In this document: one piece after another, positions 1 through 64,000 of the stretch
Position numbering within the stretch: position 1 is the stretch's first letter
Layout: each line of letters opens with the position of its first letter
Virus record (IMG/VR): IMGVR_UViG_3300045988_171958
Coordinates: 64,001 to 128,000 of that record
Length of the DNA stretch: 64,000 nt
Reading direction: 5' to 3' (one strand)
Origin: a virus
The notes under the pieces: model-generated
Told to the model about the DNA's origin: nothing
Databases searched by the model: none
The model's input: the letters and a program-made list of their open reading frames with translations, nothing else
Made by a program: the position numbers and the translations under genes

Positions 1-1
1 G

Positions 2-232
2 ATCAAGAGCTTCTGTCCTAATTTGATTGATGAGCTTGGTTACCATGAGTGGTCACCTGAAGTAACAGCTCGTGTCAATGCATGGATTAATGTAGTTCTT
101 GCTGGTAATGATCCAACAAATCCATTGCCATCAGCAACATCAGCAGCATCAACAACTACTGCCCCTGCTGCTACTCCTTCAGATACAACAGAATCAACAC
201 CAACAGCTGGTTCTGATGATCTTCCATTCTAG
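2..232 (+). CDS. 3' fragment of a CDS entering from upstream; Ser/Thr/Ala/Pro-rich low-complexity C-terminal tail; function unknown
   Basis: The frame is open from the window edge to the stop at 230-232. Track ORF 23..232 is its TTG-initiated tail. Confidence 0.45.
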   Translation: MKSFCPNLIDELGYHEWSPEVTARVNAWINVVLAGNDPTNPLPSATSAASTTTAPAATPSDTTESTPTAGSDDLPF

Positions 233-276
233 CTTCAGCTGAACTGAAGCATGAAGTTCTAACTTCAAAATAAAAC

Positions 277-310
277 AAAAGAGCAGAATTCTTAAGAATT
301 CTGCTCTTTT
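277..310. terminator. bidirectional intrinsic terminator between convergent genes
   Basis: Perfect palindrome GAGCAGAATTCTT/AAGAATTCTGCTC (281-306), flanked by AAAA and TTTT. Confidence 0.75.
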
Positions 311-330
311 ACTATATATTAATTTTATTC

Positions 331-1119
331 TTATTTTGTAATAAATTTAGAATTAGGATTAATAGTTCTAAGTATATCAGATAATATTTTCATGAAATTT
401 CCATATAATGCATTATATATTGGGCTTTCAAATTTCAAATTTATTGGAAATTTATCTATGTCATATTTTATTATTTCTCTTCCACTACATGAAATATAAA
501 AAAATACATCATTATCAGGATCATAAAAATTAATTGCATCTAATGATTCTGCTGTTAACCAAAAAGTATGATATTTCTTATCATCTTTTTTTGAAATTTC
601 TCCTTTTTTAATTTTTTCAGATAAACTATCATGATCTAATGAAAAGTTTAAAGGTATTAATACTTCTGTATTCTTTAATAAATTATTAGTAACTCCTTTA
701 ATTAAATTGTCATAAAATAAACCTTTTTCTCTTAATTTCATTACTCTGACCCAATAATCTGGTTCGGTTTCTTCTAATTTATCAGATAATTTTGCAAATT
801 CTTTTAAATTAATGACAACATTTCCGTATAAGTTAGTATCTTTATCATATAATGATCTTATACTTACTCCTGAAGCACACTTTATTCCATCCACAGTTGC
901 AGAAATAGATTTACGGTATACATCACCAGTAAATGGTGCTATCTTTTCTAGTTTATGTTTAAGTCCCTTATATTTATCCGGAACATAACTACCATCTGAT
1001 AATTTTTCATCTTCTACTGCTTTAAAGAAAGCACCCATGAATTTACCTGCTCTATCAAATTGTTTTTTAATTACTGCTTTATCTGCTGCAGATTTATATG
1101 TGGCACTAGAAAGCTCCAT
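331..1119 (-). CDS. hypothetical protein, 262 aa; isolated minus-strand gene, visibly more AT-rich than its neighbours
   Basis: Long ORF with no competing frame. It lies between a terminator and a divergent intergenic region. No motif recognised. Confidence 0.6.
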   Translation of the reverse strand: MELSSATYKSAADKAVIKKQFDRAGKFMGAFFKAVEDEKLSDGSYVPDKYKGLKHKLEKIAPFTGDVYRKSISATVDGIKCASGVSIRSLYDKDTNLYGNVVINLKEFAKLSDKLEETEPDYWVRVMKLREKGLFYDNLIKGVTNNLLKNTEVLIPLNFSLDHDSLSEKIKKGEISKKDDKKYHTFWLTAESLDAINFYDPDNDVFFYISCSGREIIKYDIDKFPINLKFESPIYNALYGNFMKILSDILRTINPNSKFITK

Positions 1120-1198
1120 AATAGGGTATTAAACTTTCAACAAGAAATTGTGATAATGATTTCATTTTTTTTTTTGTTTTTATATATAATAAAAATAA

Positions 1199-1228
1199 TT
1201 TGAAATTTTTTATGTTTATTCTATATTT
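1199..1228 (+). promoter_or_regulatory. Bacteroidota-type promoter (TTTGAAATTT-N-TTCTATATTT)
   Basis: TTTG at 1199-1202 and TTCTATATTT at 1219-1228, 27 nt upstream of the ATG at 1255. Confidence 0.5.
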
Positions 1229-1254
1229 AAGATGTTAAATAATAAATATAGATT

Positions 1255-1440
1255 ATGGATATAAATTCAATTATATTTTTAGTAATTTTCTTTGTTATCG
1301 AAAGTATTCTTCTTACATTGAATTTTACTTACAAACCAAAATATAAAGATGATTTAACATATAATATATTTAAACTTTTAGTAATGATATTTCCTAATTT
1401 CATGATAATAGTTTATGTAATTATTTTTCATGCTTTATAA
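1255..1440 (+). CDS. small hydrophobic membrane protein, 61 aa (holin-class candidate)
   Basis: ORF with two hydrophobic segments, located directly upstream of the lysozyme gene. Confidence 0.45.
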   Translation: MDINSIIFLVIFFVIESILLTLNFTYKPKYKDDLTYNIFKLLVMIFPNFMIIVYVIIFHAL

Positions 1441-1465
1441 ATAAGATGTTTAATTTTCAAAATTT

Positions 1466-1633
1466 ATGATTATGACAATTTTGATTGGAATTATATTAAT
1501 TTTTGTAGGTATCGGATTCTATTCAGCTGCTGATAGAAATGGTATAACTAATGAATGGTTGTGCATGCTTGGTTTCTTAACAATGATGACTGGAGCACTC
1601 ATGATTGGAATGACAATGGATGGTACAATGTAG
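1466..1633 (+). CDS. small 2-TM membrane protein, 55 aa (holin/antiholin candidate); absent from the ORF track because it is under 60 aa
   Basis: Hand translation gives MIMTILIGIILIFVGIGFYSAADRNGITNEWLCMLGFLTMMTGALMIGMTMDGTM. ATG at 1466 and TAG at 1631-1633. It fills the gap before the lysozyme gene. Confidence 0.45.
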   Translation: MIMTILIGIILIFVGIGFYSAADRNGITNEWLCMLGFLTMMTGALMIGMTMDGTM

Positions 1634-1657
1634 TTTTAACTTTAAAGTAAGATAAGA

Positions 1658-2446
1658 ATGAAAAAGATAAAATATTTGATAGTAGGTTCAGCTTTTCTTG
1701 GTGGACTATCTGGAACATTACCACCCATGTTCATTAATGCTAGTCCTAATATTAATTCATTAGTAAAAGAAAAAGAAGATAGTACTCATCTTTGGAAGAA
1801 CATTAAGCTATATAGTGTAGTAAGAGATACATTGACTATAGAAGAAAGAGTACAACGTATTGAGGAAATGATGACCATTGACATCAATACAATGGCAAAG
1901 TCTTCTGATGTACATGAACATCATACTAATACTTATGAACATATTTATACATATAAGAATGCAAGTATAAGTAAGAAAGGAAAAGAGTTCATCAAGAAAT
2001 ATGAATCTTGTGTCCTTACTGCTTACAAGCTTAAAGGTGAAAAGAGATATACTATAGGTTATGGTCATGTAATCTATGAAAATGATATCCCACATAAGAT
2101 AAGTCAAGAATATGCTGATAAGCTATTTGATAAGGATATGGATAAGTTCAATGTTCATGTAAGAGAATTGCTTTCTGAACTTGACCATAGATTTATCTAT
2201 ACTCAATCATTTATTGATGGGTTGACATCATTGACATATAATTGTGGACCAGATGGTGTAAGAAAGACAAGGTTCTGGAAACGAATGAAGGCATGTCGAT
2301 ATGATAAGGAAACAAAAGCTATCAATAAGAAAGACTTGATTTATGCCATAGAAGCAGTAAAGACAGCCAATATTTCTAGAATATATTATTCTGGTCACAA
2401 GAACAGAAGAAAAGCAGAACACAATAAAATGACAGAAGAAGTATAA
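1658..2446 (+). CDS. GH24 (T4-type) lysozyme with an N-terminal signal/anchor; probable endolysin
   Basis: Hydrophobic N-terminus (LIVGSAFLGGLSG). GH24 core YESCVLTAYKLKGEKRYTIGYGH and downstream LTSLTYNCGP. Confidence 0.8.
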   Translation: MKKIKYLIVGSAFLGGLSGTLPPMFINASPNINSLVKEKEDSTHLWKNIKLYSVVRDTLTIEERVQRIEEMMTIDINTMAKSSDVHEHHTNTYEHIYTYKNASISKKGKEFIKKYESCVLTAYKLKGEKRYTIGYGHVIYENDIPHKISQEYADKLFDKDMDKFNVHVRELLSELDHRFIYTQSFIDGLTSLTYNCGPDGVRKTRFWKRMKACRYDKETKAINKKDLIYAIEAVKTANISRIYYSGHKNRRKAEHNKMTEEV

Positions 2447-2458
2447 AATATTATAATT

Positions 2459-2962
2459 ATGAAAGTAAATACTAAGAGTGCTATTATATCAGCCATAACA
2501 TTTGTATTGTTTCTTACTGGAAGTATGCTTATTGTCAACAAATGTACTGGGGCATCAAATGATATTGCTATAGTAGGTGATACATTGACATCAGAAGGTA
2601 AAGTAATGGAATTCGATTATCAAAATCATAAGTTCATCAATATTGTAAAATTTGATGAAAATGGCAATGCAGAAAGTTTTGTTGTTCATGATCCTAATTG
2701 TCGGTGTAGTGTAAAGAAATTGAATAATATCACTACAGTCATTACAAATAATGACAATCATAATAAGTTGAGTTCTGATTCTATTGTAAAAGCTAATTTC
2801 AGAGTTGTACTTTCTAAACTCAATTCATTACATAATGACAATGCCGCATTAATGAAAGAAGTAAAGACTTTGCGAACAGAAGTAGCAATGCTTAAGAAAA
2901 TGAAGACAAATTGTACTTATAAACCTATTCATAGAAAAGTACAATCAAAGAAGAGAAGATAA
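2459..2962 (+). CDS. N-terminally anchored coiled-coil protein, 167 aa (i-spanin-like candidate)
   Basis: N-terminal TM segment (AIISAITFVLFLTGSMLIV). C-terminal heptad-like LNSLHNDNAALMKEVKTLRTEVAMLKKMK. Located immediately after the lysozyme gene. Confidence 0.45.
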   Translation: MKVNTKSAIISAITFVLFLTGSMLIVNKCTGASNDIAIVGDTLTSEGKVMEFDYQNHKFINIVKFDENGNAESFVVHDPNCRCSVKKLNNITTVITNNDNHNKLSSDSIVKANFRVVLSKLNSLHNDNAALMKEVKTLRTEVAMLKKMKTNCTYKPIHRKVQSKKRR

Positions 2963-3015
2963 TAAACATCACTTATAGTTCTGTTCAAGAACTTAAGTTA
3001 ATGTTATCTACAGAA

Positions 3016-3101
3016 GCGCCTGGGTCACACAGGAAGCGGAAAATTGTTTAAGAGTATATTTATATACCTGAAATATATTTAACGTCCCTGTGTGACTTTT
3101 T
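3016..3101 (+). repeat. GC-rich structured intergenic element, copy A (GCGCCTGGG...GTCACACAGG-loop-CCTGTGTGAC-TTTTT)
   Basis: Roughly 85 nt, alignable along its length with copy D (61080-61165) and, in reverse complement, with copy C (45301-45385). A 10-bp outer stem is followed by a T-run. Confidence 0.7.
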
Positions 3102-3149
3102 ATTTAAATAAAAGTTTGAAATAACTTAGTTCATTTTATTCACTAAGTG

Positions 3150-3179
3150 AATGAAATTAATTAAAATTGTTCTATTTTA
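3150..3179 (+). promoter_or_regulatory. promoter variant (aTGAAATT-N-TTCTATTTTA)
   Basis: TTCTATTTTA at 3170-3179 with ATGAAATT about 19 nt upstream. The ATG is at 3205. Confidence 0.4.
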
Positions 3180-3204
3180 TATTTGAATAAAAAATATTGA
3201 AATT

Positions 3205-3402
3205 ATGATGGAATTGATTTTTGGAATAATTGCTATATTAGTAGGTCTTTTCATAACAGTACTTGTCCTGTTTATAATAGTAGGATTAATAAAACTGTTT
3301 ATTGGAAGTATAGCTTTCATGGGAGGATTTGTTTTGAAGGCCATAGGTAGTTTCATCTTTTGGTGTATTGCTATCTTTGTTGCATTATGTTTGATTTTTT
3401 AA
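3205..3402 (+). CDS. small membrane protein, 65 aa (almost entirely hydrophobic)
   Basis: ORF with two long hydrophobic stretches. Confidence 0.5.
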   Translation: MMELIFGIIAILVGLFITVLVLFIIVGLIKLFIGSIAFMGGFVLKAIGSFIFWCIAIFVALCLIF

Positions 3403-3418
3403 ATTTGATATATAGATT

Positions 3419-3640
3419 ATGATGGATGTTAATGTAGAAAACTTGAGAAATAAGAAATTGTTTAAAGTACATGCTGATATTACAGTACATGGACAGTTTA
3501 CTAGTAGAGTACTTCCATTGTCTATAAGTATTATCGCTAATGATGAGCAAGAGGCGAAAAACATTGCTAGACAAGTTAAAATTACTAATGTGAATATTAC
3601 TAATGTTAGAACAGAAGTAGATTTTAGTAAACATAATTAA
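3419..3640 (+). CDS. hypothetical protein, 73 aa
   Basis: ORF that abuts the next gene (stop at 3640, next ATG at 3642). Confidence 0.5.
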   Translation: MMDVNVENLRNKKLFKVHADITVHGQFTSRVLPLSISIIANDEQEAKNIARQVKITNVNITNVRTEVDFSKHN

Positions 3641-3641
3641 G

Positions 3642-3935
3642 ATGAAGACAACAATAGTAAAGAATAGAAAAATTCCAACCCTATATGAACTAGGTTTATA
3701 TGGATATTATGGTGCTATTTCATTAATTTCTGCTGTATTGTCTTATCCATTATCTGATTATTTTATGGGTAATAGTAACAGAAAAATAGATTTTTGTTTG
3801 TCAATCTTTATGACATCAATTTCAGCATGTTTAGTATTTGTAGCATTCATTATATGTGGTGGAATTCCTTTAACAGAGTGGTTAGATGAAAAAGAAAGAA
3901 ATGAAGGTAACAATTTCGATAAATACATTTTTTAG
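3642..3935 (+). CDS. small 2-TM membrane protein, 97 aa (array member 1)
   Basis: Two hydrophobic helices separated by a short polar loop. Overlaps the next ORF. Confidence 0.55.
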   Translation: MKTTIVKNRKIPTLYELGLYGYYGAISLISAVLSYPLSDYFMGNSNRKIDFCLSIFMTSISACLVFVAFIICGGIPLTEWLDEKERNEGNNFDKYIF

Positions 3936-4131
3936 AGATAAGATACAAAAAGATGGATTCAAGACTTATATTATTGCAACATTGATAATTGTAGCATTGA
4001 TGTGGTTTAATGATGTAGGAGAAAATACTATTCCAGGATTCATCTTAGTATATCTGTTTTTTGTGTTTGTTAGTTTAGTTTGTTTAATGATTAGTAGCGA
4101 TGATGAATACAGGAGAACTCATCCAGAGTAA
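3886..4131 (+). CDS. small 2-TM membrane protein, 81 aa (array member 2)
   Basis: Same architecture as member 1. Overlaps both neighbours. Confidence 0.5.
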   Translation: MKKKEMKVTISINTFFRDKIQKDGFKTYIIATLIIVALMWFNDVGENTIPGFILVYLFFVFVSLVCLMISSDDEYRRTHPE

Positions 4132-4318
4132 GAAATTCAACCATAAAGCTTTTTGCATTTTATATTCGATTTTCTTTGGAATAGCTTGGTTTATCTTAAA
4201 ATATGGTGTTGAATATACAGGTAAAGAAGTTATGATTCACCATTTGGTACTCATGACTTTATTTACTATAATCATAATTATAATATTGACATTCATGTTT
4301 ACAGAATTAGATATTTGA
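4100..4318 (+). CDS. small 2-TM membrane protein, 72 aa (array member 3)
   Basis: Same architecture. Overlaps the previous ORF by 32 nt. Confidence 0.5.
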   Translation: MMNTGELIQSKKFNHKAFCILYSIFFGIAWFILKYGVEYTGKEVMIHHLVLMTLFTIIIIIILTFMFTELDI

Positions 4319-4323
4319 AAATT

Positions 4324-4557
4324 ATGAAATTAGTACAAGATTGTAAGATTGGAACAATAATGGTTCCGTGTATTGTATATGCTGTTATATGCTATATTTC
4401 TTGGAATTTTTTTGCAACAAACTTGGTTGAAGAAAAAATGGGTATGTGCATATTTGCAACATCATTTTATGTGATAATATCAATGGTGTTTACAGTATTT
4501 GCCTATGTAGTTGTAGTAGTAATTCAAGAAGAGTTTAAAAATTTAAATAAAGATTAA
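4324..4557 (+). CDS. small 2-TM membrane protein, about 77 aa (array member 4)
   Basis: The track ORF starts at a TTG (4315); the first ATG is at 4324. The stop overlaps the start of the DHH gene (TAATGATG). Confidence 0.5.
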   Translation: MKLVQDCKIGTIMVPCIVYAVICYISWNFFATNLVEEKMGMCIFATSFYVIISMVFTVFAYVVVVVIQEEFKNLNKD

Positions 4558-5636
4558 TGATGGAGAATGTTTTGAAACTGACAAAAGAAAATGCAAATAA
4601 AGTATTGATTGTATATCATAAAGAAGATAATGATGGTGTGTTTTCTGCGGCATTGATGTATCATTGGATTGTTGATTGCATATCTAAACATTTACGAACT
4701 AAGAAGGAAAATGTTACTTTACTTGGTGCAGATTACAATATGCTAGATACATTAGCTAAAGATAGAAAGAATGATATGTGTCCTTATAATTGGATAAACA
4801 AATTTGGACATGTTTATATGCTTGATGTTTCATTCAATAATTGGAAAGTAATGAAGTTCTTGCATGATGCATATAGTTGTCGTTTAAGCTTTAGTTGGTT
4901 TGACCATCATGGTCCAGCATTAGCATTAGCAAAGCAACATGGATATGATGATACACCTGGATATAGGGCAACAACTACATCAACAATTGGATTAGTTTAT
5001 GAACATTTGTTTGATGTGCTTAGAATCAACCAGAATAAGGGTAATATGCCACAGTTGCTTCAGTATCTTGCTGGTTGGGACAGTTTCCATCCTAAGCAGT
5101 ATTGTCTTGGATTAGATGATTGTTATGGGGTCAATCTTGTAATCAATAGAGACTTTGAACTTGATTTTGATAAAGTATATGATTGTGTAAAGCATATTAT
5201 GTACGATGATGGTTCTGAATCTGATTATGGAAGAAACTTCATTAGTGAAACCGTACTTGATGCAGAAAACATTGTTGATTATGAAAACTATAAGAATAAG
5301 CAGTTAGTAAACAACTATGGTGATTTTGATTGGAAGTTCATCATCAATGGAAAGGAACGTAAGGCAGTTGCATTGTTCTGTCAAGGTCCATCATCAAGCA
5401 GAATGTTCGAATCAGTAGCAGATAAAGTAGATCATGCTATTGTCTTCAAACATTTGCCTAATGGAAAATGGTCTGGTTCTGTATATAATGTAAGACAAGA
5501 TGATGATAGAGAATACAATCTTGGAAGATGGATTAAGAGTTTAGTAAAGACTGCAGGTGGACATCCAGGTGCTGCTGGATTTACTATCAGTAATTCTAAA
5601 TTCAATAAGTGGAATAAGAATAAGACAGTAAGTTAA
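4557..5636 (+). CDS. DHH/DHHA1-family phosphoesterase (NrnA/RecJ-core-like)
   Basis: Motif I HKEDNDGVFSAA, motif III FDHHGP and the DHHA1 motif GGHPGAAGF are all present and in the canonical order. Confidence 0.75.
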   Translation: MMENVLKLTKENANKVLIVYHKEDNDGVFSAALMYHWIVDCISKHLRTKKENVTLLGADYNMLDTLAKDRKNDMCPYNWINKFGHVYMLDVSFNNWKVMKFLHDAYSCRLSFSWFDHHGPALALAKQHGYDDTPGYRATTTSTIGLVYEHLFDVLRINQNKGNMPQLLQYLAGWDSFHPKQYCLGLDDCYGVNLVINRDFELDFDKVYDCVKHIMYDDGSESDYGRNFISETVLDAENIVDYENYKNKQLVNNYGDFDWKFIINGKERKAVALFCQGPSSSRMFESVADKVDHAIVFKHLPNGKWSGSVYNVRQDDDREYNLGRWIKSLVKTAGGHPGAAGFTISNSKFNKWNKNKTVS

Positions 5637-5657
5637 TAGATATAGGAGGATAAATCT

Positions 5658-5804
5658 ATGTTTGATATTACAATAAGTATTTGGACATTGGTATTGCTTT
5701 CTGGTTTTACTGGTCTTGGATTTGGATTATATATAAAGACAAGACAGAAATTAGATGAAGCAAACCGAATATTAGTAGCAAATAAGCTACCACAAGTGAT
5801 TTGA
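5658..5804 (+). CDS. 48-aa single-TM micro-protein (not in the track)
   Basis: Hand translation gives MFDITISIWTLVLLSGFTGLGFGLYIKTRQKLDEANRILVANKLPQVI. It is preceded by AGGAGG 7 nt upstream, which is unusual in this window, and followed by a terminator. Confidence 0.5.
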   Translation: MFDITISIWTLVLLSGFTGLGFGLYIKTRQKLDEANRILVANKLPQVI

Positions 5805-5827
5805 TATAGAAGTTATTTTAATATACA

Positions 5828-5851
5828 GTGGAGAGCTAGCTCTCCACTTTT
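5828..5851 (+). terminator. intrinsic terminator
   Basis: Hairpin GTGGAGAGC-TA-GCTCTCCAC followed by TTTT. Confidence 0.75.
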
Positions 5852-5879
5852 ACAAATAGATCTTTGAAATAAATTAACT

Positions 5880-7334
5880 ATGAAAGTAAAGAAAAGAGAT
5901 GGTAAAGTCCAAGGCTTTGATCTTAACAAGCCAATTCATGCACTTGAAAAGGTGTATAAGAATGGAGTGAAGAAAGAAGTTCCTGATGGACTTATTAGTA
6001 AGTTTACAGAATCAATAAGAGCTTGGTTAGAAACCATGAAAGAAGATGTAGTTGATATTGAGACTGTACAAGATTTCTTGAGAGATTTCCTCATGTCAGT
6101 AGGAGAGAATGAAGCCGCAGAGCAATTCATCATTTACCGAGAAGAGAGATCTAGGTATCGAGAATCTAATACAAAGCTTGCTAAGAATATTGCTACAAAA
6201 CTTTATGCCAAGAATGTAGTTAACCAGAATGCTAATCTTGATGAAAACAGTTTTAGTGGTCGTATTGGTGAAGCTGGAGCGGTTGTTTGTAAAGATTTTG
6301 CTTTGAAAAACAGTATGTCGAAGATGGCAAGAAAGAATCATGAAGGAAACATGATTTATCAGCATGATCTTGACAAATTTGTATCGGGTATGCACAATTG
6401 TTTGACAGATCCAGTTGATATTCTTCTTGAACATGGCATTACATTGAAGCAGTGTGACATTCGTCCTGCTAATTCATTGAATACTGCATTCCAATTGATA
6501 GCTGTCAATTTCCAAGTACAATCACTTGAACAGTTTGGGGGTATTTCTGCATCACATCTTGATTGGACAATGGTACCATATTTCCGTAAGAGTTTCTTTA
6601 AGCATTACAACAATTGGTGTGATGGAATTCCATTGATGAAGTGGGCTAAACCTAACATTGATTCTAAATCTATCAAACATGTTAGTGTTGATGATAGAAT
6701 TTATACTGGTGTTGGATTGTTGAAACCATTGAAGAAAATGATATGGAAGAAAGCTTGGAATTCTACATTGAAGGAATTGAGACAAGCTACTGAAGCAATG
6801 AGTCATAATCTCAATAGCTTACAATCACGTAGTGGTGCTCAGTTGCCATTTTCTAGCATCAATTATGGTACATGTACTTTAAAGGAAGGTCGTGAAATCA
6901 TCAGAGCATTAATTAGTATGACATTGGAAGGTACTGGTAAGTATCATCGTACTGCTATATTCCCATGTTGCATATTCCAATACAGTAAGGAAATTCATGG
7001 TTCTAAAAAGAATCCTGGTCCTAACTATGATTTGTTCAGATTAGCATTGAAATCTACAACACAACGTGATTATCCTAATTATTGTAATGTTGATTGGAGT
7101 ACTAACTGGAAAGGTAATATATTTGATAGGGAGCAAAAGAATCGTGCATTGAAAGATTTGCTCAATTTCTCTAATTCAACATACTGTGCATTTGCCAAAT
7201 GGCTATCAGAACACCATGATTATGAAGATTATTTGTCATTGGAAGGTTATTATGATTGTATTGAAGATCATTGGGAAATTAAAGTAAAACCAGCAGAGAA
7301 ATTCACTAGATATGAAGTGATGAGCACGATGGGT
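5880..7334 (+). CDS. nrdD: anaerobic (class III) ribonucleoside-triphosphate reductase, exon 1
   Basis: N-terminal ATP-cone-like MKVKKRDGKVQGFD. The NrdD-like body ends ...YEVMSTMG at 7334. The 21 codons beyond that point are read-through into the intron. Confidence 0.8.
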
Positions 7335-7626
7335 AAGCGTAATACTACAGCCCATCTAAAACCTCTCGAACCATGCTTAATGGGTGTGGCAGCATAAGAA
7401 AATAAATAAGCTGCTGCTAACGGTTAGGTCCATTTATAATAGATGGATGAGATCCGTGCTAAATTGATAAATTTATTTATCATAAAGGTGTATCGACTAT
7501 CCCTGATGAGTGTAAGGGAGTAGAATCTGAGATAAGCACAGATTCGGAGCGTGAGGCCTCTGTTCATTTATGATAAATGAACTTAGGAACATATAGTCAG
7601 TCCTGTTAGTAATAACAGATAAGATG
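7335..7626 (+). ncRNA. group I-type self-splicing intron, ORF-less, 292 nt
   Basis: Exon end ATGGGT (7329-7334) pairs with GCCCAT (7350-7355), giving a U-G pair at the 5' splice site. The last intron base is G (7626). Splicing 7334 to 7627 preserves the frame. Many stable hairpins are present (e.g. 7523-7545, 7562-7581, 7603-7618). Confidence 0.7.
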
Positions 7627-8670
7627 TGTAGAACATATAATGGTTATGATATCAATTGTGATTCAAATTATTTCTTTGACATATTTAGAAAGATAGCAGA
7701 AACTGGTAAAGTACAAGACAATTGGATGTTGTCTGCAAACCAGAAAGATGGTCGTGGAAACATTTGTCCTGTTACTATCATCATGCCTACTTTAGCTATG
7801 ATGGCAAAAGAATCTGGTAGTAAAGATGTAGTAGAGACATTCATGAAGCTGCTTGATAAGAAGATTCATGAAGCAAGAGAAATGCTTCTTGAAAGATTTA
7901 CTTTGATTTGCAGTCAGAATTCTAAGTCTGCTCCATTTATGTGGACAAACAATACAATGGTAGGATATATCCCTGAAGAAGGCCCTGTATCTGCTATGAA
8001 GCATGGTACATTAGCTATCGGACAAATTGGATTAGCAGAAACATTGCAGATATTGATTGGATGTGACCAGACAGAAGCTCAAGGTCTTGAACTTGGAAAG
8101 AGAATTGAAAAGCTATTCAATGATAGATGTACAGAATTCAAGAAAAATGATAAGTTGAATTTTGGAGTATACCTGACTCCAGGAGAATCCCTTTGTAAGA
8201 CAGCAATGACAAAATTCAGAGCACAATATGGTAATGATGTTAAAGGTGTTACTGATAATGACAATAAATTCTTTACAAATTCAACTCATGTACCTGTATA
8301 CAGAGATATTGATTGTTTCAAGAAAATTGATATTGAAAGTGAATTAGATAAGTTCAGTAATGCAGGATGCATCACTTATGTTGAAATGCCAAGTTCAGCA
8401 ACTAACAATATAGATGCTTGTGAAGAATTAGTGGTTTATGCAATGGATAAGGATCTTCCGTATTTCAGTTTGCATTTCCCATTGGATTATTGTAGAGATT
8501 GCCATAGTAAAGGTGACTTCAATGGAACATGCCCACATTGTGGAAGTCATAACATAGAGGAACTAAGGATGGTCACAGGCTACCTTAGTACTGATGTTTC
8601 TAATATGAATGAAGGTAAACAAGATGAAGTTTCTAAACGATTAAAACATGTTGAACAAAATTTAATTTAA
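7627..8670 (+). CDS. nrdD: anaerobic ribonucleoside-triphosphate reductase, exon 2 (Zn ribbon plus glycyl-radical domain)
   Basis: Begins CRTYNGYD. The C-terminus carries CRDCHSKGDFNGTCPHCGS and the glycyl-radical motif RMVTGYLS. Confidence 0.8.
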   Translation, partial: CRTYNGYDINCDSNYFFDIFRKIAETGKVQDNWMLSANQKDGRGNICPVTIIMPTLAMMAKESGSKDVVETFMKLLDKKIHEAREMLLERFTLICSQNSKSAPFMWTNNTMVGYIPEEGPVSAMKHGTLAIGQIGLAETLQILIGCDQTEAQGLELGKRIEKLFNDRCTEFKKNDKLNFGVYLTPGESLCKTAMTKFRAQYGNDVKGVTDNDNKFFTNSTHVPVYRDIDCFKKIDIESELDKFSNAGCITYVEMPSSATNNIDACEELVVYAMDKDLPYFSLHFPLDYCRDCHSKGDFNGTCPHCGSHNIEELRMVTGYLSTDVSNMNEGKQDEVSKRLKHVEQNLI

Positions 8671-8675
8671 ACTAA

Positions 8676-8703
8676 ATCAGGATGAACTTAAGTTCATCCT
8701 GAT
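8676..8703 (+). terminator. stem-loop downstream of nrdD (attenuator or weak terminator; no clear T-run)
   Basis: 14-bp palindrome ATCAGGATGAACTT/AAGTTCATCCTGAT. Confidence 0.4.
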
Positions 8704-8717
8704 TCTATATTATAAAT

Positions 8718-9275
8718 ATGGAAACAAAAGATTTACACGTGATAGCAGTTACTGGTCCAGATATCAACAATGGTCCTGGTTTTAGAGTAACTATATGGGT
8801 ATCTGGATGTACACATGCATGTCCTGGTTGCCAGAATAAGCATACTTGGAAATATGGTCAAGGTCATAAGTTAGATGATATGGTACCATATACGAACATC
8901 ACTTATAAAGACAAGATATTGAATTTGATAGGTGATGAACATATTGATGGTGTAACAATTTCCGGAGGTGACCCATTAGACCAATCTGTACAAGCATTAG
9001 AAGAACTTGCTAAGTTTCTTTCTAATATAAAGAAGAGATATCCAGAAAAGAGTATCTGGCTCTATACAGGATATTTCATTGAAGATTTGAAGAATTATCC
9101 TCATAAAGAAGTAATTAAGAATTGTGATGTTATAATTGATGGTCCTTATGTAAAGGAAAAACGAAACATAACAATACCATTCAGAGGAAGTACTAATCAG
9201 AGAATTATCGATGTACAGAAATCATTTAAAGAGAATAAGATATGTACTATAGATGATTCAGAATTTGTAAAGTAA
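8718..9275 (+). CDS. nrdG: anaerobic RNR activating enzyme (radical SAM)
   Basis: GPGFRVTIWVSGCTHACPGCQN contains the CxxxCxxC cluster motif typical of NrdG. The gene is adjacent to nrdD. Confidence 0.85.
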   Translation: METKDLHVIAVTGPDINNGPGFRVTIWVSGCTHACPGCQNKHTWKYGQGHKLDDMVPYTNITYKDKILNLIGDEHIDGVTISGGDPLDQSVQALEELAKFLSNIKKRYPEKSIWLYTGYFIEDLKNYPHKEVIKNCDVIIDGPYVKEKRNITIPFRGSTNQRIIDVQKSFKENKICTIDDSEFVK

Positions 9276-9279
9276 AATT

Positions 9280-9483
9280 ATGAATAACAGAGGAAAAGAA
9301 GCTGTAGAAGCACAGAAGCAATTGATAATAGAGCTTTGTAAAGAGAGATATCCTGATAGTTTAGATGTTTCCGAAATTGGAATGCGAACTGGATGGAAAA
9401 TCAATAAGCTATTGATAGATGACTTGGTAAATGATGGCATTATCGAATGGGATGATTTGACAACAATTAAACTGAATGGATAA
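9280..9483 (+). CDS. hypothetical protein, 67 aa
   Basis: ORF placed 4 nt after nrdG. Confidence 0.5.
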   Translation: MNNRGKEAVEAQKQLIIELCKERYPDSLDVSEIGMRTGWKINKLLIDDLVNDGIIEWDDLTTIKLNG

Positions 9484-9491
9484 TTTTAAAA

Positions 9492-9531
9492 GTGCATGAA
9501 ATTTTGAATTTATTTTTGAAATTTCATGCAC
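9492..9531 (+). terminator. intrinsic terminator-like hairpin
   Basis: 12-bp stem GTGCATGAAATT/AATTTCATGCAC. Its 3' half overlaps the next promoter. Confidence 0.55.
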
Positions 9532-9545
9532 TTGTTCTATATGTT
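9515..9545 (+). promoter_or_regulatory. promoter (TTTGAAATTT-N-TTCTATATG)
   Basis: TTTG at 9515-9518 and TTCTATATG at 9535-9543. Confidence 0.45.
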
Positions 9546-9546
9546 A

Positions 9547-9604
9547 ACTAAAGTTAACAGGAAATAAAAGTTTGAATTTTAATTCAACTTTTCTATATTA
9601 GATA
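9547..9604 (+). repeat. 58-nt exact repeat, copy 1 (contains a promoter)
   Basis: Identical base for base to 61891-61948: ACTAAAGTTAACAGGAAATAAAAGTTTGAATTTTAATTCAACTTTTCTATATTAGATA. Confidence 0.9.
9571..9600 (+). promoter_or_regulatory. promoter (TTTGAATTTT-N-TTCTATATTA)
   Basis: TTTG at 9571-9574, a 19-nt spacer, then TATATTA. The ATG is at 9630. Confidence 0.55.
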
Positions 9605-9629
9605 CGTTAAACAAATATAAATAAAAACA

Positions 9630-9875
9630 ATGATTAATAAGTATAGAAAAAAGCCTGTTATTATTGAAGCAATTCAATGGGATGGTAAGAATTTGCCAGA
9701 GATTGATAGCTTTGTTGGTGGAAGTATTGGTATCAAAGGTACTAGTCTAGTAATTCATACTCTAGAAGGTGATATGGAAGCATCTATAAATGATTATATT
9801 ATCAAGGGTGTAAATGGTGAGTTTTATCCTTGCAAACCGGATATTTTTGATAAGACTTATGAAAGAGCACAATAA
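9630..9875 (+). CDS. hypothetical protein, 81 aa
   Basis: ORF downstream of the tandem promoters. Confidence 0.6.
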
Positions 9876-10095
9876 AGAGAATTTAACCAACTTGACAGAT
9901 TTTCTTGGTACCACTTTGAAATATGGTGACAAAGTTGTATTTTGTGATCCAGGTGAATCTAGAAAATGCCTTGAACATGGTACTGTTGTTGGTTTTACTA
10001 ATAAGAGAATTTATGTTGTTCATGGTGATAGAAACAGTGAAATCCTGAAGGATTCAAGAGATGTTGTATTGAATTATTACTTTATAAATAAATAA
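9859..10095 (+). CDS. hypothetical small protein, about 78 aa (GD-x-V-x-F / G-x-V beta-barrel-like paralogue family)
   Basis: The first ATG in the frame of track ORF 9814..10095. Resembles 11269..11490 and 36551..36820 in the pattern GDxVxF...GxVxG. Confidence 0.5.
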
Positions 10096-10099
10096 AATT

Positions 10100-10780
10100 A
10101 TGATTAATCCAGTTCCTGTATATAAGTATGTTAAAGCAAATCCATTGATTAAGCTTAATGTTAATGATAGAGTTTATGTTGTAAATGGCTTTACATTTTT
10201 GTCAAATCAATATGGAGTAACTAGAAAGGATTGCCTTAGAGATATTAATTTTGAAGACCTTACTAAGATTGGTCTTTTCGATAAGACAATTACTAATTTC
10301 AATATATCTAATTATTCTAAAGGTGATTTGATTGTACTATCAGATAATAAGGATAAGGCAAGAGAAGTATCAGCTAGCAATCCAACAAAGAATCGTGTTG
10401 TTGAAATCGCCAAAGAACCAACTGTGGTTATTCCACGAAAGGGATATGGTAAATCTCCTTTGAAGTTTATTCAAGAAATGGAAGTAAGAGATGTAAATAC
10501 TGGAAAGATGCAAATCATCAATACAGATGATATTGTTTGCGACACTAGAAAGTATTGGTTCATCAATTCAAAAGGTCAGGTATCTTGCACATATTATTGG
10601 ATGAATCCTGTTGCTGATTTGTACAGAAGCAAGACAAACAATATATATTATTCACATGACCATGCAGTTAGTGCATTACAGACTATTGAATATAACATCA
10701 ATAATGATGCTGCTGTACTTTCTGGTGGTGATACTATGTTAGGTAAATCAATGATGATTGACAATCTTGTAGAAAAGTAG
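10100..10780 (+). CDS. hypothetical protein, 226 aa
   Basis: ORF with no motif recognised. Confidence 0.6.
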   Translation: MINPVPVYKYVKANPLIKLNVNDRVYVVNGFTFLSNQYGVTRKDCLRDINFEDLTKIGLFDKTITNFNISNYSKGDLIVLSDNKDKAREVSASNPTKNRVVEIAKEPTVVIPRKGYGKSPLKFIQEMEVRDVNTGKMQIINTDDIVCDTRKYWFINSKGQVSCTYYWMNPVADLYRSKTNNIYYSHDHAVSALQTIEYNINNDAAVLSGGDTMLGKSMMIDNLVEK

Positions 10781-10785
10781 ATACC

Positions 10786-11007
10786 ATGCAAGAAATTCTA
10801 TGTATGTTGATTGGTACTATAATAGCTATATTTGTAAGCTTTGCGGTACCAGAAAAATACCAAGAAAAATTTATTTTAGGATTCTCTCTTCTTTATGTAA
10901 TAATTTATGTAATATTAAGGTACGATTTATTTAATATATGGGACACGATATACTATTTGCATTTACAATTGGAAGCATTGTTGCATTATTGTTCATTATA
11001 CCATTGA
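10786..11007 (+). CDS. small membrane protein, 73 aa
   Basis: ORF with hydrophobic segments. Its 3' end overlaps the next ORF by 70 nt. Confidence 0.4.
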   Translation: MQEILCMLIGTIIAIFVSFAVPEKYQEKFILGFSLLYVIIYVILRYDLFNIWDTIYYLHLQLEALLHYCSLYH

Positions 11008-11252
11008 TATTGATTGAAAGAAATGTTATCAAGACATCAAAAGCCATGAAAAGTTTCTTTGAAGATGAGTTGAAACTTTCTTTTCATGTTCCTTATAAGA
11101 ATTCAAAAGATGGCAGCATAATCATATTTTCAAGGTCTAATGGTTTTACAAAGGGTGGTACTATTGAGGCATTCAAATATGTACCATGGAAGTCAAGTGA
11201 ATTAGTTCAGTATAATAAGAAAGAAATGAAAGAATTGGTAAAAGACCTTTGA
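10938..11252 (+). CDS. hypothetical protein with an N-terminal TM segment, 104 aa
   Basis: ORF; the start is uncertain because of the overlap with 10786..11007. Confidence 0.45.
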   Translation: MGHDILFAFTIGSIVALLFIIPLILIERNVIKTSKAMKSFFEDELKLSFHVPYKNSKDGSIIIFSRSNGFTKGGTIEAFKYVPWKSSELVQYNKKEMKELVKDL

Positions 11253-11268
11253 ACAAAATAAATAGATC

Positions 11269-11490
11269 ATGAAGGATTTTTTTGGAACAGAAATTAAAGT
11301 AAGTGATATTGTAGCTTTTACAAATCCAGTATCTTCTAGGAAGTCACTTGCTTTAGGTAAAGTAACTGCAATAGGTAAGTCATTTGTAGAGATAGAAACT
11401 GAAAACCCATATTTTGATGGTGACATCTATCCAAATAAATATGATTATGTTAAGAAGCGTCCAGAAAATGTAATTGTGAAGTCTAACTAG
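11269..11490 (+). CDS. hypothetical small protein, 73 aa (same small paralogue family as 9859..10095)
   Basis: ORF with the pattern VSDIVAF...LGKVTAIG. Confidence 0.55.
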   Translation: MKDFFGTEIKVSDIVAFTNPVSSRKSLALGKVTAIGKSFVEIETENPYFDGDIYPNKYDYVKKRPENVIVKSN

Positions 11491-11529
11491 TACTTAATTA
11501 AAGATATTATTTTTAAACCAATTGAATAT

Positions 11530-11847
11530 ATGACTTACGAAGATTTTTTGAAAACCTTTATTGAAGAAAATAAAGATAAAGTATCAAGAGATAGATTGTT
11601 TGGTGGATATGATATTGATCGTTATGATTATGATAAAATGGTCAATAAATGTTATTGGTTTATTACCGATAAAATGAATCTAGAATTTCCTAGACCAGAT
11701 ATTGATTCAGAAGAATATCATGATTATTATAGAAATATGATGATTATGAAAGCTTTTTGTGATGCATTTCAAAAATATGCTGATAATCATCTTATGTATT
11801 TACCAAAACCACCAAGTACAGAAGTATATTGTGGACAACGAGATTAA
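11530..11847 (+). CDS. hypothetical protein, 105 aa
   Basis: ORF. Confidence 0.55.
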   Translation: MTYEDFLKTFIEENKDKVSRDRLFGGYDIDRYDYDKMVNKCYWFITDKMNLEFPRPDIDSEEYHDYYRNMMIMKAFCDAFQKYADNHLMYLPKPPSTEVYCGQRD

Positions 11848-11864
11848 TAAATATTACTATATAA

Positions 11865-12155
11865 ATGGAAGTGAAAATTGATTTGATGACTAAAGAAGAA
11901 ATGTTGCAAGAGTCTTACATCAACAAAGGCAACAGATATACGACTGAAGAATGGCAACAAAATGGAGATTATGTGACAACAGATCGAAATGGCTATTTGA
12001 ATTATGCAAATGGTGAAGAAGTAATTGATGAAAACGATTTGCCGGAAGATGGATGGTTTGATTGTACAGAGTATGATGAAGACAGTGATGTTGATAGCTA
12101 TTCTGATTCTGGTTTTTATGATAACCCATTATATGATAGTGATGACGACTGGTGA
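11865..12155 (+). CDS. highly acidic small protein, 96 aa
   Basis: The C-terminal half is dominated by D/E and aromatics: DENDLPEDGWFDCTEYDEDSDVDSYSDSGFYDNPLYDSDDDW. Confidence 0.6.
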   Translation: MEVKIDLMTKEEMLQESYINKGNRYTTEEWQQNGDYVTTDRNGYLNYANGEEVIDENDLPEDGWFDCTEYDEDSDVDSYSDSGFYDNPLYDSDDDW

Positions 12156-12483
12156 TTTAAGTAAATTAGATAAAGCAGAAAAGAAAGAATTCATATCTGC
12201 TGTAAATGATGCTATACTGAAACAAAAATATCGTATAGTAGTAAGAAGAATATTCAAGCAGTATACTTACAATGATACTACATATCTTATTAAAGAATAT
12301 GCGGTACAGAAAAGAAAGAAGTTCTTGTTTTTCTATTGGTGGGATTTTTGTGATAGAAATGAACATGGATGGGTAAAATGGACAGATAAGCTTGAAAATT
12401 GTGAAAAATACATATATGACAAATATCTTGGTACTGGTGTAAAACCTACATTTGAAGTACTAGGATTGATACCAAGTGAATGA
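12142..12483 (+). CDS. hypothetical protein, about 113 aa
   Basis: Frame of track ORF 12025..12483. ATG 12142 is the first start that does not run deep into the preceding gene. Confidence 0.45.
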   Translation: MTTGDLSKLDKAEKKEFISAVNDAILKQKYRIVVRRIFKQYTYNDTTYLIKEYAVQKRKKFLFFYWWDFCDRNEHGWVKWTDKLENCEKYIYDKYLGTGVKPTFEVLGLIPSE

Positions 12484-12503
12484 CAATTGTCATTCACTTT
12501 TTT
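12475..12503 (+). terminator. intrinsic terminator
   Basis: Hairpin AGTGAATGACA-AT-TGTCATTCACT followed by a T-run. Confidence 0.75.
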
Positions 12504-12511
12504 GCATTTGT

Positions 12512-12540
12512 TTTGAAATTTTTAAATTCATTTCTATATT
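12512..12540 (+). promoter_or_regulatory. promoter (TTTGAAATTT-N-TTCTATATT)
   Basis: TTTG at 12512-12515 and TTCTATATT at 12532-12540. Confidence 0.55.
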
Positions 12541-12579
12541 AAATCTGTTCAAAATAAGAAGTTTAATTTTTAAAATTTT

Positions 12580-12855
12580 ATGATTATGATTACAAAGACT
12601 TTGAATGACTATGCTACAGAACTTGCGATGATAAATGCTAATTTCTGTTCAACATATTTACCAAGCGAAATTTATGGTTTCACTCTTGAAGCTTTACGTA
12701 TTTTGATTTGCAATCGTATTATGAACAACAATATTGTTAAGATGGAACAGAAAGATATTGATACATTGATTGGTTTTGTGTTAGATTTTTCTGATGCTAA
12801 GATGATTACATATCGTGAAGCTCTTGTAAAATATTCAGAAATTTTACATTGCTAA
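12580..12855 (+). CDS. hypothetical protein, 91 aa
   Basis: ORF downstream of a promoter. Confidence 0.55.
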   Translation: MIMITKTLNDYATELAMINANFCSTYLPSEIYGFTLEALRILICNRIMNNNIVKMEQKDIDTLIGFVLDFSDAKMITYREALVKYSEILHC

Positions 12856-12858
12856 TTT

Positions 12859-12888
12859 TTTGAAATTTCTTGGTATTATTCTATTTTA
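12859..12888 (+). promoter_or_regulatory. promoter (TTTGAAATTT-N-TTCTATTTTA)
   Basis: TTTG at 12859-12862 and TTCTATTTTA at 12879-12888. Confidence 0.55.
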
Positions 12889-12928
12889 TTCATGTCAAAT
12901 AAATAATAAACATTAAAATATTAAAATT

Positions 12929-13228
12929 ATGATTATCGATTTTGTTAAGTTACATATTGCAGAAGCTCTCAGTGAAGTTGCTAATAACTATGGCAATGAG
13001 GAATACCTCAATGAAGTAGTTAAAATCAACTTTGATCAGTTGGTAGAAGATATTTTTAAGGGTTTAAATGGATATTTTACTAGAGATGCATGGCCATCCG
13101 TAAAAGATATCATCTATACCATGCTTCTTGATAAGAAGACTTTAGATGGTATTGCGAATGCAATCAAAGGTATGATGGCTTTACACAATTTTGATATTGA
13201 AAAGGCTGGTGGAATCATTAGATATTAA
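12929..13228 (+). CDS. hypothetical protein, 99 aa
   Basis: ORF. Confidence 0.55.
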   Translation: MIIDFVKLHIAEALSEVANNYGNEEYLNEVVKINFDQLVEDIFKGLNGYFTRDAWPSVKDIIYTMLLDKKTLDGIANAIKGMMALHNFDIEKAGGIIRY

Positions 13229-13244
13229 TATAAAAAGTAAAATT

Positions 13245-13604
13245 ATGATAAATACAAATCCTCAAGTTATATATGCTAAGATTAATGCTAATATTGAAAA
13301 GATTATTGGCAAGATAGCAAGACAGATGCTTGATTTATATCCTAACATCAATGATTGTTTGAATGCAGTATCAAGATTATCAGAATCTGATATCAAATGG
13401 AAAATCTGGCGAATAGCAACGAAACAGAATATATTTGATGAAGCTGAGTCATCAAACTGTATTGTTGAATCATGTGTATTAGATTTGTATGATGATAGTG
13501 CATCATCTGATACATTACATAGCTTTGATTTTCGAGCAGCTATTCACAACATGTGTATTCTCATTTATTATACTAACAAGAAAATTACATCATACGATGC
13601 ATAA
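13245..13604 (+). CDS. hypothetical protein, about 119 aa
   Basis: The first ATG after the previous stop, in the frame of track ORF 13191..13604. Start context is AAAATTATGATA. Confidence 0.5.
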   Translation: MINTNPQVIYAKINANIEKIIGKIARQMLDLYPNINDCLNAVSRLSESDIKWKIWRIATKQNIFDEAESSNCIVESCVLDLYDDSASSDTLHSFDFRAAIHNMCILIYYTNKKITSYDA

Positions 13605-13827
13605 GTATATCAATTCATTGACAATTCATTTTTGTCTTGGAATATTGTCAGCATTTATTGTCATATTGGTAGCAGACAATATCTCTTTAGCAACGATATG
13701 CTTGCTTGTATTTGCTCTCCCTATATGGTTTACTTTCTATAATAGAGTAAAAGATATGGCTTCAGAAGAAATTTCAGAGAAGTTAGGTTTTAGAGGTAAC
13801 AAATTCTTAGATTGTACAAATGAGTAA
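13597..13827 (+). CDS. small membrane protein, about 76 aa
   Basis: ATG 13597 in the frame of track ORF 13489..13827. Two hydrophobic helices. Confidence 0.45.
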   Translation: MHKYINSLTIHFCLGILSAFIVILVADNISLATICLLVFALPIWFTFYNRVKDMASEEISEKLGFRGNKFLDCTNE

Positions 13828-14113
13828 CTTATATAATATTGAATCAAGATATCAGTATCATACAAGAACTGGTATTGAATGGACAAAATGGTTTTGTATG
13901 TTGTCAGAAGGTCCTAATGAGGATAAAGCTTTTCTTGAGCAGAAAATTTCAGACTATAAAGATAATGATAAGAGGATAAAAGCAAAGTTGAAGCATGAAT
14001 ATCGTATAGTTGATTATGTAGAACCAGAAGAGGTTCATGCATTTCAGAAAATGTATACTAGAAGAAAGAATAAAAACTCTAAAAAGTCACCAGGAACAAC
14101 TAAAAAGTCTTAG
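13820..14113 (+). CDS. hypothetical basic protein, 97 aa
   Basis: ORF with a Lys/Arg-rich C-terminus. Confidence 0.5.
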   Translation: MSNLYNIESRYQYHTRTGIEWTKWFCMLSEGPNEDKAFLEQKISDYKDNDKRIKAKLKHEYRIVDYVEPEEVHAFQKMYTRRKNKNSKKSPGTTKKS

Positions 14114-14166
14114 GCTGATAGAATATACTGAAGCATATTTTTCCGCTCCCTGACCGCCCCAGGCGC
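14110..14166 (-). repeat. GC-rich element, copy B (truncated, inverted)
   Basis: The reverse complement reads AGCGCCTGGGGCGGTCAGGGAGCGGAAAAATA, which matches the 5' part of copies A and D. The 3' stem half is not recognisable. Confidence 0.55.
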
Positions 14167-14220
14167 TTAACAGGAGAACATTATATTATATATTAGTAAA
14201 ACTTTTAAATATGAATTTTT

Positions 14221-14502
14221 ATGAAGCAATTGAAGAAACAGAGTGGAGCTTCGCGTATCGTTGAAGTTCTTTTAGGACAAGCATTATTGAATTGTAAGAT
14301 TGGTAGCGTCAAATCTCTTATTGAGAAAGTAACTGATGTTACTGGTGGTAAGTTTGATGTAAAGAAGGTTGATGGTCCAGACAAATTAGATGTTGAACTA
14401 GCACCATGGATGATTTCATTGGAGATTGGCGATACTAAGGTAATAGTTAAGTTTAGCTTAACGGTAAATTATTTTATCAATAAGATTGAAGTGTCAGAGT
14501 GA
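14221..14502 (+). CDS. hypothetical protein, 93 aa
   Basis: ORF. Confidence 0.55.
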   Translation: MKQLKKQSGASRIVEVLLGQALLNCKIGSVKSLIEKVTDVTGGKFDVKKVDGPDKLDVELAPWMISLEIGDTKVIVKFSLTVNYFINKIEVSE

Positions 14503-14527
14503 CATTTTGGCAGGAATATATGACAAT

Positions 14528-14569
14528 GTGTCAGAATTTTGTAATCATGAAATTCTGGCACACTTTTTT
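14528..14569 (+). terminator. intrinsic terminator
   Basis: Stem GTGT/CAGAATTT pairs with AAATTCTG/(GC bulge)/ACAC, followed by TTTTTT. Confidence 0.6.
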
Positions 14570-14617
14570 CTATATATTAATTAGATAAATAAAAACATAT
14601 ATAAGATTAAATTTAAA

Positions 14618-16573
14618 ATGAGTAAAGTTTTAGGCTTGGATCTCGGTACTGGTATGTCATGTGTAGCAGTAATTGAGGCAGGTAAACCAGTTGTGGTAGT
14701 AAATGAAGAAGGAACAAGAACAACACCATCAGTAGTACAGATTACAAAAGATGAAGTGAAGATTGGTAATGCAGCAAAGCGTGCAATGGTAACAAATCCA
14801 AAGAACACTATCAGTTTTGTAAAGCGTTTGATGGGTGCTGATTTTAATGATGAGAATGTAAAGAAGATGCAGAAGCTTGCAACTTATGATATTGTAAATA
14901 AGTCTGGTAAGCCTTATGTTAAGATCGATGACAAAGAATATTCTCCTGAACAGATTTCATCTATGATTGTTGGCAAGATGAAAAAAGTTGCACAAGACTA
15001 TGTTGGTGAAGAAATTAAAGATGCAGTAATTACGGTACCAGCTTGGTTTGGTGATGCTGCCCGTACAGCAACTAAGACAGCAGGTGAGCTTGCTGGATTG
15101 AATGTACTTCGTGTAATTAATGAGCCAACATCAGCGGCATTGGCTGCTAACTTGATGGAAGACAAGAAAGACAAGACTGTTGTAGTAGTGGATTCTGGTA
15201 CTGGTACAGTCGATGTTTCTGTTCTTGAGTTGTCTGATGGTATGGCTGAAGTACTTGCATCAAATGGTGATGTATATCTTGGAGGTAAAGATTATGATGA
15301 TGCTATTGTAAAGTGGGTAGTTGATGAATTCAAGAAGTCAGATGATGTTGATTTGGCAAAGGACAATATGGCTTATGCTCGTGTAGTAGAATCTGCAGAA
15401 AAAGCAAAGATTGAATTGTCAAGTTCAACACAGACAGAGATTAATCTCCCATATATTTCTATGAAAGATGGTGCACCATTGAATCTTGCTATGACACTTT
15501 CTCGTGCTAAGTTTGAATCTCTTGTAAAGAATTTGAATGATCGTACTGTTGAAAAGGCAAAGATTGCTGTAGAGAAGGCTGGTAAGAAATATGATGATAT
15601 TGATTGTATCTTGCTTGTAGGTGGTACAACTCGTATTCCATCATTACAAGAGGCATTGAAGAAGGAATTCAATAAGCCATTGAATCAATCTGTAAATCCA
15701 GATGAAGCAGTTGCATTGGGTGCTGCTAAGCAAGCTGATATTCTTGCTGGTAATTCTACTGGTGATTTGTTGCTTCTTGATGTTACTCCATTGTCATTGG
15801 GTATCGAAACTAAGGGAGATATGATGGCACCTATTGTTGAAGCAAATACAACAATTCCATGTCAAAAGAAGCAAGTATTCACCACATCTATTGATAACCA
15901 ACCTATGGTTGAAGTGAATGTATTGCAAGGTGAACGTAAGATTGCTTCTGGCAATAAGTCTATTGGTAGATTCAGATTGGATGGAATTCCTATGGCAAAG
16001 GCCGGTGTACCACAGATTGAAGTTTGCTTTGATATTGATGCAAATGGTATTGTTACAGTTACTGCTAAAGATCTTGGTACTAATAAAGAACAGCATATTA
16101 CAATCAGTAACAACACACTTACTGATGAGGAAATCAAAGCAATCAAGGAAGATGCTGAGAAGTTCAAGGAAGCTGATGAAAAGAAGACACAAGAAACCAA
16201 TGACATCAATGATGCAGAACGTTATATGTTCAATACAAAAGAGATGATTGCCAATGAAGACTTTGTCAAGGCTACATCAGATGAAGATAGAGCTAAAGCA
16301 CAAGAAAAACTTGATGCATTAGAATCAATTGTTGTATTGAAGGACAAAGACCATGATAAGATCATGGAAGCTAAGAAAGAGTTAGAAGAAGTTTGGAACC
16401 CTATAGTTGAGAAATTCTATGCCGATAAGCAAAAGAGTCAAGATTGTACTAATAAGACAGAGACACAGGAAGGAAATGCAAAGGAAGAGAATGCGTCAAA
16501 TCCTGACAATGATAAGAAGGAAGAAAAATCAGATGATGTAAAAGTAGAAGATGCAGTAGTTGAAGATGCATAA
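14618..16573 (+). CDS. dnaK: Hsp70 chaperone DnaK
   Basis: LGLDLGTGMSCVAV, VITVPAWFGDAARTATK, DSGTGTVDVSVLE and ILLVGGTTRIPSLQ are present. A full substrate-binding domain and lid follow, with an acidic C-terminal tail. Confidence 0.95.
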   Translation: MSKVLGLDLGTGMSCVAVIEAGKPVVVVNEEGTRTTPSVVQITKDEVKIGNAAKRAMVTNPKNTISFVKRLMGADFNDENVKKMQKLATYDIVNKSGKPYVKIDDKEYSPEQISSMIVGKMKKVAQDYVGEEIKDAVITVPAWFGDAARTATKTAGELAGLNVLRVINEPTSAALAANLMEDKKDKTVVVVDSGTGTVDVSVLELSDGMAEVLASNGDVYLGGKDYDDAIVKWVVDEFKKSDDVDLAKDNMAYARVVESAEKAKIELSSSTQTEINLPYISMKDGAPLNLAMTLSRAKFESLVKNLNDRTVEKAKIAVEKAGKKYDDIDCILLVGGTTRIPSLQEALKKEFNKPLNQSVNPDEAVALGAAKQADILAGNSTGDLLLLDVTPLSLGIETKGDMMAPIVEANTTIPCQKKQVFTTSIDNQPMVEVNVLQGERKIASGNKSIGRFRLDGIPMAKAGVPQIEVCFDIDANGIVTVTAKDLGTNKEQHITISNNTLTDEEIKAIKEDAEKFKEADEKKTQETNDINDAERYMFNTKEMIANEDFVKATSDEDRAKAQEKLDALESIVVLKDKDHDKIMEAKKELEEVWNPIVEKFYADKQKSQDCTNKTETQEGNAKEENASNPDNDKKEEKSDDVKVEDAVVEDA

Positions 16574-16598
16574 ATAATTTACATCAATAACAGTTTGA

Positions 16599-16636
16599 AT
16601 GGTCGATTGAATGAATGAAATTTGATCGACCATTTT
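16599..16636 (+). terminator. hairpin between dnaK and dnaJ (attenuator/terminator)
   Basis: Stem ATGGTCGAT...ATCGACCAT followed by TTTT. Confidence 0.55.
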
Positions 16637-16673
16637 CTATATTTAACATGTCAAAGAATAGATAACAAATAAC

Positions 16674-17705
16674 ATGAAAGATTACTATGATATTTTAGGT
16701 GTATCTAGAGATGCATCAGAAGATGATATTAAAAGAGCATATAAGAAAATAATGCTCAAATATCATCCAGATAGAATGGGTAACAAATCTGATAAGGAAA
16801 AGAAAGAAGCTGAAGAGATTGTAAAATCAGCTAATGAAGCTTATGAGACTTTATCAGATCCACAAAAGAAGCAAGAATATGACAATCCAGGTTTTGGTGG
16901 AGGATTTGATCCATTTGCTGATTTCTTTGGTCATGATAGGTCAAATGGGACATCTTGGCATACTGAAGATTATCGAGATTTGAGAGGTAAGAATTGTGAA
17001 GGAAAATTGAATATTGATATTTCTGATTTCTATTTTAAAGGTATCAAGTCAGTAGCATATTTGAAGGATTTCAGATGTAATGTTTGTGATGGTGAAGGTG
17101 GTACTGGTGTTAAAGTTTGTTCACACTGTAATGGTACTGGTATGGTAACTGAATCTAGACGGCAAGGAAACATGTTCTTCCAATCTAGCCATCCATGCCC
17201 TTATTGTAATGGTAAAGGCAAGACAGTAGAACATAAGTGTGCGGCTTGTTCTGGTACTGGTTTTATTGGTAAGTTGGTAAATGAAGAAATTGACTTGTCA
17301 AGAATTCCATTGGAATATCTTTTGAAAGATGGTATTAGAATTGATGTTGGTCCACTTGGTTCTGAATCTAAATCTGTAAATGGAACAAATGGAGAACTCT
17401 ATATTACTGTACAACATACTTATGACCATAATAAATATCATATTGATGATTATGGTAATGTAGAAGGTAAAGAAGATATTGATTGGAAGGATGTAATGCT
17501 TGGTGGTAAGATTGAAATCAATTTACCTGGTAATAAGAAGATGAGAATAAATCTTCCAGAATGTTCTGAAGTAGGTAAGAAACTTAGAATAAAAGGAAAA
17601 GGTATTGATGGGCATGATTATACAATGGTTGTCAACCCAGTATTCCCTAAAACACTTGATAAAGAAACAAAGAAAGCAATTGAACATTTAAAAGAGAAAG
17701 GATAG
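16674..17705 (+). CDS. dnaJ: Hsp40 co-chaperone DnaJ (type I)
   Basis: J domain DYYDILGV...YHPDR, G/F region GFGGGFDPFADFFG, and four CxxCxGxG zinc-finger repeats. Confidence 0.95.
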   Translation: MKDYYDILGVSRDASEDDIKRAYKKIMLKYHPDRMGNKSDKEKKEAEEIVKSANEAYETLSDPQKKQEYDNPGFGGGFDPFADFFGHDRSNGTSWHTEDYRDLRGKNCEGKLNIDISDFYFKGIKSVAYLKDFRCNVCDGEGGTGVKVCSHCNGTGMVTESRRQGNMFFQSSHPCPYCNGKGKTVEHKCAACSGTGFIGKLVNEEIDLSRIPLEYLLKDGIRIDVGPLGSESKSVNGTNGELYITVQHTYDHNKYHIDDYGNVEGKEDIDWKDVMLGGKIEINLPGNKKMRINLPECSEVGKKLRIKGKGIDGHDYTMVVNPVFPKTLDKETKKAIEHLKEKG

Positions 17706-17709
17706 AATA

Positions 17710-18669
17710 ATGGAAGATAGTAAGGTTTTATATTATATAAACAAAGGTATAGAAAGATTACAAGAGAATTGTAGATTTCCACCAGAATCTATTATAGATA
17801 ATGATAGATTTTTATCTGCTTATGCTTTTACAAATAATGATTATAGAATATTCCAACGCTGGATAACAGTAATCATGGAAGTAAAAGCAATAGATACAAG
17901 TAAGTCATTCTTCATACCATGTATTCTCCGTAAAGTACCAGAACGAATATTTAATGAAAGAGTAAATGATATTTGCTATGGCGCATCTACTCAATATACA
18001 TTGAATGATTCATATATAGAAGATTTAGAGATTGTATTGAATGAAAAGTATTATAAGATACTAGCAGAAAACAATTTCATGAAGGCAGTATATTGTGAAA
18101 ATGGAGAACTGAAAATGAGACAAAGTTATTCATTTGATACAAATATGTCTGTAGCTGCTATGAAGCTGTATCCAAGAAAATGCAATTTAGCTTTCTATCC
18201 ATATTCATTCAGTATGTTTGCATATACATCAGATCGAAATTCATGGAATACTGAGTTGATGAATATTATCGGAGACAGGAGTTTTGAAAGTATAACAAAA
18301 TTATCTAAACAATATTTTACTATCAATGATGTAAGTCTTGGAACATTCATTTCTAAATTGTCTCTTAATGAAGGATATTCTAATGGAAGATCTGGAATTG
18401 GATATGAGAATACTATTATGAAATGTGTATGTAATTCTCTTTCATTAGTATTTTATGATAAGACAACATTATCAGATGAGGAAATAGAGAAAGCTGCTAT
18501 TACTATAAATGAAAATGATCCTAACTTCAATAAAGCATATACTATTGATTGTCAAGGTAAGAAATTTAAAGAAGTGGATGAATTCTTTGATAATCAAGAA
18601 AAAATAGAAAAGAAAAATAAAGAAAATAAACCAAATATTATCATAACAAATGATGAATTTTTGATTTAA
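17710..18669 (+). CDS. hypothetical protein, 319 aa, tightly linked to dnaJ
   Basis: ORF starting 4 nt after the dnaJ stop. No recognisable motif, and it is not GrpE-like by eye. Confidence 0.65.
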   Translation: MEDSKVLYYINKGIERLQENCRFPPESIIDNDRFLSAYAFTNNDYRIFQRWITVIMEVKAIDTSKSFFIPCILRKVPERIFNERVNDICYGASTQYTLNDSYIEDLEIVLNEKYYKILAENNFMKAVYCENGELKMRQSYSFDTNMSVAAMKLYPRKCNLAFYPYSFSMFAYTSDRNSWNTELMNIIGDRSFESITKLSKQYFTINDVSLGTFISKLSLNEGYSNGRSGIGYENTIMKCVCNSLSLVFYDKTTLSDEEIEKAAITINENDPNFNKAYTIDCQGKKFKEVDEFFDNQEKIEKKNKENKPNIIITNDEFLI

Positions 18670-18706
18670 ATTTTTCTATATTATTAATGTTAAAACAATT
18701 AAACTT

Positions 18707-18775
18707 GGGCCATTACGGATTTGACAATCGATACTAAACTTCGGTTGGACGTGAGTTCGAATCTCACATGGTCCA
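18707..18775 (+). tRNA. tRNA-like element with canonical acceptor and T arms but a non-canonical D/anticodon region (best-guess anticodon UAA; uncertain)
   Basis: 7-bp acceptor stem GGGCCAT/ATGGTCC with one G-U pair. U at position 8. T arm GTGAG-TTCGAAT-CTCAC. The central part folds only as a 7-bp stem (18725-31/18741-47) with a 9-nt loop TACTAAACT. Total length is only 69 nt. Confidence 0.4.
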
Positions 18776-18794
18776 CTAAACTTGAAAGAAGACT

Positions 18795-19688
18795 ATGGAA
18801 ATTTTAGACAAGAAATTTAGTAAGTACAAAGTATTTTTTGCAGAGAAAGGTATTACATCTACTTCTGCTAATCATGTTTCTAATAAAGGTAAAGAGTTGT
18901 TGAAGTCAGAACAGGCAATTCTTGACAATATCAATTTTGTCAATACTACTGCTTCATTGCTTTCTGGTGGTGAATCTAGAACTATTACCAAAGGTATGAG
19001 TGCAGATTCTTTTGAATCTATGCATAAGACTATTGCAAAGATTGCAAATCTGAATGCTATGAGTGCATGGATTCATGAAGCAATCAAAGCAAAGACAGAG
19101 ATTCTTGAGTATGTTCAGTCACTTAGTATTGACAACTGGGCTAAAGAACAGAATATTGAACTTCCAAATGCCGCATGTAAGGAATTTCCAATTACTGAAT
19201 CTGATGTAATTGGTACATGGGATGTTGCTAAAAGAAATAAGTATTATGTATATGAATCTTATTGTTCTCTTGTTGGTAAGTTCATTCATCCTAAAGGAGC
19301 ATTTTATGAAGCTAAAGCACAGATGAATAATGCTGTACAGAATCCAAACAAGGTAGAAGGTTCTGGTCGTGATGCAATCATTTATTCTTATGAACCGTCT
19401 ATGCCAATATCTGATGTAAATGTAGAATATAATTGGTTGTCTACTGAACTCCGACATAAAGAAGCAGAATTCAATAAGATGAAGCAAGAAATTGTAGATG
19501 CTATTACAGAAGATAAGCTTGCTAAGGCACAGAAGTTCAATGATGCATATGCAAAATATATTGATACAATGGAAAGTATCAGAAATAAGTTTGACATGTG
19601 GAAAACTAAGGCTGTAAAGGAAGTTAGTGCATTGAAGATTTATCTTCCACAAGGACCTAAGCAGACTTATGATGAAATCAACAAATAA
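18795..19688 (+). CDS. hypothetical protein, 297 aa
   Basis: Long ORF. The antisense ORFs inside it are considered spurious. Confidence 0.65.
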   Translation: MEILDKKFSKYKVFFAEKGITSTSANHVSNKGKELLKSEQAILDNINFVNTTASLLSGGESRTITKGMSADSFESMHKTIAKIANLNAMSAWIHEAIKAKTEILEYVQSLSIDNWAKEQNIELPNAACKEFPITESDVIGTWDVAKRNKYYVYESYCSLVGKFIHPKGAFYEAKAQMNNAVQNPNKVEGSGRDAIIYSYEPSMPISDVNVEYNWLSTELRHKEAEFNKMKQEIVDAITEDKLAKAQKFNDAYAKYIDTMESIRNKFDMWKTKAVKEVSALKIYLPQGPKQTYDEINK

Positions 19689-19744
19689 AATTAAAATATT
19701 GACATAGTAGATTTGCAAGTCCGGTTTAAGATAAGCAAGTCAAA

Positions 19745-19984
19745 TGACATCAGTTATGTGATTACTTCTGAATATATATCTATCTTAGTAACATAGGTGA
19801 AAGCCAAAATCTATATTGGTTTTGACTCTGATAATGAAACTGAGTATCAAGGGATCAAATAAATTTTTTGACCATACAATGTGTAAGCGTACACGCTATG
19901 TTGTTATGGTGTTCTAGTTCATGATCTTGCGCCTTGATACGTTCTTGCTATAGTTCTGGATATTATTGTCATGAACTGATGTCA
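19745..19984 (+). ncRNA. candidate structured ncRNA or long structured 3' UTR (about 240 nt, ORF-free)
   Basis: Nested long-range complementarity: 19745-55/19974-84 (11 bp), 19844-52/19932-40 (9 bp), and hairpin 19871-19910. Locally higher G+C. Followed by a strong hairpin plus T-run. Confidence 0.4.
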
Positions 19985-19990
19985 ACGGAA

Positions 19991-20047
19991 AGGTTAAGAA
20001 ATAGTAGAAAATATTTAAATATGTTTTTGAAATTTCTTAACCTTTTT
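19991..20047 (+). terminator. long-stem terminator-like hairpin that overlaps the next promoter
   Basis: 12-bp stem AGGTTAAGAAAT/ATTTCTTAACCT followed by TTTTT. The 29-nt loop contains the TTTG -33 element. Confidence 0.55.
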
Positions 20048-20055
20048 CTATATTT
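20026..20055 (+). promoter_or_regulatory. promoter (TTTGAAATTT-N-TTCTATATTT)
   Basis: TTTG at 20026-20029, a 19-nt spacer, then TATATTT. Confidence 0.55.
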
Positions 20056-20072
20056 ATTATGTATTAAAATTA

Positions 20073-20381
20073 ATGATTAAGATTATGATAAAGAACAATT
20101 ATTCAAAAGCATATACATATACGATTATTGTGAACATCATATTTGCAAATGGTGTTAAAGAAAAGCTTTGTCGATACACTTGCGACATCAATTTGAATCC
20201 AATTAATAAGATTATGGACAAGTTGAATGCTACATTGATTGATAAAGATGGTACTCCAACGTTAGAATTTGCTAATTGGATTATTGAGAATCATCCAGAA
20301 TTCAAGATAAGTGATATTCTTGATAAGGATACTAGAATATATTTTGAATTTGTTGATTCACTTCCTGCAATTAACATTTAG
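20073..20381 (+). CDS. hypothetical protein, 102 aa (tandem paralogue 1 of 3)
   Basis: ORF sharing DGTPT.E...I and a C-terminal ...D.(L/I)P pattern with the next two ORFs. Confidence 0.55.
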   Translation: MIKIMIKNNYSKAYTYTIIVNIIFANGVKEKLCRYTCDINLNPINKIMDKLNATLIDKDGTPTLEFANWIIENHPEFKISDILDKDTRIYFEFVDSLPAINI

Positions 20382-20408
20382 AATGTAGAATATTTAATAA
20401 AATATATT

Positions 20409-20750
20409 ATGATTAAAGATTTTGATAAGAATAAAGTAGAAGTGATGGATTATGGTTCAAATGGTCATTATCCTATTCCATTAGAAAAAGATATTGTTAT
20501 TGTACAGGTATCAGTTCCGTGTTATGAGGTAGGTGATGAAGTTTGTACATATTTGTTTCAGATACTTGTATTGAAGGATGATACTTCTTGGAAATCTGAT
20601 TATGCTAATTCAGATGGTACACCAACCGAATATACAAGAGAAGTTATCAATCAGATTTCTGGAACAGAATATGATAAAGAAGTATATGACAAGACAGAAG
20701 TGGCATTTACATATTTGGAAGATATTCCTAATGTTAAATATTGTAAATAA
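20409..20750 (+). CDS. hypothetical protein, 113 aa (tandem paralogue 2)
   Basis: ORF with SDGTPTEYTREVI...YLEDIP. Confidence 0.55.
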   Translation: MIKDFDKNKVEVMDYGSNGHYPIPLEKDIVIVQVSVPCYEVGDEVCTYLFQILVLKDDTSWKSDYANSDGTPTEYTREVINQISGTEYDKEVYDKTEVAFTYLEDIPNVKYCK

Positions 20751-20758
20751 GATAGATC

Positions 20759-21013
20759 ATGAGAAAGTTTGTAGTAAGTACAATAATTAATTGTAATCTA
20801 TATCCAGTAATGAATGTGGTAATGGCTGATGATATTCATAAGATTATGGATGATGATAGCCATCCAACAGAAAAGATGATAGAAATTCTTACAAACAAGA
20901 GCCCTTATCTTGCATCTTATATTAAAAGATATAAACCACAAAGAAAAGATATTTATTGCAATTATATTTGCATCGATGATGATTTGATACCATCACCTTG
21001 TAAAATTGACTAA
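20759..21013 (+). CDS. hypothetical protein, 84 aa (tandem paralogue 3)
   Basis: ORF with DDSHPTEKMIEIL...DDDLIP. Confidence 0.5.
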   Translation: MRKFVVSTIINCNLYPVMNVVMADDIHKIMDDDSHPTEKMIEILTNKSPYLASYIKRYKPQRKDIYCNYICIDDDLIPSPCKID

Positions 21014-21014
21014 A

Positions 21015-21710
21015 ATGGAAACTAAGAAATATAAAATTTGGAGATTTGCATATACTAGTTGTGTTGATGAATTGATATTGCCAGCTGATATGAAACTTCA
21101 TCAGTTGCATAAGCCATTTGATGTATGTAACATATTTTATTATGCTAAAGAAATTGATAGAGAGGTAGTCAATTATTCATACGTTGGTACTATGCCATAT
21201 TCAAAAGAAGCTTGGAAGATTCTTCATGACAACAAACAAACTTTGAATATCAAATGTTATAATATATTTGATAATGATATTGTTGTTCATGTAGATCAAA
21301 TTTATCCATTGACTGATGATTTTCCAGTGACTGATGAATATCCCCATATAGGTGTTTCATATTTCGAAGAAAGAAATTATGCGGATGGAGATATTTATGA
21401 TTACATCAAATTTCATGATAAGAATAAGGAAAAGCCTAATTATGAAAAATTAGCAGAAGATTTTTTCTATCCGGTAACAAAATACGTCAAGATTCAAGGT
21501 ATCGATGAGAAATTTCCACTTATGTTGGATGTTTATGAAGTAATATTGACAACTAAATTGGATGATGTTCCCTTTGAAGGATTGATACATACAAGTAAGA
21601 ATGTTGATAATGTATTGCCATCCGAATATAATTCAAGAGTAAAAGGAAAAAAGATAACTCAAGCACAATATAATTTTGCTTGTGCTAATCAAATAGGTTT
21701 AATAGGTTAA
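21015..21710 (+). CDS. hypothetical protein, about 231 aa
   Basis: The first ATG, 21015, follows the previous stop. The track start at 21006 is a TTG. Confidence 0.6.
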   Translation: METKKYKIWRFAYTSCVDELILPADMKLHQLHKPFDVCNIFYYAKEIDREVVNYSYVGTMPYSKEAWKILHDNKQTLNIKCYNIFDNDIVVHVDQIYPLTDDFPVTDEYPHIGVSYFEERNYADGDIYDYIKFHDKNKEKPNYEKLAEDFFYPVTKYVKIQGIDEKFPLMLDVYEVILTTKLDDVPFEGLIHTSKNVDNVLPSEYNSRVKGKKITQAQYNFACANQIGLIG

Positions 21711-21733
21711 TAATGCTTATAAGTGGATAAAAC

Positions 21734-21952
21734 ATGGGAGAAAATAAAAATATTGGAATTTGGTTTGCGGTAAATAAAGACAATAAATTATTTCTTTTTA
21801 CATCAGAACCAAAACGAGTAGGTGATGGATGGTTTGGTGATTTCTTTTTGAATAGCTTGATTCATAATAACATTGAAACAATGTTAAAAGGAAGCAAGTA
21901 TTCATTTAATGATGAACCCCAATATCTAGAATTTAAATTAACAGTACAATAA
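21734..21952 (+). CDS. hypothetical protein, 72 aa
   Basis: ORF. Confidence 0.5.
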   Translation: MGENKNIGIWFAVNKDNKLFLFTSEPKRVGDGWFGDFFLNSLIHNNIETMLKGSKYSFNDEPQYLEFKLTVQ

Positions 21953-21953
21953 A

Positions 21954-22268
21954 ATGGGTAAATTAATAGATGTAAGTGTAAAATATTTTGGGCGTACTTT
22001 AGGATCATCATTAGAATCCGTTAAGAGGGCTAGTGAGTTTTATAAGAATGATCCTGGTACAATTGATGATCCTAATTCATTAGATGAATTGTGGAAAATG
22101 GTAGAAGAATGCGAAGACACCAAAGAAGCGGCGGATAAGTTATTGGAAGATATGAATGATTGGTATGACAAGCATCTCATTGATTTCAGATCTATGCTTG
22201 GTTTCTCATTGCAACCATTATGGGGTTCAGTAGGTCTAACATTATCAACATTAATGGAAAAGAAATAA
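21954..22268 (+). CDS. hypothetical protein, 104 aa
   Basis: ORF tightly packed against its neighbours. Confidence 0.55.
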   Translation: MGKLIDVSVKYFGRTLGSSLESVKRASEFYKNDPGTIDDPNSLDELWKMVEECEDTKEAADKLLEDMNDWYDKHLIDFRSMLGFSLQPLWGSVGLTLSTLMEKK

Positions 22269-22269
22269 C

Positions 22270-23097
22270 ATGAAAGTACAAAAGACAAAACGATTGGTTG
22301 TAGGTGATATTCATGGTAATTATGATAAGTTCAATACTATTTATAATTTGGAAAAACCAGAAGACCCAAATACTACATTGTATGAAGTAATTACTTTAGG
22401 TGACTATTTTGATACCTATGAAGATATCACACCAGAGCAGCAATTAGAAGGTTTTAAGAATTTGTTAGCATTGCAGAAGAAACATAATAAAGAAGAAGGT
22501 TTGTTCTATATGCTTATTGGTAATCATGACTTTCATTATCTTATTGATGGTAGTGACAAATATAGTGGTTATAACCAAGTAACACAGTTGCTTGCTGGAC
22601 AGTTATTGAAGGATTGTGTCAAATCTAGAAAACTTAGATTTTCTTTTGTTGATATGACAAATAGAATCATCTATAGCCATGCTGGTGTAACAAACAAATG
22701 GATTCATGAACGTCATAAGGTAAGTATTCCTATTAATATGATTAATATTGATAGTTTTGACAACTTCAAGTTTACTTACGGTTCACATTTTGATCCTTAT
22801 GGAAATGATCCATTGAATGGCCCACTTTGGGTAAGACCAGAAGCATTGTTATCTGATATGTATGAAGATTACGACCATGAAGCACAATATATGCGTACTT
22901 GGACTCAGATTGTAGGACATACTAAATGTAAGGAACCTATTATTGCTCATGAAGATGGTTCAAAATGGAAACCATCAGAAGATTGGTTCACAGCTAAATT
23001 CTATGATATTGATTGTCTTGAAAATGGATATTATATTGTAGAATGGTTAGATGAAGAAGGTTATATTACAGATAGAGAAGTTAAGAAATTGAAATAA
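22270..23097 (+). CDS. calcineurin-like metallophosphoesterase (lambda Ser/Thr phosphatase-like)
   Basis: Motifs GDIHGNYDK, GDYFD, GNHD and HAG occur in the canonical order. Confidence 0.8.
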   Translation: MKVQKTKRLVVGDIHGNYDKFNTIYNLEKPEDPNTTLYEVITLGDYFDTYEDITPEQQLEGFKNLLALQKKHNKEEGLFYMLIGNHDFHYLIDGSDKYSGYNQVTQLLAGQLLKDCVKSRKLRFSFVDMTNRIIYSHAGVTNKWIHERHKVSIPINMINIDSFDNFKFTYGSHFDPYGNDPLNGPLWVRPEALLSDMYEDYDHEAQYMRTWTQIVGHTKCKEPIIAHEDGSKWKPSEDWFTAKFYDIDCLENGYYIVEWLDEEGYITDREVKKLK

Positions 23098-23128
23098 AAA
23101 TGAGCAGAACTTAAGTTCTGCTCATTTC
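23096..23128. terminator. bidirectional intrinsic terminator between convergent blocks
   Basis: Palindrome TGAGCAGAACTT/AAGTTCTGCTCA flanked by an A-run and a T-run. Confidence 0.8.
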
Positions 23129-23149
23129 AGGGTATATAGAATAAAATAA

Positions 23150-26100
23150 TTATTGATTATAATAAGATTTACCATAACAATATAAGTTAACTGTATGACT
23201 AGTAGAAGCATCAGTACCAATATGTATATTCTTTGGAATCTTATCAATAGGACATACAAATGTATATTCATAAGATGAAGTACCAAGTGTAGAAGCATCA
23301 GTACCTTGTACTGCAGTTAATGTATGTTTGGTTGCATTTAATGTATAATTATAAGTTTTGGTCCAATCCTTTGTTGATGTACCAGAAGTAGCAGTAACTT
23401 TATAATCAGAAATAGAAGCTGTAGTATCATAGGTTTGTGGATCAAATGCAGTTATTGTCTTATCATCACTACATGTTAAAGTACCAGTAAAATCAACTGT
23501 TGCTCCATAATTTTTAAGGGTAAATGTACAACTAGCAGTTGATCCTCCATAAGAGATAGTACATGTAACATCAGTAGTATTACCGTCAGTTGCATTTTTA
23601 CCAGCAGATACTGTAACTTTATTTGTACTTGTTGTACTATTACCATAATCCCAATTATATGTTACACCTGGATCATCAATTACAATAAAATCACCAAAAT
23701 TAACACCATCAGTTGAAGTGGCCATTTCACAAACAATATGTACACTTAAATCAAATGTTGAAGCATTTGTATCAAAGTATGTATGTTCAATAGTTTGTGT
23801 TGTATTTGTTTCATTAACATTTGTACCACAATAAACATAAAGATTATATATAGCAGTCATAGATGTTACTTCAAATGTCCACTCATAATCTTTTAATTCA
23901 TATTTTTTATTTATTTCATGGTTTTCTATTGTAGTAGATATATCTACACTATCTAATTTAAACGTTCTAATACCAATTACATCAGGAGTGGTTGTAACTT
24001 CTATTGTTTTAGTAGTTTTATCATACTTTTTACCATCACATAACCAATTGTATTTTATTATTGCATTTGAAGGTAAATTTTCAATAAAAGAAGGCCCTAT
24101 AAATACTTTAGTATTATTCTGTACTGGTTTACCATTTTTCTTGCTTAATTTAATTATTGCTGAAAAAGGACTAACAACCTTTATTCCGGTACGATCTTCA
24201 GTAGCACCTATTGTACATTTTATAGGTTTACTTATACTAGTAACACTTTTACATTTATCATAATTTGTACTATCAGTTTTAAAATTATCTTCATGGACAT
24301 TAATAGTTGTATTCTCATACTTTTTAATTCTAGTAAACTTTGTGATATATGCTGATTGTATTTTTGCTCCTTCAGAAGATATAGATTTATCAATAACTAG
24401 GTTTGCACAATTAAATGTTTTGGTTATTTCAAATTCTGCTGATTGTGTACCTTTACCATTCGGTGTTCCTTGTTGCACTACAGGTGCACTAGCAGTATTT
24501 TTATTGTAAGTGTATTCTAATTTTATAGTTCCTAATGGTCTTTCTTTAATACCTGTACTTACTCCTCCTGTTACTGTATAGAATTCTAATTTCTTAGAAT
24601 AATTAGTAGTATCATTAGACTTATCATCTATTTCTTTTAATAATTTAACCAATTTATTACCAGTCCAATTATTCACACCAGGTGTTATAATTGAACCAGA
24701 TTCACCTTCATTCTTATCATAAATTAAATGACAAATTTTGCTCTTTATAGTTTTAGAATCTAGATATACTTTTGTTTCATCAATTCCTTCAGAAGGTTCA
24801 AAAGACCAACTATAATAATTATCAACATCAAGTTTTCCAGCTGGTATTTTAAAATATGTATAAGTTAAAGATGTTGAAGGTTTTGTCAAGTCCGGAGTTG
24901 AAACTTTAGGATCAAATCTAGTAGATGCAGCATTGGTATAAGGGGTATCTTCAATGGGAATATTCCATTTTGTATCAACATTAATCTTAAAGAATGTGTC
25001 CTTTCCTGGTTCATACTTAGGTTCATCCGAAGCTGATATTGGTTCATTACCTCCAGAAGCACTTACCATTATCTTATCATCTATAGTATTTAATGTTATA
25101 TTATCCCATGTTAAAACACCATTATCTAAAGTAACTTTTCCTATAAGAATACCTGTTTTAATAGATGTATTACCCGATTTACAATCATTTATATCTATAA
25201 GTTCATCATATAAATTTAATGTACCATTTCCATTATCTATAATACTATTAAGTTTCTCTGATGTAAATTTTATAGTACCTGGCAAAGTTTTAGGATATAA
25301 AGGAGTTTTGTTACTTAATTTAGCAGGTATCATCGTAATAAATACATTATAATCATTTACTAAAGAAAGATCATCCACGGTATTTAAATATGTTTGCCCA
25401 TAATGTTTAAGAGTAAATGTACAAGTTGAATGATATGTTTCTTTATAAGTTGCTGTACATGTAACTATTTTATCTTTAGAATTATTATACCCTTTACCTG
25501 GTTCTAAATCAACTTTTGTATTATTTCCATTTGCTTCTGTTATAATATTGCCATTATCTTTCCATGAATATGTTACTTTAGGGTCATCAATTTCTATCCA
25601 ATTATTATAATCACTACCATTTTCTGTTGTTCTATACCAACATCTAACATATACATTTAAATTAAATGTTGATGCATTTTCAGCCCAATATAAGTGCTCA
25701 ATTGTTTCTGCTTGTGTTTGTGTTTTGGTAGAATATATAACAACACTATATTGATAACCAGTACCCGTAGTAACTACAAATTTCCATTCATATCCTAACT
25801 GGTATCTTGTAATGAATGTTTGTCCTGAAATTTCTGGATATGTAGAATTATTTTCATATTCATCTGTAACAGTACATTCATCTAATGCAAATGTTCTAGT
25901 ACCTGTTGTTGAAGGTGTAGTTGTAACTTCTATTGTGTTAGTGGTTTCACCATAAGATTCACCATCTAATTTCCAAATATATTTAATTGTTCGTTTTTTA
26001 GGTTTAACCATTTTATTACTTGCTGGACCAACAACAGTCTTACTACTATTAGAAGATATTCCATTCATCTTTAATCTATCAATTATGGCAGAAGGAATAG

Positions 26101-29100
26101 CAACTACAGTAATATTATTTTCTGTATTTTCTGTACAACCTATTGTACATTTGATAGGTTTATCTATTGTGGTAGTACTACTACATTTATCATAATTTTC
26201 ACCGTATTTTGTAAATGTTCCTTCTTTTATATTTAAAGAAGCTTTATTCCATTTTACTCCAGCAGTAGTAAACTTTGTGATATATGCTATATCTTCATTA
26301 TTTCCGGTTGCTGATATTGATGTATCTACTAAACAACTACAATTTATTTGATTTGATACTTTAAATGTTGCTGAATTAGTCTGTTCACCTGCAGTTTTAC
26401 CATTTTGAGTGACCTTAGTAGTAGCACTAGTACCAGTCTTTGTATAATCTAATTTTAAAGTACCTAATGGTCTACTATCTTGAGCTCCAGTTACACCTCC
26501 AATAACTTTATAAAATCCTACTTTATCTTTATTTTCTTTTATTTCTTTTGTTAAAATGTAAGAATCCTTTGTCCATATCCACTCATTAAATTCATCAGTA
26601 ATATTTTCTCCTCTTGGTTTAGGATTATTAGGATAATTTATTTTTACAGTTCTCTTAGTGTTATTACTTAATGTTACTCCAGTTACTCCTTTATCAGGAG
26701 TAAATGACCATTTATAATAATCATTAACATCTAATTTTTCTCCTGGTACCTCAACATCAAATGTAGATTGTCCATTAAATGTAGGATCAGAAGTATCTGT
26801 ATATGGACTATCAACATCAGGAACATTCCATGAAGTTGAAACAGATATAGTAAATTTACCATCTGAACCTGCAGTATAATTTGGACTATTTGTTGGTGTA
26901 ACATCATGTGTACCTTCTTCTGCTCCAACAGTTACATTATCCAATTTGATAGTTGTCCATGTTAATGATGCAGAATCTTGTGTATATGTACCTATATCTA
27001 ATGTAGTAGATTTAAAATCTTTATTACCAGAGACACTTAATGAACCTGATCCACTTTTTTTTCTACTACTAAATGTTAATATTGCTGGAAGGCTATCAGG
27101 ATATTCTGTTGAAGTACTACTACGTTTTGTCGGAGTTGATCCTACATACACATGTCCATCAGATAAAAATGGAGTGGCTAAATAACCTCCATAATCTTGT
27201 CCAAATCTATATAAGTTAAATTCTACAGTACCAGAATATCCTTCTGCTGAACTTACTGTAACAGAAATAATTTTACCTAAGCCTAGGTTATCCATACTAG
27301 TTCCTGGAGTTACAGATGAAACATTAACTGTTGCTGTGTTATTTTTATTACTATCTGTTCCTACCCAAGTATATTTAACACCAGTAATACTTGTACTATC
27401 ATTTTTCCAATCATCAGTACCTACCTTTGATTGTAATTGATAACCAGCAACTTTTAATTCCCATTTAGTTGAATCCCAATATATTTTTTTACTTGTATAA
27501 GCTTCTAAAGTAATCTTAATTCTAAATTGCTTCTGTTGGGATGTTATTGTAATTGTACTACTATTTAATTCATTATATTTATTATCACCATTAAACCATG
27601 CAACATAAATAACATAAGTTCCTGGTTTTGTTATATGTACAGTACTTTCTCCAGTAGTATCTAATGATTGCCAATTTTTAGTATCAGTACCTTCAACAAC
27701 TGCCATTTTAGCAGTATATGTAGTATCAACTAATGGGCCTACAGAACCAGATGATGATTTAGTTGTTGTTTGGGTATCGCCAATCCATCCATCTGGACTT
27801 TCTGGATGTATACTAAAACCATACATATAATTCCATGTCTTCTTACCAGTATGTTTGTAATTTACTGTTAAAGCAGATATTGATTTTACTCCTAAATATG
27901 TACTTACAGGAACATTATATTTAAATTCTTGACTTGAACCTTCAAATGTTGCAGTAGGTACAGTAGTTGGAAAATTACCTTCTGATAACTTATCGGAATA
28001 ATTATATATGTATGTACTTATATTCTCACTTGACCCAGTATCACCTGATGGGTTAGGATCTGGTGATGTTATATTAGATACAGTAAATGCGCCATAATCA
28101 ATAGATTCATTATAACTTTTATCGGCAGGACCCACTGGTTTAGATGTGGTACAATTTACTCCAGATGTTACAAAAGTATAAGCTATTTCATCATGCCAAC
28201 CTTCTTGCCCATTTTGTGGTACTGTTATTGAATTTCCTTCGTATGTTATACTACTATTATTAATATCTACTACTCTTATCTTAATAGTATGGTTTATTGG
28301 ATCTGCTGTTTTATAATATCCTGATGTATATTTGTATATTCCTTCATTTACATCAGTCCATTCATCAGAAGATTTCAAATCAAGAGAACAATCTCTATCC
28401 CATGTTGCATCATTGCTTTGTATATATTTAGTAGTAGAATCTGACCAACTTCCTGTATCTACTTTATATTGATATTTATAATTAGCAGGGTTGGGTTGTA
28501 CAGATCCGCTAAGTACAATACCATTGGCAGGGTTTGCAGGTTTAGAACTAATTATATTGCTACTTACAGATATTGAATAATCTTGCTTCTTACTAGTTGC
28601 AGATTCTGTTTCTACAGTACCTGATGATTTAGATATAATAATAGTTGCACCATACCAAGGAATAGTAGTATAATTTACACCAGGAGTAAGGTTTTTTTGT
28701 CCTGTAACATACAATTGTTTAGCTGATTTGAGACTATAATTGGCACTTGTACTCTTACCATCAACAGGGTATTTGGTGCTCCCATCACAACTATTTATAC
28801 CTTCACCAGTTCCTTTTATAGTAATAGTACCAGATATGTTAGTACCATTTTGAGATATAGTTATAGTAGATGGGCTTGGTGTCAGTACACCATCTTGATA
28901 AGTAGATCCTGAAAATGATATAGTGCCAGATGTTGCTGATGAATTTTTAGTAGTAGATGTAAATGTAAGTGTACCATCACTAGCAGAGGCATACCAATTA
29001 CCTATTATTGGCGGATTAGAAGCCAATGTTGCAGTAAAACTATCATCAGTATTGTCATTATTCCATGTTTTGCTTGCCTTAGAAAATGTCAAATCTTGAG

Positions 29101-31027
29101 TACCAGTATCTTTCCAGGATAATGTGGCATTTCCAAATGCATGATTAGCAGCACCTATAGCAGGAAGTTTGATATCTACACTTTTAAATTCTTTTAATGT
29201 CCAATATTCTTGATTTGTCGGAGTATTTGCGGTATTGGATATTGTCCAAGTACGTTCAGAAACACCTGAAGTAAAACCTTGTCTGAATGTAATATCTGGA
29301 TGTAACTTTATTGTAACATCACCTCCTTTATAAGATACTGCATCATTAGATCCTTTAGTTATAGTTACTTTACCACCACTATAAGTATTTACCCAAGGCC
29401 TGCTTATTGTTGGCATTATAACAGAAACAGATTTTGATGATGCGTTGTAATTCCATCCAGTTGTCTTTTCTGTACCATCTGAAGTTGATATTCCCCCTAT
29501 ACTAACAGTAGGCCAACCATGGCCATATCCATCATTATAAGTTGTAGTTGTCTTACTTCCTTGTGTGACTTTCCATTTCATATTGAATGATGGATTATTC
29601 CAATGCATTCCATGCTGTGTTAAAGTCAATGCTTGATATGGTTGACCTTTGATATCTTTAGGTGTAATGTTTTGTGCACAGCAATTGGTGACAGTCATAT
29701 TCTGTCTAAGTGTACAAGAACGAGCTGATCTATTAGTAGGAGGTGTCCAAGATACACCGGTAACAGAACCAGTAGTAGAACCACCGTTAGAAATAGAAGT
29801 ATTATTTAATGATAATGAAAGAGTACCACCAACACTTGGTTTGTCATCCCCTTGGTCATCAAATGTTACCTTTGTTGTATTTCCGGAGGTTGTAGAAAGA
29901 TGTGCCCAAGATGGATTGCTATCTATAGACCAAGCATAAGATATTCCTAACTTAGAACCTGGTTGCCATATTCTGAATGTATAAGCGTTAGTACCTGTAG
30001 GCATAGTAGAGCTTTTATTTATCATCAAACTGTATGTTACATCAACATATCTCTTATAAGAAGAGAAACCATCATCATTAGCAGTAGAAGTTGTGAATCT
30101 GTCATATTTACCATCATACCATGCTTTTGCTTCTACATTTACACTACCACCATCATAAGAAACAGAATTGTAATTATCATCATATTCGAAAACTAATCTC
30201 TTAGGATAAGTAGGCAGAGTATTGTATGTAAATGAAAGATAGTTAGTATTGTTCCAAGTAGCTGAATTCTTATATGGGTTATAAGTATAAGAATGATTTA
30301 TTCTGTATTCTGATTTATTGTTTGTTAATGTACAGAAAGTAGGAGAACTAGACTTTGCATCATCATGATTTGATATAGAAATATAGAGTTCTCCATAAGG
30401 ATCTGCTATATTATAGAAAGTTTGGAAAGCATCATATTTTTCTGTTACAACACGGCCACCAGTTGCTTTAGTCTTACCATCACTTTTATAGTTGTCATTT
30501 GTACCGTAATTATAGCTAGTTAAATCATATTTTATGCTTGGTTCATATTGTATTTTGTGTCTACGGTAACCTGCAGTAAAAGTTGTACCTTTTACAGATA
30601 AGTTAGTTCTAGATATGACGTTGTTGTTGGAATTACTGTAAGGACTTACACCATGCTTAGTATCATCTAATCCTGTTGGTTCAACAAATCTGGAATCTGT
30701 TTTGCTTCCAAATGGATAGAAATTGAAATCTCCATATACAGATCCAATCGTATTCTTATTAGCTGTTGCCCAATTGAAATAAGCAACATAATCATTACCA
30801 GTCTTTACTTCCCTATTAGGGCTAGTCATGTGATTAGTAGTATAGAAATAACAAGTAGTATTATTTCCTGTAAATTCTGCACCATTAGGATGAGGAATAG
30901 GTTGGGATACATTACCAGAATTTGCTAATTCTACAATAACCCAATCAGAATCATCAAAAGAATGTCCTCTTGTATTGTAATTGTAATTTCCACTATTTGA
31001 AGTAAAATAATTTCCGTAATCTGCCAT
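23150..31027 (-). CDS. giant Ser/Thr/Asn-rich beta-repeat protein, 2625 aa (tail fibre or adhesin-like structural protein; Ig/BACON-like modules suspected)
   Basis: Uninterrupted 7.9-kb ORF. The composition and repeated modules are typical of phage fibres or adhesins. It is the last gene of a three-gene minus-strand block. Confidence 0.9.
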   Translation of the reverse strand: MADYGNYFTSNSGNYNYNTRGHSFDDSDWVIVELANSGNVSQPIPHPNGAEFTGNNTTCYFYTTNHMTSPNREVKTGNDYVAYFNWATANKNTIGSVYGDFNFYPFGSKTDSRFVEPTGLDDTKHGVSPYSNSNNNVISRTNLSVKGTTFTAGYRRHKIQYEPSIKYDLTSYNYGTNDNYKSDGKTKATGGRVVTEKYDAFQTFYNIADPYGELYISISNHDDAKSSSPTFCTLTNNKSEYRINHSYTYNPYKNSATWNNTNYLSFTYNTLPTYPKRLVFEYDDNYNSVSYDGGSVNVEAKAWYDGKYDRFTTSTANDDGFSSYKRYVDVTYSLMINKSSTMPTGTNAYTFRIWQPGSKLGISYAWSIDSNPSWAHLSTTSGNTTKVTFDDQGDDKPSVGGTLSLSLNNTSISNGGSTTGSVTGVSWTPPTNRSARSCTLRQNMTVTNCCAQNITPKDIKGQPYQALTLTQHGMHWNNPSFNMKWKVTQGSKTTTTYNDGYGHGWPTVSIGGISTSDGTEKTTGWNYNASSKSVSVIMPTISRPWVNTYSGGKVTITKGSNDAVSYKGGDVTIKLHPDITFRQGFTSGVSERTWTISNTANTPTNQEYWTLKEFKSVDIKLPAIGAANHAFGNATLSWKDTGTQDLTFSKASKTWNNDNTDDSFTATLASNPPIIGNWYASASDGTLTFTSTTKNSSATSGTISFSGSTYQDGVLTPSPSTITISQNGTNISGTITIKGTGEGINSCDGSTKYPVDGKSTSANYSLKSAKQLYVTGQKNLTPGVNYTTIPWYGATIIISKSSGTVETESATSKKQDYSISVSSNIISSKPANPANGIVLSGSVQPNPANYKYQYKVDTGSWSDSTTKYIQSNDATWDRDCSLDLKSSDEWTDVNEGIYKYTSGYYKTADPINHTIKIRVVDINNSSITYEGNSITVPQNGQEGWHDEIAYTFVTSGVNCTTSKPVGPADKSYNESIDYGAFTVSNITSPDPNPSGDTGSSENISTYIYNYSDKLSEGNFPTTVPTATFEGSSQEFKYNVPVSTYLGVKSISALTVNYKHTGKKTWNYMYGFSIHPESPDGWIGDTQTTTKSSSGSVGPLVDTTYTAKMAVVEGTDTKNWQSLDTTGESTVHITKPGTYVIYVAWFNGDNKYNELNSSTITITSQQKQFRIKITLEAYTSKKIYWDSTKWELKVAGYQLQSKVGTDDWKNDSTSITGVKYTWVGTDSNKNNTATVNVSSVTPGTSMDNLGLGKIISVTVSSAEGYSGTVEFNLYRFGQDYGGYLATPFLSDGHVYVGSTPTKRSSTSTEYPDSLPAILTFSSRKKSGSGSLSVSGNKDFKSTTLDIGTYTQDSASLTWTTIKLDNVTVGAEEGTHDVTPTNSPNYTAGSDGKFTISVSTSWNVPDVDSPYTDTSDPTFNGQSTFDVEVPGEKLDVNDYYKWSFTPDKGVTGVTLSNNTKRTVKINYPNNPKPRGENITDEFNEWIWTKDSYILTKEIKENKDKVGFYKVIGGVTGAQDSRPLGTLKLDYTKTGTSATTKVTQNGKTAGEQTNSATFKVSNQINCSCLVDTSISATGNNEDIAYITKFTTAGVKWNKASLNIKEGTFTKYGENYDKCSSTTTIDKPIKCTIGCTENTENNITVVAIPSAIIDRLKMNGISSNSSKTVVGPASNKMVKPKKRTIKYIWKLDGESYGETTNTIEVTTTPSTTGTRTFALDECTVTDEYENNSTYPEISGQTFITRYQLGYEWKFVVTTGTGYQYSVVIYSTKTQTQAETIEHLYWAENASTFNLNVYVRCWYRTTENGSDYNNWIEIDDPKVTYSWKDNGNIITEANGNNTKVDLEPGKGYNNSKDKIVTCTATYKETYHSTCTFTLKHYGQTYLNTVDDLSLVNDYNVFITMIPAKLSNKTPLYPKTLPGTIKFTSEKLNSIIDNGNGTLNLYDELIDINDCKSGNTSIKTGILIGKVTLDNGVLTWDNITLNTIDDKIMVSASGGNEPISASDEPKYEPGKDTFFKINVDTKWNIPIEDTPYTNAASTRFDPKVSTPDLTKPSTSLTYTYFKIPAGKLDVDNYYSWSFEPSEGIDETKVYLDSKTIKSKICHLIYDKNEGESGSIITPGVNNWTGNKLVKLLKEIDDKSNDTTNYSKKLEFYTVTGGVSTGIKERPLGTIKLEYTYNKNTASAPVVQQGTPNGKGTQSAEFEITKTFNCANLVIDKSISSEGAKIQSAYITKFTRIKKYENTTINVHEDNFKTDSTNYDKCKSVTSISKPIKCTIGATEDRTGIKVVSPFSAIIKLSKKNGKPVQNNTKVFIGPSFIENLPSNAIIKYNWLCDGKKYDKTTKTIEVTTTPDVIGIRTFKLDSVDISTTIENHEINKKYELKDYEWTFEVTSMTAIYNLYVYCGTNVNETNTTQTIEHTYFDTNASTFDLSVHIVCEMATSTDGVNFGDFIVIDDPGVTYNWDYGNSTTSTNKVTVSAGKNATDGNTTDVTCTISYGGSTASCTFTLKNYGATVDFTGTLTCSDDKTITAFDPQTYDTTASISDYKVTATSGTSTKDWTKTYNYTLNATKHTLTAVQGTDASTLGTSSYEYTFVCPIDKIPKNIHIGTDASTSHTVNLYCYGKSYYNQ
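23504..25396 (-). repeat. intragenic tandem module, copy 2 (about aa 1878-2508 of the giant protein)
   Basis: Collinear with copy 1. Examples: RPLGTIKLEYTYNK vs RPLGTLKLDYTKTG; ISKPIKCTIGATE vs IDKPIKCTIGCTE; KTIEVTTTPDVIGIRTFKLD vs NTIEVTTTPSTTGTRTFALD; SCTFTLKNYG vs TCTFTLKHYG. Confidence 0.8.
25397..27199 (-). repeat. intragenic tandem module, copy 1 (about aa 1277-1877)
   Basis: See copy 2. An upstream partial third unit ends GTVEFNLYRFGQ. Confidence 0.8.
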
Positions 31028-31062
31028 TTGATTTAAAGTCTTTCTATTTAGAAGTTATTGTC

Positions 31063-32640
31063 TTACTTACCATTTGTTGATCCTTTATACTTTAAAGAAT
31101 CTTTTTTGTAAAACAATTCTATATGTACATCGGTTTTCCAATTATTTGTTTTGTTCTTTCGACCTATCTGGAATTTTTCTGCCGACTCTGAATTTGCTTG
31201 ATATTTAGCCCAGTATTCACCGGATCTTCTCTTGGTGACCATATCTATACCGCTATCTTCATTATGTGTAGCTGTAGTATTTGTGGGTACATCAGAAAAA
31301 TTGATACATTCATATTTTTGAAATGTGTTTTCACTATTGTTTGCATATTCATCATTTGGCAAATCTGTCCAGATAGGTATTCTCACAAATTTGAATGCTT
31401 TAGTACCGCATACCTCAGCCCCATCTTTTAAACTTGTTGATATTGAATATCTGTTATAACTAGATTCACCTTCTGGTCTACCACCAACATTTCCAGGTTT
31501 AGTAGAATAATTAAGTAAGGTAGCGGTCAAGTACTCGTTGATATTATTAGGTACTACTGAGGTGATTCCTCTAGCAACAAGATTAGCTCCTATAGTACCT
31601 CCTATTTTTGGATCTGATTCTACACCATTCCACCATACTGTCTTACCTCCATCTGGACTTACTCCAAACTCTATATAAAGCAATATTTCTCTTCTTTTTA
31701 CATCCCAATTTGAATACCAATGCTCCAATACACTAGTAATTGGCGGATTTTCATAATCTGTATAATCCAAATTTACAAACTTCAGGTGGGTATAATAGAA
31801 AATGTTAGGTTTTTGCCAAACTTTCAATAAAGTGAATTCTTTAGGTAGGCTAGCATTTGGTAAAGAACGTTGACTTTCTTCATTTGTAAATGGAACTGTT
31901 CTTGGATGACCTAGCTTAGTAGATCCAAAAGTAGATGAAGGTTCAAAATATTCCCATCCTAAAGCTTCATTAACAAAACCTATGAATCTCACTTCAGTAT
32001 AAGCTACTTCTGGTGTATTATTAGGTCCTATAAAAAAAGAAACAGTATAGTCAGTAGCAGAATCCTTATTTGGTTGGTTTATCCAAGTATTAGAAGAAGA
32101 AGAAACTGAAGAACGTACTATATCAAGATAATGATATTGAATATAAGTACTTCCTTCTGATTTGTTTATAGGATAATAAGTTTTATTTGTTATTCCATTA
32201 GAATTAGAAATATTTGTAAATAAAAATTTACCTTCATCAAATACAATGTTATTATCTGATTTAGTGTATTGATAAGATGCAAGGATAGGACCAAACTTCA
32301 AAGTATAAGTAAGTTCTCTTGCCTTCAAATCAAAAGAACCTGTTCCACCAGCAGGTTCTATTTCAAAAACTTTGTTAGGGTCAAAATCAAAAGTAGATTG
32401 CTTGGTAGGATAAGCTGAAGTAACAGATCCTGTCCCTATACTGAAGTCTCCTTGCAAACCACCATCATTAGGATCAGGAACAAATTGCAGGGTGTAAGCA
32501 GAGCCTTGGAATTCCAAATTAGACCAGTCCCAAGAAGTACCCCTGAATACAAAAGATCCAAGCTTACTGTTTGTTACTATCTTTGGTAAGGCTTTACTAT
32601 CACCCTGAAATACATATCCACTTTGAAGTATTACTGGCAT
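31063..32640 (-). CDS. hypothetical structural protein, 525 aa (fibre/baseplate-associated candidate)
   Basis: Long ORF directly upstream of the giant gene on the same strand. Confidence 0.7.
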   Translation of the reverse strand: MPVILQSGYVFQGDSKALPKIVTNSKLGSFVFRGTSWDWSNLEFQGSAYTLQFVPDPNDGGLQGDFSIGTGSVTSAYPTKQSTFDFDPNKVFEIEPAGGTGSFDLKARELTYTLKFGPILASYQYTKSDNNIVFDEGKFLFTNISNSNGITNKTYYPINKSEGSTYIQYHYLDIVRSSVSSSSNTWINQPNKDSATDYTVSFFIGPNNTPEVAYTEVRFIGFVNEALGWEYFEPSSTFGSTKLGHPRTVPFTNEESQRSLPNASLPKEFTLLKVWQKPNIFYYTHLKFVNLDYTDYENPPITSVLEHWYSNWDVKRREILLYIEFGVSPDGGKTVWWNGVESDPKIGGTIGANLVARGITSVVPNNINEYLTATLLNYSTKPGNVGGRPEGESSYNRYSISTSLKDGAEVCGTKAFKFVRIPIWTDLPNDEYANNSENTFQKYECINFSDVPTNTTATHNEDSGIDMVTKRRSGEYWAKYQANSESAEKFQIGRKNKTNNWKTDVHIELFYKKDSLKYKGSTNGK

Positions 32641-32692
32641 TTGATTTTGAAGTTCAATGTTTATTTATATAAAAATTGAACTTGAAAGAAAT

Positions 32693-33409
32693 TTAATGTT
32701 CAACTGGTATACCATTTATTTGTGTAATACTATCGATTATTTCAAAAAATTGATATCTATCTCCTTCATCTTTATTAATTATCTCTTCATCATTATCATA
32801 ATTTGTTATATCCACAGATGTACTTGTATAACCAATATATGTTTCTTTAGATGAACTTAAATAGGTATATAATGTATCATTATTTTGGGTATAATATGTT
32901 TGACTACTTGTATAATATATCCATTTATAATAATTATAAGATACATATATACTAAATCCAGGATTATCACTATCATCAAAAGATAATGTTTTTGAAGTAT
33001 TATCACTATAATATGCTACTACCTTGATACATTTATAATCCGATATATTTATCGTTCCATATTCTATTCCACCTGTATTAGTATATTGTGAATCATCATA
33101 ATTGTATGATGGGCCATTTATTATAGATATAACATATTTTGTAATAGTAACTTTTGGTTTATTCCATTTAAATTCACATTTTATACCATGATATTCTGTT
33201 GTACATGAATATGGTAAATCTAATGGCTTGGATATCCAATTAGCAGTGTCAATAGAATAATTACCATTTTTATCTGGATATTCTATAAATAAACTATGTT
33301 CAAATAGATCGTTTGGTAGTCCAGTCAAATTTCCATCATAAACTTCTTTATCTCCTGATTTAGTATATGCTCTTGCTGATAATTTTCCTAACCCATACAT
33401 TTCTGGCAT
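32693..33409 (-). CDS. hypothetical structural protein, 238 aa
   Basis: The first ORF of the minus-strand block. Tyr/Asn/Ser/Thr-rich, like the giant protein. Confidence 0.65.
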   Translation of the reverse strand: MPEMYGLGKLSARAYTKSGDKEVYDGNLTGLPNDLFEHSLFIEYPDKNGNYSIDTANWISKPLDLPYSCTTEYHGIKCEFKWNKPKVTITKYVISIINGPSYNYDDSQYTNTGGIEYGTINISDYKCIKVVAYYSDNTSKTLSFDDSDNPGFSIYVSYNYYKWIYYTSSQTYYTQNNDTLYTYLSSSKETYIGYTSTSVDITNYDNDEEIINKDEGDRYQFFEIIDSITQINGIPVEH

Positions 33410-33645
33410 AATATTTCATAAATAATGCTTAAGGGAACATAAGTAAAAACATAGGGAAGTTCCCTCTATTCTACATAACTCTTCATGTTGCACTTTTATA
33501 ACATGTCACATATAATTATGTTCATTAGCAATTCATAAAATTACAACGAGTCAGTAGCGATTCATTGATTTGTAGCTATATAAAAATAAATATGAAGTAC
33601 ATCATGTACACTATTTAATATATATTAAAGGTAGATTAAAATAAT

Positions 33646-33675
33646 TTTGAAATTTCTAAAACCTATTCTATATTT
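33646..33675 (+). promoter_or_regulatory. promoter (TTTGAAATTT-N-TTCTATATTT)
   Basis: TTTG at 33646-33649, a 19-nt spacer, then TATATTT. The ATG is at 33705. Confidence 0.55.
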
Positions 33676-33704
33676 TAAATGTAAAAAATTTAAGACATAT
33701 AATT

Positions 33705-34160
33705 ATGCTTATAAATACAGAAAAGAAAAAGAAAGAAATAGAAGAATTCATTAATGACAAGATTCTTCATAAACAGCCAATATTTGTATATTTCAGATAT
33801 ATTCCTTCAAATCGTACGCTTATTATCAAAAAGGAAAATATTCTGAAGATTAATCCTAATTTGGTTGATGTGAATTCAAAAGAATGGATTGATGAAGATT
33901 ATCCTATTCAGTCTGATGTTCATTTCAATCAGAATTTTGGTAATATTGATGCTATCCATATTCTCGATTCTTTAGATAAGAGAATTAAAGATGAGGTATC
34001 AGAAAATTTCAAATTAGACATGAAATATATCAATAGAAGTTTCATCAATGACAATTTCTATTTGAATGTATTGTTTGATTCTGAAATTGAAGCTTACAAG
34101 AATGAACTCTATAATGAGATTGTAAGTATTAAAGATAAGTTGAACTTTCTAAATTATTAG
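33705..34160 (+). CDS. hypothetical protein, 151 aa
   Basis: ORF. Confidence 0.6.
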   Translation: MLINTEKKKKEIEEFINDKILHKQPIFVYFRYIPSNRTLIIKKENILKINPNLVDVNSKEWIDEDYPIQSDVHFNQNFGNIDAIHILDSLDKRIKDEVSENFKLDMKYINRSFINDNFYLNVLFDSEIEAYKNELYNEIVSIKDKLNFLNY

Positions 34161-34163
34161 TAC

Positions 34164-34613
34164 ATGTTTATTAATACAAATACAATTGAAGCAGTAAAGC
34201 TTACTTATAAAGACAGATATTCAGTAAAGAATTTGTTGAATTCAGATAATGATATTCGAATTTGTGTATCGAAATATCCTAGCAATTATCGGGTTTTAGA
34301 TGGTTGTTGGATTGTCAGTATGCCAGCTCATTACTTTGTAAAGAAGTATCTTTATAGTGATGATCCTGAAATTGCTATTGATACAGAATTGGATGTTACT
34401 TCTCGTCATGATGTGTTTGATATTCTCAATAAGTTCATGAATCCTTACAATCTTCGAAATGACCATACAGTAGAAGATTTGAATGAACATTGGAATTTTA
34501 CAATTTTGGATGCAGAAGATATTCAGCATATCATTGATGCATACCACAACTATCTTGAAGTTGTAAAAAATGAGGTAGATAAGCAGATTTGGAAACTTGC
34601 TAACGGTAAATAA
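34164..34613 (+). CDS. hypothetical protein, 149 aa
   Basis: ORF. Confidence 0.6.
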   Translation: MFINTNTIEAVKLTYKDRYSVKNLLNSDNDIRICVSKYPSNYRVLDGCWIVSMPAHYFVKKYLYSDDPEIAIDTELDVTSRHDVFDILNKFMNPYNLRNDHTVEDLNEHWNFTILDAEDIQHIIDAYHNYLEVVKNEVDKQIWKLANGK

Positions 34614-34621
34614 GATATACT

Positions 34622-34816
34622 ATGATATACAAGATGATTGAAGATGACAAATGGGAGTATCGTACACAAATTGTAACAGTGCATGATATTTCTTATGACC
34701 AAGTAGATAGTAAGCTAGATGGTGCTGATGGGTGGGAAGCATTTAGTGTAGAACACATGTATGATGATAAGTTTGTGGTATTTTTGAAGAGAAAATACAA
34801 AGAAGTAGAGAAGTAA
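34622..34816 (+). CDS. hypothetical protein, 64 aa
   Basis: ORF. Confidence 0.5.
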   Translation: MIYKMIEDDKWEYRTQIVTVHDISYDQVDSKLDGADGWEAFSVEHMYDDKFVVFLKRKYKEVEK

Positions 34817-34821
34817 AAATT

Positions 34822-35502
34822 ATGACGTATCGTAATAATAATCCAGTTTTCATGTATCCAAAGGATCCAAAGAAAAGAATTTGGCTAACTAATTATGCAG
34901 GTATTGTTGATGCAGATTGGAAAGAAAAATGTTGTACTCCTATCATATTTCTTGATATTGATGGTGTATTGAATAGTGGTGATTGGGCAGAAGAATTGTA
35001 CAAGAATCCAAATCCTAATTATCACAATTGGTGTGATCCTAAGACTGTTGATAGATTGATTGAATTTTTGCAATCAACAGGTTTCATGCTGGTATTGTCA
35101 TCATCTTGGAGAAGGTCAGGTAATATCTATGAAACATTCAAATCTTTAGATAGCATACCATATTTGAATAAGATATCTCCTTATATCATAGGACAAACTT
35201 GCAGATTGAATTTAGGTAGAACAAATGGTAAGCGTTGGTGTCGTGGTGATGAAATCAAAGTATGGGTTGATGAGTTCAAACCAAGCTACTATATGATTGT
35301 CGATGATGATACTGATATGTTGATAGAGCAATTTCCAAGGCTTATACAAACAGATCCAGAACATGGATTGACAGATGATGACTTGGTTAAATTGAAAAAT
35401 CAATTAGCATTAATATGCAATAAAGCTTGGAAAGAGAAATTTGACTTTTCTTTTGGTGACAGAATATTGATGTATAATTATACTACGAAATCTTATGAGT
35501 GA
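34822..35502 (+). CDS. HAD-superfamily phosphatase-like protein
   Basis: Motif I FLDIDGVLNS. Later VLSSSWR (motif II-like Ser) and MIVDDDTD (motif IV-like acidic cluster). Confidence 0.65.
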   Translation: MTYRNNNPVFMYPKDPKKRIWLTNYAGIVDADWKEKCCTPIIFLDIDGVLNSGDWAEELYKNPNPNYHNWCDPKTVDRLIEFLQSTGFMLVLSSSWRRSGNIYETFKSLDSIPYLNKISPYIIGQTCRLNLGRTNGKRWCRGDEIKVWVDEFKPSYYMIVDDDTDMLIEQFPRLIQTDPEHGLTDDDLVKLKNQLALICNKAWKEKFDFSFGDRILMYNYTTKSYE

Positions 35503-35833
35503 TAAGACAATACGAAATTTTGCAATAATTTTCTTCACATCTTTGTTCATATATTTAGGGTACACAAGATGTATCATTGGTACCCAAACCAAAACCCAAT
35601 GTATTGAACAAAGATTTAATTATGATCCTTATGTTGGTGAAACTCCTGTATACAACAATACATTGACTACATTTCAGGTGACTTATAAAGATGGAACAAA
35701 GAATAAAGTGAATGCTGCTTCTGTCATATATGGACAGACAAATGACAACATTTACTTTCTTGGAAACAATAGAGATACTCTATATATTATGCCTAAGATA
35801 AATGTAGAAGAAGTAAAGACTTTATCTAAATGA
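35495..35833 (+). CDS. hypothetical protein with an N-terminal TM anchor, 112 aa
   Basis: ORF whose start overlaps the previous stop (ATGAGTGA). Confidence 0.55.
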   Translation: MSDKTIRNFAIIFFTSLFIYLGYTRCIIGTQTKTQCIEQRFNYDPYVGETPVYNNTLTTFQVTYKDGTKNKVNAASVIYGQTNDNIYFLGNNRDTLYIMPKINVEEVKTLSK

Positions 35834-35834
35834 T

Positions 35835-35863
35835 TTTGAAATTTCTTTAAACTTTTCTATATT
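35835..35863 (+). promoter_or_regulatory. promoter (TTTGAAATTT-N-TTCTATATT)
   Basis: TTTG at 35835-35838, a 19-nt spacer, then TATATTAAATTTG. Confidence 0.55.
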
Positions 35864-35939
35864 AAATTTGTTCAAAGAACAAATCACTGATGCAATTCAG
35901 TTGCATTTTATATATGTCAAATAAAAATTAATAATTGTT

Positions 35940-36134
35940 ATGATGAATAGAAAAGACATGGTTAAAGTTGCTGACGAAAGCGTTGAAGGTGCTAACATTT
36001 ACAAGTCAAAGATTGGAATGCTTTATATAGAAGATTCTAATGGTTGTCTTCGAATTTTGAACCCAGAAGATTCTTTCCAAGGAAAATATTATCCTAAATA
36101 CAGCAATATTGTTTTTGAAAGTAAAATAAGATGA
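35940..36134 (+). CDS. hypothetical protein, 64 aa
   Basis: ORF. Confidence 0.5.
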   Translation: MMNRKDMVKVADESVEGANIYKSKIGMLYIEDSNGCLRILNPEDSFQGKYYPKYSNIVFESKIR

Positions 36135-36253
36135 TTTGTCATCATGAATAAAAAAGATAAAGTTGAATGTGATGATATGTACAAACCTTGGCATGTTTTA
36201 AACAGAAGATTTCAATGGTTATCATCATATTATAAATCCTTAAATAAAGAAAA

Positions 36254-36538
36254 ATGGTTAAAGAAAGTTTACAGCAAAAGTTGAATCGTCTTCTTAAGAC
36301 AGAAGATGTTGTCAATTTCACTTTTAAGAAGAAGAATGGTGAGCTTAGACATGCTCGTGGTACAAAAAAGATGGATAAAATCGAATCTATTGATGAAGGT
36401 GCCATTCCATCAGGTAAAGGTTCTCCAAAGACTGGTGTGATTGCCTACTTTGATTTAGATAAGTCAGCTTGGCGTTCATTCCAAGAGGAATCATTGGTTT
36501 CTGTTGAAACTCAGGAATCTGATGATATGTTCATTTAA
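36254..36538 (+). CDS. small SH3-like beta-barrel protein (DUF2693-like, recalled from memory)
   Basis: VNFTFKKKNGELRHARGT...GVIAYFDLDKSAWRSF. Confidence 0.5.
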   Translation: MVKESLQQKLNRLLKTEDVVNFTFKKKNGELRHARGTKKMDKIESIDEGAIPSGKGSPKTGVIAYFDLDKSAWRSFQEESLVSVETQESDDMFI

Positions 36539-36550
36539 AATTCATTTATT

Positions 36551-36820
36551 ATGTACAGAGATAGTTTAAAAAATCATTTGAATGTAGGTGATGTTGTAGT
36601 TTATGGTGACCAAGAAACAAATACTCATCTTGGATATATCATGAAGCTTTGTCCTACTAAAGTAAAGATTCGTTCATTGATTCGTCAATTATATAGTGGG
36701 ACAGATAATGATAATGGTCCTGTTCAAGTTTATGAATCTGGTACTTGTCTTAGATATGCAAAACAATTGACTAAAGTAACTATTCCACATCTTGAGATTG
36801 TATCTAGAGAAGGAGATTAA
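36551..36820 (+). CDS. hypothetical small protein, 89 aa (same paralogue family as 9859.. and 11269..)
   Basis: LNVGDVVVYGD...LGYIMKL. Confidence 0.55.
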   Translation: MYRDSLKNHLNVGDVVVYGDQETNTHLGYIMKLCPTKVKIRSLIRQLYSGTDNDNGPVQVYESGTCLRYAKQLTKVTIPHLEIVSREGD

Positions 36821-36840
36821 AATTTTAAATTAAATAGATT

Positions 36841-37836
36841 ATGGGAAAGCAAAAGAGATCGGAAAATACATATCAGAAGATTAATACAATCTTCAAGCGT
36901 GATATAAACAATATTATCATGCCTTATGATAGTTTTACTCTTCCTGAGTTTGAATGGTTGAGAAATTGCAAGTTTGATGCTACTATCAAGATTGATGGTA
37001 CAAACATGCGTATTGAAGTTTATCCACAGATTACAGATAAGCTTTGTAATGGTACTGTATCATTGTCATGTGGAATTGCTATTAAGGGTAAGACAGATAA
37101 TGCTAATATTCCACCTATGCTTGATGACTTCATGTGGAAGACTTATGTTTCATCTGATGGTAAGAAGTTAGAAGGTAATGGTGATCTTGTAAGTAAGATT
37201 TTTAAAGCGTTTAGACTTCCAGAATCTTACATGTGTACAAGAGACTTTGAAACTGGATTGAATATTCAAGAGAATGTCGATTGGATGCTTGAACGTGGAT
37301 ATATTAAGAAGTGTGGTTGTCATACTCTCAATCAGAAGCCATTTGATGATCCAGATGCTGTTGTAGTTGATGACTACATGGTTGATGAAGAGAATTGTAC
37401 ATTACCTAAGATGTTTACTATCTATGGTGAAGGTTATGGTAAGAAGATTGGTAAGTCTGGTTGTCGATACCTTAAGGATAGTGTAAGCTTCAGAGCTTTT
37501 GATGTTAAGGTAACTAACCGTGATGGTTCTTCAGTTTATTTGAATATTCCACAGCGAGATGCTATTCTTGATGAGATTGGTATACCTAAGGTAATTAGTC
37601 TTGGTCAGTTTACCATTGATGAAGCTATTGATTATGTTAAGAAGGGTTTCAAGGATCCATTAGCAGAAGATGATAGCTATGTAGCAGAAGGTCTTGTATT
37701 GAAGACACCAGATGGATTGCTTCGTAAGAATGGTGATCGTATCATATTCAAGATCAAGCATGGTGACTTTGAAAAGTACTTGAACAAGTATGGAACATTA
37801 GATAAAGTTGAACAAATTCCTAATCCAAATTATTAA
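36841..37836 (+). CDS. ATP-dependent RNA (or DNA) ligase-like nucleotidyltransferase
   Basis: Motif I KIDGTNMRI (adenylylated Lys), FTIYGEGYG, motif IV-like VAEGLVLK and motif V-like IIFKIKH. Confidence 0.7.
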   Translation: MGKQKRSENTYQKINTIFKRDINNIIMPYDSFTLPEFEWLRNCKFDATIKIDGTNMRIEVYPQITDKLCNGTVSLSCGIAIKGKTDNANIPPMLDDFMWKTYVSSDGKKLEGNGDLVSKIFKAFRLPESYMCTRDFETGLNIQENVDWMLERGYIKKCGCHTLNQKPFDDPDAVVVDDYMVDEENCTLPKMFTIYGEGYGKKIGKSGCRYLKDSVSFRAFDVKVTNRDGSSVYLNIPQRDAILDEIGIPKVISLGQFTIDEAIDYVKKGFKDPLAEDDSYVAEGLVLKTPDGLLRKNGDRIIFKIKHGDFEKYLNKYGTLDKVEQIPNPNY

Positions 37837-37845
37837 AGAGTTTAT

Positions 37846-38181
37846 ATGTTGAAAATTGTTAAGTTGAATCCAAACAAATTAAATTACATGAATCCAGATG
37901 GTTCTATGGTCTCAGTACCAAGACCATCTGCTATTCCATTCAATGTAATCAATATGAATAAGATTAAAGCAACAGGTTATGCCAATGGTATTACGATGGT
38001 GATATTCATGGATGAAAAGTTCAAGCCTGCTGATGAGATTCATTTCTTCAGAATGGTACCTAATGATATAGTAGAAGGTCTTATCAATGGTGTAGCAACC
38101 AAAGTAGATGAATTTCTTAAAAATGCATTAGATGGTGTTTATCCAGATTATGTTGAAGAGAATCGAAATTATTTTATGTAA
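37846..38181 (+). CDS. hypothetical protein, 111 aa
   Basis: ORF. Confidence 0.55.
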   Translation: MLKIVKLNPNKLNYMNPDGSMVSVPRPSAIPFNVINMNKIKATGYANGITMVIFMDEKFKPADEIHFFRMVPNDIVEGLINGVATKVDEFLKNALDGVYPDYVEENRNYFM

Positions 38182-38197
38182 TTAAAAAAATGTTAAA

Positions 38198-38554
38198 ATG
38201 GCACTAAAATTTTATGTTAGCTTACCTATGGCTTATCATCAGAAAACAGTAAGAAAGAGATATGATAAAGCTGTAGAAGAAATCAGAAAAGAATATCCAG
38301 ATGCATTAATTTATGGTCCTACCAATATCAACGATTTTGATGAAAATGGTCTAGACCCTAATGCTCCTACACATCCTTGGTCTTGGCACTTAGGTGAAGA
38401 TATTAAAGATTTGCTTGAATGTGATTATATCTATTTGTGTAAAGGATATAATGATTCTAAAGGTTGCCAAGTAGAACATAATGTTGCTAAAGCAATGAGA
38501 ATGGTTATTTGGTATGCTTCAGATGCAGATCAGAAACTTGATCCAGAAGAATAA
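38198..38554 (+). CDS. DUF4406 / nucleoside 2-deoxyribosyltransferase-like protein
   Basis: FYVSLPMAY..., ...CDYIYLCKGYNDSKGCQVEHNVA. The pattern is recalled from that family. Confidence 0.55.
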   Translation: MALKFYVSLPMAYHQKTVRKRYDKAVEEIRKEYPDALIYGPTNINDFDENGLDPNAPTHPWSWHLGEDIKDLLECDYIYLCKGYNDSKGCQVEHNVAKAMRMVIWYASDADQKLDPEE

Positions 38555-38557
38555 AAT

Positions 38558-38587
38558 AAAAGGATGGCTTAATAGCCATCCTTGTTT
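38558..38587. terminator. bidirectional terminator between convergent blocks
   Basis: Hairpin AGGATGGCT-TAAT-AGCCATCCT flanked by A-rich and T-rich runs. Confidence 0.7.
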
Positions 38588-38712
38588 GGTATATATGAAA
38601 TAGATGAACCACATTCATTACATTTTACTATATAAGGGATATGTGCTCTTTTATTGATAGAATATTCTGTCAAATCTATTTCATTACCGCAATTGTTACA
38701 TTTAATCTTCAT
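38569..38712 (-). CDS. 47-aa zinc-ribbon micro-protein (not in the track)
   Basis: Hand translation gives MKIKCNNCGNEIDLTEYSINKRAHIPYIVKCNECGSSISYIPNKDGY, with two CxxC pairs. The ATG overlaps the stop of the ndk-like gene in another frame. Confidence 0.45.
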   Translation of the reverse strand: MKIKCNNCGNEIDLTEYSINKRAHIPYIVKCNECGSSISYIPNKDGY

Positions 38713-39142
38713 CTTTGTCTAGTTCATTATCTATTTTGAAACAGATTTCTGCTTCTCTTTCAACATTTTCTTCAGAATCAGAACTATGCATACAGTTCTT
38801 CATATCATCTTTACCATATTTGTCTCTTACTTCATCTTTTACTTTCTTCAAGTCTTTTATAGGATCTTTACAATCTTTGTAAAGTTTGTAAGCAATACAG
38901 TTACCTGAACTCATATAATGGCAAAGATCATCATAAAAATCTTCCTTTTCATGCACTTTATAAAGGTCCCTTGCTTCATCCAAGTTCATCTTTATAGTCT
39001 TATAGTTAGTGATGTCCCAACCAGCATTTTCTAACATATCTTCAAAATCATCTTGAACATCTAAGAATTCTGGTTTGAGAATTGCGAAGCCATTGAATTT
39101 CTTCTGCATGGCTTCACAAATATAGTTGGTTAAGCTTTTCAT
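38702..39142 (-). CDS. ndk: nucleoside diphosphate kinase-like protein with an N-terminal MKSLTNYICE leader
   Basis: Collinear with NDK: FAILKPE (FIAIKPD), YMSSGNCIAYKL (YMxSGPVVAMV), NCMHSSDSEENVEREAEICF (NxxHGSDSxxSAxREIxxWF). Confidence 0.7.
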   Translation of the reverse strand: MKSLTNYICEAMQKKFNGFAILKPEFLDVQDDFEDMLENAGWDITNYKTIKMNLDEARDLYKVHEKEDFYDDLCHYMSSGNCIAYKLYKDCKDPIKDLKKVKDEVRDKYGKDDMKNCMHSSDSEENVEREAEICFKIDNELDKDED

Positions 39143-39146
39143 TTAC

Positions 39147-39662
39147 TTAGAATTCTTTAAGATACTTTTTAAGATTTTTAATATCTTCCTTTCTGAATTT
39201 TTCATTTGGTACAAGATCGAATCCCCAAGAACATGTACCTTTATCTAATATTTCTTTAATGTCTTTACCGTCCTTTTCACTGTCAATAAGATCTTTATTG
39301 TAAAGAACATAATATTTTACAGATTTGCCACGATACTTACTGTTTGTCTTTATAATAGCAATACCTGTCTTATCAAACTTCATACCATTGTAAAATTCTG
39401 TCTCACTATCAGTATTACCCTTGACTTTAATGCTACTCTTAAGGACTTTAGCAATTTCTACCATGCCACGGATTTGAATACGATATCCATCAGTATCATA
39501 AGCAATACATAATGCCTTTTCACCTGGGTTGAAATTAAAGTCTTCTGATTGGCGTAATCCATCCTTATGTAAGAACATTCCATTTTTATTAGAACCATTA
39601 GTTTGGAATTGTTCTGTTATGTTATTTATGCTTTCATAAATGTAATTAGTTAAACTTTTCAT
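39147..39662 (-). CDS. hypothetical protein, 171 aa, with an N-terminal MKSLTNYIYE leader
   Basis: ORF. Its N-terminal decapeptide is near-identical to that of the neighbouring ndk-like gene, while the rest is unrelated. Confidence 0.65.
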   Translation of the reverse strand: MKSLTNYIYESINNITEQFQTNGSNKNGMFLHKDGLRQSEDFNFNPGEKALCIAYDTDGYRIQIRGMVEIAKVLKSSIKVKGNTDSETEFYNGMKFDKTGIAIIKTNSKYRGKSVKYYVLYNKDLIDSEKDGKDIKEILDKGTCSWGFDLVPNEKFRKEDIKNLKKYLKEF

Positions 39663-42600
39663 TTTTGTATAAGTATTCTTGTATGTTTTTTCTGTTGGTG
39701 GTCAACATTTCCTTCTATGCTGTATCTCACATCTATATTATAATAACCAGAAACATTTTTAGAAGCTTCATCATATAAGCTAAGTATCATAGCATTAGAA
39801 TTAGAAGTTATAGATGGCTTGTTCTTATTTAACAATGATAAATTCTTTACTGACCATTTGGTTGTCTTATCTAATATGAATGGGAATTTCACATTATCAA
39901 TAGTAGCAAATATCAAATCATCTTCTTTAAAATGATTGACTGGATATTTTTCTTCCAATACCATTCTATTTATTAAGAAAGTATCAGATGACCTATATTT
40001 TTTCATTACAATCTTTGTTTCATCATCCGGACAATATTCTATCTTGTCATGAGGATCAAGATCCATGTCACCAATAAGCTTGTCTTCTGTATCTTGTGAT
40101 ATGAGAACAGCAAACCAGTTAGTGTCATCATGCATAAGATAGAAGTCATAGTTGAATGTATTGTCATCTCCTATAGTGAACTTTTCTGTACCATCATTAT
40201 TAAAGAACATTCTATAAAGTTCTGCTAGTTCAGAAGGTTGTTCCCAATGATTTGGAGAATACCACTTAGTATCATATATCTTACTATTGTACTTTAGTTT
40301 TGATATTTTACTTATGTTCAAACCAAGTCTCTTTCTTTTTTCTAAATCATTCATCTTATACAGATACAAATCATAGATATGTATTCTGTTCAGATATTTC
40401 TTGTTGTTAGAAGTAGATACGGTCTGTTGCATGCTACTGATAAGTGAATCTATAGACTTCTTTACATTTTCTGAAGTAATTTCTTGCTTCATGTTCATAT
40501 CCACTTCATCATTCTTAGGAGTAGAATCATAATCTGTCTTTACATTATCTCCTCTGAATTTACATTCTGATTTCCAAGGACAGTTGCATTCCATATTGCA
40601 TACTGAATCTGAACTGTTATTCCAGATAGGGATAGCAATATCTTGATATATTCTAGGTATACCAGACAAGGTATATCCACCAAATTCATACGTTCTTCCA
40701 TTTGGTAACTTTATTTCACCTGTGGTAGCCAATCTTATTGTTACTGTTGACTTGTGTCTCAGATGTTCATCTATATAGAAAAGCTTCCATTTGTCAGAAG
40801 TAGCATCCCAATCAATATTTCCTTGCTTATTGTAAGCTGGATCACCTAACCCTATATCTTTCTTCATCATTATCAAATCATTGTTTGATATTGTATATTC
40901 ATGAAGATTTACACATTCATTAGGTTTTGTCGTACTCAGATCTTTTAAGTCTAATCTTATCTTAGCATAGTATTCATTGTTAGAGTCTACATCAAACAAT
41001 ACATCTACATAGAATTTGCTTAAAGAATATCCTTGATTGTCAGGTATATTAAGTCCATTATTGAACATGAATATTGGGATAACAGAATTTCCTTTCTTAT
41101 ATATTAATTTACTGTTCTTTACTCCTAAATTGTATATATAGCATTTAGAAGCAATATAGTTGCAGAAATTGTTCATTGTATTAGTAGAAGCATTATTAGA
41201 ATCACTATCTGAAATATCAGAAGAAGCATTGTCTATCATATACTTCAACTTGTCAAAGAATCTTATGTCATTCACTTCTGCTAATCCTGGAAGATACATA
41301 TAAGAATTGAAGTTTACTGAATCATCTTCTATAGACTTTATTTGAGAAAACAATGATTTGTCTGTTGTATACAAATTTATGTTTGCTTTCTCTGATTCTG
41401 TCATTCCATCAAACTCTGGATCATTAGGATCTCTATATCCTTCTTCTCCTGGTTTAAGTTCTTTTACTTCTGTATAATTGAAATATTTGTATTCTAAAGT
41501 ACCTACTTTCAATTGGAACTCTGGTGCTTTCAATATGAAGTCATAATAATACCAGTTGCCATTGCAGTTTACTGACAATCTGTATTTCTTATCTATCCAG
41601 TAAGTCATATTGAATGACTTTACTAATGACTTTGGTATCATTATGAAGTTCTTATAAGCAACATCACCTTTTCTTTGAAAGAAATTGAATGATGAACTAT
41701 ATATCTTCTTACCACTCTTACTGAGCACTAAGGTAACATCAAAGAAATCTTCATCTTCATCAGACAAGAACCAAATAGGTATTTTAGCGCAGATATCATT
41801 AATATATATTGTAGGATTTTCTGTTGTCTTTCCTAATGTTTCAGAATTTGAAAACTCATTATAGCATTCATCAAAGTAAGATTCTTGGTTGTATATGTAT
41901 ATTATATCAGATCCTTGAAATCTTACTGAAGTATGTGTACTTCCAATCCAAGTAGGAGTTTCTGTTACATGAATGCTAGGGCTTACTATATATTTGATGT
42001 CATTCATCCAGCAATGTTGCTTCATACTAGATGATATAGTTGTCATTATAGGTAAGAAGTACTTCTTCCAGTAATATTCTACCATAGACATCTTTATGTA
42101 CATGTCTTCTAATCTCCAGTTATAGTAAGGTCTCCAGAATTTTATGTCTTGTTCATCAAACTTATCATAAACCATCTTGTCAAACAAGTTTTCTGAAATA
42201 GGCTTACCTTCTCCTATAAGCTCTTCTGTCCAATACTGTTTGTCTAAAACTTCTGTGTATCTGTCTATATCCATCCATATAGAATAAGCAGAAGCTTTTC
42301 TGAAATGTTGCCAAGACCAAAGATTATCAGACAAAGTATCAAAATTGTCTTGTATATATTGCTCTAAGAATTGGTTGTCGGTTTGATTGAGTCCTCTTAT
42401 AGTGATATGATTTCCATAGCCAAACCAATCAAGAGAATCTTTAGCTGATTCATAGTTTCCACATTCCCCTTTGATATGCATATAATTCAGAAGAAGTTCC
42501 TTCAACTTATGAGAATATTCTTCTTCATCTATATTGTCAGATTTTACATCAGTAAAGTATATTGACTTCATCAGATCTTTAGGAATATTTATTCCCATAT

Positions 42601-43141
42601 TCTTACCATTTATGATAAGCTCACTGTTTTCCATGTGGAATTCTGCTCCTATAGTATAAGGGCACCAGTTATTAGATATGTTGATGAGGATATTAGTTAA
42701 CCAAGTAGTTTCTTCTTGACTTAATGTAACAACATAAAATGTCGCTACTGATACTGTTGATTTTCTTCCTTCTACTTCTACATTATCTATTACTGTAAGG
42801 TCGTCTGTATAAAGTTCATTACAAAATTCACTTTCTTCTATGTTGAGAGGATCAAATATATTACTGTTGTTCTCTATACAATTCTGTATATATGCAGAGC
42901 TTAGCAACCAGAAATGTGTATCATCTTTACTGTCATTCTTGAGTTTTACAGTTATTTGGTCATTAGAATTCACTATGATTCTTACAGGCTTAATATAATA
43001 TCTGTCTATACTAAGCTTGTGAGAAGTTGTATCTGAAGTGAACCAGTCTACATAATTTCCTATTTCATATTCATATCCTATTGGTTCATTTTGCCAATCC
43101 TTCAATGAGTATATATGTCCTGTATGATCGATGAATTCCAT
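39659..43141 (-). CDS. large hypothetical structural protein, 1160 aa (baseplate/tail candidate)
   Basis: 3.5-kb ORF in the minus-strand block. No catalytic motif recognised. Confidence 0.8.
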   Translation of the reverse strand: MEFIDHTGHIYSLKDWQNEPIGYEYEIGNYVDWFTSDTTSHKLSIDRYYIKPVRIIVNSNDQITVKLKNDSKDDTHFWLLSSAYIQNCIENNSNIFDPLNIEESEFCNELYTDDLTVIDNVEVEGRKSTVSVATFYVVTLSQEETTWLTNILINISNNWCPYTIGAEFHMENSELIINGKNMGINIPKDLMKSIYFTDVKSDNIDEEEYSHKLKELLLNYMHIKGECGNYESAKDSLDWFGYGNHITIRGLNQTDNQFLEQYIQDNFDTLSDNLWSWQHFRKASAYSIWMDIDRYTEVLDKQYWTEELIGEGKPISENLFDKMVYDKFDEQDIKFWRPYYNWRLEDMYIKMSMVEYYWKKYFLPIMTTISSSMKQHCWMNDIKYIVSPSIHVTETPTWIGSTHTSVRFQGSDIIYIYNQESYFDECYNEFSNSETLGKTTENPTIYINDICAKIPIWFLSDEDEDFFDVTLVLSKSGKKIYSSSFNFFQRKGDVAYKNFIMIPKSLVKSFNMTYWIDKKYRLSVNCNGNWYYYDFILKAPEFQLKVGTLEYKYFNYTEVKELKPGEEGYRDPNDPEFDGMTESEKANINLYTTDKSLFSQIKSIEDDSVNFNSYMYLPGLAEVNDIRFFDKLKYMIDNASSDISDSDSNNASTNTMNNFCNYIASKCYIYNLGVKNSKLIYKKGNSVIPIFMFNNGLNIPDNQGYSLSKFYVDVLFDVDSNNEYYAKIRLDLKDLSTTKPNECVNLHEYTISNNDLIMMKKDIGLGDPAYNKQGNIDWDATSDKWKLFYIDEHLRHKSTVTIRLATTGEIKLPNGRTYEFGGYTLSGIPRIYQDIAIPIWNNSSDSVCNMECNCPWKSECKFRGDNVKTDYDSTPKNDEVDMNMKQEITSENVKKSIDSLISSMQQTVSTSNNKKYLNRIHIYDLYLYKMNDLEKRKRLGLNISKISKLKYNSKIYDTKWYSPNHWEQPSELAELYRMFFNNDGTEKFTIGDDNTFNYDFYLMHDDTNWFAVLISQDTEDKLIGDMDLDPHDKIEYCPDDETKIVMKKYRSSDTFLINRMVLEEKYPVNHFKEDDLIFATIDNVKFPFILDKTTKWSVKNLSLLNKNKPSITSNSNAMILSLYDEASKNVSGYYNIDVRYSIEGNVDHQQKKHTRILIQK

Positions 43142-43144
43142 TGT

Positions 43145-43381
43145 TTAATAAGATGATATGTGCTTGAATTTTCTGATTGCTTCAACATGCTTGAACATGG
43201 TGATGAGTTGAATATCTATAAGTTGTAAGAAAGCTACTAATGTTGGGTTTCCTCTGAACAGAATAGGTGGAAGAACTCTTATCAGAATTCCATCCCTAGC
43301 ATAGTCATATTTTTTCCTTCCAAGATTTGTTGATTTTTGATATCCTAGAAACTTATAATCTAAACTTTGCTTTATATCCAT
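43145..43381 (-). CDS. hypothetical protein, 78 aa
   Basis: ORF packed between two neighbours. Confidence 0.5.
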   Translation of the reverse strand: MDIKQSLDYKFLGYQKSTNLGRKKYDYARDGILIRVLPPILFRGNPTLVAFLQLIDIQLITMFKHVEAIRKFKHISSY

Positions 43382-43382
43382 T

Positions 43383-44255
43383 TTAAATAGTATTAGTATT
43401 TATGAAGTAGTCAGCAGAATGGTTCTTCTGAATCCATTCATCTATCTTCTGCATTTCTTCATTAGCCATGTCTCTCCATATACTGTAATTTAAAGTAACT
43501 CCACCTGGTAGTTTGAATTCAAATGTACCAAGAATAGTAGCCATAGAACGTAAGCCAAGACAAACACAATATCTGAAGAAATAGTAGTTCTTGTACAAGT
43601 CTTGTATCTTAAGTCTCTTATATACATTGAGCATCAAATCAGAATGTCCAATAGCTCCTAGTACAACAAGGTCATTACTATAAGTATTGTAATTATATGT
43701 TACTGGAGTATTGAATATGTAGTCAAAAGTATCAAGTTCATATAATGCCGCTGTAACATCAGTCAATGTATATCCACCACCTGATCCATATACATCAGAT
43801 AGGCTACCACCAACTCCAGATGCTATAGCTGAATTGTTCAGTATCATTCTTTCCAAAGAAAAGTCACCCATAACACCATAAGACCAACTATCTGTTGCTT
43901 TGTACAATCCATTTACAGAAAGGATTTGTGGTGGCAACTTAGCAATCATGTTAGCGCCACATTTTGTAAACTCCTTGAATGGAAGACAATACCAACGTTC
44001 TTCTATAGCTCCATCGCAATTTTCCCAGAAATATTGTGCTGCTTGCAATATCAATGGTGGAATAGCTGATGGTTGCATTGGTAAATTTATTGCACATGTC
44101 TGGGTTAATTCTTGAATGATTCTTTGTATGAACTGATAATCTATTTGATCCTCTATTTTTTGTTTTCTCTTATTATATTCTTCTATAGAAATTTCTTTCT
44201 GTATTAAAGGATTATTGCCTGGATTTATGTTTTGTATGCAACTCATTGAATTCAA
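43383..44255 (-). CDS. hypothetical protein, 290 aa (structural candidate)
   Basis: ORF overlapping the upstream gene by 4 nt. Confidence 0.65.
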   Translation of the reverse strand: MNSMSCIQNINPGNNPLIQKEISIEEYNKRKQKIEDQIDYQFIQRIIQELTQTCAINLPMQPSAIPPLILQAAQYFWENCDGAIEERWYCLPFKEFTKCGANMIAKLPPQILSVNGLYKATDSWSYGVMGDFSLERMILNNSAIASGVGGSLSDVYGSGGGYTLTDVTAALYELDTFDYIFNTPVTYNYNTYSNDLVVLGAIGHSDLMLNVYKRLKIQDLYKNYYFFRYCVCLGLRSMATILGTFEFKLPGGVTLNYSIWRDMANEEMQKIDEWIQKNHSADYFINTNTI

Positions 44256-45244
44256 TCATTTAACTTATTTAAAAATTGAGTTAATAATTCATCTATAAAA
44301 TCTTTTCCTTCTTGTAATGACCAAACTTCTTTAAAATTTAAATTATTTCTTTTAGCTGTTTCTCTTTTATTTACATCATATATAGTCCATGTCTTTATTG
44401 CATTTAAATAATATTTATGGCCATTTTTATATTTTGATTTCCATGATTCTAATTGATTTTTATCATCTACATTATTTTTGTTGTAAGGATGTTTACCATG
44501 GGTCCAATTTCCATTTAATTCAATAAAATAATTCAATTCTGGAATATAAAAATCACATTGCCATGGATATTTCTCTTTATCTCTATATTGTCTTTTTACT
44601 GTTGGAAATTTAGATTTTATATACAAGAAAAGATCTTCTTCCGGTTTAGAAGAATTAAATGAATTATGTTCTTTTAAATTTAAATTTCTATTATATTGAA
44701 CCTTTTCAGAAGACATTATATCTGACATTTTTGTTTTCCAAATAGGAGATTTGGATATCCAATCAACATTATATTTTTCAATACATGTCTTTTTATATTT
44801 CGCTTTTATAACTTCTGATTTGAATGGGTGATCTACTCCATATTTTCTTAAAGAAGTTTCTATGGCAATTTTTCTTTTTTCTTTATCTTTTAATGGTGTT
44901 TCATATCCATATCTATTTAAACAAGTTTGCTTATATTTTTCTAATTTTTCTTTTGCATTATATGAACATTCATGGCAACAATATATAGTAAATGGTTTTT
45001 TAAATTTATTTGTAAAGACTACTTTATTTCCACAAGTTGGACATATTGGTCTTATTTCTATTTTAAGTCTCATTCTTAAAATTGTTTCTTGCCTAGATAA
45101 AGAATCATTATATCTATTATCCAAATAATCAGATATATTAGGATATTTACTTAATTTTCTAATTTTCCAATAATCATTTTTTCCATCTTTATTAGAAATA
45201 ACTTTCAATATTATATTATCGTGATTTGTTTTAATATTTTCCAT
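44252..45244 (-). CDS. free-standing endonuclease-like protein (Zn finger + KYG-x-D/E-x-P repeats + Vsr/DUF559-type PD-(D/E)xK core), paralogue 1
   Basis: CPTCGNKV...CCHECS. Triple repeat RYGYETP/KYGVDHP/KYNVDWI. Core CDFYIPELNYFIELNGNWTHGKHPYN. Strongly AT-rich. Paralogous to 49363..50319. Confidence 0.65.
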   Translation of the reverse strand: MENIKTNHDNIILKVISNKDGKNDYWKIRKLSKYPNISDYLDNRYNDSLSRQETILRMRLKIEIRPICPTCGNKVVFTNKFKKPFTIYCCHECSYNAKEKLEKYKQTCLNRYGYETPLKDKEKRKIAIETSLRKYGVDHPFKSEVIKAKYKKTCIEKYNVDWISKSPIWKTKMSDIMSSEKVQYNRNLNLKEHNSFNSSKPEEDLFLYIKSKFPTVKRQYRDKEKYPWQCDFYIPELNYFIELNGNWTHGKHPYNKNNVDDKNQLESWKSKYKNGHKYYLNAIKTWTIYDVNKRETAKRNNLNFKEVWSLQEGKDFIDELLTQFLNKLND

Positions 45245-45300
45245 ATTTATTAAAATAGAAATAATTAATTTATATTGTATGTTAAATAAGATTAATGTTA

Positions 45301-45385
45301 AATTTCACTTCAGGGACGTTTAAAATATAACAGGTTATAAATTATACTTACATCCAATATTCCGCCAATCTCGTGACCCAGGCGC
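45301..45385 (-). repeat. GC-rich structured element, copy C (inverted, stem degenerate)
   Basis: The reverse complement reads GCGCCTGGGTCACGAGATTGGCGGAATATTG...AGTATAATTTATAACCTG...AACGTCCCTGAAGTGAAATTT, which is collinear with copies A and D. Confidence 0.6.
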
Positions 45386-45456
45386 TTTCCTAGGGAATCC
45401 TGTTTTTATTTATATATTCTGATTGTTTTAACGAGTGTATCCTACACCAAAATCAT

Positions 45457-45487
45457 TTTGAAATAAGTTTATCTAATTTACTATTTT
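45457..45487 (+). promoter_or_regulatory. promoter variant (TTTGAAATAA-N-TTACTATTTT)
   Basis: TTTG at 45457-45460, a 21-nt spacer, then TATTTTG. Upstream of the primase-helicase gene. Confidence 0.45.
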
Positions 45488-45549
45488 GATACAAGATAAG
45501 TAAAGTAATATAATGATTTTAAGATTTAGAATAATTGAAAGAATATTAG

Positions 45550-48500
45550 ATGAGTAACAATTCAAATCCATTAAATATAGCACAATACCTCAAGAAGGTT
45601 GCGGAAAGCTATTCTGGAAAGACAGCAATGACTGATATTTATGAACAGTTTCGTTGTATGTCTAAAGAATATGAAGCATTCAATGAAGAAGATACAGATC
45701 AAGAAATATATTCTTCTGTAAACTTTAAAGAATGTTCTAAAGAAGAGCAAGACAGATATCTTGATTCTGTACTTAGCATGGTATCGTGTTTGATTACTAA
45801 TTCTATTTATGATAAAGTAGGTATTGTACAGTCATGGAAAGATGTTTGGATGCTTACTCAGGATCCTATATATAAGAATGTTGAGAAAGCAAGCAGAAAA
45901 GTAGTTTTTTCTGTTTCATCAAACAATCGACCAATTGGTGAAAAGTCATTCTTTATGTGGAATGGAATCCAAATTATAGATATTGATATTAAGAATAAGA
46001 AGATTGCAAATGAACTGAAAATAAAGATTTTTGAAGATCTCAACAAATATCATTGGTTTTTAGGAGTTGCTAAGTCAGCATCTGGAAAATCACTTCATGT
46101 TTGGACAAAAATAACACCAATATCTTATACAGATGAAAATAAGAAAATTGAATATTTGTGTAACTTCAGACATAAGTACAGTTATTTGTATATTGTTCTC
46201 ACCAAGTATATGAAAGAAATTGGATATACAAAGGATGATATATTTGACTGGATGGATATGGCGATGGCAAAACCACAGCAAGGTATCTTCATTACTTCAG
46301 ATAGTAAAGCATTATTGTCTACCAATTTCATAGACTTACGACTTGATGCAAACTTTGAAACTGCATTTGATACTGGGTTGGAATCTATAGATTGGATATC
46401 ACATCCAGATTTGAAGAATATCTTTGCTAAGTTGGAATGGTTCAATACAGAAAACAATCAGAAGAAAAGTGTAGATATAACAGCAGTTTCTGATATAAAT
46501 GATGTTGATCCAAGCAAATGCATTCGTCGACATTATAAGCATGCACAACGTTGGCAACTTGCAAACACTCTTACTTCTCTTTATGGATATGATAAGGCAT
46601 TACAGTATATGGTTGCTATTTGTGATGGTACTGATTATAAAGAGCTTAAAGGAGATGTTAAGACTGCAAGTATACACGATAAGCCAGTTTCTGTTTGGGC
46701 AATCAAACAGTTGAACAAATACCATGGATTCAATATTAAGATAGAAGATGACAATATCTATAAAGAAGAACAGAAGTCATTGACTACAAATGAAGAAGAT
46801 GAAAAAATATTCAAGTCACCAACAGATGTATTGAATGATAAAGATGATAACTTAGTAAAGTTGCATTTGAATAAAGATCAGTATCTTTCTGATTTGAAGG
46901 ATGATATTCTCAAGAATTTGAATCATATTACATTGTTGGAAGCAGGTGCTGGATATGGAAAGACTGAAATGATTAAGGCATTCAAAGCTAAGACACTTCT
47001 GATACTTCCATTTACTTCAACAATCAAAGCAAAAGTAGAAACATCATCTGTAACATCAGATTGGTTATATTACTATGGAAATAAAAAACCATCTTTAGAG
47101 GACTTGCTTTCAAACAAATCTATGTCAATGACAATAGATAAGTTTTCAAGATTGAATGTCATGGAACTTGATACTGCAGGATTTGAATATATAGTACTTG
47201 ATGAGTCACATCTCATATTCACTTCTTCTTATCGAGATGTAATGGCTCCAACAATCCAGAGACTTGCTAATTGTAAAGCAAAAATAATCATGATGACTGG
47301 TACTCCAACTGGAGAAATGCTATTCTTTCCTGGTATCAAACATATCAAAGTTGAGAAAGATGACTATAGAGAGAAATCTTTTGAATTGAACATGTGCCCA
47401 ACAAAAGTAGAACAAATGATTGAAATGGCTCATTCAATGGCAAAAGATATCAAAGATGGTAAGAAAATTCTATATCCAACAAATAAAGGAAATCTTTGGT
47501 ATGATCAGCTTACAGGTCTTGTTCAGCAATATCTTGATGATATGAAGTTTGGAAGACAGATAAATTGTTTCTATTATAAGAAATCCAATTATGGTGAAGA
47601 ATCTATGGATCTCATCAACTTTGACAAATCTATAGGAAATAATGATATTGTATTCTGTACAACTTACTTGTCAGTAGGTGTGGATATTTGTGATAAGTTC
47701 AGTTTCTCTGTTTATTTTAATGAACAATGGATTCCTCAGGATATTGAACAGTTTGCAAACAGACTTAGAAACAACAATCTGTATCTTAAGATGTTTCTTC
47801 CAAAGAAAGATTCTGTTGGAATGCCTATCAATTATTACTATACTCAACCATTAGATTTGAGTTTGAATCAAGGTGATTTGCTTTTAGCAAGAGATTTGAT
47901 TAAGACATGTAATGATATGATAGAAAGAAACAATGAAGAATCAAAATACAATCCATTCATTCAGTCATTGCTTTCTACTAACAAATATCTTAAGTATGAT
48001 GAAAATCAATGTAAGTATTTTATTGATGAGACAACATATAAGTTGAGTGTGTTTGAAGACAGATATGCTAGCTATATGAAGCAACTTCCAATGATGATTG
48101 AAGGTCTTCAATATTATGGATATGTTACAAATGTAATTGACCATGAAAAGGAGATTTCAGAAGACAGATTGGAATTCATTGAAGATTATCTTAAGTCATG
48201 CAGACACATGAGATTCAATCAAGTTACTGTTGAAACTTTGGATTTCTTGGATCATGTAAATGATGGAAATATTGATTTGTATCGGGAACTCATTTCTGGA
48301 AACTACAACATATTCAAAGATGATGAATATAGAGAGATGAGAGAAGACAATAACTTATATGTAAAGGATATTGAAATAATGGAAAGAAATGTTCCAATAG
48401 TATTGTCATTGTACAAAAACTACAACATAGATACTATCAAAGATATATATAAGTATTGTATTGACAAGAAGCAGAACAGAATAAATTTCAGTAAGCTAAA

Positions 48501-49203
48501 CAGAATCAGAAAGTTTGTTTCAATAGAACAAAGCAGAAGAAAACGAAGACTTGATTTCCCTATCTTGAGATTTGTAAAAGATGCTCAGAAATGGGCTGAT
48601 GATACAATGAAATGTACAAGAGAAGAAATAGATGAATGGTTGAAGGAATATGCATGTAAATATGCAAATTCTGTAAAGGATGTTGTAGTTGAAGATAAAG
48701 CATATCTTGAGAAGATTTATGATTTGACATGCAACTTATGGAAAATTGTAATTGACCAATCTAAACCGAAAAATGGAATCATAACAATAAGACCATTTGA
48801 AATGCTTTGGGATACTAAACAAGAAATAAATGAGATTTACCAGAACAACATTACTAAGCAGTTCTTCTTACAAGAACTTATAGAAAACATTAAGATAGAA
48901 GATGAAACTAAGAAAGAAGAAACATTAGAGGAATATGAATCTAAGTTACCAGAAAATCTTCCACACACTTCAAAATACAAATTAGAGCAAATTGAAAGTC
49001 AATTGAAGAATGTAATACATGATGGTTATGATTATAGTGATTATGCTTCAAAGGATGGAACAAATAAGAGATTTGTTGAGAAGATGGAGAATACTAATTC
49101 ATTACGAGGTACGATCTTTGGTCAGAATTTGAACAAATCTGAAGATACTTCTTACATGAAGAAAATGGAAGAGAAAAATTTATTTGAGGATTGTCCATTT
49201 TAA
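45550..49203 (+). CDS. AEP-type primase-polymerase domain fused to an SF2 (DExH) helicase, 1217 aa
   Basis: N-terminal IIDIDIK (DxD) and SASGKSLHVW (sGxGxH-like). Central Walker A EAGAGYGKTE, VLDESH and MMTGTP. Confidence 0.75.
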   Translation: MSNNSNPLNIAQYLKKVAESYSGKTAMTDIYEQFRCMSKEYEAFNEEDTDQEIYSSVNFKECSKEEQDRYLDSVLSMVSCLITNSIYDKVGIVQSWKDVWMLTQDPIYKNVEKASRKVVFSVSSNNRPIGEKSFFMWNGIQIIDIDIKNKKIANELKIKIFEDLNKYHWFLGVAKSASGKSLHVWTKITPISYTDENKKIEYLCNFRHKYSYLYIVLTKYMKEIGYTKDDIFDWMDMAMAKPQQGIFITSDSKALLSTNFIDLRLDANFETAFDTGLESIDWISHPDLKNIFAKLEWFNTENNQKKSVDITAVSDINDVDPSKCIRRHYKHAQRWQLANTLTSLYGYDKALQYMVAICDGTDYKELKGDVKTASIHDKPVSVWAIKQLNKYHGFNIKIEDDNIYKEEQKSLTTNEEDEKIFKSPTDVLNDKDDNLVKLHLNKDQYLSDLKDDILKNLNHITLLEAGAGYGKTEMIKAFKAKTLLILPFTSTIKAKVETSSVTSDWLYYYGNKKPSLEDLLSNKSMSMTIDKFSRLNVMELDTAGFEYIVLDESHLIFTSSYRDVMAPTIQRLANCKAKIIMMTGTPTGEMLFFPGIKHIKVEKDDYREKSFELNMCPTKVEQMIEMAHSMAKDIKDGKKILYPTNKGNLWYDQLTGLVQQYLDDMKFGRQINCFYYKKSNYGEESMDLINFDKSIGNNDIVFCTTYLSVGVDICDKFSFSVYFNEQWIPQDIEQFANRLRNNNLYLKMFLPKKDSVGMPINYYYTQPLDLSLNQGDLLLARDLIKTCNDMIERNNEESKYNPFIQSLLSTNKYLKYDENQCKYFIDETTYKLSVFEDRYASYMKQLPMMIEGLQYYGYVTNVIDHEKEISEDRLEFIEDYLKSCRHMRFNQVTVETLDFLDHVNDGNIDLYRELISGNYNIFKDDEYREMREDNNLYVKDIEIMERNVPIVLSLYKNYNIDTIKDIYKYCIDKKQNRINFSKLNRIRKFVSIEQSRRKRRLDFPILRFVKDAQKWADDTMKCTREEIDEWLKEYACKYANSVKDVVVEDKAYLEKIYDLTCNLWKIVIDQSKPKNGIITIRPFEMLWDTKQEINEIYQNNITKQFFLQELIENIKIEDETKKEETLEEYESKLPENLPHTSKYKLEQIESQLKNVIHDGYDYSDYASKDGTNKRFVEKMENTNSLRGTIFGQNLNKSEDTSYMKKMEEKNLFEDCPF

Positions 49204-49242
49204 TTGAAATGGACACCTCTTTATTACTATATTAATATTATT

Positions 49243-49362
49243 ATGGAAGATAAATGTTATTATTGTCCAAGAAATTTCTATTGTAATAAGAATGTTTGTG
49301 AAATAGAAATTAAAGAAAGAGAAAATCTCAATAAGAGAAAGAAACACGTATTTAAATTGTAA
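49243..49362 (+). CDS. 39-aa Cys-rich micro-ORF abutting the endonuclease gene (not in the track)
   Basis: MEDKCYYCPRNFYCNKNVCEIEIKERENLNKRKKHVFKL. Its stop TAA abuts the next start codon (TAAATG). Confidence 0.35.
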   Translation: MEDKCYYCPRNFYCNKNVCEIEIKERENLNKRKKHVFKL

Positions 49363-50319
49363 ATGGAATATGATAAAATTATTACAAATTTATTAATAAG
49401 TAATAAAAATAAAATTAGAAATGGAATATTAAGAAAAATAAAATTAAAATATCCTAATATATTATCTTATTTAATAAAAAGATATGATGATTCGGAATCA
49501 ATATCTGAAACTATAAGAAGAATTCAATATAATATAGAAAAAAGACCAGTTTGTAAAGTATGTGGTAAAAAGGTAAACTATATTTGTAATGGGAATTATA
49601 GAAATGTTTGTTCTTTTAAATGTGGAGAAATATATTGTAGAGAAAGAAGGTTTAAAACTATGATAGATAAATATGGTACACCATATCCTTATGAAAATAA
49701 AGATATAATGCGAAAAATGAGGGAAAATTTAAAAAATAAATATGGTGTTGATAATCCTTCTAAATTAGAAAATGTAAAAGAAAAGAAGAAAAATACATTT
49801 ATAAAACATTATGGTGTAGATAATTATTTCAAAACTGAAAAATCAGTTAAAAGATCCCATACAAAAGAATGTATAAATAAACAATATTTGACAAAAATAA
49901 AAAATAATTCATTTGGAAAATCTAAACAGGAAGATACAATATATGAAAAAATAAAAGAAGTATATCCAGATGTTATAAGACAATATAAAGATAAAATAAG
50001 ATATCCATATAATTGTGATTTTTATATTCCTGAGATAGATTTATTTATAGAATACCAGGGTTATTATACTCATGGTAAACATCCATTTAATATTAATAAT
50101 GAAAATGATAAAGAATTAATGGAGAAATATATAAATAAATATGGTAATAACAATCAACAATATACTATATGGTGTGTAAAAGATGTAGAAAAAAGGAATA
50201 CTGCAAAAAATAATAATTTAAATTATATTGAATTATTTAATTTTAAAAAATTAGATGAATTAATTGAAATAATAAAAAATAAAAACTATATTAAAAATAT
50301 TAGTAATTTAGTAATTTAA
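49363..50319 (+). CDS. free-standing endonuclease-like protein, paralogue 2
   Basis: CKVCGKKV...CSFKCG. Repeats KYGTPYP/KYGVDNP/HYGVDNY. Core CDFYIPEIDLFIEYQGYYTHGKHPFN. Extremely AT-rich. Confidence 0.65.
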   Translation: MEYDKIITNLLISNKNKIRNGILRKIKLKYPNILSYLIKRYDDSESISETIRRIQYNIEKRPVCKVCGKKVNYICNGNYRNVCSFKCGEIYCRERRFKTMIDKYGTPYPYENKDIMRKMRENLKNKYGVDNPSKLENVKEKKKNTFIKHYGVDNYFKTEKSVKRSHTKECINKQYLTKIKNNSFGKSKQEDTIYEKIKEVYPDVIRQYKDKIRYPYNCDFYIPEIDLFIEYQGYYTHGKHPFNINNENDKELMEKYINKYGNNNQQYTIWCVKDVEKRNTAKNNNLNYIELFNFKKLDELIEIIKNKNYIKNISNLVI

Positions 50320-50331
50320 AACAATATTAAA

Positions 50332-51063
50332 ATGGGACATACATTAAAAATTTGGAATGAATTTGGAATTAAGTGTAAAACATCTTTTCATGCTGCTGGA
50401 TTGGATTTCTTTGTACCAAGATTAAATGGTATGGCGCCAGATAAGAAAAGAGCGGCGTATTTTGCTTTTCAGAAGTCATTTGATATTTCTGAAGTTGATA
50501 TGGGTAAGCTTTGTAATGAAGCTAAGCGTATCTTAATAGAGAAAATAGGAGACCCTGTAAGAGCAGATGAAAATTCACTTGATACTGTGCATTTATTTTT
50601 GGCATTAGATAGTGTAATGACTAGAAATAAACATAATACAATGCTAGAAAAGTTAGCAGATTTTTGCGATCATCGTCTTGTTTATGATAAGAAAGAAGAT
50701 AAAGTAGGTCTTTGGCTAGATTTCGGAGATCAACTTAAAATTAATTCTGGTATTCATGAAGTATTACCGCTTAATTATGCTGGTGTATTCTTAAATAAGT
50801 CTGGTAAAGGTAATGAAGGTTTTGATGTCCGGTCTCAGGTGGTGGATGATGATTATGTTGGATGTGTACATCTTTCTATTTCTTTTACAAAAGATAAGAA
50901 GAGTCCAATGGTTTGGTGTGGCGACAAGGTTATTCAGCAGCTTATTCTTCCTATTTGGCAGGTATCTGATATTGATGAACTTTCTGAAGATGACTATAGA
51001 GAGTTGATGAAAGATTCCGAACGTGGAGAAAATGGATTTGGTTCACAAGATCATAAGAAGTAG
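50332..51063 (+). CDS. dut: trimeric-type dUTPase with a large internal insertion
   Basis: AAGLDFFVP (motif 1), SQVVDDDYVGCVHLSISF (motif 3), GDKVIQQLILPI (motif 4) and ERGENGFGSQD (motif 5). About 100 extra residues lie after motif 1. Confidence 0.75.
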   Translation: MGHTLKIWNEFGIKCKTSFHAAGLDFFVPRLNGMAPDKKRAAYFAFQKSFDISEVDMGKLCNEAKRILIEKIGDPVRADENSLDTVHLFLALDSVMTRNKHNTMLEKLADFCDHRLVYDKKEDKVGLWLDFGDQLKINSGIHEVLPLNYAGVFLNKSGKGNEGFDVRSQVVDDDYVGCVHLSISFTKDKKSPMVWCGDKVIQQLILPIWQVSDIDELSEDDYRELMKDSERGENGFGSQDHKK

Positions 51064-51066
51064 AAT

Positions 51067-51474
51067 ATGGGAACAACAGATTTCAACAATGTCGATATCG
51101 ACATGAAAGATATGAAAGATAAGATGAAGGAATTGGACAAATGTATTGGTATGATGTATTATACATATCATGAATGCCCAATTCCAGATGATGATAAGTT
51201 GCTAAACTGGTCATTCAATCTCATTAAGCATCTTGAAGCAGCTAAACCATATATTGCACAACATTGCACTATTAGAAATACTTATCATGATTTCAACATG
51301 CAATTAGTAAAGTATGTTATGCCAATATATGAAGTATTGCAGAGATGTTATGACAATATGCCATGTCACATGAATGGTTCTGAACATCATGTTTATCTTT
51401 ATAACCAATTAGAAAGCTTGAAAAAATTACTTTTTGATAAAGATGAATGTAGATTGATTAAGAAAAAGAAATAA
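51067..51474 (+). CDS. hypothetical protein, 135 aa (Cys/His-rich)
   Basis: ORF. Confidence 0.55.
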   Translation: MGTTDFNNVDIDMKDMKDKMKELDKCIGMMYYTYHECPIPDDDKLLNWSFNLIKHLEAAKPYIAQHCTIRNTYHDFNMQLVKYVMPIYEVLQRCYDNMPCHMNGSEHHVYLYNQLESLKKLLFDKDECRLIKKKK

Positions 51475-51480
51475 AATTGA

Positions 51481-51535
51481 TTGCTGTTTTTGTTTTACAA
51501 TTTTTAATTAAGATTAAGTAAAACAGAAACAGCAA
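51481..51535 (+). terminator. long hairpin (17-bp stem) between genes
   Basis: TTGCTGTTTTTGTTTTA pairs with TAAAACAGAAACAGCAA with one G-U pair, followed by TTT. Confidence 0.6.
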
Positions 51536-51538
51536 TTT

Positions 51539-53845
51539 ATGTTATCATTTCCAAGTACATTAAATAAAGGTGGTTCTCATCTCATTACGCCACAACAATC
51601 TAATTCTTTGAAAGATGTATTGAACAATTCATTAAGATCTGCATTTAATGCCGCAGTATCAAAAGCAACATCTGGACAAGGTTATGATACTGATGGTATA
51701 AGATATAATGAAGATAGGGACACTTCTTCACTGATAGATGATTTAGATTTCTCTTCACATCCAACAGTAAAATATGAATCAAATATGTTGGCACCTCCTG
51801 CTAACAAAAACAATGAAACAAATAAGCAAGCTGTAATTTGGACACCTACTCACATGAATAACCAGATATTCCAAGTGGTGAACAATTACAGATGTTTCTT
51901 ATCTGGTATGCTTATAGAAACAGGAAATGATGGTGAAAAACAAGGTACTAATGGAAAGTGGTATAAGACATATAATTTTAAAGGTGACTTGACTCCATCT
52001 TTGTTCAATCCTTATCATGCTTTGCCAGTATATGGAATAATGGAAAACGTTCCATTGATGGATGGTACATTTCTTTCTAAACATGACAAAGCTGAAATAG
52101 CTAAACTGGATGATTGTTCTATAAGAGAGTTGGTGAATCTAAGTTCTGTAAGAAAGTCTATACTTGGTAATGCAAGATACAGATATGCAGATTTCATGTA
52201 TTGTAAAGATCTTGGAAAGATTTCTAACAACCACATGATAACGTTGCGTAAATTTGCTATTCCGGTTGGTGACAACATATTCAGATCAACAGTGGCAAAA
52301 ACAGCTGGTGAAGGTAAAGATGATCCAATGTCTTCTATTGGTGATGTTGGAAGAATGATTACTTGGTTTGATACAGATGACAATAAGCTTAGTGATATCA
52401 TGTCTTATGAATATGAAGCTTCTTGGAAAAAACTTGATGCTAAGATACAACAGTTGGATTCACAAGAAGATGATGAAGGTAGAGGTATAGCTGGTAAAAT
52501 CATAAACAACTTAAGTCCTGGTTATAACTTACAATCTGCACATGGTATCAATTCAGGTGGTTTGCTTGGTCAATTGATGAACAGTATGGGTATAGGTGCA
52601 AATACACATGAATATCAGCATAATGATGTTGCATTAGGTAGAAACTATGACAACAACAAAGTGTATACTCCAAGAGATACTATTCAAGATACCCACATAT
52701 ATGAAGGTAAGCTTACATTCAAACATGAATTTACTTTGAATTTCTCTTATAAGTTGAGAGCTTATGACAACATCAACCCTAAGTCTGCTTTCTTAGATTT
52801 GCTTGGTAACATCCTAACCGTCACATATAGAAAAGGAACATTCTGGGGAGGAAAGAGTGAAATATTAGGAGCTAAACCTAATAAAGCAGGATGGCAAAAA
52901 TACAATAATGTATTGAAGGGATTGTCAGATGCTGGTGGTGACTTATGGAAAAACATATTTCATCTTGAAGGAGCTAATACTGATGGATTATTAGGTGCTC
53001 TATCTCAATTTGGTAGTTCTTTACTTGATATAGTAAAAGGAGCTGGAATGGATATAGGAGGAGCAGCTTCTAGTGCAATGCAAACTGCCAAAGATTTCTT
53101 ATCTGGTAATATTACAGCTGGTGAAGTAATGGGTAAAGTAAAAACTAGCGTACAAGCTGGTGCACAAAAAGCAGCAGATTTGAATCTTGGTCAAGTAATG
53201 ATGGGTTCTATAAAGAACAAATTAGGTCGTCCAGCATTATATGCTTTTGACTCATTGCTTACTGGAGCTAAAGTAGGTCTTTGGCATGTAACTATAGGTA
53301 ATCCAAAAAATCCTATTGCAACATTTGGAAATCTGATAATGACAAATGCAAAAATAACTCATAGTGGTCCATTAGGATTTGATGATTTCCCAACTGACTT
53401 ACATGTATCTGTAACACTAAAGCATGCCATGTCAAGGGATGCTACAGAAATATCTAAGATGTATACTAAGGGTCAGAATGGAATATACTTTTCATTATGT
53501 TCTCCTTTCAATACTATAGAATTTAATGATGGAGAAAAAGCTCGATCAAACATAAGTTTGGAAACCCCACCAGCAACACCTCCTAAAGGTCAAGTAAATG
53601 ATGTAACAAAGAAACAAAACCAAAACAAAGAAAACCAGAAGAATGCAGATAATGAAAAGAAAGATGATGATAAAGATTTGATGGATGATGAGATAAATAA
53701 TAGTAAAAAAGATAAACCTTTAGATTTGATTCCTGGTAAAGCAAATACAGCATTTGATAGTCCATCAACTACTCAATATACTAGATTTGCTTGGAGTGGT
53801 TGTGATACTGAAGAATATATAACATCTAAAGATGAAATGCGTTAA
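51539..53845 (+). CDS. large hypothetical protein, 768 aa (virion or ejection protein candidate)
   Basis: ORF with a Gly/Ala-rich central region and a Lys/Asp/Asn-rich low-complexity segment near the C-terminus. Confidence 0.7.
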   Translation: MLSFPSTLNKGGSHLITPQQSNSLKDVLNNSLRSAFNAAVSKATSGQGYDTDGIRYNEDRDTSSLIDDLDFSSHPTVKYESNMLAPPANKNNETNKQAVIWTPTHMNNQIFQVVNNYRCFLSGMLIETGNDGEKQGTNGKWYKTYNFKGDLTPSLFNPYHALPVYGIMENVPLMDGTFLSKHDKAEIAKLDDCSIRELVNLSSVRKSILGNARYRYADFMYCKDLGKISNNHMITLRKFAIPVGDNIFRSTVAKTAGEGKDDPMSSIGDVGRMITWFDTDDNKLSDIMSYEYEASWKKLDAKIQQLDSQEDDEGRGIAGKIINNLSPGYNLQSAHGINSGGLLGQLMNSMGIGANTHEYQHNDVALGRNYDNNKVYTPRDTIQDTHIYEGKLTFKHEFTLNFSYKLRAYDNINPKSAFLDLLGNILTVTYRKGTFWGGKSEILGAKPNKAGWQKYNNVLKGLSDAGGDLWKNIFHLEGANTDGLLGALSQFGSSLLDIVKGAGMDIGGAASSAMQTAKDFLSGNITAGEVMGKVKTSVQAGAQKAADLNLGQVMMGSIKNKLGRPALYAFDSLLTGAKVGLWHVTIGNPKNPIATFGNLIMTNAKITHSGPLGFDDFPTDLHVSVTLKHAMSRDATEISKMYTKGQNGIYFSLCSPFNTIEFNDGEKARSNISLETPPATPPKGQVNDVTKKQNQNKENQKNADNEKKDDDKDLMDDEINNSKKDKPLDLIPGKANTAFDSPSTTQYTRFAWSGCDTEEYITSKDEMR

Positions 53846-53900
53846 CCATTATTTCTATATTTTATTAGAATAAAAACATAGAATAAGACTGCAATAAAGA

Positions 53901-54965
53901 ATGAAAAGAGTATTATATATTGGTTTAAATGGTTATGCTGGATCTGGAAAAGATACAGTTGCAAAGATGTTGTCACATATTTTGAATTATTCATTTTCAG
54001 ATAAAGAAAGTGCATGGGATAGTTTTAAGAGAAATTTCAATCCAGAAGAAACAGCAACATTTCCTCCTGATAAGATGTATAATAAGTGTATGTGTATTGC
54101 TTTTGCTGACCAATTGAAGGAGTTGTGTGCTAACATGTTCCAAGTGAATGTTGAGTATTTCTATACATCAAAAGCCAATTCTTGGATTTGTATCAATAAA
54201 GGATTTGAATTTACTAAAGAGAAACCAGATCCTAAGCATATCATAACTGCTCAAGATTATTATGTGAATACAAGCATGTATCAGGAATCTGATGATAAAT
54301 TCTATATGTCATTAAGAGAAATTCTTGTTTATGTTGGTACTTATGTATTGCAGAATTCTATTTCTAAAAGAATATTTACAAATGTTGTAGAAAAGAAAAT
54401 CAACCAAAGAACGAATCTTGAGTATGCTATCTGTACTGATGTACGATTCTTACATGAATTTGATTTTATCAGAACACATCAAGGTGTAATGATAAATATT
54501 GTCAGGGATGGAATTACACAGTTGAATAATGTTGCTGAACATGATTTGGATGATGAAGAAAATTTTGATTTCACTATAGAAAATAATTCTGATTATGAAT
54601 CTTTGTTCTATCAAGTTTGGGACATGATAAATGAAAATGTAAGATTCAAAAATATAACTATCAATTTATATTCTCATGATTGCTCTGATAATTTCATGGT
54701 TTTAGATGAGTTACCGGTTAAAGATACATATAGAAATCATGGTTATATTTGGTATCTTGTTTCAGAATATGGAGCATCAAGAGTAGCACATGATAATGGG
54801 CAGATAGTTTTCATAGACCCATCAGGTGGTCCAATGATAGAGGTTGGAACATTATTGAATCAATATTCAGATATAAGCAATATATTGAATGAATATCATA
54901 AAGTAAAGAAAATATGGTTTGACACTATTACAGGTAGACCTATGATAGAAACAGAAAAACCTTAA
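53901..54965 (+). CDS. P-loop dNMP kinase-like N-terminal domain plus an unknown C-terminal domain
   Basis: GLNGYAGSGKDTVAKML resembles the T4 gp1-type SGKDT P-loop. Confidence 0.5.
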   Translation: MKRVLYIGLNGYAGSGKDTVAKMLSHILNYSFSDKESAWDSFKRNFNPEETATFPPDKMYNKCMCIAFADQLKELCANMFQVNVEYFYTSKANSWICINKGFEFTKEKPDPKHIITAQDYYVNTSMYQESDDKFYMSLREILVYVGTYVLQNSISKRIFTNVVEKKINQRTNLEYAICTDVRFLHEFDFIRTHQGVMINIVRDGITQLNNVAEHDLDDEENFDFTIENNSDYESLFYQVWDMINENVRFKNITINLYSHDCSDNFMVLDELPVKDTYRNHGYIWYLVSEYGASRVAHDNGQIVFIDPSGGPMIEVGTLLNQYSDISNILNEYHKVKKIWFDTITGRPMIETEKP

Positions 54966-54983
54966 AAAGACTTCAGGTTTACT

Positions 54984-55024
54984 ATGTGGAATATTTTTAT
55001 TAAATTAAAGATATTCCACATTTC
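54984..55024 (+). terminator. intrinsic terminator
   Basis: 11-bp stem ATGTGGAATAT/ATATTCCACAT followed by TTT. Confidence 0.65.
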
Positions 55025-55035
55025 ATTTATATATC

Positions 55036-55836
55036 ATGTTTGAATTCTTCACTAAAATGATTGAGGAATTTGGCGGCCTAGGATTAGCTATACTGGTCTT
55101 AGGTGGCTTGCTATATTTCTTGATATCTCGTTCTGATAAAAAGGCAGAAAAGTCCATAGCAGATTTATCTGAAAACATATCTACTACATTAGCTAACCAA
55201 AATAAAGATTTGCTAAATACATTGACTTCATCAAATAATCAAATGCAAGCTAATCTGATCAATTTGATAGAAAAAACTATGAATCTTAGAGATCAGAATG
55301 TTGTAAAATTACATAATGCTAGTATGAACCATAGAATGGATATATCTGACAAAATGCAAAAAATGTTATTTGAAATGATGAATTTCTATCATGCTAGAAG
55401 ATGTGGAGTAATGGAATTCCATAATAGTACAAGTAATTTGAACAATCTAAGTTTCTTATGGTATGATTTGTCTTATGAAAATATGCAAAGAAATGTCACA
55501 CCTATATCAGGGCAAGTAAAAAATCTTCAACTTTCAATACTTTCTCCTGTTATGTCAGACCTTATAAATAATGACGGTATTGTAGTATATAGAAGTTCTG
55601 AAATTAAAAAACTAGAACAAAGATCACCTGTATTGTATGACCATTTGAAAAACAAACTTAATGCTAGCAATATGATTTATGCTGGACTTTATAGTTGTGA
55701 CAATAATTTAATAGGAATTGTATTTTTGGAATACAATGACTTTTTCAAATATCCAGAAGATATAATAGATTTGCATGATATAAAAGAAAGAGCTAGTGGA
55801 ATATCACAGTTGCTTGAATTCAAAAGTATGGTTTAA
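55036..55836 (+). CDS. hypothetical protein with an N-terminal TM anchor, 266 aa
   Basis: ORF with GGLGLAILVLGGLLYFLI. Confidence 0.6.
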   Translation: MFEFFTKMIEEFGGLGLAILVLGGLLYFLISRSDKKAEKSIADLSENISTTLANQNKDLLNTLTSSNNQMQANLINLIEKTMNLRDQNVVKLHNASMNHRMDISDKMQKMLFEMMNFYHARRCGVMEFHNSTSNLNNLSFLWYDLSYENMQRNVTPISGQVKNLQLSILSPVMSDLINNDGIVVYRSSEIKKLEQRSPVLYDHLKNKLNASNMIYAGLYSCDNNLIGIVFLEYNDFFKYPEDIIDLHDIKERASGISQLLEFKSMV

Positions 55837-55845
55837 CAATTGCTT

Positions 55846-57333
55846 ATGGGTTTGCTTGATACATTAAAGACTTTGGTAGAGGATACTCCGGAAAGTAAAA
55901 AACCTAAACAAACAAATAAGAACAAGTCTTCTGATAGTACTGCTAAGTCAAATAAGGCTGAATTAGATAAAGTAAAGAAAGATGCATATACACCTAATGG
56001 TATAGATCCATCTGTTAGTGAACCACAATGGGTATTAGCAGATGAAGAAGATGGAACTCATGAATTGATGAAGAACCTTACATGGGCACGAAATCAGCTT
56101 GGTAAAGAGATACTTGAATCATTTTTAGAGTATGATGAAAGAAACATTAAGGGTGGACATGAATATCATAATTTGTTAGAAGAAGAATTTGATGTCAACC
56201 AAGACCTTTCTTTAAAATATGATAATGAAGCTTATTGTGAAGAAGAGAAAAACTACCAAGAAAATAAAGTTGGGGCCACTAATTGGGTGGATCCAGATAA
56301 ATCTATAGGTGATCTTGTTGTTGAATGGATGAAGACTGGACACTTCACTGGATCATCTGATTTAGGTTCTTTTGGCTTGGATTTTTCTGGCGGTGTTGTC
56401 GGAAACTGGGATTTAGGAAAATCTATCAATCATTTAGTAAGTGCTTCTCATGAAAAGTCCACACACAGATGTGCTAGATATGTGAGAGAAGCTATAGAAG
56501 CTGGTGGACTTTCTTTAGTTGGTCATCCGGAAAATGCCATAGAATATGTAAAATTTCTACCATCGGTTGGATTCAAACATATAAAGCTTATAAAATATGA
56601 TGGACCTTATAAGACATATATGAGAGAAGCAATGCCTGGTGATATAGCCGTTATGGCAAATCCAAAAGGAGGAGCTGGACATATATGTATGTATACAGGT
56701 AAACAGTGGATATCAGATTTCAGACAACCAAGAGCTTGGGTATATGGAGGACAATGTGGTCTTCTATATATATTTAGATATACAGCAATTACACAAGGAA
56801 TAAAAATGGGAAATCTTTCAGCAGGAGCATCTGGTGTAAGCCAAGAAATGTTCAACGCAATATGTCATTTTGAAACTGGACATAGTTATGGTTATCAAAT
56901 GACACCTAAGGATTTGAATGGATATGGACATGACAAAGGACATAAGACTTATGGTTATGGTTTGTTAGTTCATCCAAATGGAAAATACATGGATCAGATA
57001 AAACCAAGGTGGACTCAGCGAGAATTAGAGGCATTATATGTTACTCATGTTCAACAGTTCAGTTCTAAAGTCAGAAATTGGGCTAGTTCTCATGGTTTGC
57101 AATTAGCACAAAATCAAATAGATGCATTGACTTGTGCTACATTCAATTTTGGTCCTGGATTCTTGACACTATCTAGATATAAAGTATGTGCTTTAATAGC
57201 AAGTCATGCACCTATGAGGACTATTTGGGCTACTTGGTCAACATTGTCAGATCATAGAGGATTAGCTGGTTTGAAGAAACGTCGTAGATGGGAAGCAAAC
57301 TGGTATATTGGAAAGAAAACACCTCTCCCATAA
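55846..57333 (+). CDS. two-domain peptidoglycan hydrolase (papain-fold CHAP/NlpC-P60-like peptidase + GH24 lysozyme); virion-associated lysin candidate
   Basis: THRCARYV...GDIAVM...GHICMYTG supplies a Cys/His pair. C-terminal FETGHSYGY...KTYGYGLL...ATFNFGPG is GH24-like. The track start 55840 is a TTG; the first ATG is at 55846. Confidence 0.7.
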   Translation: MGLLDTLKTLVEDTPESKKPKQTNKNKSSDSTAKSNKAELDKVKKDAYTPNGIDPSVSEPQWVLADEEDGTHELMKNLTWARNQLGKEILESFLEYDERNIKGGHEYHNLLEEEFDVNQDLSLKYDNEAYCEEEKNYQENKVGATNWVDPDKSIGDLVVEWMKTGHFTGSSDLGSFGLDFSGGVVGNWDLGKSINHLVSASHEKSTHRCARYVREAIEAGGLSLVGHPENAIEYVKFLPSVGFKHIKLIKYDGPYKTYMREAMPGDIAVMANPKGGAGHICMYTGKQWISDFRQPRAWVYGGQCGLLYIFRYTAITQGIKMGNLSAGASGVSQEMFNAICHFETGHSYGYQMTPKDLNGYGHDKGHKTYGYGLLVHPNGKYMDQIKPRWTQRELEALYVTHVQQFSSKVRNWASSHGLQLAQNQIDALTCATFNFGPGFLTLSRYKVCALIASHAPMRTIWATWSTLSDHRGLAGLKKRRRWEANWYIGKKTPLP

Positions 57334-57354
57334 AATTTAGTTATATGCAATATT

Positions 57355-58995
57355 ATGGATTTCAATAGTTGTATGCCTGCCCAAGAAGTATTGTTGACAA
57401 TGGCTATTAATGATATGTCATCAATATCTATACTTGGGTGTGATGATATAAAATATGACACCTCTTGTTTAGAAGTGGCATGGAGTTATGATGGTATCAA
57501 TTGGTCATGCTTTGCTTCTTATAATGATGCAGAAAAGGTATTAGTTGATAGTCCATCTGATTTCTATATAAAGTTTAAAGTAAATGGTATTGTTAATGAT
57601 GTAAAAGATGGTGATGAAAGTGTAGACTATACTACATCGATTGCCTCTGGCATCTCATCACCATCTTGTGAATCATCTAGCAAATACAATCCTTATGCCG
57701 GTCTTACTTCTGCTATAGCTTTACAACAATCATTGTCGGATAGTGTTGCTTGTATGATTGGTATACCTATATATTATTTCAAACTTAAACCTGATTCTGG
57801 TTCTAAAGATATCACATTCAAAGAATATACTCTTATGAATGTAGAATCAGTAAAGCAGATAAAGCTTATAGTAAATGAAGGTCAGATGCCAAGCAGCAAA
57901 CCAGAATTTTCTGATTTTGGATTAGATTGGCAAACTGATTGGGAAACTGAGATAAGCAAGACGATGTTTGCTACAGCTTTTGGAATTACTGCTCAACCAA
58001 TGGAAGGTGATTTGATATATGTTCCAATGATGAAGAGAATGTGGATGGTCAATGAATCTTATGAAGAAAAGAATGGTTCATTGATGTGGAACAATACCAC
58101 ATTCAAATTGTCATTAGTAAAATATCAAGAAAAAGGTTCTGTTGATTTAGGAGATTTTGATTCTACTATAGATAGCTTGGTAAAGACAAAGTATGAAGAT
58201 TTGTTTGGTGATAAAGAAGGATTAGATAGTGGAGAAGAAACAACGGAAGCACCAACATATTCTGGAAACGGTATGTATCCTGTATATGAATCTGATTCCT
58301 GTAGGAAGTATGTTACTTCAGAAGGTACAAACTTTGTGGATACAAATATCTATCAAAGAGGAACATTGATAAGTGACAGATGTTACAAATTTGATCCATC
58401 ACTTCTATATCAGTTTAAGAATAAGATAGTATATCAAAGAAAATATTGTGGAGATGAAGGTAGTACAAGCATTATTGTTGGTTTGAATGGAATGTATGAT
58501 TATGATTCTGAACTCATAAAGATAGGCCATATCATATTGAGATTGAAAATGACAAACAGAAGAATCAAAGTAAGCTTAGATAATGTAGAAGATTGTTCTG
58601 TATACTTACCTAAGCAAGATGCCAATATTACTGACAATCATTATTTCATATATTTAAGATGGTCTAAATCTAGAAATGTAGTGGAATTAGGAGTATCAGA
58701 ATATTCTTACAATGAAAATGTTCCTCTATATAAGCTACAACCAGCACATTACAAGTTTAACTTAGATAATTTGACAGCGCATAAAGTAGCAAAGTGGAAT
58801 ATAGAAATGGTAGAAGATGAAAAGCAAGATGTAATGATAAATGGTTTACCTGGAACAGTTACTAACTTCAAACTTTTTGATTCTTATATAGATAATGTAT
58901 CAGAACTACTGCAACAGTATCCTACAAGTCAGCATCTTATGATAAATGATACAGCTAGAAAGATAATAGATATGCAAGGAAGTGGAAGTGCATAA
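57355..58995 (+). CDS. hypothetical structural protein, 546 aa
   Basis: ORF following the lysin gene. Confidence 0.65.
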   Translation: MDFNSCMPAQEVLLTMAINDMSSISILGCDDIKYDTSCLEVAWSYDGINWSCFASYNDAEKVLVDSPSDFYIKFKVNGIVNDVKDGDESVDYTTSIASGISSPSCESSSKYNPYAGLTSAIALQQSLSDSVACMIGIPIYYFKLKPDSGSKDITFKEYTLMNVESVKQIKLIVNEGQMPSSKPEFSDFGLDWQTDWETEISKTMFATAFGITAQPMEGDLIYVPMMKRMWMVNESYEEKNGSLMWNNTTFKLSLVKYQEKGSVDLGDFDSTIDSLVKTKYEDLFGDKEGLDSGEETTEAPTYSGNGMYPVYESDSCRKYVTSEGTNFVDTNIYQRGTLISDRCYKFDPSLLYQFKNKIVYQRKYCGDEGSTSIIVGLNGMYDYDSELIKIGHIILRLKMTNRRIKVSLDNVEDCSVYLPKQDANITDNHYFIYLRWSKSRNVVELGVSEYSYNENVPLYKLQPAHYKFNLDNLTAHKVAKWNIEMVEDEKQDVMINGLPGTVTNFKLFDSYIDNVSELLQQYPTSQHLMINDTARKIIDMQGSGSA

Positions 58996-59017
58996 TTTTT
59001 AAAAAATCCTATAAAAA

Positions 59018-59047
59018 TTTGAAATTAAATTATTCTTTTCTATTTTA
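59018..59047 (+). promoter_or_regulatory. promoter (TTTGAAATTA-N-TTCTATTTTA)
   Basis: TTTG at 59018-59021, a 19-nt spacer, then TATTTTATCTTTG. Confidence 0.55.
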
Positions 59048-59070
59048 TCTTTGAACAAAAAATAATAATT

Positions 59071-59361
59071 ATGGGACAGTTTAGAGATATGTTTATGAAT
59101 ATCAAAGGTGCAGTAACAGATAATTTGGGAAATATTGTAGTTCCAGGTGAACTTGTAGGTTTCCGTAAGACAATTGCTGGAAATGGAGTATTCATCTATG
59201 GTAAATATGATTATCTTGAGGATGGTAAGCTGCATATCATTACTTTTGGATTCAAGACTGATTTACTTAATGATCCAGAAGAATTGAAAAAGAAAATAAA
59301 AGGAGAATATAGAATCAAAGAGAATTCTAAGTTCTATAAAGTAGTTAAGAAAACTGATTAA
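59071..59361 (+). CDS. hypothetical protein, 96 aa
   Basis: ORF. Confidence 0.55.
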   Translation: MGQFRDMFMNIKGAVTDNLGNIVVPGELVGFRKTIAGNGVFIYGKYDYLEDGKLHIITFGFKTDLLNDPEELKKKIKGEYRIKENSKFYKVVKKTD

Positions 59362-59403
59362 TCCAATTTATTTTTAATCAAATATATTTTATGTAGAATT
59401 TGA

Positions 59404-60039
59404 ATGAGTAAAACTGGATGGAAAAAGGTTGATAAAGAAAATCCTGAATGGAATGACATTGATACAATGTTGAATGAGTCTGATCCAGTTTTGACTGATG
59501 ATCCAGATGAAGAGCTTGAAATGCCTAAGCTTGATCTTGACTTGGAAAAAGTAGAATCTGAATCAGCAACACAAGCTCAGTTCATAGTAGAACGTCTTTC
59601 GGGATATTATTTTGATGCAAAGTATGTTGATGAACATCCTTATATTGTTTGTAAGATACAAACAGAAATGCAAAGTATAAGGAGACTTCTCAAGATGCTC
59701 ACAATAAATGAGAAAGCTCAGGATAGCATCATAATGGCCATAGCATTGTCCATGTCAAAGTCAACATTATATCAGTCTCTTACATCATTACAAAATTCTA
59801 CTTTATCTATACAAAAGCAACTTGATGATGTTGTTACTAAACTAGAAGATATATTCAGAATGATGCAAGAGGAATGCCAAAAATCATTCGAGGAAAAAGA
59901 TAAAGAAGATGATGGTAATGGTAAGATGGTAATAAAAGGTTCTAGAGAGTTTATTGAAGAAATGACAGCACGCTTAAATCAAAGAAAATACACAACCACA
60001 ACTACTAATAAAACTAATGAAGGTCAAGCAACAGCTTGA
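59404..60039 (+). CDS. acidic coiled-coil protein, 211 aa
   Basis: ORF with an acidic N-terminal third and helical heptad-like middle. Confidence 0.6.
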   Translation: MSKTGWKKVDKENPEWNDIDTMLNESDPVLTDDPDEELEMPKLDLDLEKVESESATQAQFIVERLSGYYFDAKYVDEHPYIVCKIQTEMQSIRRLLKMLTINEKAQDSIIMAIALSMSKSTLYQSLTSLQNSTLSIQKQLDDVVTKLEDIFRMMQEECQKSFEEKDKEDDGNGKMVIKGSREFIEEMTARLNQRKYTTTTTNKTNEGQATA

Positions 60040-60046
60040 CCTTTTG
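60021..60046 (+). terminator. intrinsic terminator overlapping the stop codon
   Basis: Hairpin AGGTCAAGC-AACA-GCTTGACCT followed by TTTT. Confidence 0.7.
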
Positions 60047-60055
60047 TTTATTAAT

Positions 60056-60676
60056 TTATATGCATGTCCAAATCTCTCTTATCTTATTGAATTCATTATA
60101 AGGAAGTGTCCAATATCCGTTTCTTCCATAGCTTCTACCCCAACTGTTTCTGATAATGAAACCATTCTTATCATATCCAACAACTGCAACACAATGACTT
60201 CCTTCTAACTCTGCTCCATTCCAAAAGTCATTTCTTGAACTATCATATACAGGTAATGCTATCAATACTGGCCCATTGCATAATATTGCTTGCTTCAATA
60301 TTTGTTCACTTCCTATCATTGCAAAGTCATGTATCTTAATAGTTCCAACATTTGATTTGATACCGTGTGTTCTTGCTAATGACAATGCTTCTTTGATAGA
60401 CATACCATTATCATGACCCTTATTTGATCTTGCATTATATATTTGCTTCAAATCAATATTGTTGTCTTTCTTTGAAGTCTTCAACTTCATATCAGTAATC
60501 CAATTCAAAAAGCATGCAAGAGCATGGGTGACACACATGTTTGTAGAACCTTGATCTGTTATTGGGCTAAGATAATTTACAAAGCTATATTCATCAGGAA
60601 TCTTATTAGTTAAATTCTTAGTGATCTTCTTATCATGAGCATCAATTTTCGATGCATTGCAACCTAACATTCTCAT
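60056..60676 (-). CDS. papain-like (C1 family) cysteine peptidase
   Basis: QGSTNMCVTHALACF (Gln/Cys), GSHCVAVVGYD (His) and IRNSWGRSYGRNGYW (Asn-Ser-Trp) occur in the canonical order. Confidence 0.8.
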   Translation of the reverse strand: MRMLGCNASKIDAHDKKITKNLTNKIPDEYSFVNYLSPITDQGSTNMCVTHALACFLNWITDMKLKTSKKDNNIDLKQIYNARSNKGHDNGMSIKEALSLARTHGIKSNVGTIKIHDFAMIGSEQILKQAILCNGPVLIALPVYDSSRNDFWNGAELEGSHCVAVVGYDKNGFIIRNSWGRSYGRNGYWTLPYNEFNKIREIWTCI

Positions 60677-60710
60677 GATTATTAATAAAGTATATATAGT
60701 TAAAAATTAG

Positions 60711-61061
60711 ATGAAAAGAAATCTCACACAAATGCAAGCCACGGTAATCACTTGGATGATAATGATTGCTATGATATTGTCATTCTTCTTCATGTCTTGT
60801 AGTTCACCAAAGCAAGTTGACAATACAACAATGCAATATGAACTTGATACATTAGTTGACAGACATTTTATAGATAGTGTATGTGTCGCAGATACATTAG
60901 CAAGATATCCTGTAGAATGGATATACTCACCAATGAGAGGATATGATACAAAGAAAGACATATCAACTTATGGGTGGATGAAGTCAAGCAACTGGACATT
61001 TTATAGAATAATCAAATATGAAGATGGCACTTATAGGTTAACAAAAAGAACTATACGATAA
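60711..61061 (+). CDS. putative lipoprotein, about 116 aa
   Basis: Signal-like MIMIAMILSFFFMSC followed by SSPKQ, i.e. a lipobox-like FMSC. The true start may be an internal Met. Confidence 0.5.
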   Translation: MKRNLTQMQATVITWMIMIAMILSFFFMSCSSPKQVDNTTMQYELDTLVDRHFIDSVCVADTLARYPVEWIYSPMRGYDTKKDISTYGWMKSSNWTFYRIIKYEDGTYRLTKRTIR

Positions 61062-61079
61062 TAAAAATTCTCCAGGATG

Positions 61080-61165
61080 GCGCCTGGGTCACACAGGGAG
61101 CGGAAAAGTATTTAAGAGTATAAATTATAACCTAAGAAAATTTTCTACTTCCTGTGTGACTTTTT
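61080..61165 (+). repeat. GC-rich structured element, copy D
   Basis: GCGCCTGGGTCACACAGGGAGCGGAAAAG...CCTGTGTGACTTTTT. It has the same architecture as copy A and is followed by the same promoter type. Confidence 0.7.
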
Positions 61166-61177
61166 GTTTAAATAAAA

Positions 61178-61207
61178 TTTGAAATTTCCTATCATTATTC
61201 TATTTTA
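61178..61207 (+). promoter_or_regulatory. promoter (TTTGAAATTT-N-TTCTATTTTA)
   Basis: TTTG at 61178-61181, a 19-nt spacer, then TATTTTA. Confidence 0.55.
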
Positions 61208-61269
61208 TACTCGAACAAAAAAAAATAATAATTAATAACATCACTGAAGTGATATTAAGAACTGAAGTT

Positions 61270-61833
61270 ATGAGTTATACATATAAATACGTACATTACG
61301 CAGTAACAGTAGATAATGTAATCTTCAATTTGAAGGATCCAAATAATCCTAAGGTGTTGCTCATCACTCGTAAGAATGAACCATTCAAAGGAAAGTTAGC
61401 ACTTCCTGGTGGATTCTTAGATCCAGATGACAGATCTGCAATGTCCGCTGCTATCCGTGAACTTAAGGAAGAGACAAACTTAAGCTTGAGTTATATGTTT
61501 CAAGTTTGTGCTCTTACTAAAGAAGGAAGAGATCCACGAGAGAGATGCATTTCTATTGTATATGCAGATACTGTTCATGATGATTTTGAAGGTCTGATTA
61601 AGGCGCAAGATGATGCATCAACAGTACAATGGGTATCATTAGTAGGTCTAAGAAAAGATGATTTAGCATTTGATCATGCTACTGCTATCTGGAAATCTAT
61701 CCAAGAATTGTTTGATGATGAGTCAAATTGCATTTCATTGTTTGATATCAAAGAAGAACAGTATCAACACACAAAGATGCTTCTTGATACAATAAAATTC
61801 AATTTAGGCCAAACTTTTTTACCAATATTTTGA
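61270..61833 (+). CDS. Nudix hydrolase
   Basis: Nudix box GGFLDPDDRSAMSAAIRELKEETNL. The track start 61249 is a GTG; the first ATG is at 61270. Confidence 0.85.
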   Translation: MSYTYKYVHYAVTVDNVIFNLKDPNNPKVLLITRKNEPFKGKLALPGGFLDPDDRSAMSAAIRELKEETNLSLSYMFQVCALTKEGRDPRERCISIVYADTVHDDFEGLIKAQDDASTVQWVSLVGLRKDDLAFDHATAIWKSIQELFDDESNCISLFDIKEEQYQHTKMLLDTIKFNLGQTFLPIF

Positions 61834-61857
61834 AATTTTAGAAGTTGTTTCTATATG
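61829..61857 (+). promoter_or_regulatory. promoter (TTTGAAATTT-N-TTCTATATG)
   Basis: TTTG at 61829-61832 and TTCTATATG at 61849-61857. Overlaps the Nudix stop codon. Confidence 0.45.
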
Positions 61858-61890
61858 TTAGAACTTCATACTTCAGTTCAGCTAAAGTTA

Positions 61891-61948
61891 ACTAAAGTTA
61901 ACAGGAAATAAAAGTTTGAATTTTAATTCAACTTTTCTATATTAGATA
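61891..61948 (+). repeat. 58-nt exact repeat, copy 2 (contains a promoter)
   Basis: Identical to 9547-9604. Confidence 0.9.
61915..61944 (+). promoter_or_regulatory. promoter (TTTGAATTTT-N-TTCTATATTA)
   Basis: TTTG at 61915-61918, a 19-nt spacer, then TATATTA. Confidence 0.55.
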
Positions 61949-61981
61949 TGTTAATTTAATAATGAACATTTAAAAATTTTT

Positions 61982-62374
61982 ATGATTATGATGAATTCAA
62001 ATACAGTAAACAATTTCAACTTAAGTGCTCCAACTTCTATTGCATTCCGTTTCTTACAGGTACACAACCAGTTAGAGCACAACATGAAGAACTTGACAAA
62101 TGAAGCTCTCAAAAGTGTAATTTATGAGATTGTTTGTAAGATTTATAAGTCTTATGTAAACATGGGTTACAAAGAAGAGAACACTCCACAGTATCTTGAT
62201 ATTGCAGATACATTGTTTGAATACATTACTAATCAGAAAGTTTTCTTAAATCAATTAGTAGATGTATTAGATAAGAATCATCATGACTATGACATTATGA
62301 AGTATTGTGCTTTAGTTCTGAGTTCTACTGAGTACATTCTTGGAACTGATACTCTTGATGAACCAGAAGACTAA
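61982..62374 (+). CDS. hypothetical protein, 130 aa
   Basis: ORF. Confidence 0.6.
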   Translation: MIMMNSNTVNNFNLSAPTSIAFRFLQVHNQLEHNMKNLTNEALKSVIYEIVCKIYKSYVNMGYKEENTPQYLDIADTLFEYITNQKVFLNQLVDVLDKNHHDYDIMKYCALVLSSTEYILGTDTLDEPED

Positions 62375-62390
62375 TTTAATATTAAATGAC

Positions 62391-62669
62391 ATGACTGTAA
62401 AAGAAACTTTAGATGTAATATCTGAATTGATTGATTGCCAGATATTAGATGGATTTGCATTTACCACAGTAAAATATCTACATACAGATGAAAATGCTGT
62501 TATCTTATCTGATCTTGCCACTGATGTTCGCGATTGGGTTAATAATGGTCATGAAGATGCAACTCCTGAAGAAGTAGCAAAAGAATGGTGTATGGCTCCA
62601 GTCACATTTAAGGATTTTATTGAGAATTTCCAAAAAGTAAACTGGAAGGATATATTTATTTTTATTTAA
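62391..62669 (+). CDS. hypothetical protein, about 92 aa
   Basis: The first ATG after the previous stop, in the frame of track ORF 62340..62669. Confidence 0.5.
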   Translation: MTVKETLDVISELIDCQILDGFAFTTVKYLHTDENAVILSDLATDVRDWVNNGHEDATPEEVAKEWCMAPVTFKDFIENFQKVNWKDIFIFI

Positions 62670-62686
62670 ATTTTATTTGTACATAA

Positions 62687-62938
62687 ATGAAGACATTAGT
62701 AGAAATTCTTGAAGGAAAATCAATCAAGCTTTCTCAAGCATATAACAGATTAGCAGGTATGGATCCTAAGCAAAAACTTGGATTCTATGATGAGTACTCA
62801 GATCCTAAGAAAGAATATACAGTAGAAACATTCAGAAATGACCTTAGAGGTGTCATTGACATTGTTGGTGATGTTGATATCAATGAAATCACCAATAAGG
62901 AAGCTAAGAAGTACCTTATTAATTTGATGAATAAATAA
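62687..62938 (+). CDS. hypothetical protein, 83 aa, with an MKTLVEILEG leader; paralogue of 63167..63415
   Basis: C-terminal ...YTVETFRNDLRGVIDIVGDVDINEI..AKKYLINLMNK aligns with the paralogue. Confidence 0.6.
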   Translation: MKTLVEILEGKSIKLSQAYNRLAGMDPKQKLGFYDEYSDPKKEYTVETFRNDLRGVIDIVGDVDINEITNKEAKKYLINLMNK

Positions 62939-62953
62939 ATCGAAAAATGTTTG

Positions 62954-63157
62954 ATGTTTCTTAAATTACCAGAAAAGATATCACAAACAAAAAGATCACA
63001 TTACAATAAGAACAAACATAGCAAAATTGCGTTTTCTTCTAAAGAGGACGCAATTTTATTTTTATATAAACAAAAGAATGATGACTTAGAACCATATTAT
63101 TGTAATTATTGCAATAAGTGGCATGTCGGACATAAAAATAAAAATCAAACTAAATAA
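62954..63157 (+). CDS. small basic CxxC protein, about 67 aa
   Basis: ORF with YYCNYCNKWHVGH. The track start 62951 is a TTG. Confidence 0.5.
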   Translation: MFLKLPEKISQTKRSHYNKNKHSKIAFSSKEDAILFLYKQKNDDLEPYYCNYCNKWHVGHKNKNQTK

Positions 63158-63166
63158 CATATAGAT

Positions 63167-63415
63167 ATGAAATCTCTTAATGAATTCTTAATAAAAGAAG
63201 AAAAATCAATGATACAATTGGCTGATGCTGTAGACAAGTTAAATGAACTTGGTAAAAAGAGCATTCCAGCTAAGAGAGATCGGGATGACAAACAATATAC
63301 AGCTGATGAGTTAGCTAATGACTTGCAAGTTGTTATTGACTTATGTGGTAATATTGATATTGATGACTTAATTGGTATTAAAGTAAAGAATTATTTAAAA
63401 ACATTGTTTAAATAA
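63167..63415 (+). CDS. hypothetical protein, 82 aa, with an MKSLNEFLIKEE leader
   Basis: Paralogue of 62687..62938 (...YTADELANDLQVVIDLCGNIDIDDL..VKNYLKTLFK). Confidence 0.6.
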   Translation: MKSLNEFLIKEEKSMIQLADAVDKLNELGKKSIPAKRDRDDKQYTADELANDLQVVIDLCGNIDIDDLIGIKVKNYLKTLFK

Positions 63416-63450
63416 AAAGAATGAGGAAGACTTAAGTCTTCCTCATTTTG
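63414..63450. terminator. bidirectional terminator between convergent genes
   Basis: Palindrome ATGAGGAAGACTT/AAGTCTTCCTCAT flanked by an A-run and a T-run. Confidence 0.8.
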
Positions 63451-63688
63451 TATTGCTTCTCAATATATCTTTTACTTTATTCAAAACTGTCTTATTAGGA
63501 CAATCTTCTCCTGCTCTGTTCATATAGAATACAAGTCTTTTCATTGCTTGACCTTCTGAATCTGAAGCATCTAACAATATTTGAGCTATTTCTCTAGGGT
63601 TTGTTTTAGTAAACAAACCATCAGGTGGATCCCATTTACCTTCTATATCAGATAGCTTTTCATTTACAAATTCACTTAATTTTTTCAT
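63443..63688 (-). CDS. small protein, 81 aa, with an MKKLSEFVNE leader; the body is DUF3175-like (from memory)
   Basis: ...WDPPDGLFTKTNPREIAQILL...AMKRLVFYMNRAGEDCPNKTVLNKVKDIL. Confidence 0.55.
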   Translation of the reverse strand: MKKLSEFVNEKLSDIEGKWDPPDGLFTKTNPREIAQILLDASDSEGQAMKRLVFYMNRAGEDCPNKTVLNKVKDILRSNTK

Positions 63689-63696
63689 ATTGTATT

Positions 63697-63984
63697 TTAT
63701 TTAAATAAATCTTGTTCTTCAAAAGCAAGTGCTGTCTTGGCAGTCTTTTCTTTCTTTTTCTTTTCTTCTATCTTTGGTTTCTTCTTATATACAAAGTCAA
63801 CTATTCTTTGATCTATATGTACACAATTTTCTAAAGGAATTTCTTCTATACTATAAGACCATTTCTGTTCTTTGTACATTTTGATACGTTGCAAACCTTG
63901 TAGATATATCTTATTGCTAGCTATCTTAGGATCAAATTGATCTGTAACATCATATAGCTCATAAACATCTTTCATATCTGACAA
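63697..63984 (-). CDS. hypothetical protein (about 92-95 aa, or longer; the frame stays open to the window edge)
   Basis: ORF. The track start is a TTG, an ATG lies at 63975, and there is no in-frame stop between 63984 and 64000. Confidence 0.45.
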   Translation of the reverse strand: MSDMKDVYELYDVTDQFDPKIASNKIYLQGLQRIKMYKEQKWSYSIEEIPLENCVHIDQRIVDFVYKKKPKIEEKKKKEKTAKTALAFEEQDLFK

Positions 63985-64000
63985 ACCAAGTCCTCTACCA

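Follow-up and report, generated by a model that had tools for sequence, protein, structure and literature searches.

A structured non-coding RNA with tandem hexamer arrays lies downstream of a conserved gene in Bacteroidales phages and prophages

Introduction

Phages of Bacteroidales count among the most abundant gut viruses, and to our knowledge their non-coding RNAs are almost entirely undescribed. Several described systems offer points of comparison for the RNA reported here. TRAP reads (G/U)AG repeats in the trp leader and HutP reads NAG repeats in hut RNA, where the target repeats form two clusters; in both cases single-stranded motifs are spaced every 5–7 nt and are bound by a ring-shaped oligomer, one motif per subunit. 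The RNAs of type III toxin-antitoxin systems consist of tandem repeats of about 34–36 nt and are encoded upstream of an endoribonuclease toxin gene. ROOL and GOLLD RNAs are often found near tRNA genes, and we know of no dedicated protein gene that is linked to them. They are 580–800 nt long and form RNA-only multimers (PMC12286853). VIPR vrRNAs carry 9–16 YNNGG repeats with a period of 5 and hypervariable NN positions, and their partner, the Vipr protein, is an RRM/RAMP protein that makes the system a phage-encoded ribonucleoprotein (bioRxiv 10.64898/2026.04.26.720920).

In this report we analyze a locus from a 64,000-nucleotide stretch of viral DNA, referred to throughout as the window. The source of the window is a low-GC jumbo phage that also encodes Hsp70 and DnaJ. 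Positions 19702–20048 (+) of the window encode a folded non-coding RNA about 340 nt in length, and this RNA is a member of a widespread family located 3' of a conserved gene for a protein of about 295 aa in Bacteroidales phages and prophages. Like ROOL and GOLLD, it is an orphan, highly structured phage/prophage RNA. It differs from them in having hexamer arrays and a linked protein gene, and the ROOL and GOLLD models of Rfam are silent here even at E < 10. With VIPR it shares its place in phages and prophages beside a dedicated protein gene as well as short repeats of fixed and free positions that are joined to a structured part. The short periodic single-stranded motifs, arranged in clusters, are also reminiscent of TRAP and HutP targets, which we consider the best mechanistic analogy for the two hexamer arrays. 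However, the TRAP and HutP repeats are cis-regulatory leaders of bacterial operons that lack conserved scaffold helices, the motifs and proteins are different ones, and nothing at the family RNA shows attenuation. We rate the family as new because it has no match in Rfam or in the literature searched and because the closest systems, VIPR and ROOL/GOLLD, differ from it. No known family or system fits, although a new mechanism is not thereby demonstrated.

Results

An ORF-free interval folds far better than shuffled sequence

The RNA is encoded between a 297-aa ORF and a 102-aa ORF (Table 1). In line with the original prediction, the interval is free of ORFs when a length of at least 60 aa is required. 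Only TTG ORFs of 33 and 48 aa are present, and a coding reading of these was rejected: single-base indels interrupt both of them in close relatives, and in a more distant one, L021, stop codons do so. The interval had also been described as enriched in GC. At 0.32–0.35 it does lie above the downstream sequence (0.22–0.30), but the enrichment is marginal, since the values for the upstream gene (0.31–0.36) overlap those of the interval. Folding of the + strand gave -104.2 kcal/mol compared with -71.6 ± 5.0 kcal/mol for dinucleotide shuffles (z = -6.55), and none of 100 shuffles matched it. The complementary strand was found to fold about 29 kcal/mol more weakly (-75.4 kcal/mol, z = -4.4), a difference that arises because G-U pairs exist on one strand only.

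The earlier remark that the RNA could not be assigned to a known class by eye agrees with the database searches. When the whole window was compared with Rfam 15 at gathering thresholds, no match was obtained, and relaxing the cut-off to E < 10 returned chance-level matches only (14–20 bits). Likewise, no Rfam match covered the RNA in 31 related loci. A resemblance to Ocean-VII (17/18 nt at 19841–58, 14.7 bits) was taken as chance because the site corresponds to the 5' strand of helix P5, which covaries freely across the family. Two further candidates were rejected. For a tmRNA or split tmRNA, the 340-nt RNA has no tag frame, no tRNA-like domain, and no ARAGORN or Rfam tmRNA match; for a type III toxin-antitoxin RNA, the only repeats have a unit of 6 nt and the gene precedes the RNA instead of following it. 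A description of the RNA or of its partner protein was not found in the literature, with the proviso that an earlier description in one preprint on the genome-language-model mining of ncRNA-protein pairs (10.64898/2026.09.22.753630) is not excluded, and the main text of the 2021 catalogue of human-microbiome motifs (PMC8040213) does not mention the family.

Table 1. Features of the locus, in window coordinates.
Feature	Position	Strand	Description and basis
297-aa ORF	18795–19688	+	Upstream of the ORF-free interval
P1	19710–19741	+	5' hairpin GAUUUGC/GCAAGUC with internal loop and inner hairpin GUC/GAU; starts 21 nt past the stop codon
P2, 5' strand	19745–19754	+	Long-range closing helix; pairs with 19975–19984
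P3	19757–19795	+	Variable hairpin domain; RNAalifold consensus; one-sided changes only, to G-U
P4	19802–19827	+	Hairpin AGCCAAAAUC/GGUUUUGACU; 5/10 pairs change on both sides
P5, 5' strand	19844–19852	+	GUAUCAAGG; pairs with 19932–19940
P7	19871–19910	+	Hairpin inside P5; occupies the site of the k-turn-like hairpin of most family members
U1	19911–19929	+	First hexamer array, GUUCUA GUUCAU GAUCUU G; aligned by R1 with the family U1
P5, 3' strand	19932–19940	+	CCUUGAUAC; RNAalifold consensus, R1 alignment, family covariation
U2	19941–19959	+	Second hexamer array, GUUCUU GCUAUA GUUCUG G; family signature (GNUNUN)3G
P8	19955–19974	+	Small predicted hairpin separating U2 from the P2 3' strand, its 5' strand overlapping the last U2 hexamer; RNAalifold consensus; hardly varies
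P2, 3' strand	19975–19984	+	ACUGAUGUCA, then conserved AACGGA; RNAalifold consensus, R1 alignment, helix script
P9	19987–20048	+	Terminal hairpin with 16-bp outer stem and inner stem, then UUUUUC; 97–100% identical in relatives
102-aa ORF	20073–20381	+	Downstream of the ORF-free interval

Compensatory changes maintain the long-range helices

The interval is kept in related genomes, and its RNA structure is conserved with covariation. A scan of IMG/VR and metagenomes for relatives of the interval identified 13 distinct close ones (89–99% identical) together with the more distant L021, whose partner protein is 48% identical to the 297-aa protein of the window. The related contigs are 195–295 kb in length. 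RNAalifold analysis of a 14-sequence alignment yielded 97 pairs distributed over 11 helices, and 99% of the cells are paired. Ten of the pairs change on both sides, compared with a mean of 3.9 in shuffles, and when the 3' partners were slid by 1–3 columns as a control, only 0–3 pairs did so.

The original prediction had proposed two nested long-range pairings, one between TGACATCAGTT (19745–55) and AACTGATGTCA (19974–84) and the other between GTATCAAGG (19844–52) and CCTTGATAC (19932–40), and it had placed a hairpin at the site of P7. A base-by-base check located both sets of complementary segments, and the hairpin is present as well. The two pairings correspond to P2 and P5 of the structure, and in close relatives both are kept by compensatory changes. 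P2 has a consensus of 10 bp, and an extra U-A pair makes it an 11-bp helix (p = 0/200 shuffles). Among the relatives, one of its A-U pairs is replaced by G-C in three sequences and by G-U in four, and UGACAUCAG/CUGAUGUCA changes to UGGCAUCAG/CUGAUGCCA via G-U intermediates. In P5, an A-U pair has become G-C in L096 and L098, and the helix GUAUCAAGG/CCUUGAUAC appears in compensated form as GUAUCGAGG/CCUCGAUAC. The hairpins change as well: a C-G pair of P1 is U-A or U-G in close relatives, the P4 hairpin of L100 has been swapped for an unrelated, longer one, and the P9 stem AAGAAAU/AUUUCUU reads AGAAAAU/AUUUUCU in L021. The terminal hairpin and U tract that were expected to end the domain are seen as P9, with UUUUU following the stem.

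An alternative pairing between AGTTCATGA (19916–24) and TCATGAACT (19969–77) fared less well. It exists in the sequence, but the relatives do not support it; their sole substitutions produce one A-C mismatch and one G-U pair, both uncompensated, and the pairing is missing from other groups of the family. On the other hand, conservation and covariation support the general view of the interval as a folded RNA that may be regulatory, act as a scaffold for protein binding, or form a structured 3' UTR. Nothing in the analysis supports the ribozyme that was named along with these options. Relatives in the window's group are 94–98% identical over the RNA's 3' half (19871–19986), which makes this part more conserved than the flanking genes of the same genomes (88–98% and 82–93% identical).

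The upstream gene belongs to a large family of proteins without an assigned role

The 297-aa protein encoded immediately upstream, which we refer to as the partner protein, belongs to a large family of proteins of about 295 aa that have no assigned role. At least 2021 homologues were found in a large protein collection, and others were encoded in 185 IMG/VR stretches and in 141 stretches of GTDB species genomes. The GTDB matches are overwhelmingly from Bacteroidales: Muribaculaceae, Prevotellaceae, Porphyromonadaceae, and Bacteroides. One complete Muribaculaceae chromosome, that of MF13079 with accession CP061009, carries the gene-plus-RNA module in a prophage at about 2.46 Mb, and isolate assemblies of Prevotella and Muribaculaceae contain the module too. 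Prevotella sp. 885 is a further host with the prophage.

Sequence profile searches of the 297-aa protein against Pfam, PHROGs, and PDB gave no match, a Foldseek comparison of its AF2 model with PDB and BFVD gave nothing informative, and none of these four (Pfam, PHROG, PDB, Foldseek) revealed a recognizable RNA-binding domain or fold. Only two records, unannotated or hypothetical, were matched by tblastn with the protein, and when the locus itself was compared with GenBank phages by DNA BLAST, nothing matched. The neighborhood of the gene gave no functional clue. The AF2 model (pLDDT 89) consists mostly of long helices, one of them 74 residues in length, which suggests that the protein may be oligomeric. 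The co-encoded protein is neutral to acidic, with a pI of 5.3–7.0.

In viral loci the partner gene sits among tRNA genes, and in one group it directly follows a full tmRNA. Either a tmRNA or a cut-down tRNA-like domain of one is found just upstream of the partner gene. Such a tRNA-like domain ('mini-tmRNA') is present in the window at 18702–18780, just ahead of the gene, and full tmRNAs occupy the corresponding place in L047 and L093. Having the tRNA-like domain only, this 'mini-tmRNA' may be a sign that the phage interferes with ribosome rescue.

A common architecture recurs across groups lacking sequence similarity

Two aspects of the locus lay beyond the view of the original prediction, namely the tie between the RNA and the upstream gene and the single-stranded hexamer arrays, which are more conserved than the helices. 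In nearly all of the 160 loci examined, the RNA is on the same strand as the partner gene and directly 3' of it, and an ORF-free stretch of 200 to >900 nt almost always lies downstream of the gene. Gene and RNA were never found apart; in L103 the two have been deleted together.

Reading and folding of the loci revealed a common architecture in groups whose sequences show no detectable resemblance to the window. Its first element, directly past the stop codon, is a P1 hairpin that contains an internal loop, and every group has an equivalent hairpin there. This hairpin is followed by a short purine-rich linker, the 5' strand of P2, and variable hairpins. P5 then encloses a hairpin and a U-rich array, U1; a second array, U2, comes right after the 3' strand of P5, and the 3' strand of P2 closes the structure. 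The family RNAs are 250–450 nt long. The two helices of the original prediction are the window's versions of the family P2 (19745/19984) and P5 (19844/19940). In most members, the hairpin preceding U1 was read from the alignment as a putative k-turn-like element with a C-stem, a 3-nt bulge, and GA opposite GA. It is absent from group C and from the window's group, where a plain hairpin (P7) takes its place, and is thus a common feature of the family and not a defining one.

To search for this architecture, a covariance model called R1 was built for the segment from P5 to the P2 3' strand using ten sequences of other groups, none of them from the window's group. With filters off, its top match in the whole window was 19841–19989 (+), which scored 32 bits (E = 1.6e-5) over the full model length, with P5, U1, U2, and the P2 3' strand all aligned in register. 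The next-best match in the window scored 13 bits. Because R1 can give 24–31 bits to unrelated loci that were selected by the hexamer pattern (100 of 120 IMG/VR loci scored), the value of 32 bits does not count as a number alone; it counts because the match was an unselected top rank at the syntenic site and includes both helices. R1 found the expected site in all other viral groups. It also matched 66/80 genome loci whose retrieval had relied on the protein only, always on the strand of the gene and about 130–250 nt past its end, in sequence ranging in GC from 23% to 57%. Elsewhere in these 80 loci there were no R1 matches at E < 0.1. The linkage was also approached from the opposite direction by scanning IMG/VR for a pattern of four hexamers, but chance matches dominate this search, and 1 of its 120 matches was a true member.

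Complementarity of P2 and P5 is maintained across this much wider family by wholesale covariation. In the R1 alignment, changes on both sides are seen in each of the ten P5 pairs, with 94% of the cells paired. The covariation score of P5 in this alignment, which was fitted to R1, is 0.66; shuffles give 0.16 and slid partners no more than 0.10, the latter being the fairer control because of that fitting. For P2, an independent script that compared the 5' segment with the end of the R1 match detected a significant contiguous helix (p <= 0.05) in 56/103 loci; from group to group, this helix has entirely different sequences. The RNA of the window has the syntenic site, the R1 match, the arrangement of P5, U1, and U2, and the closing helix P2, and it is a member of the family.

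Fixed and free positions of the hexamer arrays

The most conserved feature of the family is a run of tandem hexamers of the form GNUNUN that are predicted to be single-stranded. G1, U3, and U5 of the hexamer are invariant or nearly so, while positions 2, 4, and 6 are free and differ between groups. The two arrays flank the 3' strand of P5 and have 2–5 copies each in the family. In the 64-kb window the pattern (GNUNUN)3G occurs once, at U2, against 0.07 occurrences expected, and most of the 89 loci that have the pattern have it at the same relative place, often with 4–5 hexamers. In the window's group U1 is near-invariant (one substitution, found in 2 of the 14 relatives), and U2 has one substitution across 14 sequences. 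The last U2 hexamer overlaps the 5' strand of the small hairpin P8. In groups C and D, the repeat unit is GUCUUUG; the corresponding variants in the window are GUUCUUG and GUUCUAG.

Short tandem repeats adjoining the gene of a binding protein are typical of iteron-type origins, and the hexamers might therefore act at the DNA level as iterons of an origin, partition, or packaging site, with the inverted repeats being incidental. We regard this as very improbable. The helices are kept through G-U pairs, which are A-C mismatches on the other strand, and they covary freely while holding their position. Moreover, the strand that carries the RNA is the one that folds better, and the element has a fixed orientation relative to the gene and ends in terminator-like hairpins or tRNAs.

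The alternation of fixed bases (G1, U3, U5) with bases that differ between groups could also be that of a programmable, non-contiguous guide RNA in the manner of VIPR, with the fixed bases held by a protein and the free ones reading a target. The vrRNAs are likewise phage-encoded beside a protein gene and have short tandem repeats of fixed and variable positions. However, membership in VIPR was rejected since period, variability, and protein fold all differ. Where vrRNA positions are hypervariable, the arrays of our RNA are almost invariant in the 14 sequences of the window's group; the unit is GNUNUN with a period of 6 and not 5, it is repeated only 2–5 times in each of two arrays, and the partner protein is helical in its predicted structure, which has no RRM/RAMP features. 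A guide function of this type is hardly to be expected here.

A reading that is easier to entertain, though still distinctly unlikely, is that the U-rich arrays serve as a decoy or recruiter of an abundant host protein that binds single-stranded RNA, for instance a cold-shock-domain protein, ribosomal protein S1 or, in a boxA-like manner, NusB/S10, and thereby reprogram translation or RNA metabolism in the host. Single strands rich in U are favored by S1 and Hfq-like proteins, and the boxA elements of bacteria have the sequence (U)GYUCUUU. The unit GUCUUUG of groups C and D is identical to the site that B. subtilis CspB prefers to bind, 5'-GTCTTTG/T-3' (PMC1904285). The translation-related surroundings of the locus, which often lies among phage tRNA and tmRNA genes, would suit a host target, as would the fact that the co-encoded protein is not basic. 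On the other hand, the CspB and boxA likenesses are motif look-alikes, no CSD protein is encoded near the family RNA, and the motif of RbpB (GUAGGAUA), the one Bacteroides RNA-binding protein for which a motif is published, does not match. A host partner would also leave the strict linkage to the 297-aa gene unexplained.

Transcript ends and the role of the RNA

A scan for sigma-70 promoters and terminators performed no better than on shuffles, and a conserved promoter between the gene and the RNA was not found. A terminator-like hairpin follows the RNA in 39/101 loci compared with 6/100 control segments, and in several groups tRNAs directly follow the RNA. In the window, P9 is probably an intrinsic terminator and the 3' end of the RNA. 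Its 16-bp stem and UUUUUC are visible, yet it was not called by the consensus scan because its structured loop is too large for a simple terminator search. Because P1 starts 21 nt past the stop codon and no conserved promoter intervenes, the RNA is probably co-transcribed with the mRNA of the partner gene. It would end at P9 in the window and, in other phages, at another terminator or at the following tRNA.

A rival reading is a cis-acting element of the 3' UTR that works solely on the transcript it is part of and would protect the message from 3' exonucleases, serve as an autoregulatory operator for the protein, or control termination and read-through into the downstream genes. Proximity to the stop codon, the missing promoter, the terminator-like hairpin that ends the RNA here and in many relatives, and the finding that gene and RNA are never separated except through their joint loss in L103 all favor such an element, and we consider it the most serious competitor, albeit an unlikely one. 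A length of 250–450 nt with two long-range helices and invariant arrays goes far beyond known stabilizing or terminator elements, and within the window's group the gene to be served shows less conservation than the RNA's 3' half. The tRNAs located directly after the RNA in several groups also speak against it, since they imply excision by tRNA processing.

We favor instead a role for the RNA as a molecule in its own right. According to this proposal, the RNA would be derived from the gene's 3' end and accumulate as a stable species, although we infer both its ends and its stability. Its helices would hold the two hexamer arrays side by side, and the fixed G1, U3, and U5 in two arrays held by covarying helices suggest that the arrays act as a multivalent platform on which a protein, probably an oligomeric one, reads the repeats. 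Given the genomic linkage, the likeliest partner would be the co-encoded coiled-coil protein, and the two would then constitute a phage ribonucleoprotein; the other candidate is a host protein that binds single-stranded RNA. Synteny is the one observation that points to direct RNA binding by the 297-aa protein, whose neutral to acidic character and lack of a recognizable RNA-binding fold speak against it, and the missing k-turn-like hairpin of the window's group also weighs against the overall reading. We assign this reading as a whole a probability of roughly 40%.

Discussion

A broader proposal is that the module represents a new class of phage ribonucleoprotein, in which a coiled-coil protein with a new fold, assembled into oligomers, would read a (GNUNUN)n code displayed by a conserved RNA scaffold and the complex would take over host translation or RNA metabolism. 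The suggested target is based on the frequent location of the locus among phage tRNA and tmRNA genes. We put this forward tentatively and would sooner doubt it than rely on it. If it is true, the reading of (GNUNUN)n would be a mode of RNA recognition that has not been described before, and the ribonucleoprotein class would be common in Bacteroidales phages of the human and animal gut, from phages of about 95 kb to jumbo phages of about 295 kb, as well as in prophages.

In any case, the gene-plus-RNA module is carried with at least 2000 protein variants by very different phages that range in GC from 23% to 57%, and searches of Rfam, Pfam, PHROGs, and PDB gave no match for it. Its two hexamer arrays, in which every second base is fixed and which are held by covarying helices, suggest a recognition mechanism based on the reading of repeats.

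A tRNA-like domain upstream of the 297-aa gene

The 297-aa gene and the structured RNA directly 3' of it form a module found in phages and prophages of Bacteroidales, and a stand-alone tmRNA tRNA-like domain (here called the mini-tmRNA) was identified upstream of the gene. The 7-bp acceptor stem (GGGCCAU/AUGGUCC) carries a G3:U70 pair together with discriminator A, the combination that specifies alanine identity, and the D-loop analogue reads GGAUUUGAC. A short, loop-capped P2-like stem (AAUCGA/UCGGUU) and a T-arm (GUGAG-UUCGAAU-CUCAC) followed by CUA are also present. The element has neither a tag frame nor pseudoknots. It was missed by ARAGORN and at the Rfam gathering threshold; the Rfam tmRNA model returned a truncated match scoring 22.6 bits, with E = 1e-7 when 191 nt were searched. 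The domain is kept in a distant relative (L021, partner protein 48% identical), with compensatory changes in the T-stem (AGGAG/CUCCU), and other phages have full tmRNAs at the equivalent position. The mini-tmRNA may be either a remnant or a decoy, with SmpB or alanyl-tRNA synthetase as the possible target. Just upstream of the module, the window also encodes an Hsp70 and a full DnaJ.

Coordinates of features in the window and in related loci (L-numbers) collected for comparison
Feature	Sequence	Position	Strand	Details
Hsp70	window	within 14618-17705	+	651 aa; PF00012, E = 5e-204
DnaJ, full, with zinc-finger domain	window	within 14618-17705	+	343 aa
Mini-tmRNA	window	18702-18780	+	
Ocean-VII look-alike	window	19841-19858	+	
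Kink-turn-like hairpin	L047	4030-4060		
Kink-turn-like hairpin	L116	4055-4085		
Group C RNA	L023	3913-4350		
Group C RNA	L008	4682-5110		
tRNA or tRNA-like gene just after RNA	L093	4162-4231		
tRNA or tRNA-like gene just after RNA	L092	3400-3469		
tRNA or tRNA-like gene just after RNA	L078			
tRNA or tRNA-like gene just after RNA	L084			
tRNA-Leu and HDV-like match	L008 (MT836666.1)	2977-3118		
Adjoining hammerheads	L084	1-172		
Deletion variant or artefact, match	L103 (OHAU01003440.1)	2244-2265	-	

Variation in the RNA and its surroundings

In most family members, the internal loop of a hairpin preceding the U1 array of GNUNUN hexamers appears to fit the kink-turn consensus (GCC-UAU-GA ... 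G-GA-GGC), as read from family alignments A7 and A9, and its conserved loop contains CUUGA. This hairpin is missing from the window's group and from group C. The Rfam Ocean-VII consensus (UGAGUAUCA.GGGAUCAGA) agrees with a stretch of the window RNA at 17 of 18 nt; the score is 14.7 bits, where the gathering score is 53.5. The identity is probably due to chance, because the site falls on the covarying 5' strand of the inner helix P5.

The 3' end of the RNA also differs among groups. In group C (phages of ~190 kb) the RNA is ~430 nt long and has, 3' of the P2 3' strand, a further domain made up of several GC-rich hairpins plus a strong terminator; a small lipoprotein-like ORF comes next. In several groups the RNA 3' end lies within ~10-30 nt of the start of a tRNA or of an unusual tRNA-like gene to which ARAGORN assigns a 2-nt anticodon. 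This suggests that tRNA processing defines the 3' end of the RNA.

Ribozyme matches were seen in two of the related loci. In L008, a weak HDV-like ribozyme match (RF02682; 28.7 bits, under the gathering score of 44) comes immediately after a tRNA-Leu with anticodon UAA, an arrangement that resembles the 'theta' ribozymes linked to tRNAs in gut phages. In L084, a RAGATH-1 hammerhead (71.3 bits) adjoins a type III hammerhead (49.8 bits), and this phage also has the gene-plus-RNA module.

A possible deletion of the module

L103 carries a natural deletion, unless the junction is an artefact of assembly. Its sequence breaks off after the opening codons of the 319-aa gene (MEDSKV) and resumes at GTTCTGGATATT within the second hexamer array, U2. 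The 319-aa gene, the mini-tmRNA, the 297-aa gene and three quarters of the RNA are thereby lost, and the small hairpin P8, the P2 3' strand and the terminal hairpin are retained. If this deletion is real, the module as a whole may be dispensable.

Follow-up and report, generated by a model that had tools for sequence, protein, structure and literature searches.

Leader genes in one string with a putative neck gene

Two adjacent genes on the minus strand of the DNA analysed here encode proteins that begin with almost the same ten residues. They lie in a window (the whole stretch of DNA analysed, 64,000 nucleotides) from the genome of an uncultivated gut jumbo phage of about 294 kb. Some of the analyses also took in 10 kb on each side, giving 83.4 kb. 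The genes and features concerned are the following.

43383-44246, minus strand: gene for a T4 gp13-like neck protein, at the head of the gene string that includes the leader genes (precomputed PF26809 match of its orthologues)
43145-43381, minus strand: 78-aa gene of the same string
39659-43141, minus strand: 1160-aa gene, between the neck gene and the two leader genes
39147-39662, minus strand: putative cargo gene, 171 aa, starting MKSLTNYIYESINNITEQ; leader MKSLTNYIYE
39633-39662, minus strand: leader codons of the 171-aa gene, ATG AAA AGT TTA ACT AAT TAC ATT TAT GAA
38702-39142, minus strand: NDK-like putative cargo gene, 146 aa, starting MKSLTNYICEAMQKKFNGFAILKPEF; leader MKSLTNYICE
39113-39142, minus strand: leader codons of the NDK gene, ATG AAA AGC TTA ACC AAC TAT ATT TGT GAA
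57355-58995, plus strand: gene for a T4 gp14-like neck protein, 546 aa (phrog_679 'head closure Hc2', E = 2.3e-14)

An earlier note on this DNA had described the pair as neighbours with unrelated bodies and a common MKSLTNYI(C/Y)E start, and this description holds: nine of the first ten residues are identical and, once the first 12 residues are removed, blastp finds no similarity between the two proteins (best E = 7.9). Both genes belong to a single same-strand string with the gp13-like neck gene, and the ATG of the 171-aa gene overlaps the stop codon of the 1160-aa gene upstream (ATGA). The order gp13-like, 78 aa, 1160 aa, 171 aa, NDK is kept in L001-L006, and a similar one is seen in L137.

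The 146-aa protein is an NDK, matching PF00334 with 72.6 bits (curated cut-off 27 bits) over residues 19-136, against profile positions 4-131 of 135. The leader is followed by a linker of about eight residues and then by the NDK fold. The catalytic N-x-x-H-S-S-D is kept and aligns with the N-x-x-H-G-S-D of solved NDKs, the best PDB matches being NDKs of the NME7/NME5 type. In an alignment of 40 sequences of the family N116, H119, S120, S121, D122 and K23, the lysine of strand beta-1, are invariant, and alignments to solved NDKs have gaps of about 8-11 residues ahead of the R-x-x-x-G segment (Kpn loop). The exact NDK sequence is indexed in 155 assembly-collection blocks. The 171-aa protein has no match in Pfam or PHROG. 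Its AF2 model (pLDDT 77) has a beta-rich body, for which Foldseek finds nothing significant in the PDB or BFVD; the best TM-scores are around 0.3, in the PDB mostly to lipocalin-like structures. In both AF2 models the leader is predicted as a detached, low-confidence helix preceding a confident fold, at residues 4-12 in the NDK (pLDDT about 53, compared with about 90 for the body) and at residues 4-15 in the 171-aa protein.

The assignment of the neck genes calls for some care. The gp13-like call comes from a precomputed Pfam match, PF26809 (Phage_T4_gp13), on record for orthologues of 285-287 aa, and was not reproduced with a local copy of Pfam, nor against PDB sequences. The gp14-like protein matches PF11649 (T4_neck-protein) with E = 3.3e-4, below the cut-off, and its top PDB matches are gp14 neck proteins (E = 0.014). 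Direct tblastn searches of the 83 kb with T4 head and neck proteins gave no match; the relationship is visible at the profile level only. Neither a gp21-family protease nor a gp23-type capsid gene was found in these 83 kb of the ~294-kb genome. In the GenBank phage collection, neither near nor protein-level searching turned up a usable relative, the sole match being DnaK, at 57% to Lak megaphages.

A conserved decapeptide resembling the T4 CTS

The leader recurs in the surroundings of the two genes. Using a strict pattern, M-x-x-[LIFVM]-x-x-[FYW]-[ILVM]-x-E, we found it at 7 of the 113 N-termini of ORF genes in the 83.4 kb, compared with 0.08 expected from the frequency of the motif in the interiors of the same proteins. 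The carriers are the NDK, the 171-aa protein and an 81-aa protein in the window and, just outside it, proteins of 399, 231, 203 and 244 aa, which are encoded in one operon. Their bodies bear no relation to one another. The other recognisable enzymes of the window (NrdD, NrdG, DnaK, RNA ligase, dNMP kinase, dUTPase, NUDIX, helicases and lysozymes) do not have the leader. Near the right end of the window the candidates are these.

63443-63688, minus strand: DUF3175-like putative cargo gene, 81 aa, leader MKKLSEFVNE (PF11373, 29.3 bits)
63167-63415, plus strand: 82-aa gene with a degenerate leader, MKSLNEFLIKEE, with Glu at positions 11 and 12; matches a relaxed pattern only
62687-62938, plus strand: 83-aa gene with a weak look-alike, MKTLVEILEG, failing the strict pattern

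All three had been counted as leader genes in the earlier note. The 81-aa gene fits fully, while the two plus-strand genes are loose look-alikes. In the 83-aa protein position 7 is not aromatic and position 10 is not Glu, and its membership of the set is, judged by this N-terminus, doubtful. The 81-aa protein shares its MKKLSEFV.E with an unrelated 399-aa protein encoded just to the right of the window (L010:4954-6153(-)). The T4 late-promoter motif TATAAATA shows no enrichment in this DNA (24 found, about 33 expected) and precedes just six genes, two of them leader genes; these counts are uninformative. Neither Rfam nor a tRNA scan gave a match in the window.

How the leader varies between genes indicates the level at which it is conserved. 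Between the NDK and the 171-aa gene, the leader DNA has four synonymous differences and one non-synonymous, with codons alternating as AGC/AGT, ACC/ACT, AAC/AAT and TAT/TAC. Between the 81-aa and 399-aa genes the differences are AAA/AAG, GTA/GTT and AGT/TCA, the last being a switch of serine codon family. The similarity ends exactly at codon 10, and the 40 nucleotides 5' of the start codons of the leader genes have no mutual similarity. Among the matches listed, 106 of 120 NDK homologues carry the strict leader. For the 171-aa protein the figure is 63 of 68, down to 47% identity. Both families retain the leader at identities as low as about 50%. The logo for the NDK family reads M100 K76 S61 L83 x Q44 Y76 I83 x E83, with L83/I8/F6 at position 4, Y76/F17 at position 7 and I83/L10 at position 8. 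Conservation collapses beyond position 10, where position 11 is A or S in 47%. Judged by these comparisons, the leader is selected as a peptide, since its differences are mostly synonymous and the DNA upstream is unrelated.

The peptide in question closely resembles the capsid targeting sequence (CTS) of T4. The earlier note had given the latter as MKTYQEFIAE, correctly so, as both the literature (PMC8442874) and translation of T4 ipII and ipIII confirm. Its position-by-position comparison also stands: M1, K2, S/T3, an aromatic residue at 7, I/V at 8 and E10 are common to MKSLTNYICE and MKTYQEFIAE. The (I/L/V)-x-E that it had noted at residues 8-10 is there too (I83/L10 and E83 in the NDK family), which speaks to the presence of a site. 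In the CTS of T4 IPIII, residues 4 and 7 govern targeting and residues 8 and 10 govern processing (PMC9026906), and the CTS has been demonstrated experimentally to suffice for capsid targeting (PMC8442874, PMC9026906). The conserved positions of the phage leader, 4, 7, 8 and 10, are these same functional positions. As a positive control, the strict pattern applied to 136 kb of T4 finds just ipII, ipIII and gp61.1.

The likeness to the T4 system, in which IPI, IPII, IPIII and Alt carry a CTS cleaved by gp21, extends to several further features. In each case an N-terminal leader of about ten residues is found on otherwise unrelated proteins, has a hydrophobic residue at position 4 and is followed by a small residue after the Glu. 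Position 4 differs, however, being Leu or Ile here and Tyr in T4, and the putative cargo here includes a metabolic enzyme, NDK. T4 IPII and IPIII are basic, whereas the putative mature cargos of this phage are not uniformly so, with predicted pI values of 4.3-9.0 (4.6 for the NDK). T4 Alt is not a small basic protein either, and we therefore do not take basicity of the cargo as a defining feature.

Protease, capsid and leader genes in relatives

A Peptidase_S77 protease is found in relatives L135/L136, L147 and L219 as well as at 80 IMG/VR loci. The closest reachable relative is L147, where the gp14-like gene is followed by genes of 83 aa and 205 aa, then by that for a Peptidase_S77 protease (PF03420, 44.8 bits) and finally by a Gp23 capsid gene (103 bits). 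In L135 at least 10 consecutive genes starting MK.[IL]..YI.EKLKINK, that for NDK included, lie between the gp14-like gene and the S77 protease, and in L145 at least 10 strict leader genes, along with looser ones, immediately precede the protease. Relatives have arrays of 10-15 leader genes immediately ahead of the genes for a gp21-family protease and a gp23-type capsid protein, and synteny in L135, L147 and L219 places the gp14-like gene immediately before the array, the prohead protease gene or both. Around 54 protease loci, 70 leader genes lie within 10 kb upstream compared with 8 within 10 kb downstream, an excess that may come in part from conserved structural genes filling the downstream side of the protease.

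In the protease family a conserved L-N-E/S boundary closes the catalytic domain and residues 8-10 read [IV]-[YF]-E, and the N-terminal region of the capsid protein contains an invariant I-H-E-I-H-E-A. These hydrophobic-x-Glu motifs resemble the sites of T4 gp21. The clade protease also scores on Peptidase_S80 (25.5 bits). The corresponding gene of the phage studied here did not come to light: an alignment of the protease searched against IMG/VR and GTDB genomes retrieved relatives from the clade and none from this phage, and a homologue search seeded with the N-terminus of the L135 protease gave just fragments on short contigs. The best candidate among these, P0208, was rejected, as it sits on a 2.2-kb contig of a different relative (~65% nucleotide identity to this genome).

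Such leaders are also found more widely. The leader DNA pattern has 124 sites in IMG/VR, nearly all at ORF starts, and many of the contigs concerned also have homologues of T4 gp13-gp23. On marine T4-like contigs in IMG/VR a protein of about 106 aa beginning MKSFKQFISE is encoded between the portal and protease genes. Taken at the level of N-terminal sequence and gene context, the tag is in use among T4-like phages at large.

When compared with T4 itself, the clade is alike in having putative neck genes of the gp13/gp14 type and, in relatives, a gp21-family protease and a gp23-type capsid gene, and in that its putative cargo genes are clustered and vary among strains. The tagged genes are more numerous, however: this phage has at least seven in 83 kb and each array of the relatives 10-15, against three in 136 kb of T4. 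Other differences are that the arrays of the relatives adjoin the protease gene, that in some of them the leader is extended (…E-KLKINK[DN]S) and that the clade protease carries a long fused tail (310-570 aa) that is acidic and coiled-coil.

Likely function of the leader

We consider it likely that MK(S/K)L..(Y/F)(I/V).E is a capsid-targeting and cleavage leader of the T4 type, with NDK as an unusual enzyme cargo. This reading, already put forward in the earlier note, draws support from the conservation of the peptide, its coincidence with the functional positions in T4, the unrelated nature of its carriers, the gp13-like gene of the same string and the arrays adjoining the protease gene in relatives. 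Because the leader so closely matches the T4 CTS, the tagged proteins are, by analogy, probably packed into the head, trimmed and injected with the DNA. The steps of docking, cleavage, retention in the head and injection that we infer would run as follows. The tagged proteins would dock on the scaffolding core of the prohead through a short N-terminal amphipathic helix, with residues 4 and 7 as determinants. A gp21-family (Peptidase_S77) prohead protease would then cut after Glu10 of the (I/L/V)-x-E, and the released decapeptide would exit the head. The mature proteins would be retained alongside the packaged DNA and pass with it into the next host cell. Cleavage would leave the NDK with some eight residues before strand beta-1, presumably an intact enzyme.

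The alternative that best withstands the evidence, quite unlikely as we judge it, is that the leader is a docking helix for an assembly other than the capsid, such as a nucleotide-synthesis complex, a chaperone or another phage compartment, and that no packaging occurs. The T4 dNTP synthetase complex offers a model for the first of these. Enzymes of nucleotide metabolism do recur among the tagged proteins. Besides the NDK here they include, in viral metagenomes, where many tagged proteins are of this sort, an ADK, a hydrolase of the HD_4 type and a protein resembling cytidylyltransferases. The putative NDK cargo is acidic, and gp61.1, which also carries the motif, lies among T4 replication genes. 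Yet the dNMP kinase, NrdD, dUTPase and NUDIX of the window lack the tag, and most tagged proteins of the clade are small, their genes being lined up in tandem immediately ahead of those for the prohead protease and the capsid. Equally, a tagged protein encoded between portal and protease genes in marine T4-like contigs, and a position-by-position match to a sequence sufficient for capsid targeting in T4, argue for the head as destination.

It might also be supposed that the shared 5' ends are a functionless product of recent duplication or gene conversion, since the most similar versions of the leader are found on adjacent or nearby genes and relatives have array-specific versions. We regard this as very improbable. 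Of the five nucleotide differences between the NDK and 171-aa leaders, four leave the amino acid unchanged, a serine of the MKKLSEFV pair is even encoded from different codon families, the similarity stops at codon 10 with none upstream, and the motif is kept in orthologues at about 50% identity. The near-identical versions on neighbours (MKSLTNYI[CY]E for the pair at 38.7-39.7 kb; MKKLSEFV[NV]E for the gene at 63.4 kb and the one just to the right of the window) nevertheless suggest that modules of leader and cargo have been locally exchanged or tandemly duplicated, as at the internal-protein loci of T-even phages, but not recently. Local exchange of modules on top of selection for the leader peptide is the likely combination.

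A translation-initiation or regulatory element acting at the RNA or DNA level (a downstream box or A-rich start region) is scarcely credible: AAA in second position and early codons rich in A/T are frequent in this genome of 31% G+C and the leader genes have no evident Shine-Dalgarno sequence ahead of them, but the amino acids are constant while the codons vary, just some 6% of genes carry the leader, no upstream sequence is common to them and Rfam finds nothing in the window. Both alternatives raised in the earlier note, a shared translation-initiation region and a recent duplication of 5' ends, are therefore refuted by the divergence at synonymous sites and the dissimilar upstream DNA.

A T4-type targeting leader in this phage may be set beside other systems that load proteins into shells. 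In phiKZ-like giant phages, inner-body or ejection proteins have propeptides (phiKZ gp175, SPN3US gp245), and the paralogous head proteins gp53 and gp54 of SPN3US have conserved N-termini (PMC5694885). These too are jumbo myoviruses with a gp21-related protease cutting after Glu at a short x-x-E, but the propeptides are mostly of 80-130 residues with S/A-x-E sites, in contrast to the T4-type decapeptide and I/L/V-x-E seen here. In the Dar system of phage P1, several unrelated proteins, enzymes included, are loaded into the head of a myovirus and injected, protecting the incoming DNA (PMC9024508, PMC12810830). Loading there is hierarchical, through DarA and Hdf, and involves longer N-terminal regions and no common cleavable decapeptide. 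Encapsulins likewise use a short terminal peptide to send diverse enzymes into a shell of the HK97 fold. These peptides, however, mostly sit at the C-terminus, stay uncleaved and attach to the shell instead of a scaffold core, and neither DNA nor injection is involved. In the literature searched we found no paper that brings the term 'capsid targeting sequence' together with jumbo, mega or huge phages and no report of an injected NDK, which would be an unusual cargo; nor did we find N-terminal leaders or a CTS mentioned in a paper on related gut jumbo (Jug) phages.

A broader proposition, tentative and unlikely, is that the leader serves as an address label for all head-packaged, injected proteins of uncultivated T4-like jumbo gut phages, at least 10-15 per genome, nucleotide enzymes among them. 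The enzymes would be the NDK here and, from other viral contigs, ADK, proteins with an HD domain and nucleotidyltransferases. If so, they would act before phage gene expression, for example by restoring NTP/dNTP pools or by weakening host defences that work through the depletion of nucleotides or through nucleotide signals.

Should the tag function as in T4, a ten-residue pattern would reveal the injected proteins of an uncultivated gut jumbo phage from sequence alone and yield a shortlist of them for phages abundant in the human gut. Injected proteins act before phage gene expression and are therefore prime candidates for anti-defence and host-takeover factors. The T4 targeting code would then be conserved far beyond the T-even phages, which bears on the delivery of proteins as CTS fusions by phage chassis other than T4.

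The leader and the genes that carry it

The two focal genes lie side by side on the minus strand. Translation and comparison bear out the claim of the earlier note that they have a common N-terminus and unrelated bodies.

38702-39142, minus strand: nucleoside diphosphate kinase (NDK) gene, 146 aa, starting MKSLTNYICE; PF00334, 72.6 bits, domain from residue 19
39147-39662, minus strand: cargo gene, 171 aa, starting MKSLTNYIYE; no Pfam or PHROG family

No similarity remains between the two proteins once the first 12 residues of each are removed. The aligned NDK family has an invariant catalytic N-x-x-H-S-S-D, and comparison of its AlphaFold model revealed no known fold for the 171-aa protein. 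In both, the leader is predicted as a short, low-confidence helix ahead of a confident body. The pair is preceded on its strand by a gene recorded as Phage_T4_gp13 (Pfam) and then by genes of 78 aa and 1160 aa; the 1160-aa gene ends in a stop codon that overlaps the ATG of the 171-aa gene.

Leader frequency was assessed in the window plus 10 kb of the same contig on each side (83.4 kb, 113 ORF-genes). The strict motif M..[LIFVM]..[FYW][ILVM].E begins seven of the 113 ORF-genes, compared with 0.08 expected from its frequency inside the proteins of the same genes. Among three genes flagged earlier at 62.7-63.7 kb, one fits fully and the others, MKSLNEFLIKEE and MKTLVEILEG, only loosely.

63443-63688: the fully fitting flagged gene, MKKLSEFVNE
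just right of the window: 399-aa gene, MKKLSEFVVE, strict leader
just right of the window: 231-aa gene, MISISEYLNE, strict leader
just right of the window: 203-aa gene, MKQLVEYMKE, strict leader
just right of the window: 244-aa gene, MESLTNFINE, strict leader
left of the window: 156-aa gene, MINFSQYISE

Despite deep divergence, both families retain the leader: 63 of 68 homologues of the 171-aa protein, at identities as low as 47%, and 106 of the 120 NDK homologues listed, on contigs as long as 473 kb, have the strict motif. Conservation within the NDK family is high in the leader (K2 76%, L4 83%, Y/F7 93%, I8 83%, E10 83%) and drops sharply at position 11, with Ala or Ser accounting for 47% there.

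Beyond this clade, a degenerate nucleotide pattern of the leader matched at least 124 sites in IMG/VR; among the matches listed, nearly all are ORF starts, many loci have homologues of T4 gp13-gp23, and several have an MKSFKQFISE protein of about 106 aa between portal and protease genes. A tagged adenylate kinase (138 bits, domain from residue 19) has the same layout as the NDK, and HD_4, cytidylyltransferase-like and DUF6267 proteins are also tagged. The first three of these four lie on environmental viral contigs (loci L037:590-1177, L044:36-593 and L024:2596-3894). Judged by such matches, nucleotide-handling enzymes are a recurring theme among leader-bearing proteins.

Likeness to T4 and the head genes

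The capsid targeting sequence (CTS) of T4 internal proteins is MKTYQEFIAE, as the earlier note gives it (PMC8442874; ipII and ipIII translated from the T4 record); T4 IPI, translated likewise, begins MKTFKEFTST. Mutational mapping in T4 assigns targeting to residues 4 and 7 and processing to residues 8 and 10 (PMC9026906), and these same four positions are conserved in the present leader. In a positive control on 136 kb of T4, the pattern, widened to admit Tyr at position 4, matched only ipII, ipIII and gp61.1; the processed head proteins gp24 (MAKINELLRE) and Alt (MELITELFDE) have similar N-termini. The hypothetical 54-aa gp61.1 (AF158101 18966-19130), whose gene adjoins that for primase, starts with a near-perfect CTS, MKTFKEFIKE, and has no head-protein annotation in the T4 record.

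The window itself holds a putative T4-type neck gene.

57355-58995: gp14-like protein, 546 aa; phrog_679 E = 2.3e-14, weak PF11649, top PDB matches gp14 neck proteins

No prohead protease was found within the 83 kb read (window plus 10-kb flanks); homologue searches and protease scans of IMG/VR and GTDB found those of relatives, not this phage's. In the closest relative read (L147, whose syntenic genes encode proteins about 62% identical) the genes run dNMP kinase, 265 aa, 498 aa, gp14-like, 83 aa, 205 aa, protease (PF03420 44.8 bits, also S80 25.5 bits) and Gp23-type capsid gene (103 bits). The spot of this protease, after the homologue of a 211-aa gene, is taken in the window by another gene.

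60056-60676, minus (opposite) strand: 206-aa gene, papain-like Peptidase_C1 match on record

On contigs of 371 and 317 kb (L135 and L136), with an NDK at 55% identity, a run of at least 10 consecutive MK.[IL]..YI.EKLKINK genes, the NDK included, stands between the gp14-like gene and, downstream, a Peptidase_S77 gene of the family of gp21, the T4 prohead protease. The leader there is lengthened to about 18 residues, MK.[IL]..YI.EKL[KH][IL][ND]K[DN]S (L135:7310-19009, at least 10 genes); this conserved propeptide, longer than that of T4, may serve an additional function or be cut at a further site. On a 410-kb contig (L145), protease and capsid genes are directly preceded by at least 10 strict leader genes, one a homologue of the 171-aa protein. 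Across 54 clade loci in IMG/VR, with equal amounts of DNA on both sides, the 10 kb upstream of the protease contain 70 strict leader genes and the 10 kb downstream eight.

In the clade protease the catalytic domain ends at a conserved L-N-E/S junction, and residues 8-10 read [IV]-[YF]-E; the N-terminal region of the clade capsid protein contains I-H-E-I-H-E-A without variation. These are all hydrophobic-x-Glu motifs like those cut by gp21, a likeness that is no more than suggestive. Past the junction the protease (L147:6381-7313; alignment A2; 310-570 aa in total) bears a long acidic coiled-coil C-terminal tail, and looks like a protease-scaffold fusion that would self-cleave for release.

The phage and other genes of the window

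The window (G+C 30.8% over 64 kb) belongs to CACVDK010000001.1 (GCA_902729945.1), a 293,853-bp contig of an uncultivated jumbo phage; many assemblies of gut metagenomes contain near-identical contigs (258-296 kb). Its large-phage genes include split NrdD plus NrdG, DnaK, RNA ligase, dNMP kinase, lysozymes and helicases. The GenBank phage collection yielded no close relative of the window, the best match being DnaK.

5880-7397, plus strand: NrdD N-terminal ORF, 505 aa, of a split anaerobic ribonucleotide reductase
7624-8670, plus strand: NrdD C-terminal ORF, 348 aa, 226 nt beyond the former
14618-16573, plus strand: Hsp70/DnaK, 57% identical to that of Lak megaphages
16674-17705, plus strand: next after DnaK, protein with J-domain-like start MKDYYDILGVSRDASEDDIKRAYK
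23150-31027, minus strand: 2625-aa ORF, no PHROG match
31063-32640, minus strand: next, 525-aa ORF, no PHROG match
32693-33409, minus strand: next, 238-aa ORF, no PHROG match
44252-45244, minus strand: homing-endonuclease-like gene (DUF7487, phrog_3339), flanking a 1217-aa helicase-like gene
49363-50319, plus strand: homing-endonuclease-like gene (DUF7487, phrog_3339), on the other flank

A group I intron interrupts T4 nrdD; Rfam at gathering threshold found none between the NrdD halves here. Given its J-domain-like start, the protein after DnaK may form a phage chaperone pair with it. The 2625-aa ORF is variable in length, or split, since its counterparts in other strains have about 1270-1300 aa. 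The two homing-endonuclease-like genes occur in only part of the strain contigs (L001-L006 compared), and produce the majority of nucleotide-level matches with distant relatives. An OmpA-domain protein encoded about 6 kb to the left of the window (L011:16481-17614, minus strand) has a signal peptide, MKKFILTMLLALTAVFSVNAQ, that looks Bacteroidota-like by eye; together with the lack of Shine-Dalgarno sequences upstream of leader genes, it hints at a Bacteroidota host. Contrary to this hint, MAG bins holding relatives are labelled Firmicutes.

Function of the leader

Given the observed sequence properties, conservation and genomic association of the leader, analogy with T4 makes it probably a capsid-targeting propeptide. 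It would bring its cargo onto the prohead core and be cleaved after Glu10 by a gp21-family protease; the mature protein would stay with the DNA and enter the next host at ejection. NDK so cleaved would be an intact enzyme.

The recurrence of nucleotide enzymes among the cargos would also suit a docking helix unconnected with the capsid, for instance in a nucleotide-synthesis complex. This is rather unlikely, as it leaves unexplained why small unknown proteins stand in arrays next to the protease and why the leader agrees with T4 position by position. The earlier note had also offered a recent 5'-end duplication or a shared translation-initiation region. The leader DNA of the focal pair differs at five positions, four synonymous, the MKKLSEFV pair differs in codons (AAA/AAG, AGT/TCA, GTA/GTT), and the 40 nt upstream of leader-gene start codons have nothing in common; these findings contradict both proposals, leaving recent duplication highly improbable and an RNA-level element more improbable still. 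The leader exceeds chance expectation and is under selection as a peptide. Because neighbouring leaders are near-identical, the sequences suggest that leader-cargo modules were swapped or duplicated locally.

In a recent paper, the related 'Jug' jumbo phages of the gut are described as T4-like; its text, when searched, made no mention of an N-terminal leader, targeting sequence or internal protein. Literature searches found no paper joining capsid targeting sequences with jumbo-, mega- or huge-phages, nor any on a phage NDK packaged in virions. Among T-even phages, CTS-tagged internal proteins are well established; the present leader system stands out for how many genes are tagged and for its enzyme cargo.

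What the first reader, a model, noticed from the sequence alone, without database searches (positions are those of the whole stretch)
62687..63688. Second cluster of small proteins carrying the same MK[ST]L..F[ILV].E leader
Three small genes carry leaders that fit the T4 CTS even more closely, with E6-F7-(I/L/V)8-x-E10 compared with T4 E6-F7-I8-A9-E10. They are 62687..62938 (MKTLVEILEG), 63167..63415 (MKSLNEFLIKEE) and, on the opposite strand, 63443..63688 (MKKLSEFVNE). Two of them are paralogues. The third has a different body that looks DUF3175-like. The same leader on different bodies and on both strands argues for a functional targeting or processing tag rather than simple gene duplication.
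Basis: partly seen in the sequence, partly recalled or inferred. Interest (0 to 1): 0.65.

Follow-up and report, generated by a model that had tools for sequence, protein, structure and literature searches.

The report
T4-like cargo tag on phage proteins
Three small genes of an uncultured gut jumbo phage begin with a ten-residue tag much like the signal phage T4 uses to load proteins into its head, and related phages carry the same tag on dozens of unrelated proteins, so it probably marks proteins that are packed into the virus particle.

Summary
The three ORFs exist as described. ORF1 and ORF2 are paralogues, and ORF3 is a DUF3175 protein.

The shared N-terminus is not chance. In this phage and its relatives, ^MK.L..[FY][ILV].E starts 101 of 1017 genes. 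The same core occurs only 15 times inside 243,610 residues. It is absent from equally AT-rich control phages. The leader sits on at least 56 unrelated bodies, including NDK, HAD, a kinase and DUF3175. The linker to the body varies in length, leaderless paralogues exist, and synonymous codons vary.

The conserved positions are 2, 4, 7, 8 and 10. Positions 4 and 7 are the ones shown to drive targeting in the T4 capsid targeting sequence (CTS), and 8 and 10 drive its processing. A matrix trained only on distant relatives ranks T4 ipIII and ipII first among 245 T4 genes.

Near-identical genomes encode a gp21-family (Peptidase_S77) protease fused to a scaffold, plus a Gp23-family capsid protein. 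The scaffold carries 7–10 tandem repeats with the same Φ-x-x-aromatic-[IV]-x-E core.

Best explanation, at about 0.65: a T4-type capsid-targeting propeptide that the prohead protease removes. Packaging and cleavage are inferred, not shown. I rate it a new variant of a known kind.

The parts
62687..62938 (+). ORF1, 83 aa. It carries a degenerate leader MKTLVEILE (codons 1-9, 62687-62713) and a small body of unknown function. It is a paralogue of ORF2.
   Evidence: PSSM -5.1, fifth of 85 genes. It is present in all strains examined.
63167..63415 (+). ORF2, 82 aa. Leader MKSLNEFLIKE (codons 1-11, 63167-63199) followed by an alpha/beta body. The gene is present in some strains and absent in others.
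   Evidence: PSSM 9.7; only two representative homologues, both with the leader MK.LN..LTE; AF2: residues 5-13 have pLDDT below 50.
63443..63688 (-). ORF3, 81 aa. Canonical leader MKKLSEFVNE (63659-63688) followed by a DUF3175 three-helix body.
   Evidence: (PSSM 14.5).
39147..39662 (-). 171-aa protein with leader MKSLTNYIYE. Its start overlaps the stop of the upstream 1160-aa gene (ATGA). That gene string begins with a neck-protein gene.
   Evidence: (PSSM 23.1).
38702..39142 (-). Nucleoside diphosphate kinase with leader MKSLTNYICE. The Pfam NDK domain starts at residue 19.
   Evidence: nine orthologues keep the leader; PSSM 22.3.
1106..1165 (-). 19-codon ORF MKSLSQFLVESLIPYYGAF*. It is a perfect leader that is out of frame with the 262-aa ORF 331-1119(-) which it overlaps. 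Most likely a decapitated leader.
   Evidence: the arrangement is identical in three independent assemblies.
57355..58995 (+). Neck protein of the T4 gp14 / head closure Hc2 family. It anchors the head module in which relatives carry their leader-bearing genes.
59404..60039 (+). Acidic 211-aa protein. In relatives its homologue lies directly upstream of the protease-scaffold gene. In this phage a block of more than 20 kb, which includes the finding's ORFs, follows it instead.
43383..44255 (-). Second neck protein, homologous to PTm1 ORF-002. It heads the minus-strand gene string that ends with the 171-aa and NDK leader genes.
63418..63449 (.). Terminator-like hairpin readable on both strands, between the convergent ORF2 and ORF3.

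Best explanation
The first roughly ten residues, M-K-x-L-x-x-[YF]-[ILV]-x-E, form a modular cargo tag of the T4 capsid-targeting-sequence type.

Proposed mechanism, all inferred. The short amphipathic helix (L4, aromatic 7, I8) docks the newly made protein onto the scaffolding core of the prohead. It may do so by mimicking one unit of the scaffold's own tandem repeat (Φ-x-x-W-[IV]-x-E). After shell assembly the gp21-family (Peptidase_S77) prohead protease would cut after the Glu of [ILV]-x-E. That cut frees the tag and leaves the body inside the head, ready to be ejected with the DNA.

Shown here:
- The tag is real, sits at the N-terminus, is under selection at the peptide level, and is modular.
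- It has the same conserved positions as the T4 CTS.
- The phage lineage has the T4-type protease, scaffold and capsid protein.
- The scaffold carries the same motif in tandem.

ORF3, ORF2 and, weakly, ORF1 would be small internal or ejected proteins. The function of their bodies is unknown.
For: 1. N-terminal enrichment.
- The strict leader starts 101 of 1017 genes, against 15 internal matches in 243,610 residues.
- 28% of genes in the head-module loci of relatives score PSSM>=5, against 0.3-0.9% in PTm1, T4 and 1.04 Mb of other Gp23-family loci.

2. Modularity.
- 56 body clusters carry the tag.
- Recognised domains start at residues 17-19: NDK, AAA_33 and CTP_transf_like.
- The linker is variable, and some homologues have a duplicated or a lost leader.
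- A leaderless paralogue exists.
- AF2 gives a low-confidence detached helix.

3. Peptide-level selection. L4 is encoded by TTA, CTT, TTG, CTA and CTG, and the other conserved positions also vary synonymously. Leader genes share no upstream DNA.

4. Same determinants as T4.
- In a family defined only by its body, information per position peaks at 4, 2, 10, 8 and 7.
- In T4 IPIII, targeting depends on residues 4 and 7 and processing on 8 and 10 (PMC9026906).
- A PSSM trained on distant relatives ranks T4 ipIII (8.5) and ipII (8.1) first of 245 T4 genes.

5. Machinery.
- A 525-aa Peptidase_S77 protein and a Gp23-family capsid protein lie on the same IMG/VR contigs that carry ORF3 and the neck gene at 95-97% identity.
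- The gp21 His and Ser motifs are conserved.

6. Scaffold link.
- There are 7-10 tandem 12-residue repeats such as ..PEVQKWIVEQYS...
- [ILV]xE is enriched, 19 observed against 8.0 expected, as in T4 gp22 with 20 against 10.1.
- The protease-scaffold proteins are the only proteins with 7 or more internal copies of the core pattern.

7. Location. In relatives the leader genes lie between the neck gene and the protease/capsid genes. In the window, the 171-aa and NDK pair is translationally coupled to a gene string that begins with a neck-protein gene.
Against: - No virion proteomics or N-terminal sequencing exists for any member, so packaging and cleavage rest on analogy.
- The number of tagged genes is very large. 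They make up half of the genes in locus L037.
- Many bodies are ordinary nucleotide-metabolism enzymes (NDK, HAD, kinase, nucleotidyltransferase). These are not typical capsid cargo.
- The residue after the Glu is often Lys, unlike the T4 sites listed.
- ORF2 has its Glu at 11 and ORF1 at 9. ORF1 also lacks the aromatic residue at 7.
- In this gut phage the protease and capsid genes are not next to the finding's ORFs. No leader genes flank them in L268.
- PTm1, a cultured relative, has only two candidate leader genes.
- The similarity to the T4 CTS could be convergence on a ten-residue helix.
Confidence: 0.65

Rival explanations
1. The tag is a docking peptide for an intracellular assembly that is not the capsid. 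Candidates are a nucleotide-synthesis or replication complex, or a phage-made compartment. The tag would not be a capsid signal.
For: - Many tagged bodies are nucleotide-metabolism enzymes: NDK, an AAA_33 kinase, a HAD hydrolase and a cytidylyltransferase-like protein. This recalls multi-enzyme complexes.
- Tagged genes are very numerous.
- The phage encodes its own DnaK and DnaJ, which could handle tagged clients.
Against: - The motif's only other concentrated location is the prohead scaffold repeats.
- Its conserved positions match the T4 CTS determinants, and T4 internal proteins top the PSSM ranking.
- It ends in the [ILV]-x-E motif expected for a gp21-type protease.
- Tagged genes cluster in the head module of relatives.
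Confidence: 0.15
2. The tag is only a processing or activation propeptide. The prohead protease or another protease, such as the adjacent papain-like peptidase, cleaves it, but it plays no part in targeting.
For: - The [ILV]-x-E end is conserved.
- A Peptidase_C1 gene lies at 60056-60676(-) inside the same region.
Against: - Positions 4 and 7 lie upstream of the cut. They are not needed for processing in T4, yet they are among the most conserved here.
- Bodies such as NDK need no activation.
- Leaderless paralogues exist.
Confidence: 0.08
3. The similarity reflects constraints on translation initiation or mRNA at AT-rich 5' ends, or plain amino-acid composition.
For: - K, L, Y, F, I and N are the amino acids encoded by A/T-only codons.
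- Leader codons are slightly more A/T-ending than body codons.
Against: - L4 uses five codons from two codon families, and E10, K2, Y7 and I8 all vary synonymously.
- The conservation is position-specific and includes Glu (GAA or GAG).
- PTm1 (29.7% GC) and other AT-rich T4-like loci lack the pattern.
- No upstream DNA is shared.
- The enrichment is more than 300-fold over internal sites.
Confidence: 0.03
4. All tagged proteins are diverged paralogues, and the N-terminus is simply the best-conserved part of a common ancestor.
For: - Some tagged genes do form local paralogue arrays, for example ORF1/ORF2 and the ..EKLKINKDS.. series in L037.
Against: - The bodies belong to unrelated Pfam families with different folds: NDK, HAD, AAA_33, DUF285, DUF3175 and CTP_transf_like.
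- There are 56 BLAST clusters.
- The spacing between leader and body is variable.
Confidence: 0.03

Closest known systems
Capsid targeting sequence (CTS) of phage T4 internal proteins IPII and IPIII, and the related propeptides of IPI, gp24 and Alt. These are removed by the gp21 prohead protease.
   Same: - Both are N-terminal, about 10 residues long and start at Met1 with MK.
- Both have hydrophobic or aromatic residues at 4 and 7, I/L/V at 8 and Glu at 10.
- Both sit on unrelated bodies.
- Both genomes have a gp21-family protease, a scaffold rich in [ILV]-x-E, and a Gp23-family capsid protein.
- T4 ipII and ipIII score highest in T4 under this clade's PSSM.
   Different: - Position 4 is Leu here, against Tyr or Phe in T4.
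- The residue after the cut is often Lys.
- Tens of tagged genes per region, against a handful in T4.
- The cargo includes metabolic enzymes.
- The protease is fused to a scaffold made of tandem 12-residue repeats that carry the same core motif.
- The phages are uncultured jumbo phages of about 290 kb from gut and rumen. Their nearest cultured relatives mostly infect Bacteroidota.
- Nothing here has been tested experimentally.
Propeptides of head and ejection proteins in giant phages phiKZ, 201phi2-1 and SPN3US, cut by gp175/gp245 proteases
   Same: A diverged gp21-like protease removes N-terminal propeptides after a Glu. The propeptides are proposed to target proteins into the prohead (PMC5694885; PMC9026906).
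   Different: Most of those propeptides are longer than 100 residues, with few sequence determinants beyond the Glu. They have no shared ten-residue consensus at Met1.
Encapsulin cargo-loading peptides (comparison from my own knowledge)
   Same: A short conserved terminal peptide on unrelated enzymes directs them into an HK97-fold shell.
   Different: These peptides are usually C-terminal and are not cleaved. They belong to a cellular nanocompartment, not a virion, and show no sequence similarity to this tag.
Pfam DUF3175 (PF11373), relevant only to the ORF3 body
   Same: ORF3 residues 23-78 match the profile above the gathering score.
   Different: The phage-type family carries the leader and a variable linker in front of the domain. 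The function of the domain is unknown, and no solved fold matches it.

Membership tests
T4-type capsid targeting sequence (CTS) | A peptide of about 10 residues at the extreme N-terminus, starting at Met1 | tested here: met
   Every six-frame regex hit in the window lies at an ORF start. N-terminal matches are strongly enriched over internal ones.
T4-type capsid targeting sequence (CTS) | Hydrophobic or aromatic determinants at residues 4 and 7 (the targeting positions in T4 IPIII) | tested here: met
   L4 carries 3.38 bits and F/Y/W7 1.96 bits in a family defined only by its body. The T4 rule comes from PMC9026906. ORF1 has Ile rather than an aromatic residue at 7.
T4-type capsid targeting sequence (CTS) | I/L at residue 8 and Glu at residue 10, giving the gp21 cleavage motif L/I-x-E | tested here: inconclusive
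   Met for ORF3, NDK, the 171-aa protein and most relatives, where E10 is found in 94% of regex hits. ORF2 has I9-K10-E11 and ORF1 has I7-L8-E9. Whether these shifted sites are cut is unknown.
T4-type capsid targeting sequence (CTS) | The phage encodes a gp21-family prohead protease, a scaffold and a gp23-family capsid protein | tested here: met
   PF03420 and PF07068 lie next to each other in L268. They are on the same IMG/VR contigs as L026-L031, which carry ORF3. The catalytic motifs align with T4 gp21. None of this lies inside the 64-kb window itself.
T4-type capsid targeting sequence (CTS) | The same tag on otherwise unrelated proteins | tested here: met
   56 body clusters with different Pfam families.
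T4-type capsid targeting sequence (CTS) | The tagged proteins are present in the virion with the tag removed | not testable with these tools
   No proteomic data could be reached. The PTm1 virion paper is not in the library.
T4-type capsid targeting sequence (CTS) | The tag alone is enough to package a foreign protein | not testable with these tools
   This needs an experiment.
T4-type capsid targeting sequence (CTS) | Sequence resemblance to the T4 CTS beyond chance | tested here: met
   A PSSM trained on 77 leaders from distant relatives ranks ipIII and ipII first and second of 245 T4 genes, with a gap of more than 13 bits to ordinary genes. This cannot separate homology from convergence.
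Pfam DUF3175 (ORF3 body) | Profile match above the curated gathering score | tested here: met
   29.3 bits against a cut-off of 27, E=9.9e-7. The 118 homologues are almost all pre-annotated PF11373.
ORF1/ORF2 paralogue family | Significant full-length pairwise similarity | tested here: met
   BLASTP E=2e-10 at 33% identity. Only two further representative homologues turned up among 1.84 billion proteins.

The most novel reading that the evidence does not exclude
The ten-residue leader is a general cargo-loading code in a whole clade of T4-related jumbo phages, from marine PTm1-like phages to gut and rumen phages.

- It marks tens of fast-turning-over proteins per genome for packaging into the head and co-injection with the DNA.
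- The marked proteins include NDK, a Pnkp-like kinase and phosphatase, an NMNAT-like nucleotidyltransferase and a sigma-factor-like protein. Together they would form a pre-loaded first-strike enzyme kit.
- The code works because the tag copies one unit of the scaffold's tandem repeat, so it co-assembles with the scaffold and is cut by the same protease.

If so, the injected proteome of uncultured phages could be read directly from sequence.
Probability: 0.4. Interest if true: 0.8.

Novelty: new variant of a known kind. Interest (0 to 1): 0.65.

Why it matters
If the tag is a capsid-loading signal, it gives a sequence-only way to list the proteins that uncultured gut and rumen jumbo phages carry in their heads and inject.

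- In T4 this class of proteins holds counter-defence factors such as IPI* and Alt.
- The finding would extend the T4 CTS principle, so far documented mainly in close T-even relatives, to very distant Gp23/gp21-type phages.
- The match between the tag and the scaffold repeats suggests a concrete mechanism that can be tested.
- It would also offer a natural, short packaging tag for engineering phages of Bacteroidota.

Tried and rejected
- Megablast of 60-64 kb of the window against GenBank phages found no match.
- PHROGs gave nothing for ORF1-3.
- Foldseek against the PDB gave no significant fold match for the ORF3 or ORF2 models. The functions of the bodies stay unknown.
- I tried to reach the head module through a profile of PTm1-like capsid proteins in IMG/VR. 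It returned only other T4-like lineages. The module was reached instead through the capsid protein of the closer relative L032.
It said nothing about distribution.
- I looked for a promoter or DNA cassette shared upstream of leader genes and found none.
- A homology-defined 7-residue PSSM finds only 2-3 scaffold repeats per protein, because it demands Leu where the repeats have Val. The looser class pattern shows the link.
- Rfam found nothing in the window.
- Chance or composition, mRNA-level constraint and common descent were each considered as explanations and rejected. The reasons are given under the rival explanations.

Full report
**1. The observation**

The window is 30.8% GC. It is part of an uncultured jumbo phage of about 290 kb found repeatedly in human-gut metagenomes, for example NCBI CACVDK010000001.1 at 293,853 bp.

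The three ORFs exist as described.
- ORF1 is 62687-62938 (+), 83 aa, starting MKTLVEILEG.
- ORF2 is 63167-63415 (+), 82 aa, starting MKSLNEFLIKEE.
- ORF3 is 63443-63688 (-), 81 aa, starting MKKLSEFVNE.

ORF1 and ORF2 are paralogues at 33% identity, E=2e-10. ORF3 is unrelated to them and passes the Pfam DUF3175 threshold.

The literal motif E6-F7-[ILV]8-x-E10 holds only for ORF3. ORF2 has its Glu at position 11. ORF1 has I7 and E9.

**2. More than chance**

A loose regex run on all six frames of the window hits five places, and every one is an ORF start. The five are ORF2, ORF3, the 38.7-39.7 kb pair (an NDK and a 171-aa protein), and a 19-codon ORF at 1165(-).

Just beyond the window's end the same phage has further tagged proteins of 399, 203, 123 and 126 aa.

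I fetched loci from relatives through the neck protein. In the window plus those loci:
- The strict leader starts 101 of 1017 genes.
- The same core occurs 15 times inside 243,610 residues.

I then trained a PSSM (position-specific scoring matrix) only on leaders from relatives with about 50% neck-protein identity. In the window it scores the 171-aa protein 23.1, NDK 22.3, ORF3 14.5, ORF2 9.7 and ORF1 -5.1. The next gene scores -14.1.

Share of genes with PSSM>=5:

| Sequence set | Genes scoring PSSM>=5 |
|---|---|
| Clade head-module loci | 28.4% |
| Tenacibaculum phage PTm1 (29.7% GC) | 0.3% |
| T4 | 0.9% |
| 1.04 Mb of other Gp23-family phage loci | 0.8% |

Most of the hits in the last set come from one PTm1-like contig, which has its own variant of the leader, MKSLSTHITESF.

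**3. A modular peptide tag**

- The 121 tagged proteins fall into 56 clusters by their bodies.
- Recognised domains begin at residues 17-19: NDK, AAA_33 kinase and cytidylyltransferase-like. HAD, DUF285 and DUF3175 bodies also occur.
- NDK orthologues in nine relatives all keep a leader in front of ..NGFAILKPEF.
- The ORF3 family has 118 hits. In it the leader stays at Met1 while the distance to the body motif ranges from 9 to 74 residues. A few members have a duplicated leader and a few have lost it.
- The ORF1/ORF2 family is tiny, with two other representatives among 1.84 billion proteins. Both start MK.LN..LTE.
- Some strains lack ORF2. Some carry a third paralogue, MNKMNFKLSDAISKLE.., which lacks the leader and starts exactly where the ORF2 body starts.
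- AlphaFold2 models both ORF3 and ORF2 with a short helix at residues 4-10. That helix has low confidence and is detached from a confidently folded body.
- Codons at the conserved positions vary synonymously. L4 alone uses TTA, CTT, TTG, CTA and CTG.
- Nothing is shared upstream of the ATG.

Selection therefore acts on the peptide, not on the RNA or DNA.

**4. The link to head assembly**

The nearest cultured relatives are jumbo phages: Tenacibaculum PTm1 and pT24, Chryseobacterium MA9V and Sphingomonas PAU. They have T4-type head genes. In PTm1 these are annotated as prohead protease/scaffold, major capsid protein and portal, and the capsid protein belongs to PF07068.

In relatives of the window phage the gene order is:
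1. neck protein,
2. a variable number of leader-bearing genes,
3. an acidic protein of about 200-240 aa,
4. the protease-scaffold protein of about 570 aa,
5. the capsid protein.

The window has the neck gene (57355-58995) and the acidic protein (59404-60039). After them comes an inserted block of more than 20 kb that holds the finding's ORFs.

The protease (525 aa, PF03420 Peptidase_S77) and the capsid protein (PF07068) of this lineage were found in L268. They lie on the same IMG/VR contigs that carry ORF3 and the neck gene at 95-97% identity. The gp21 His and Ser motifs align.

The C-terminal scaffold part of the protease protein holds 7-10 tandem 12-residue repeats such as ..PEVQKWIVEQYS... 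Each repeat reads Φ-x-x-W-[IV]-x-E. That is the same core as the leader's L-x-x-[YF]-I-x-E.
- [ILV]-x-E is enriched there, 19 observed against 8.0 expected (p<0.0005). T4 gp22 shows the same, 20 against 10.1.
- Across 250,361 residues the class pattern occurs at 201 N-termini and 161 internal sites.
- The only proteins with 7 or more internal copies are the protease-scaffold proteins.

**5. Comparison with T4**

From the T4 record, with cleavage positions taken from my own knowledge and from PMC9026906:
- ipII and ipIII: MKTYQEFIAE|A
- ipI: MKTFKEF...ITE|A
- gp24: MAKINELLRE|S
- alt: MELITELFDE|D
- gp23: ..FLTE|AEIGG
- gp22 begins MLKEQLIAE|A

The review PMC9026906 states that the first 10 residues of IPIII suffice for packaging. 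It also states that targeting depends mainly on residues 4 and 7, and processing on residues 8 and 10.

In the DUF3175-type family, which I defined only by its body, the information per position is highest at 4, 2, 10, 8 and 7. It is lowest at 3, 5 and 9.

The clade-trained PSSM ranks T4 ipIII and ipII first and second among 245 T4 genes. Third is gp61.1, which starts MKTFKEFIKEDM.

**6. Mechanism**

Shown:
- A conserved, modular, peptide-level N-terminal tag.
- T4-type protease, scaffold and capsid genes in the same genomes.
- The same motif repeated in the scaffold.
- The same critical positions as in the T4 CTS.

Inferred:
- The tag docks cargo on the scaffolding core, possibly as a mimic of one scaffold repeat.
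- The S77 protease cuts after the Glu.
- The bodies stay in the head and are ejected.

My confidence is about 0.65.

The main doubts are these.
- There are no proteomic data.
- The number of tagged genes is very large.
- Many of the cargo proteins are ordinary metabolic enzymes.
- Lys often follows the Glu.
- The Glu is shifted in ORF1 and ORF2.
- The similarity to T4 could be convergent.

Rival explanations:

| Rival | Confidence |
|---|---|
| Docking tag for a non-capsid assembly | 0.15 |
| Processing-only propeptide | 0.08 |
| mRNA or compositional effect | 0.03 |
| Common descent | 0.03 |

**7. Function of the three bodies**

The function of the three bodies is unknown. There are no PHROG hits and no PDB fold matches. 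After the predicted cut they would be proteins of about 8 kDa, with pI 8.1, 4.9 and 8.1. By analogy with the T4 internal proteins they may be ejected accessory or counter-defence factors. That is speculation.

**8. Novelty**

I found no description of this leader in the searchable literature. The kind is known: the T4 CTS and its internal proteins.

What appears new is the following.
- It occurs in very distant jumbo phages whose cultured relatives mostly infect Bacteroidota.
- It is massively expanded.
- It carries enzyme cargo.
- It matches the tandem scaffold repeats.

I therefore rate it a new variant of a known kind, with interest 0.65.

Noticed in passing
window 1106-1165 (-), overlapping the start of ORF 331-1119 (-): A 19-codon ORF, MKSLSQFLVESLIPYYGAF*, carries a perfect leader but is out of frame with the 262-aa ORF it overlaps. 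The arrangement is identical in three independent assemblies and follows an A10-11 run. It could be a decapitated leader, a programmed frameshift or a mini-ORF.
   Followed up: partly
L268 8337-9914 (same phage lineage); also L057 17955-19640, L051 13918-15657, L044 3456-5165: The prohead protease (Peptidase_S77) is fused to a scaffold domain made of 7-10 tandem 12-residue repeats (..PEVQKWIVEQYS..). This would give a predicted cleavage site every 12 residues.
   Followed up: partly
L267 (T4 NC_000866) 18966-19130 (-), gene 61.1: The 54-aa T4 hypothetical protein gp61.1 starts MKTFKEFIKEDM. It scores third in T4 under the leader PSSM, just behind ipIII and ipII, so it may be an unrecognised CTS-bearing protein.
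   Followed up: no
L186 3280, 3872, 13493, 14644, 14922, 16500 (+); PTm1 141765-142505 and 224211-224432: PTm1-like marine phages have their own leader variant with His at position 7 (MKSLSTHITESF, MKELIKHIQESF, MKKLYDHISENL). There are six copies around the capsid gene of one contig but only two in PTm1 itself.
   Followed up: partly
L002 14370-15569 (+), about 4 kb beyond the window end: The 399-aa leader-bearing protein (MKKLSEFVVEAKSL) matches phrog_351, 'RNA polymerase sigma factor', at E=4e-11. It has no Pfam hit. It may be a packaged transcription factor.
   Followed up: no
window 60056-60676 (-): A papain-like cysteine peptidase (Pfam Peptidase_C1, phrog 'peptidase') is encoded on the opposite strand, right after the acidic head-module protein. 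This is unusual for a phage and could be a second processing enzyme.
   Followed up: no
window 14618-16573 and 16674-17705 (+): By the look of their N-terminal sequences, these two ORFs appear to be phage-encoded DnaK (Hsp70) and DnaJ homologues. No family search was run on them.
   Followed up: no
window 62951-63415; loci L012, L015-L017, L028, L031: The small-gene cluster varies between strains. ORF2 is absent from several otherwise near-identical genomes, and a third, leaderless 72-aa paralogue is present in others. ORF1, the 67-aa Cys-rich ORF and ORF3 are found in nearly all strains examined (the 67-aa ORF is missing in L028).
   Followed up: yes
proteins P0258, P0263, P0269, P0287 (ORF3 family); P0242, P0246, P0252: Some DUF3175-type homologues carry two leader-like segments in tandem (MKNLKQFISQNEKMSSIDDYILEQEQ..). 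Others have the leader, then ..RLKIKKND, then a zinc-ribbon inserted before the domain.
   Followed up: no
window 63418-63449: A 14-bp-stem hairpin with T-runs on both sides lies between the convergent ORF2 and ORF3. It looks like a bidirectional terminator and overlaps the last codons of ORF3.
   Followed up: partly
window 5880-7397 and 7624-8670 (+): The anaerobic ribonucleotide reductase NrdD is split into two adjacent ORFs (505 aa and 348 aa, both PF13597) separated by about 226 nt. Rfam found no intron at gathering threshold.
   Followed up: partly
window 44252-45244 (-), 49363-50319 (+); L011-L020: There are several DUF7487 / homing-endonuclease genes. Their presence and position differ between strains, and one in L016 abuts ORF3.
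   Followed up: no
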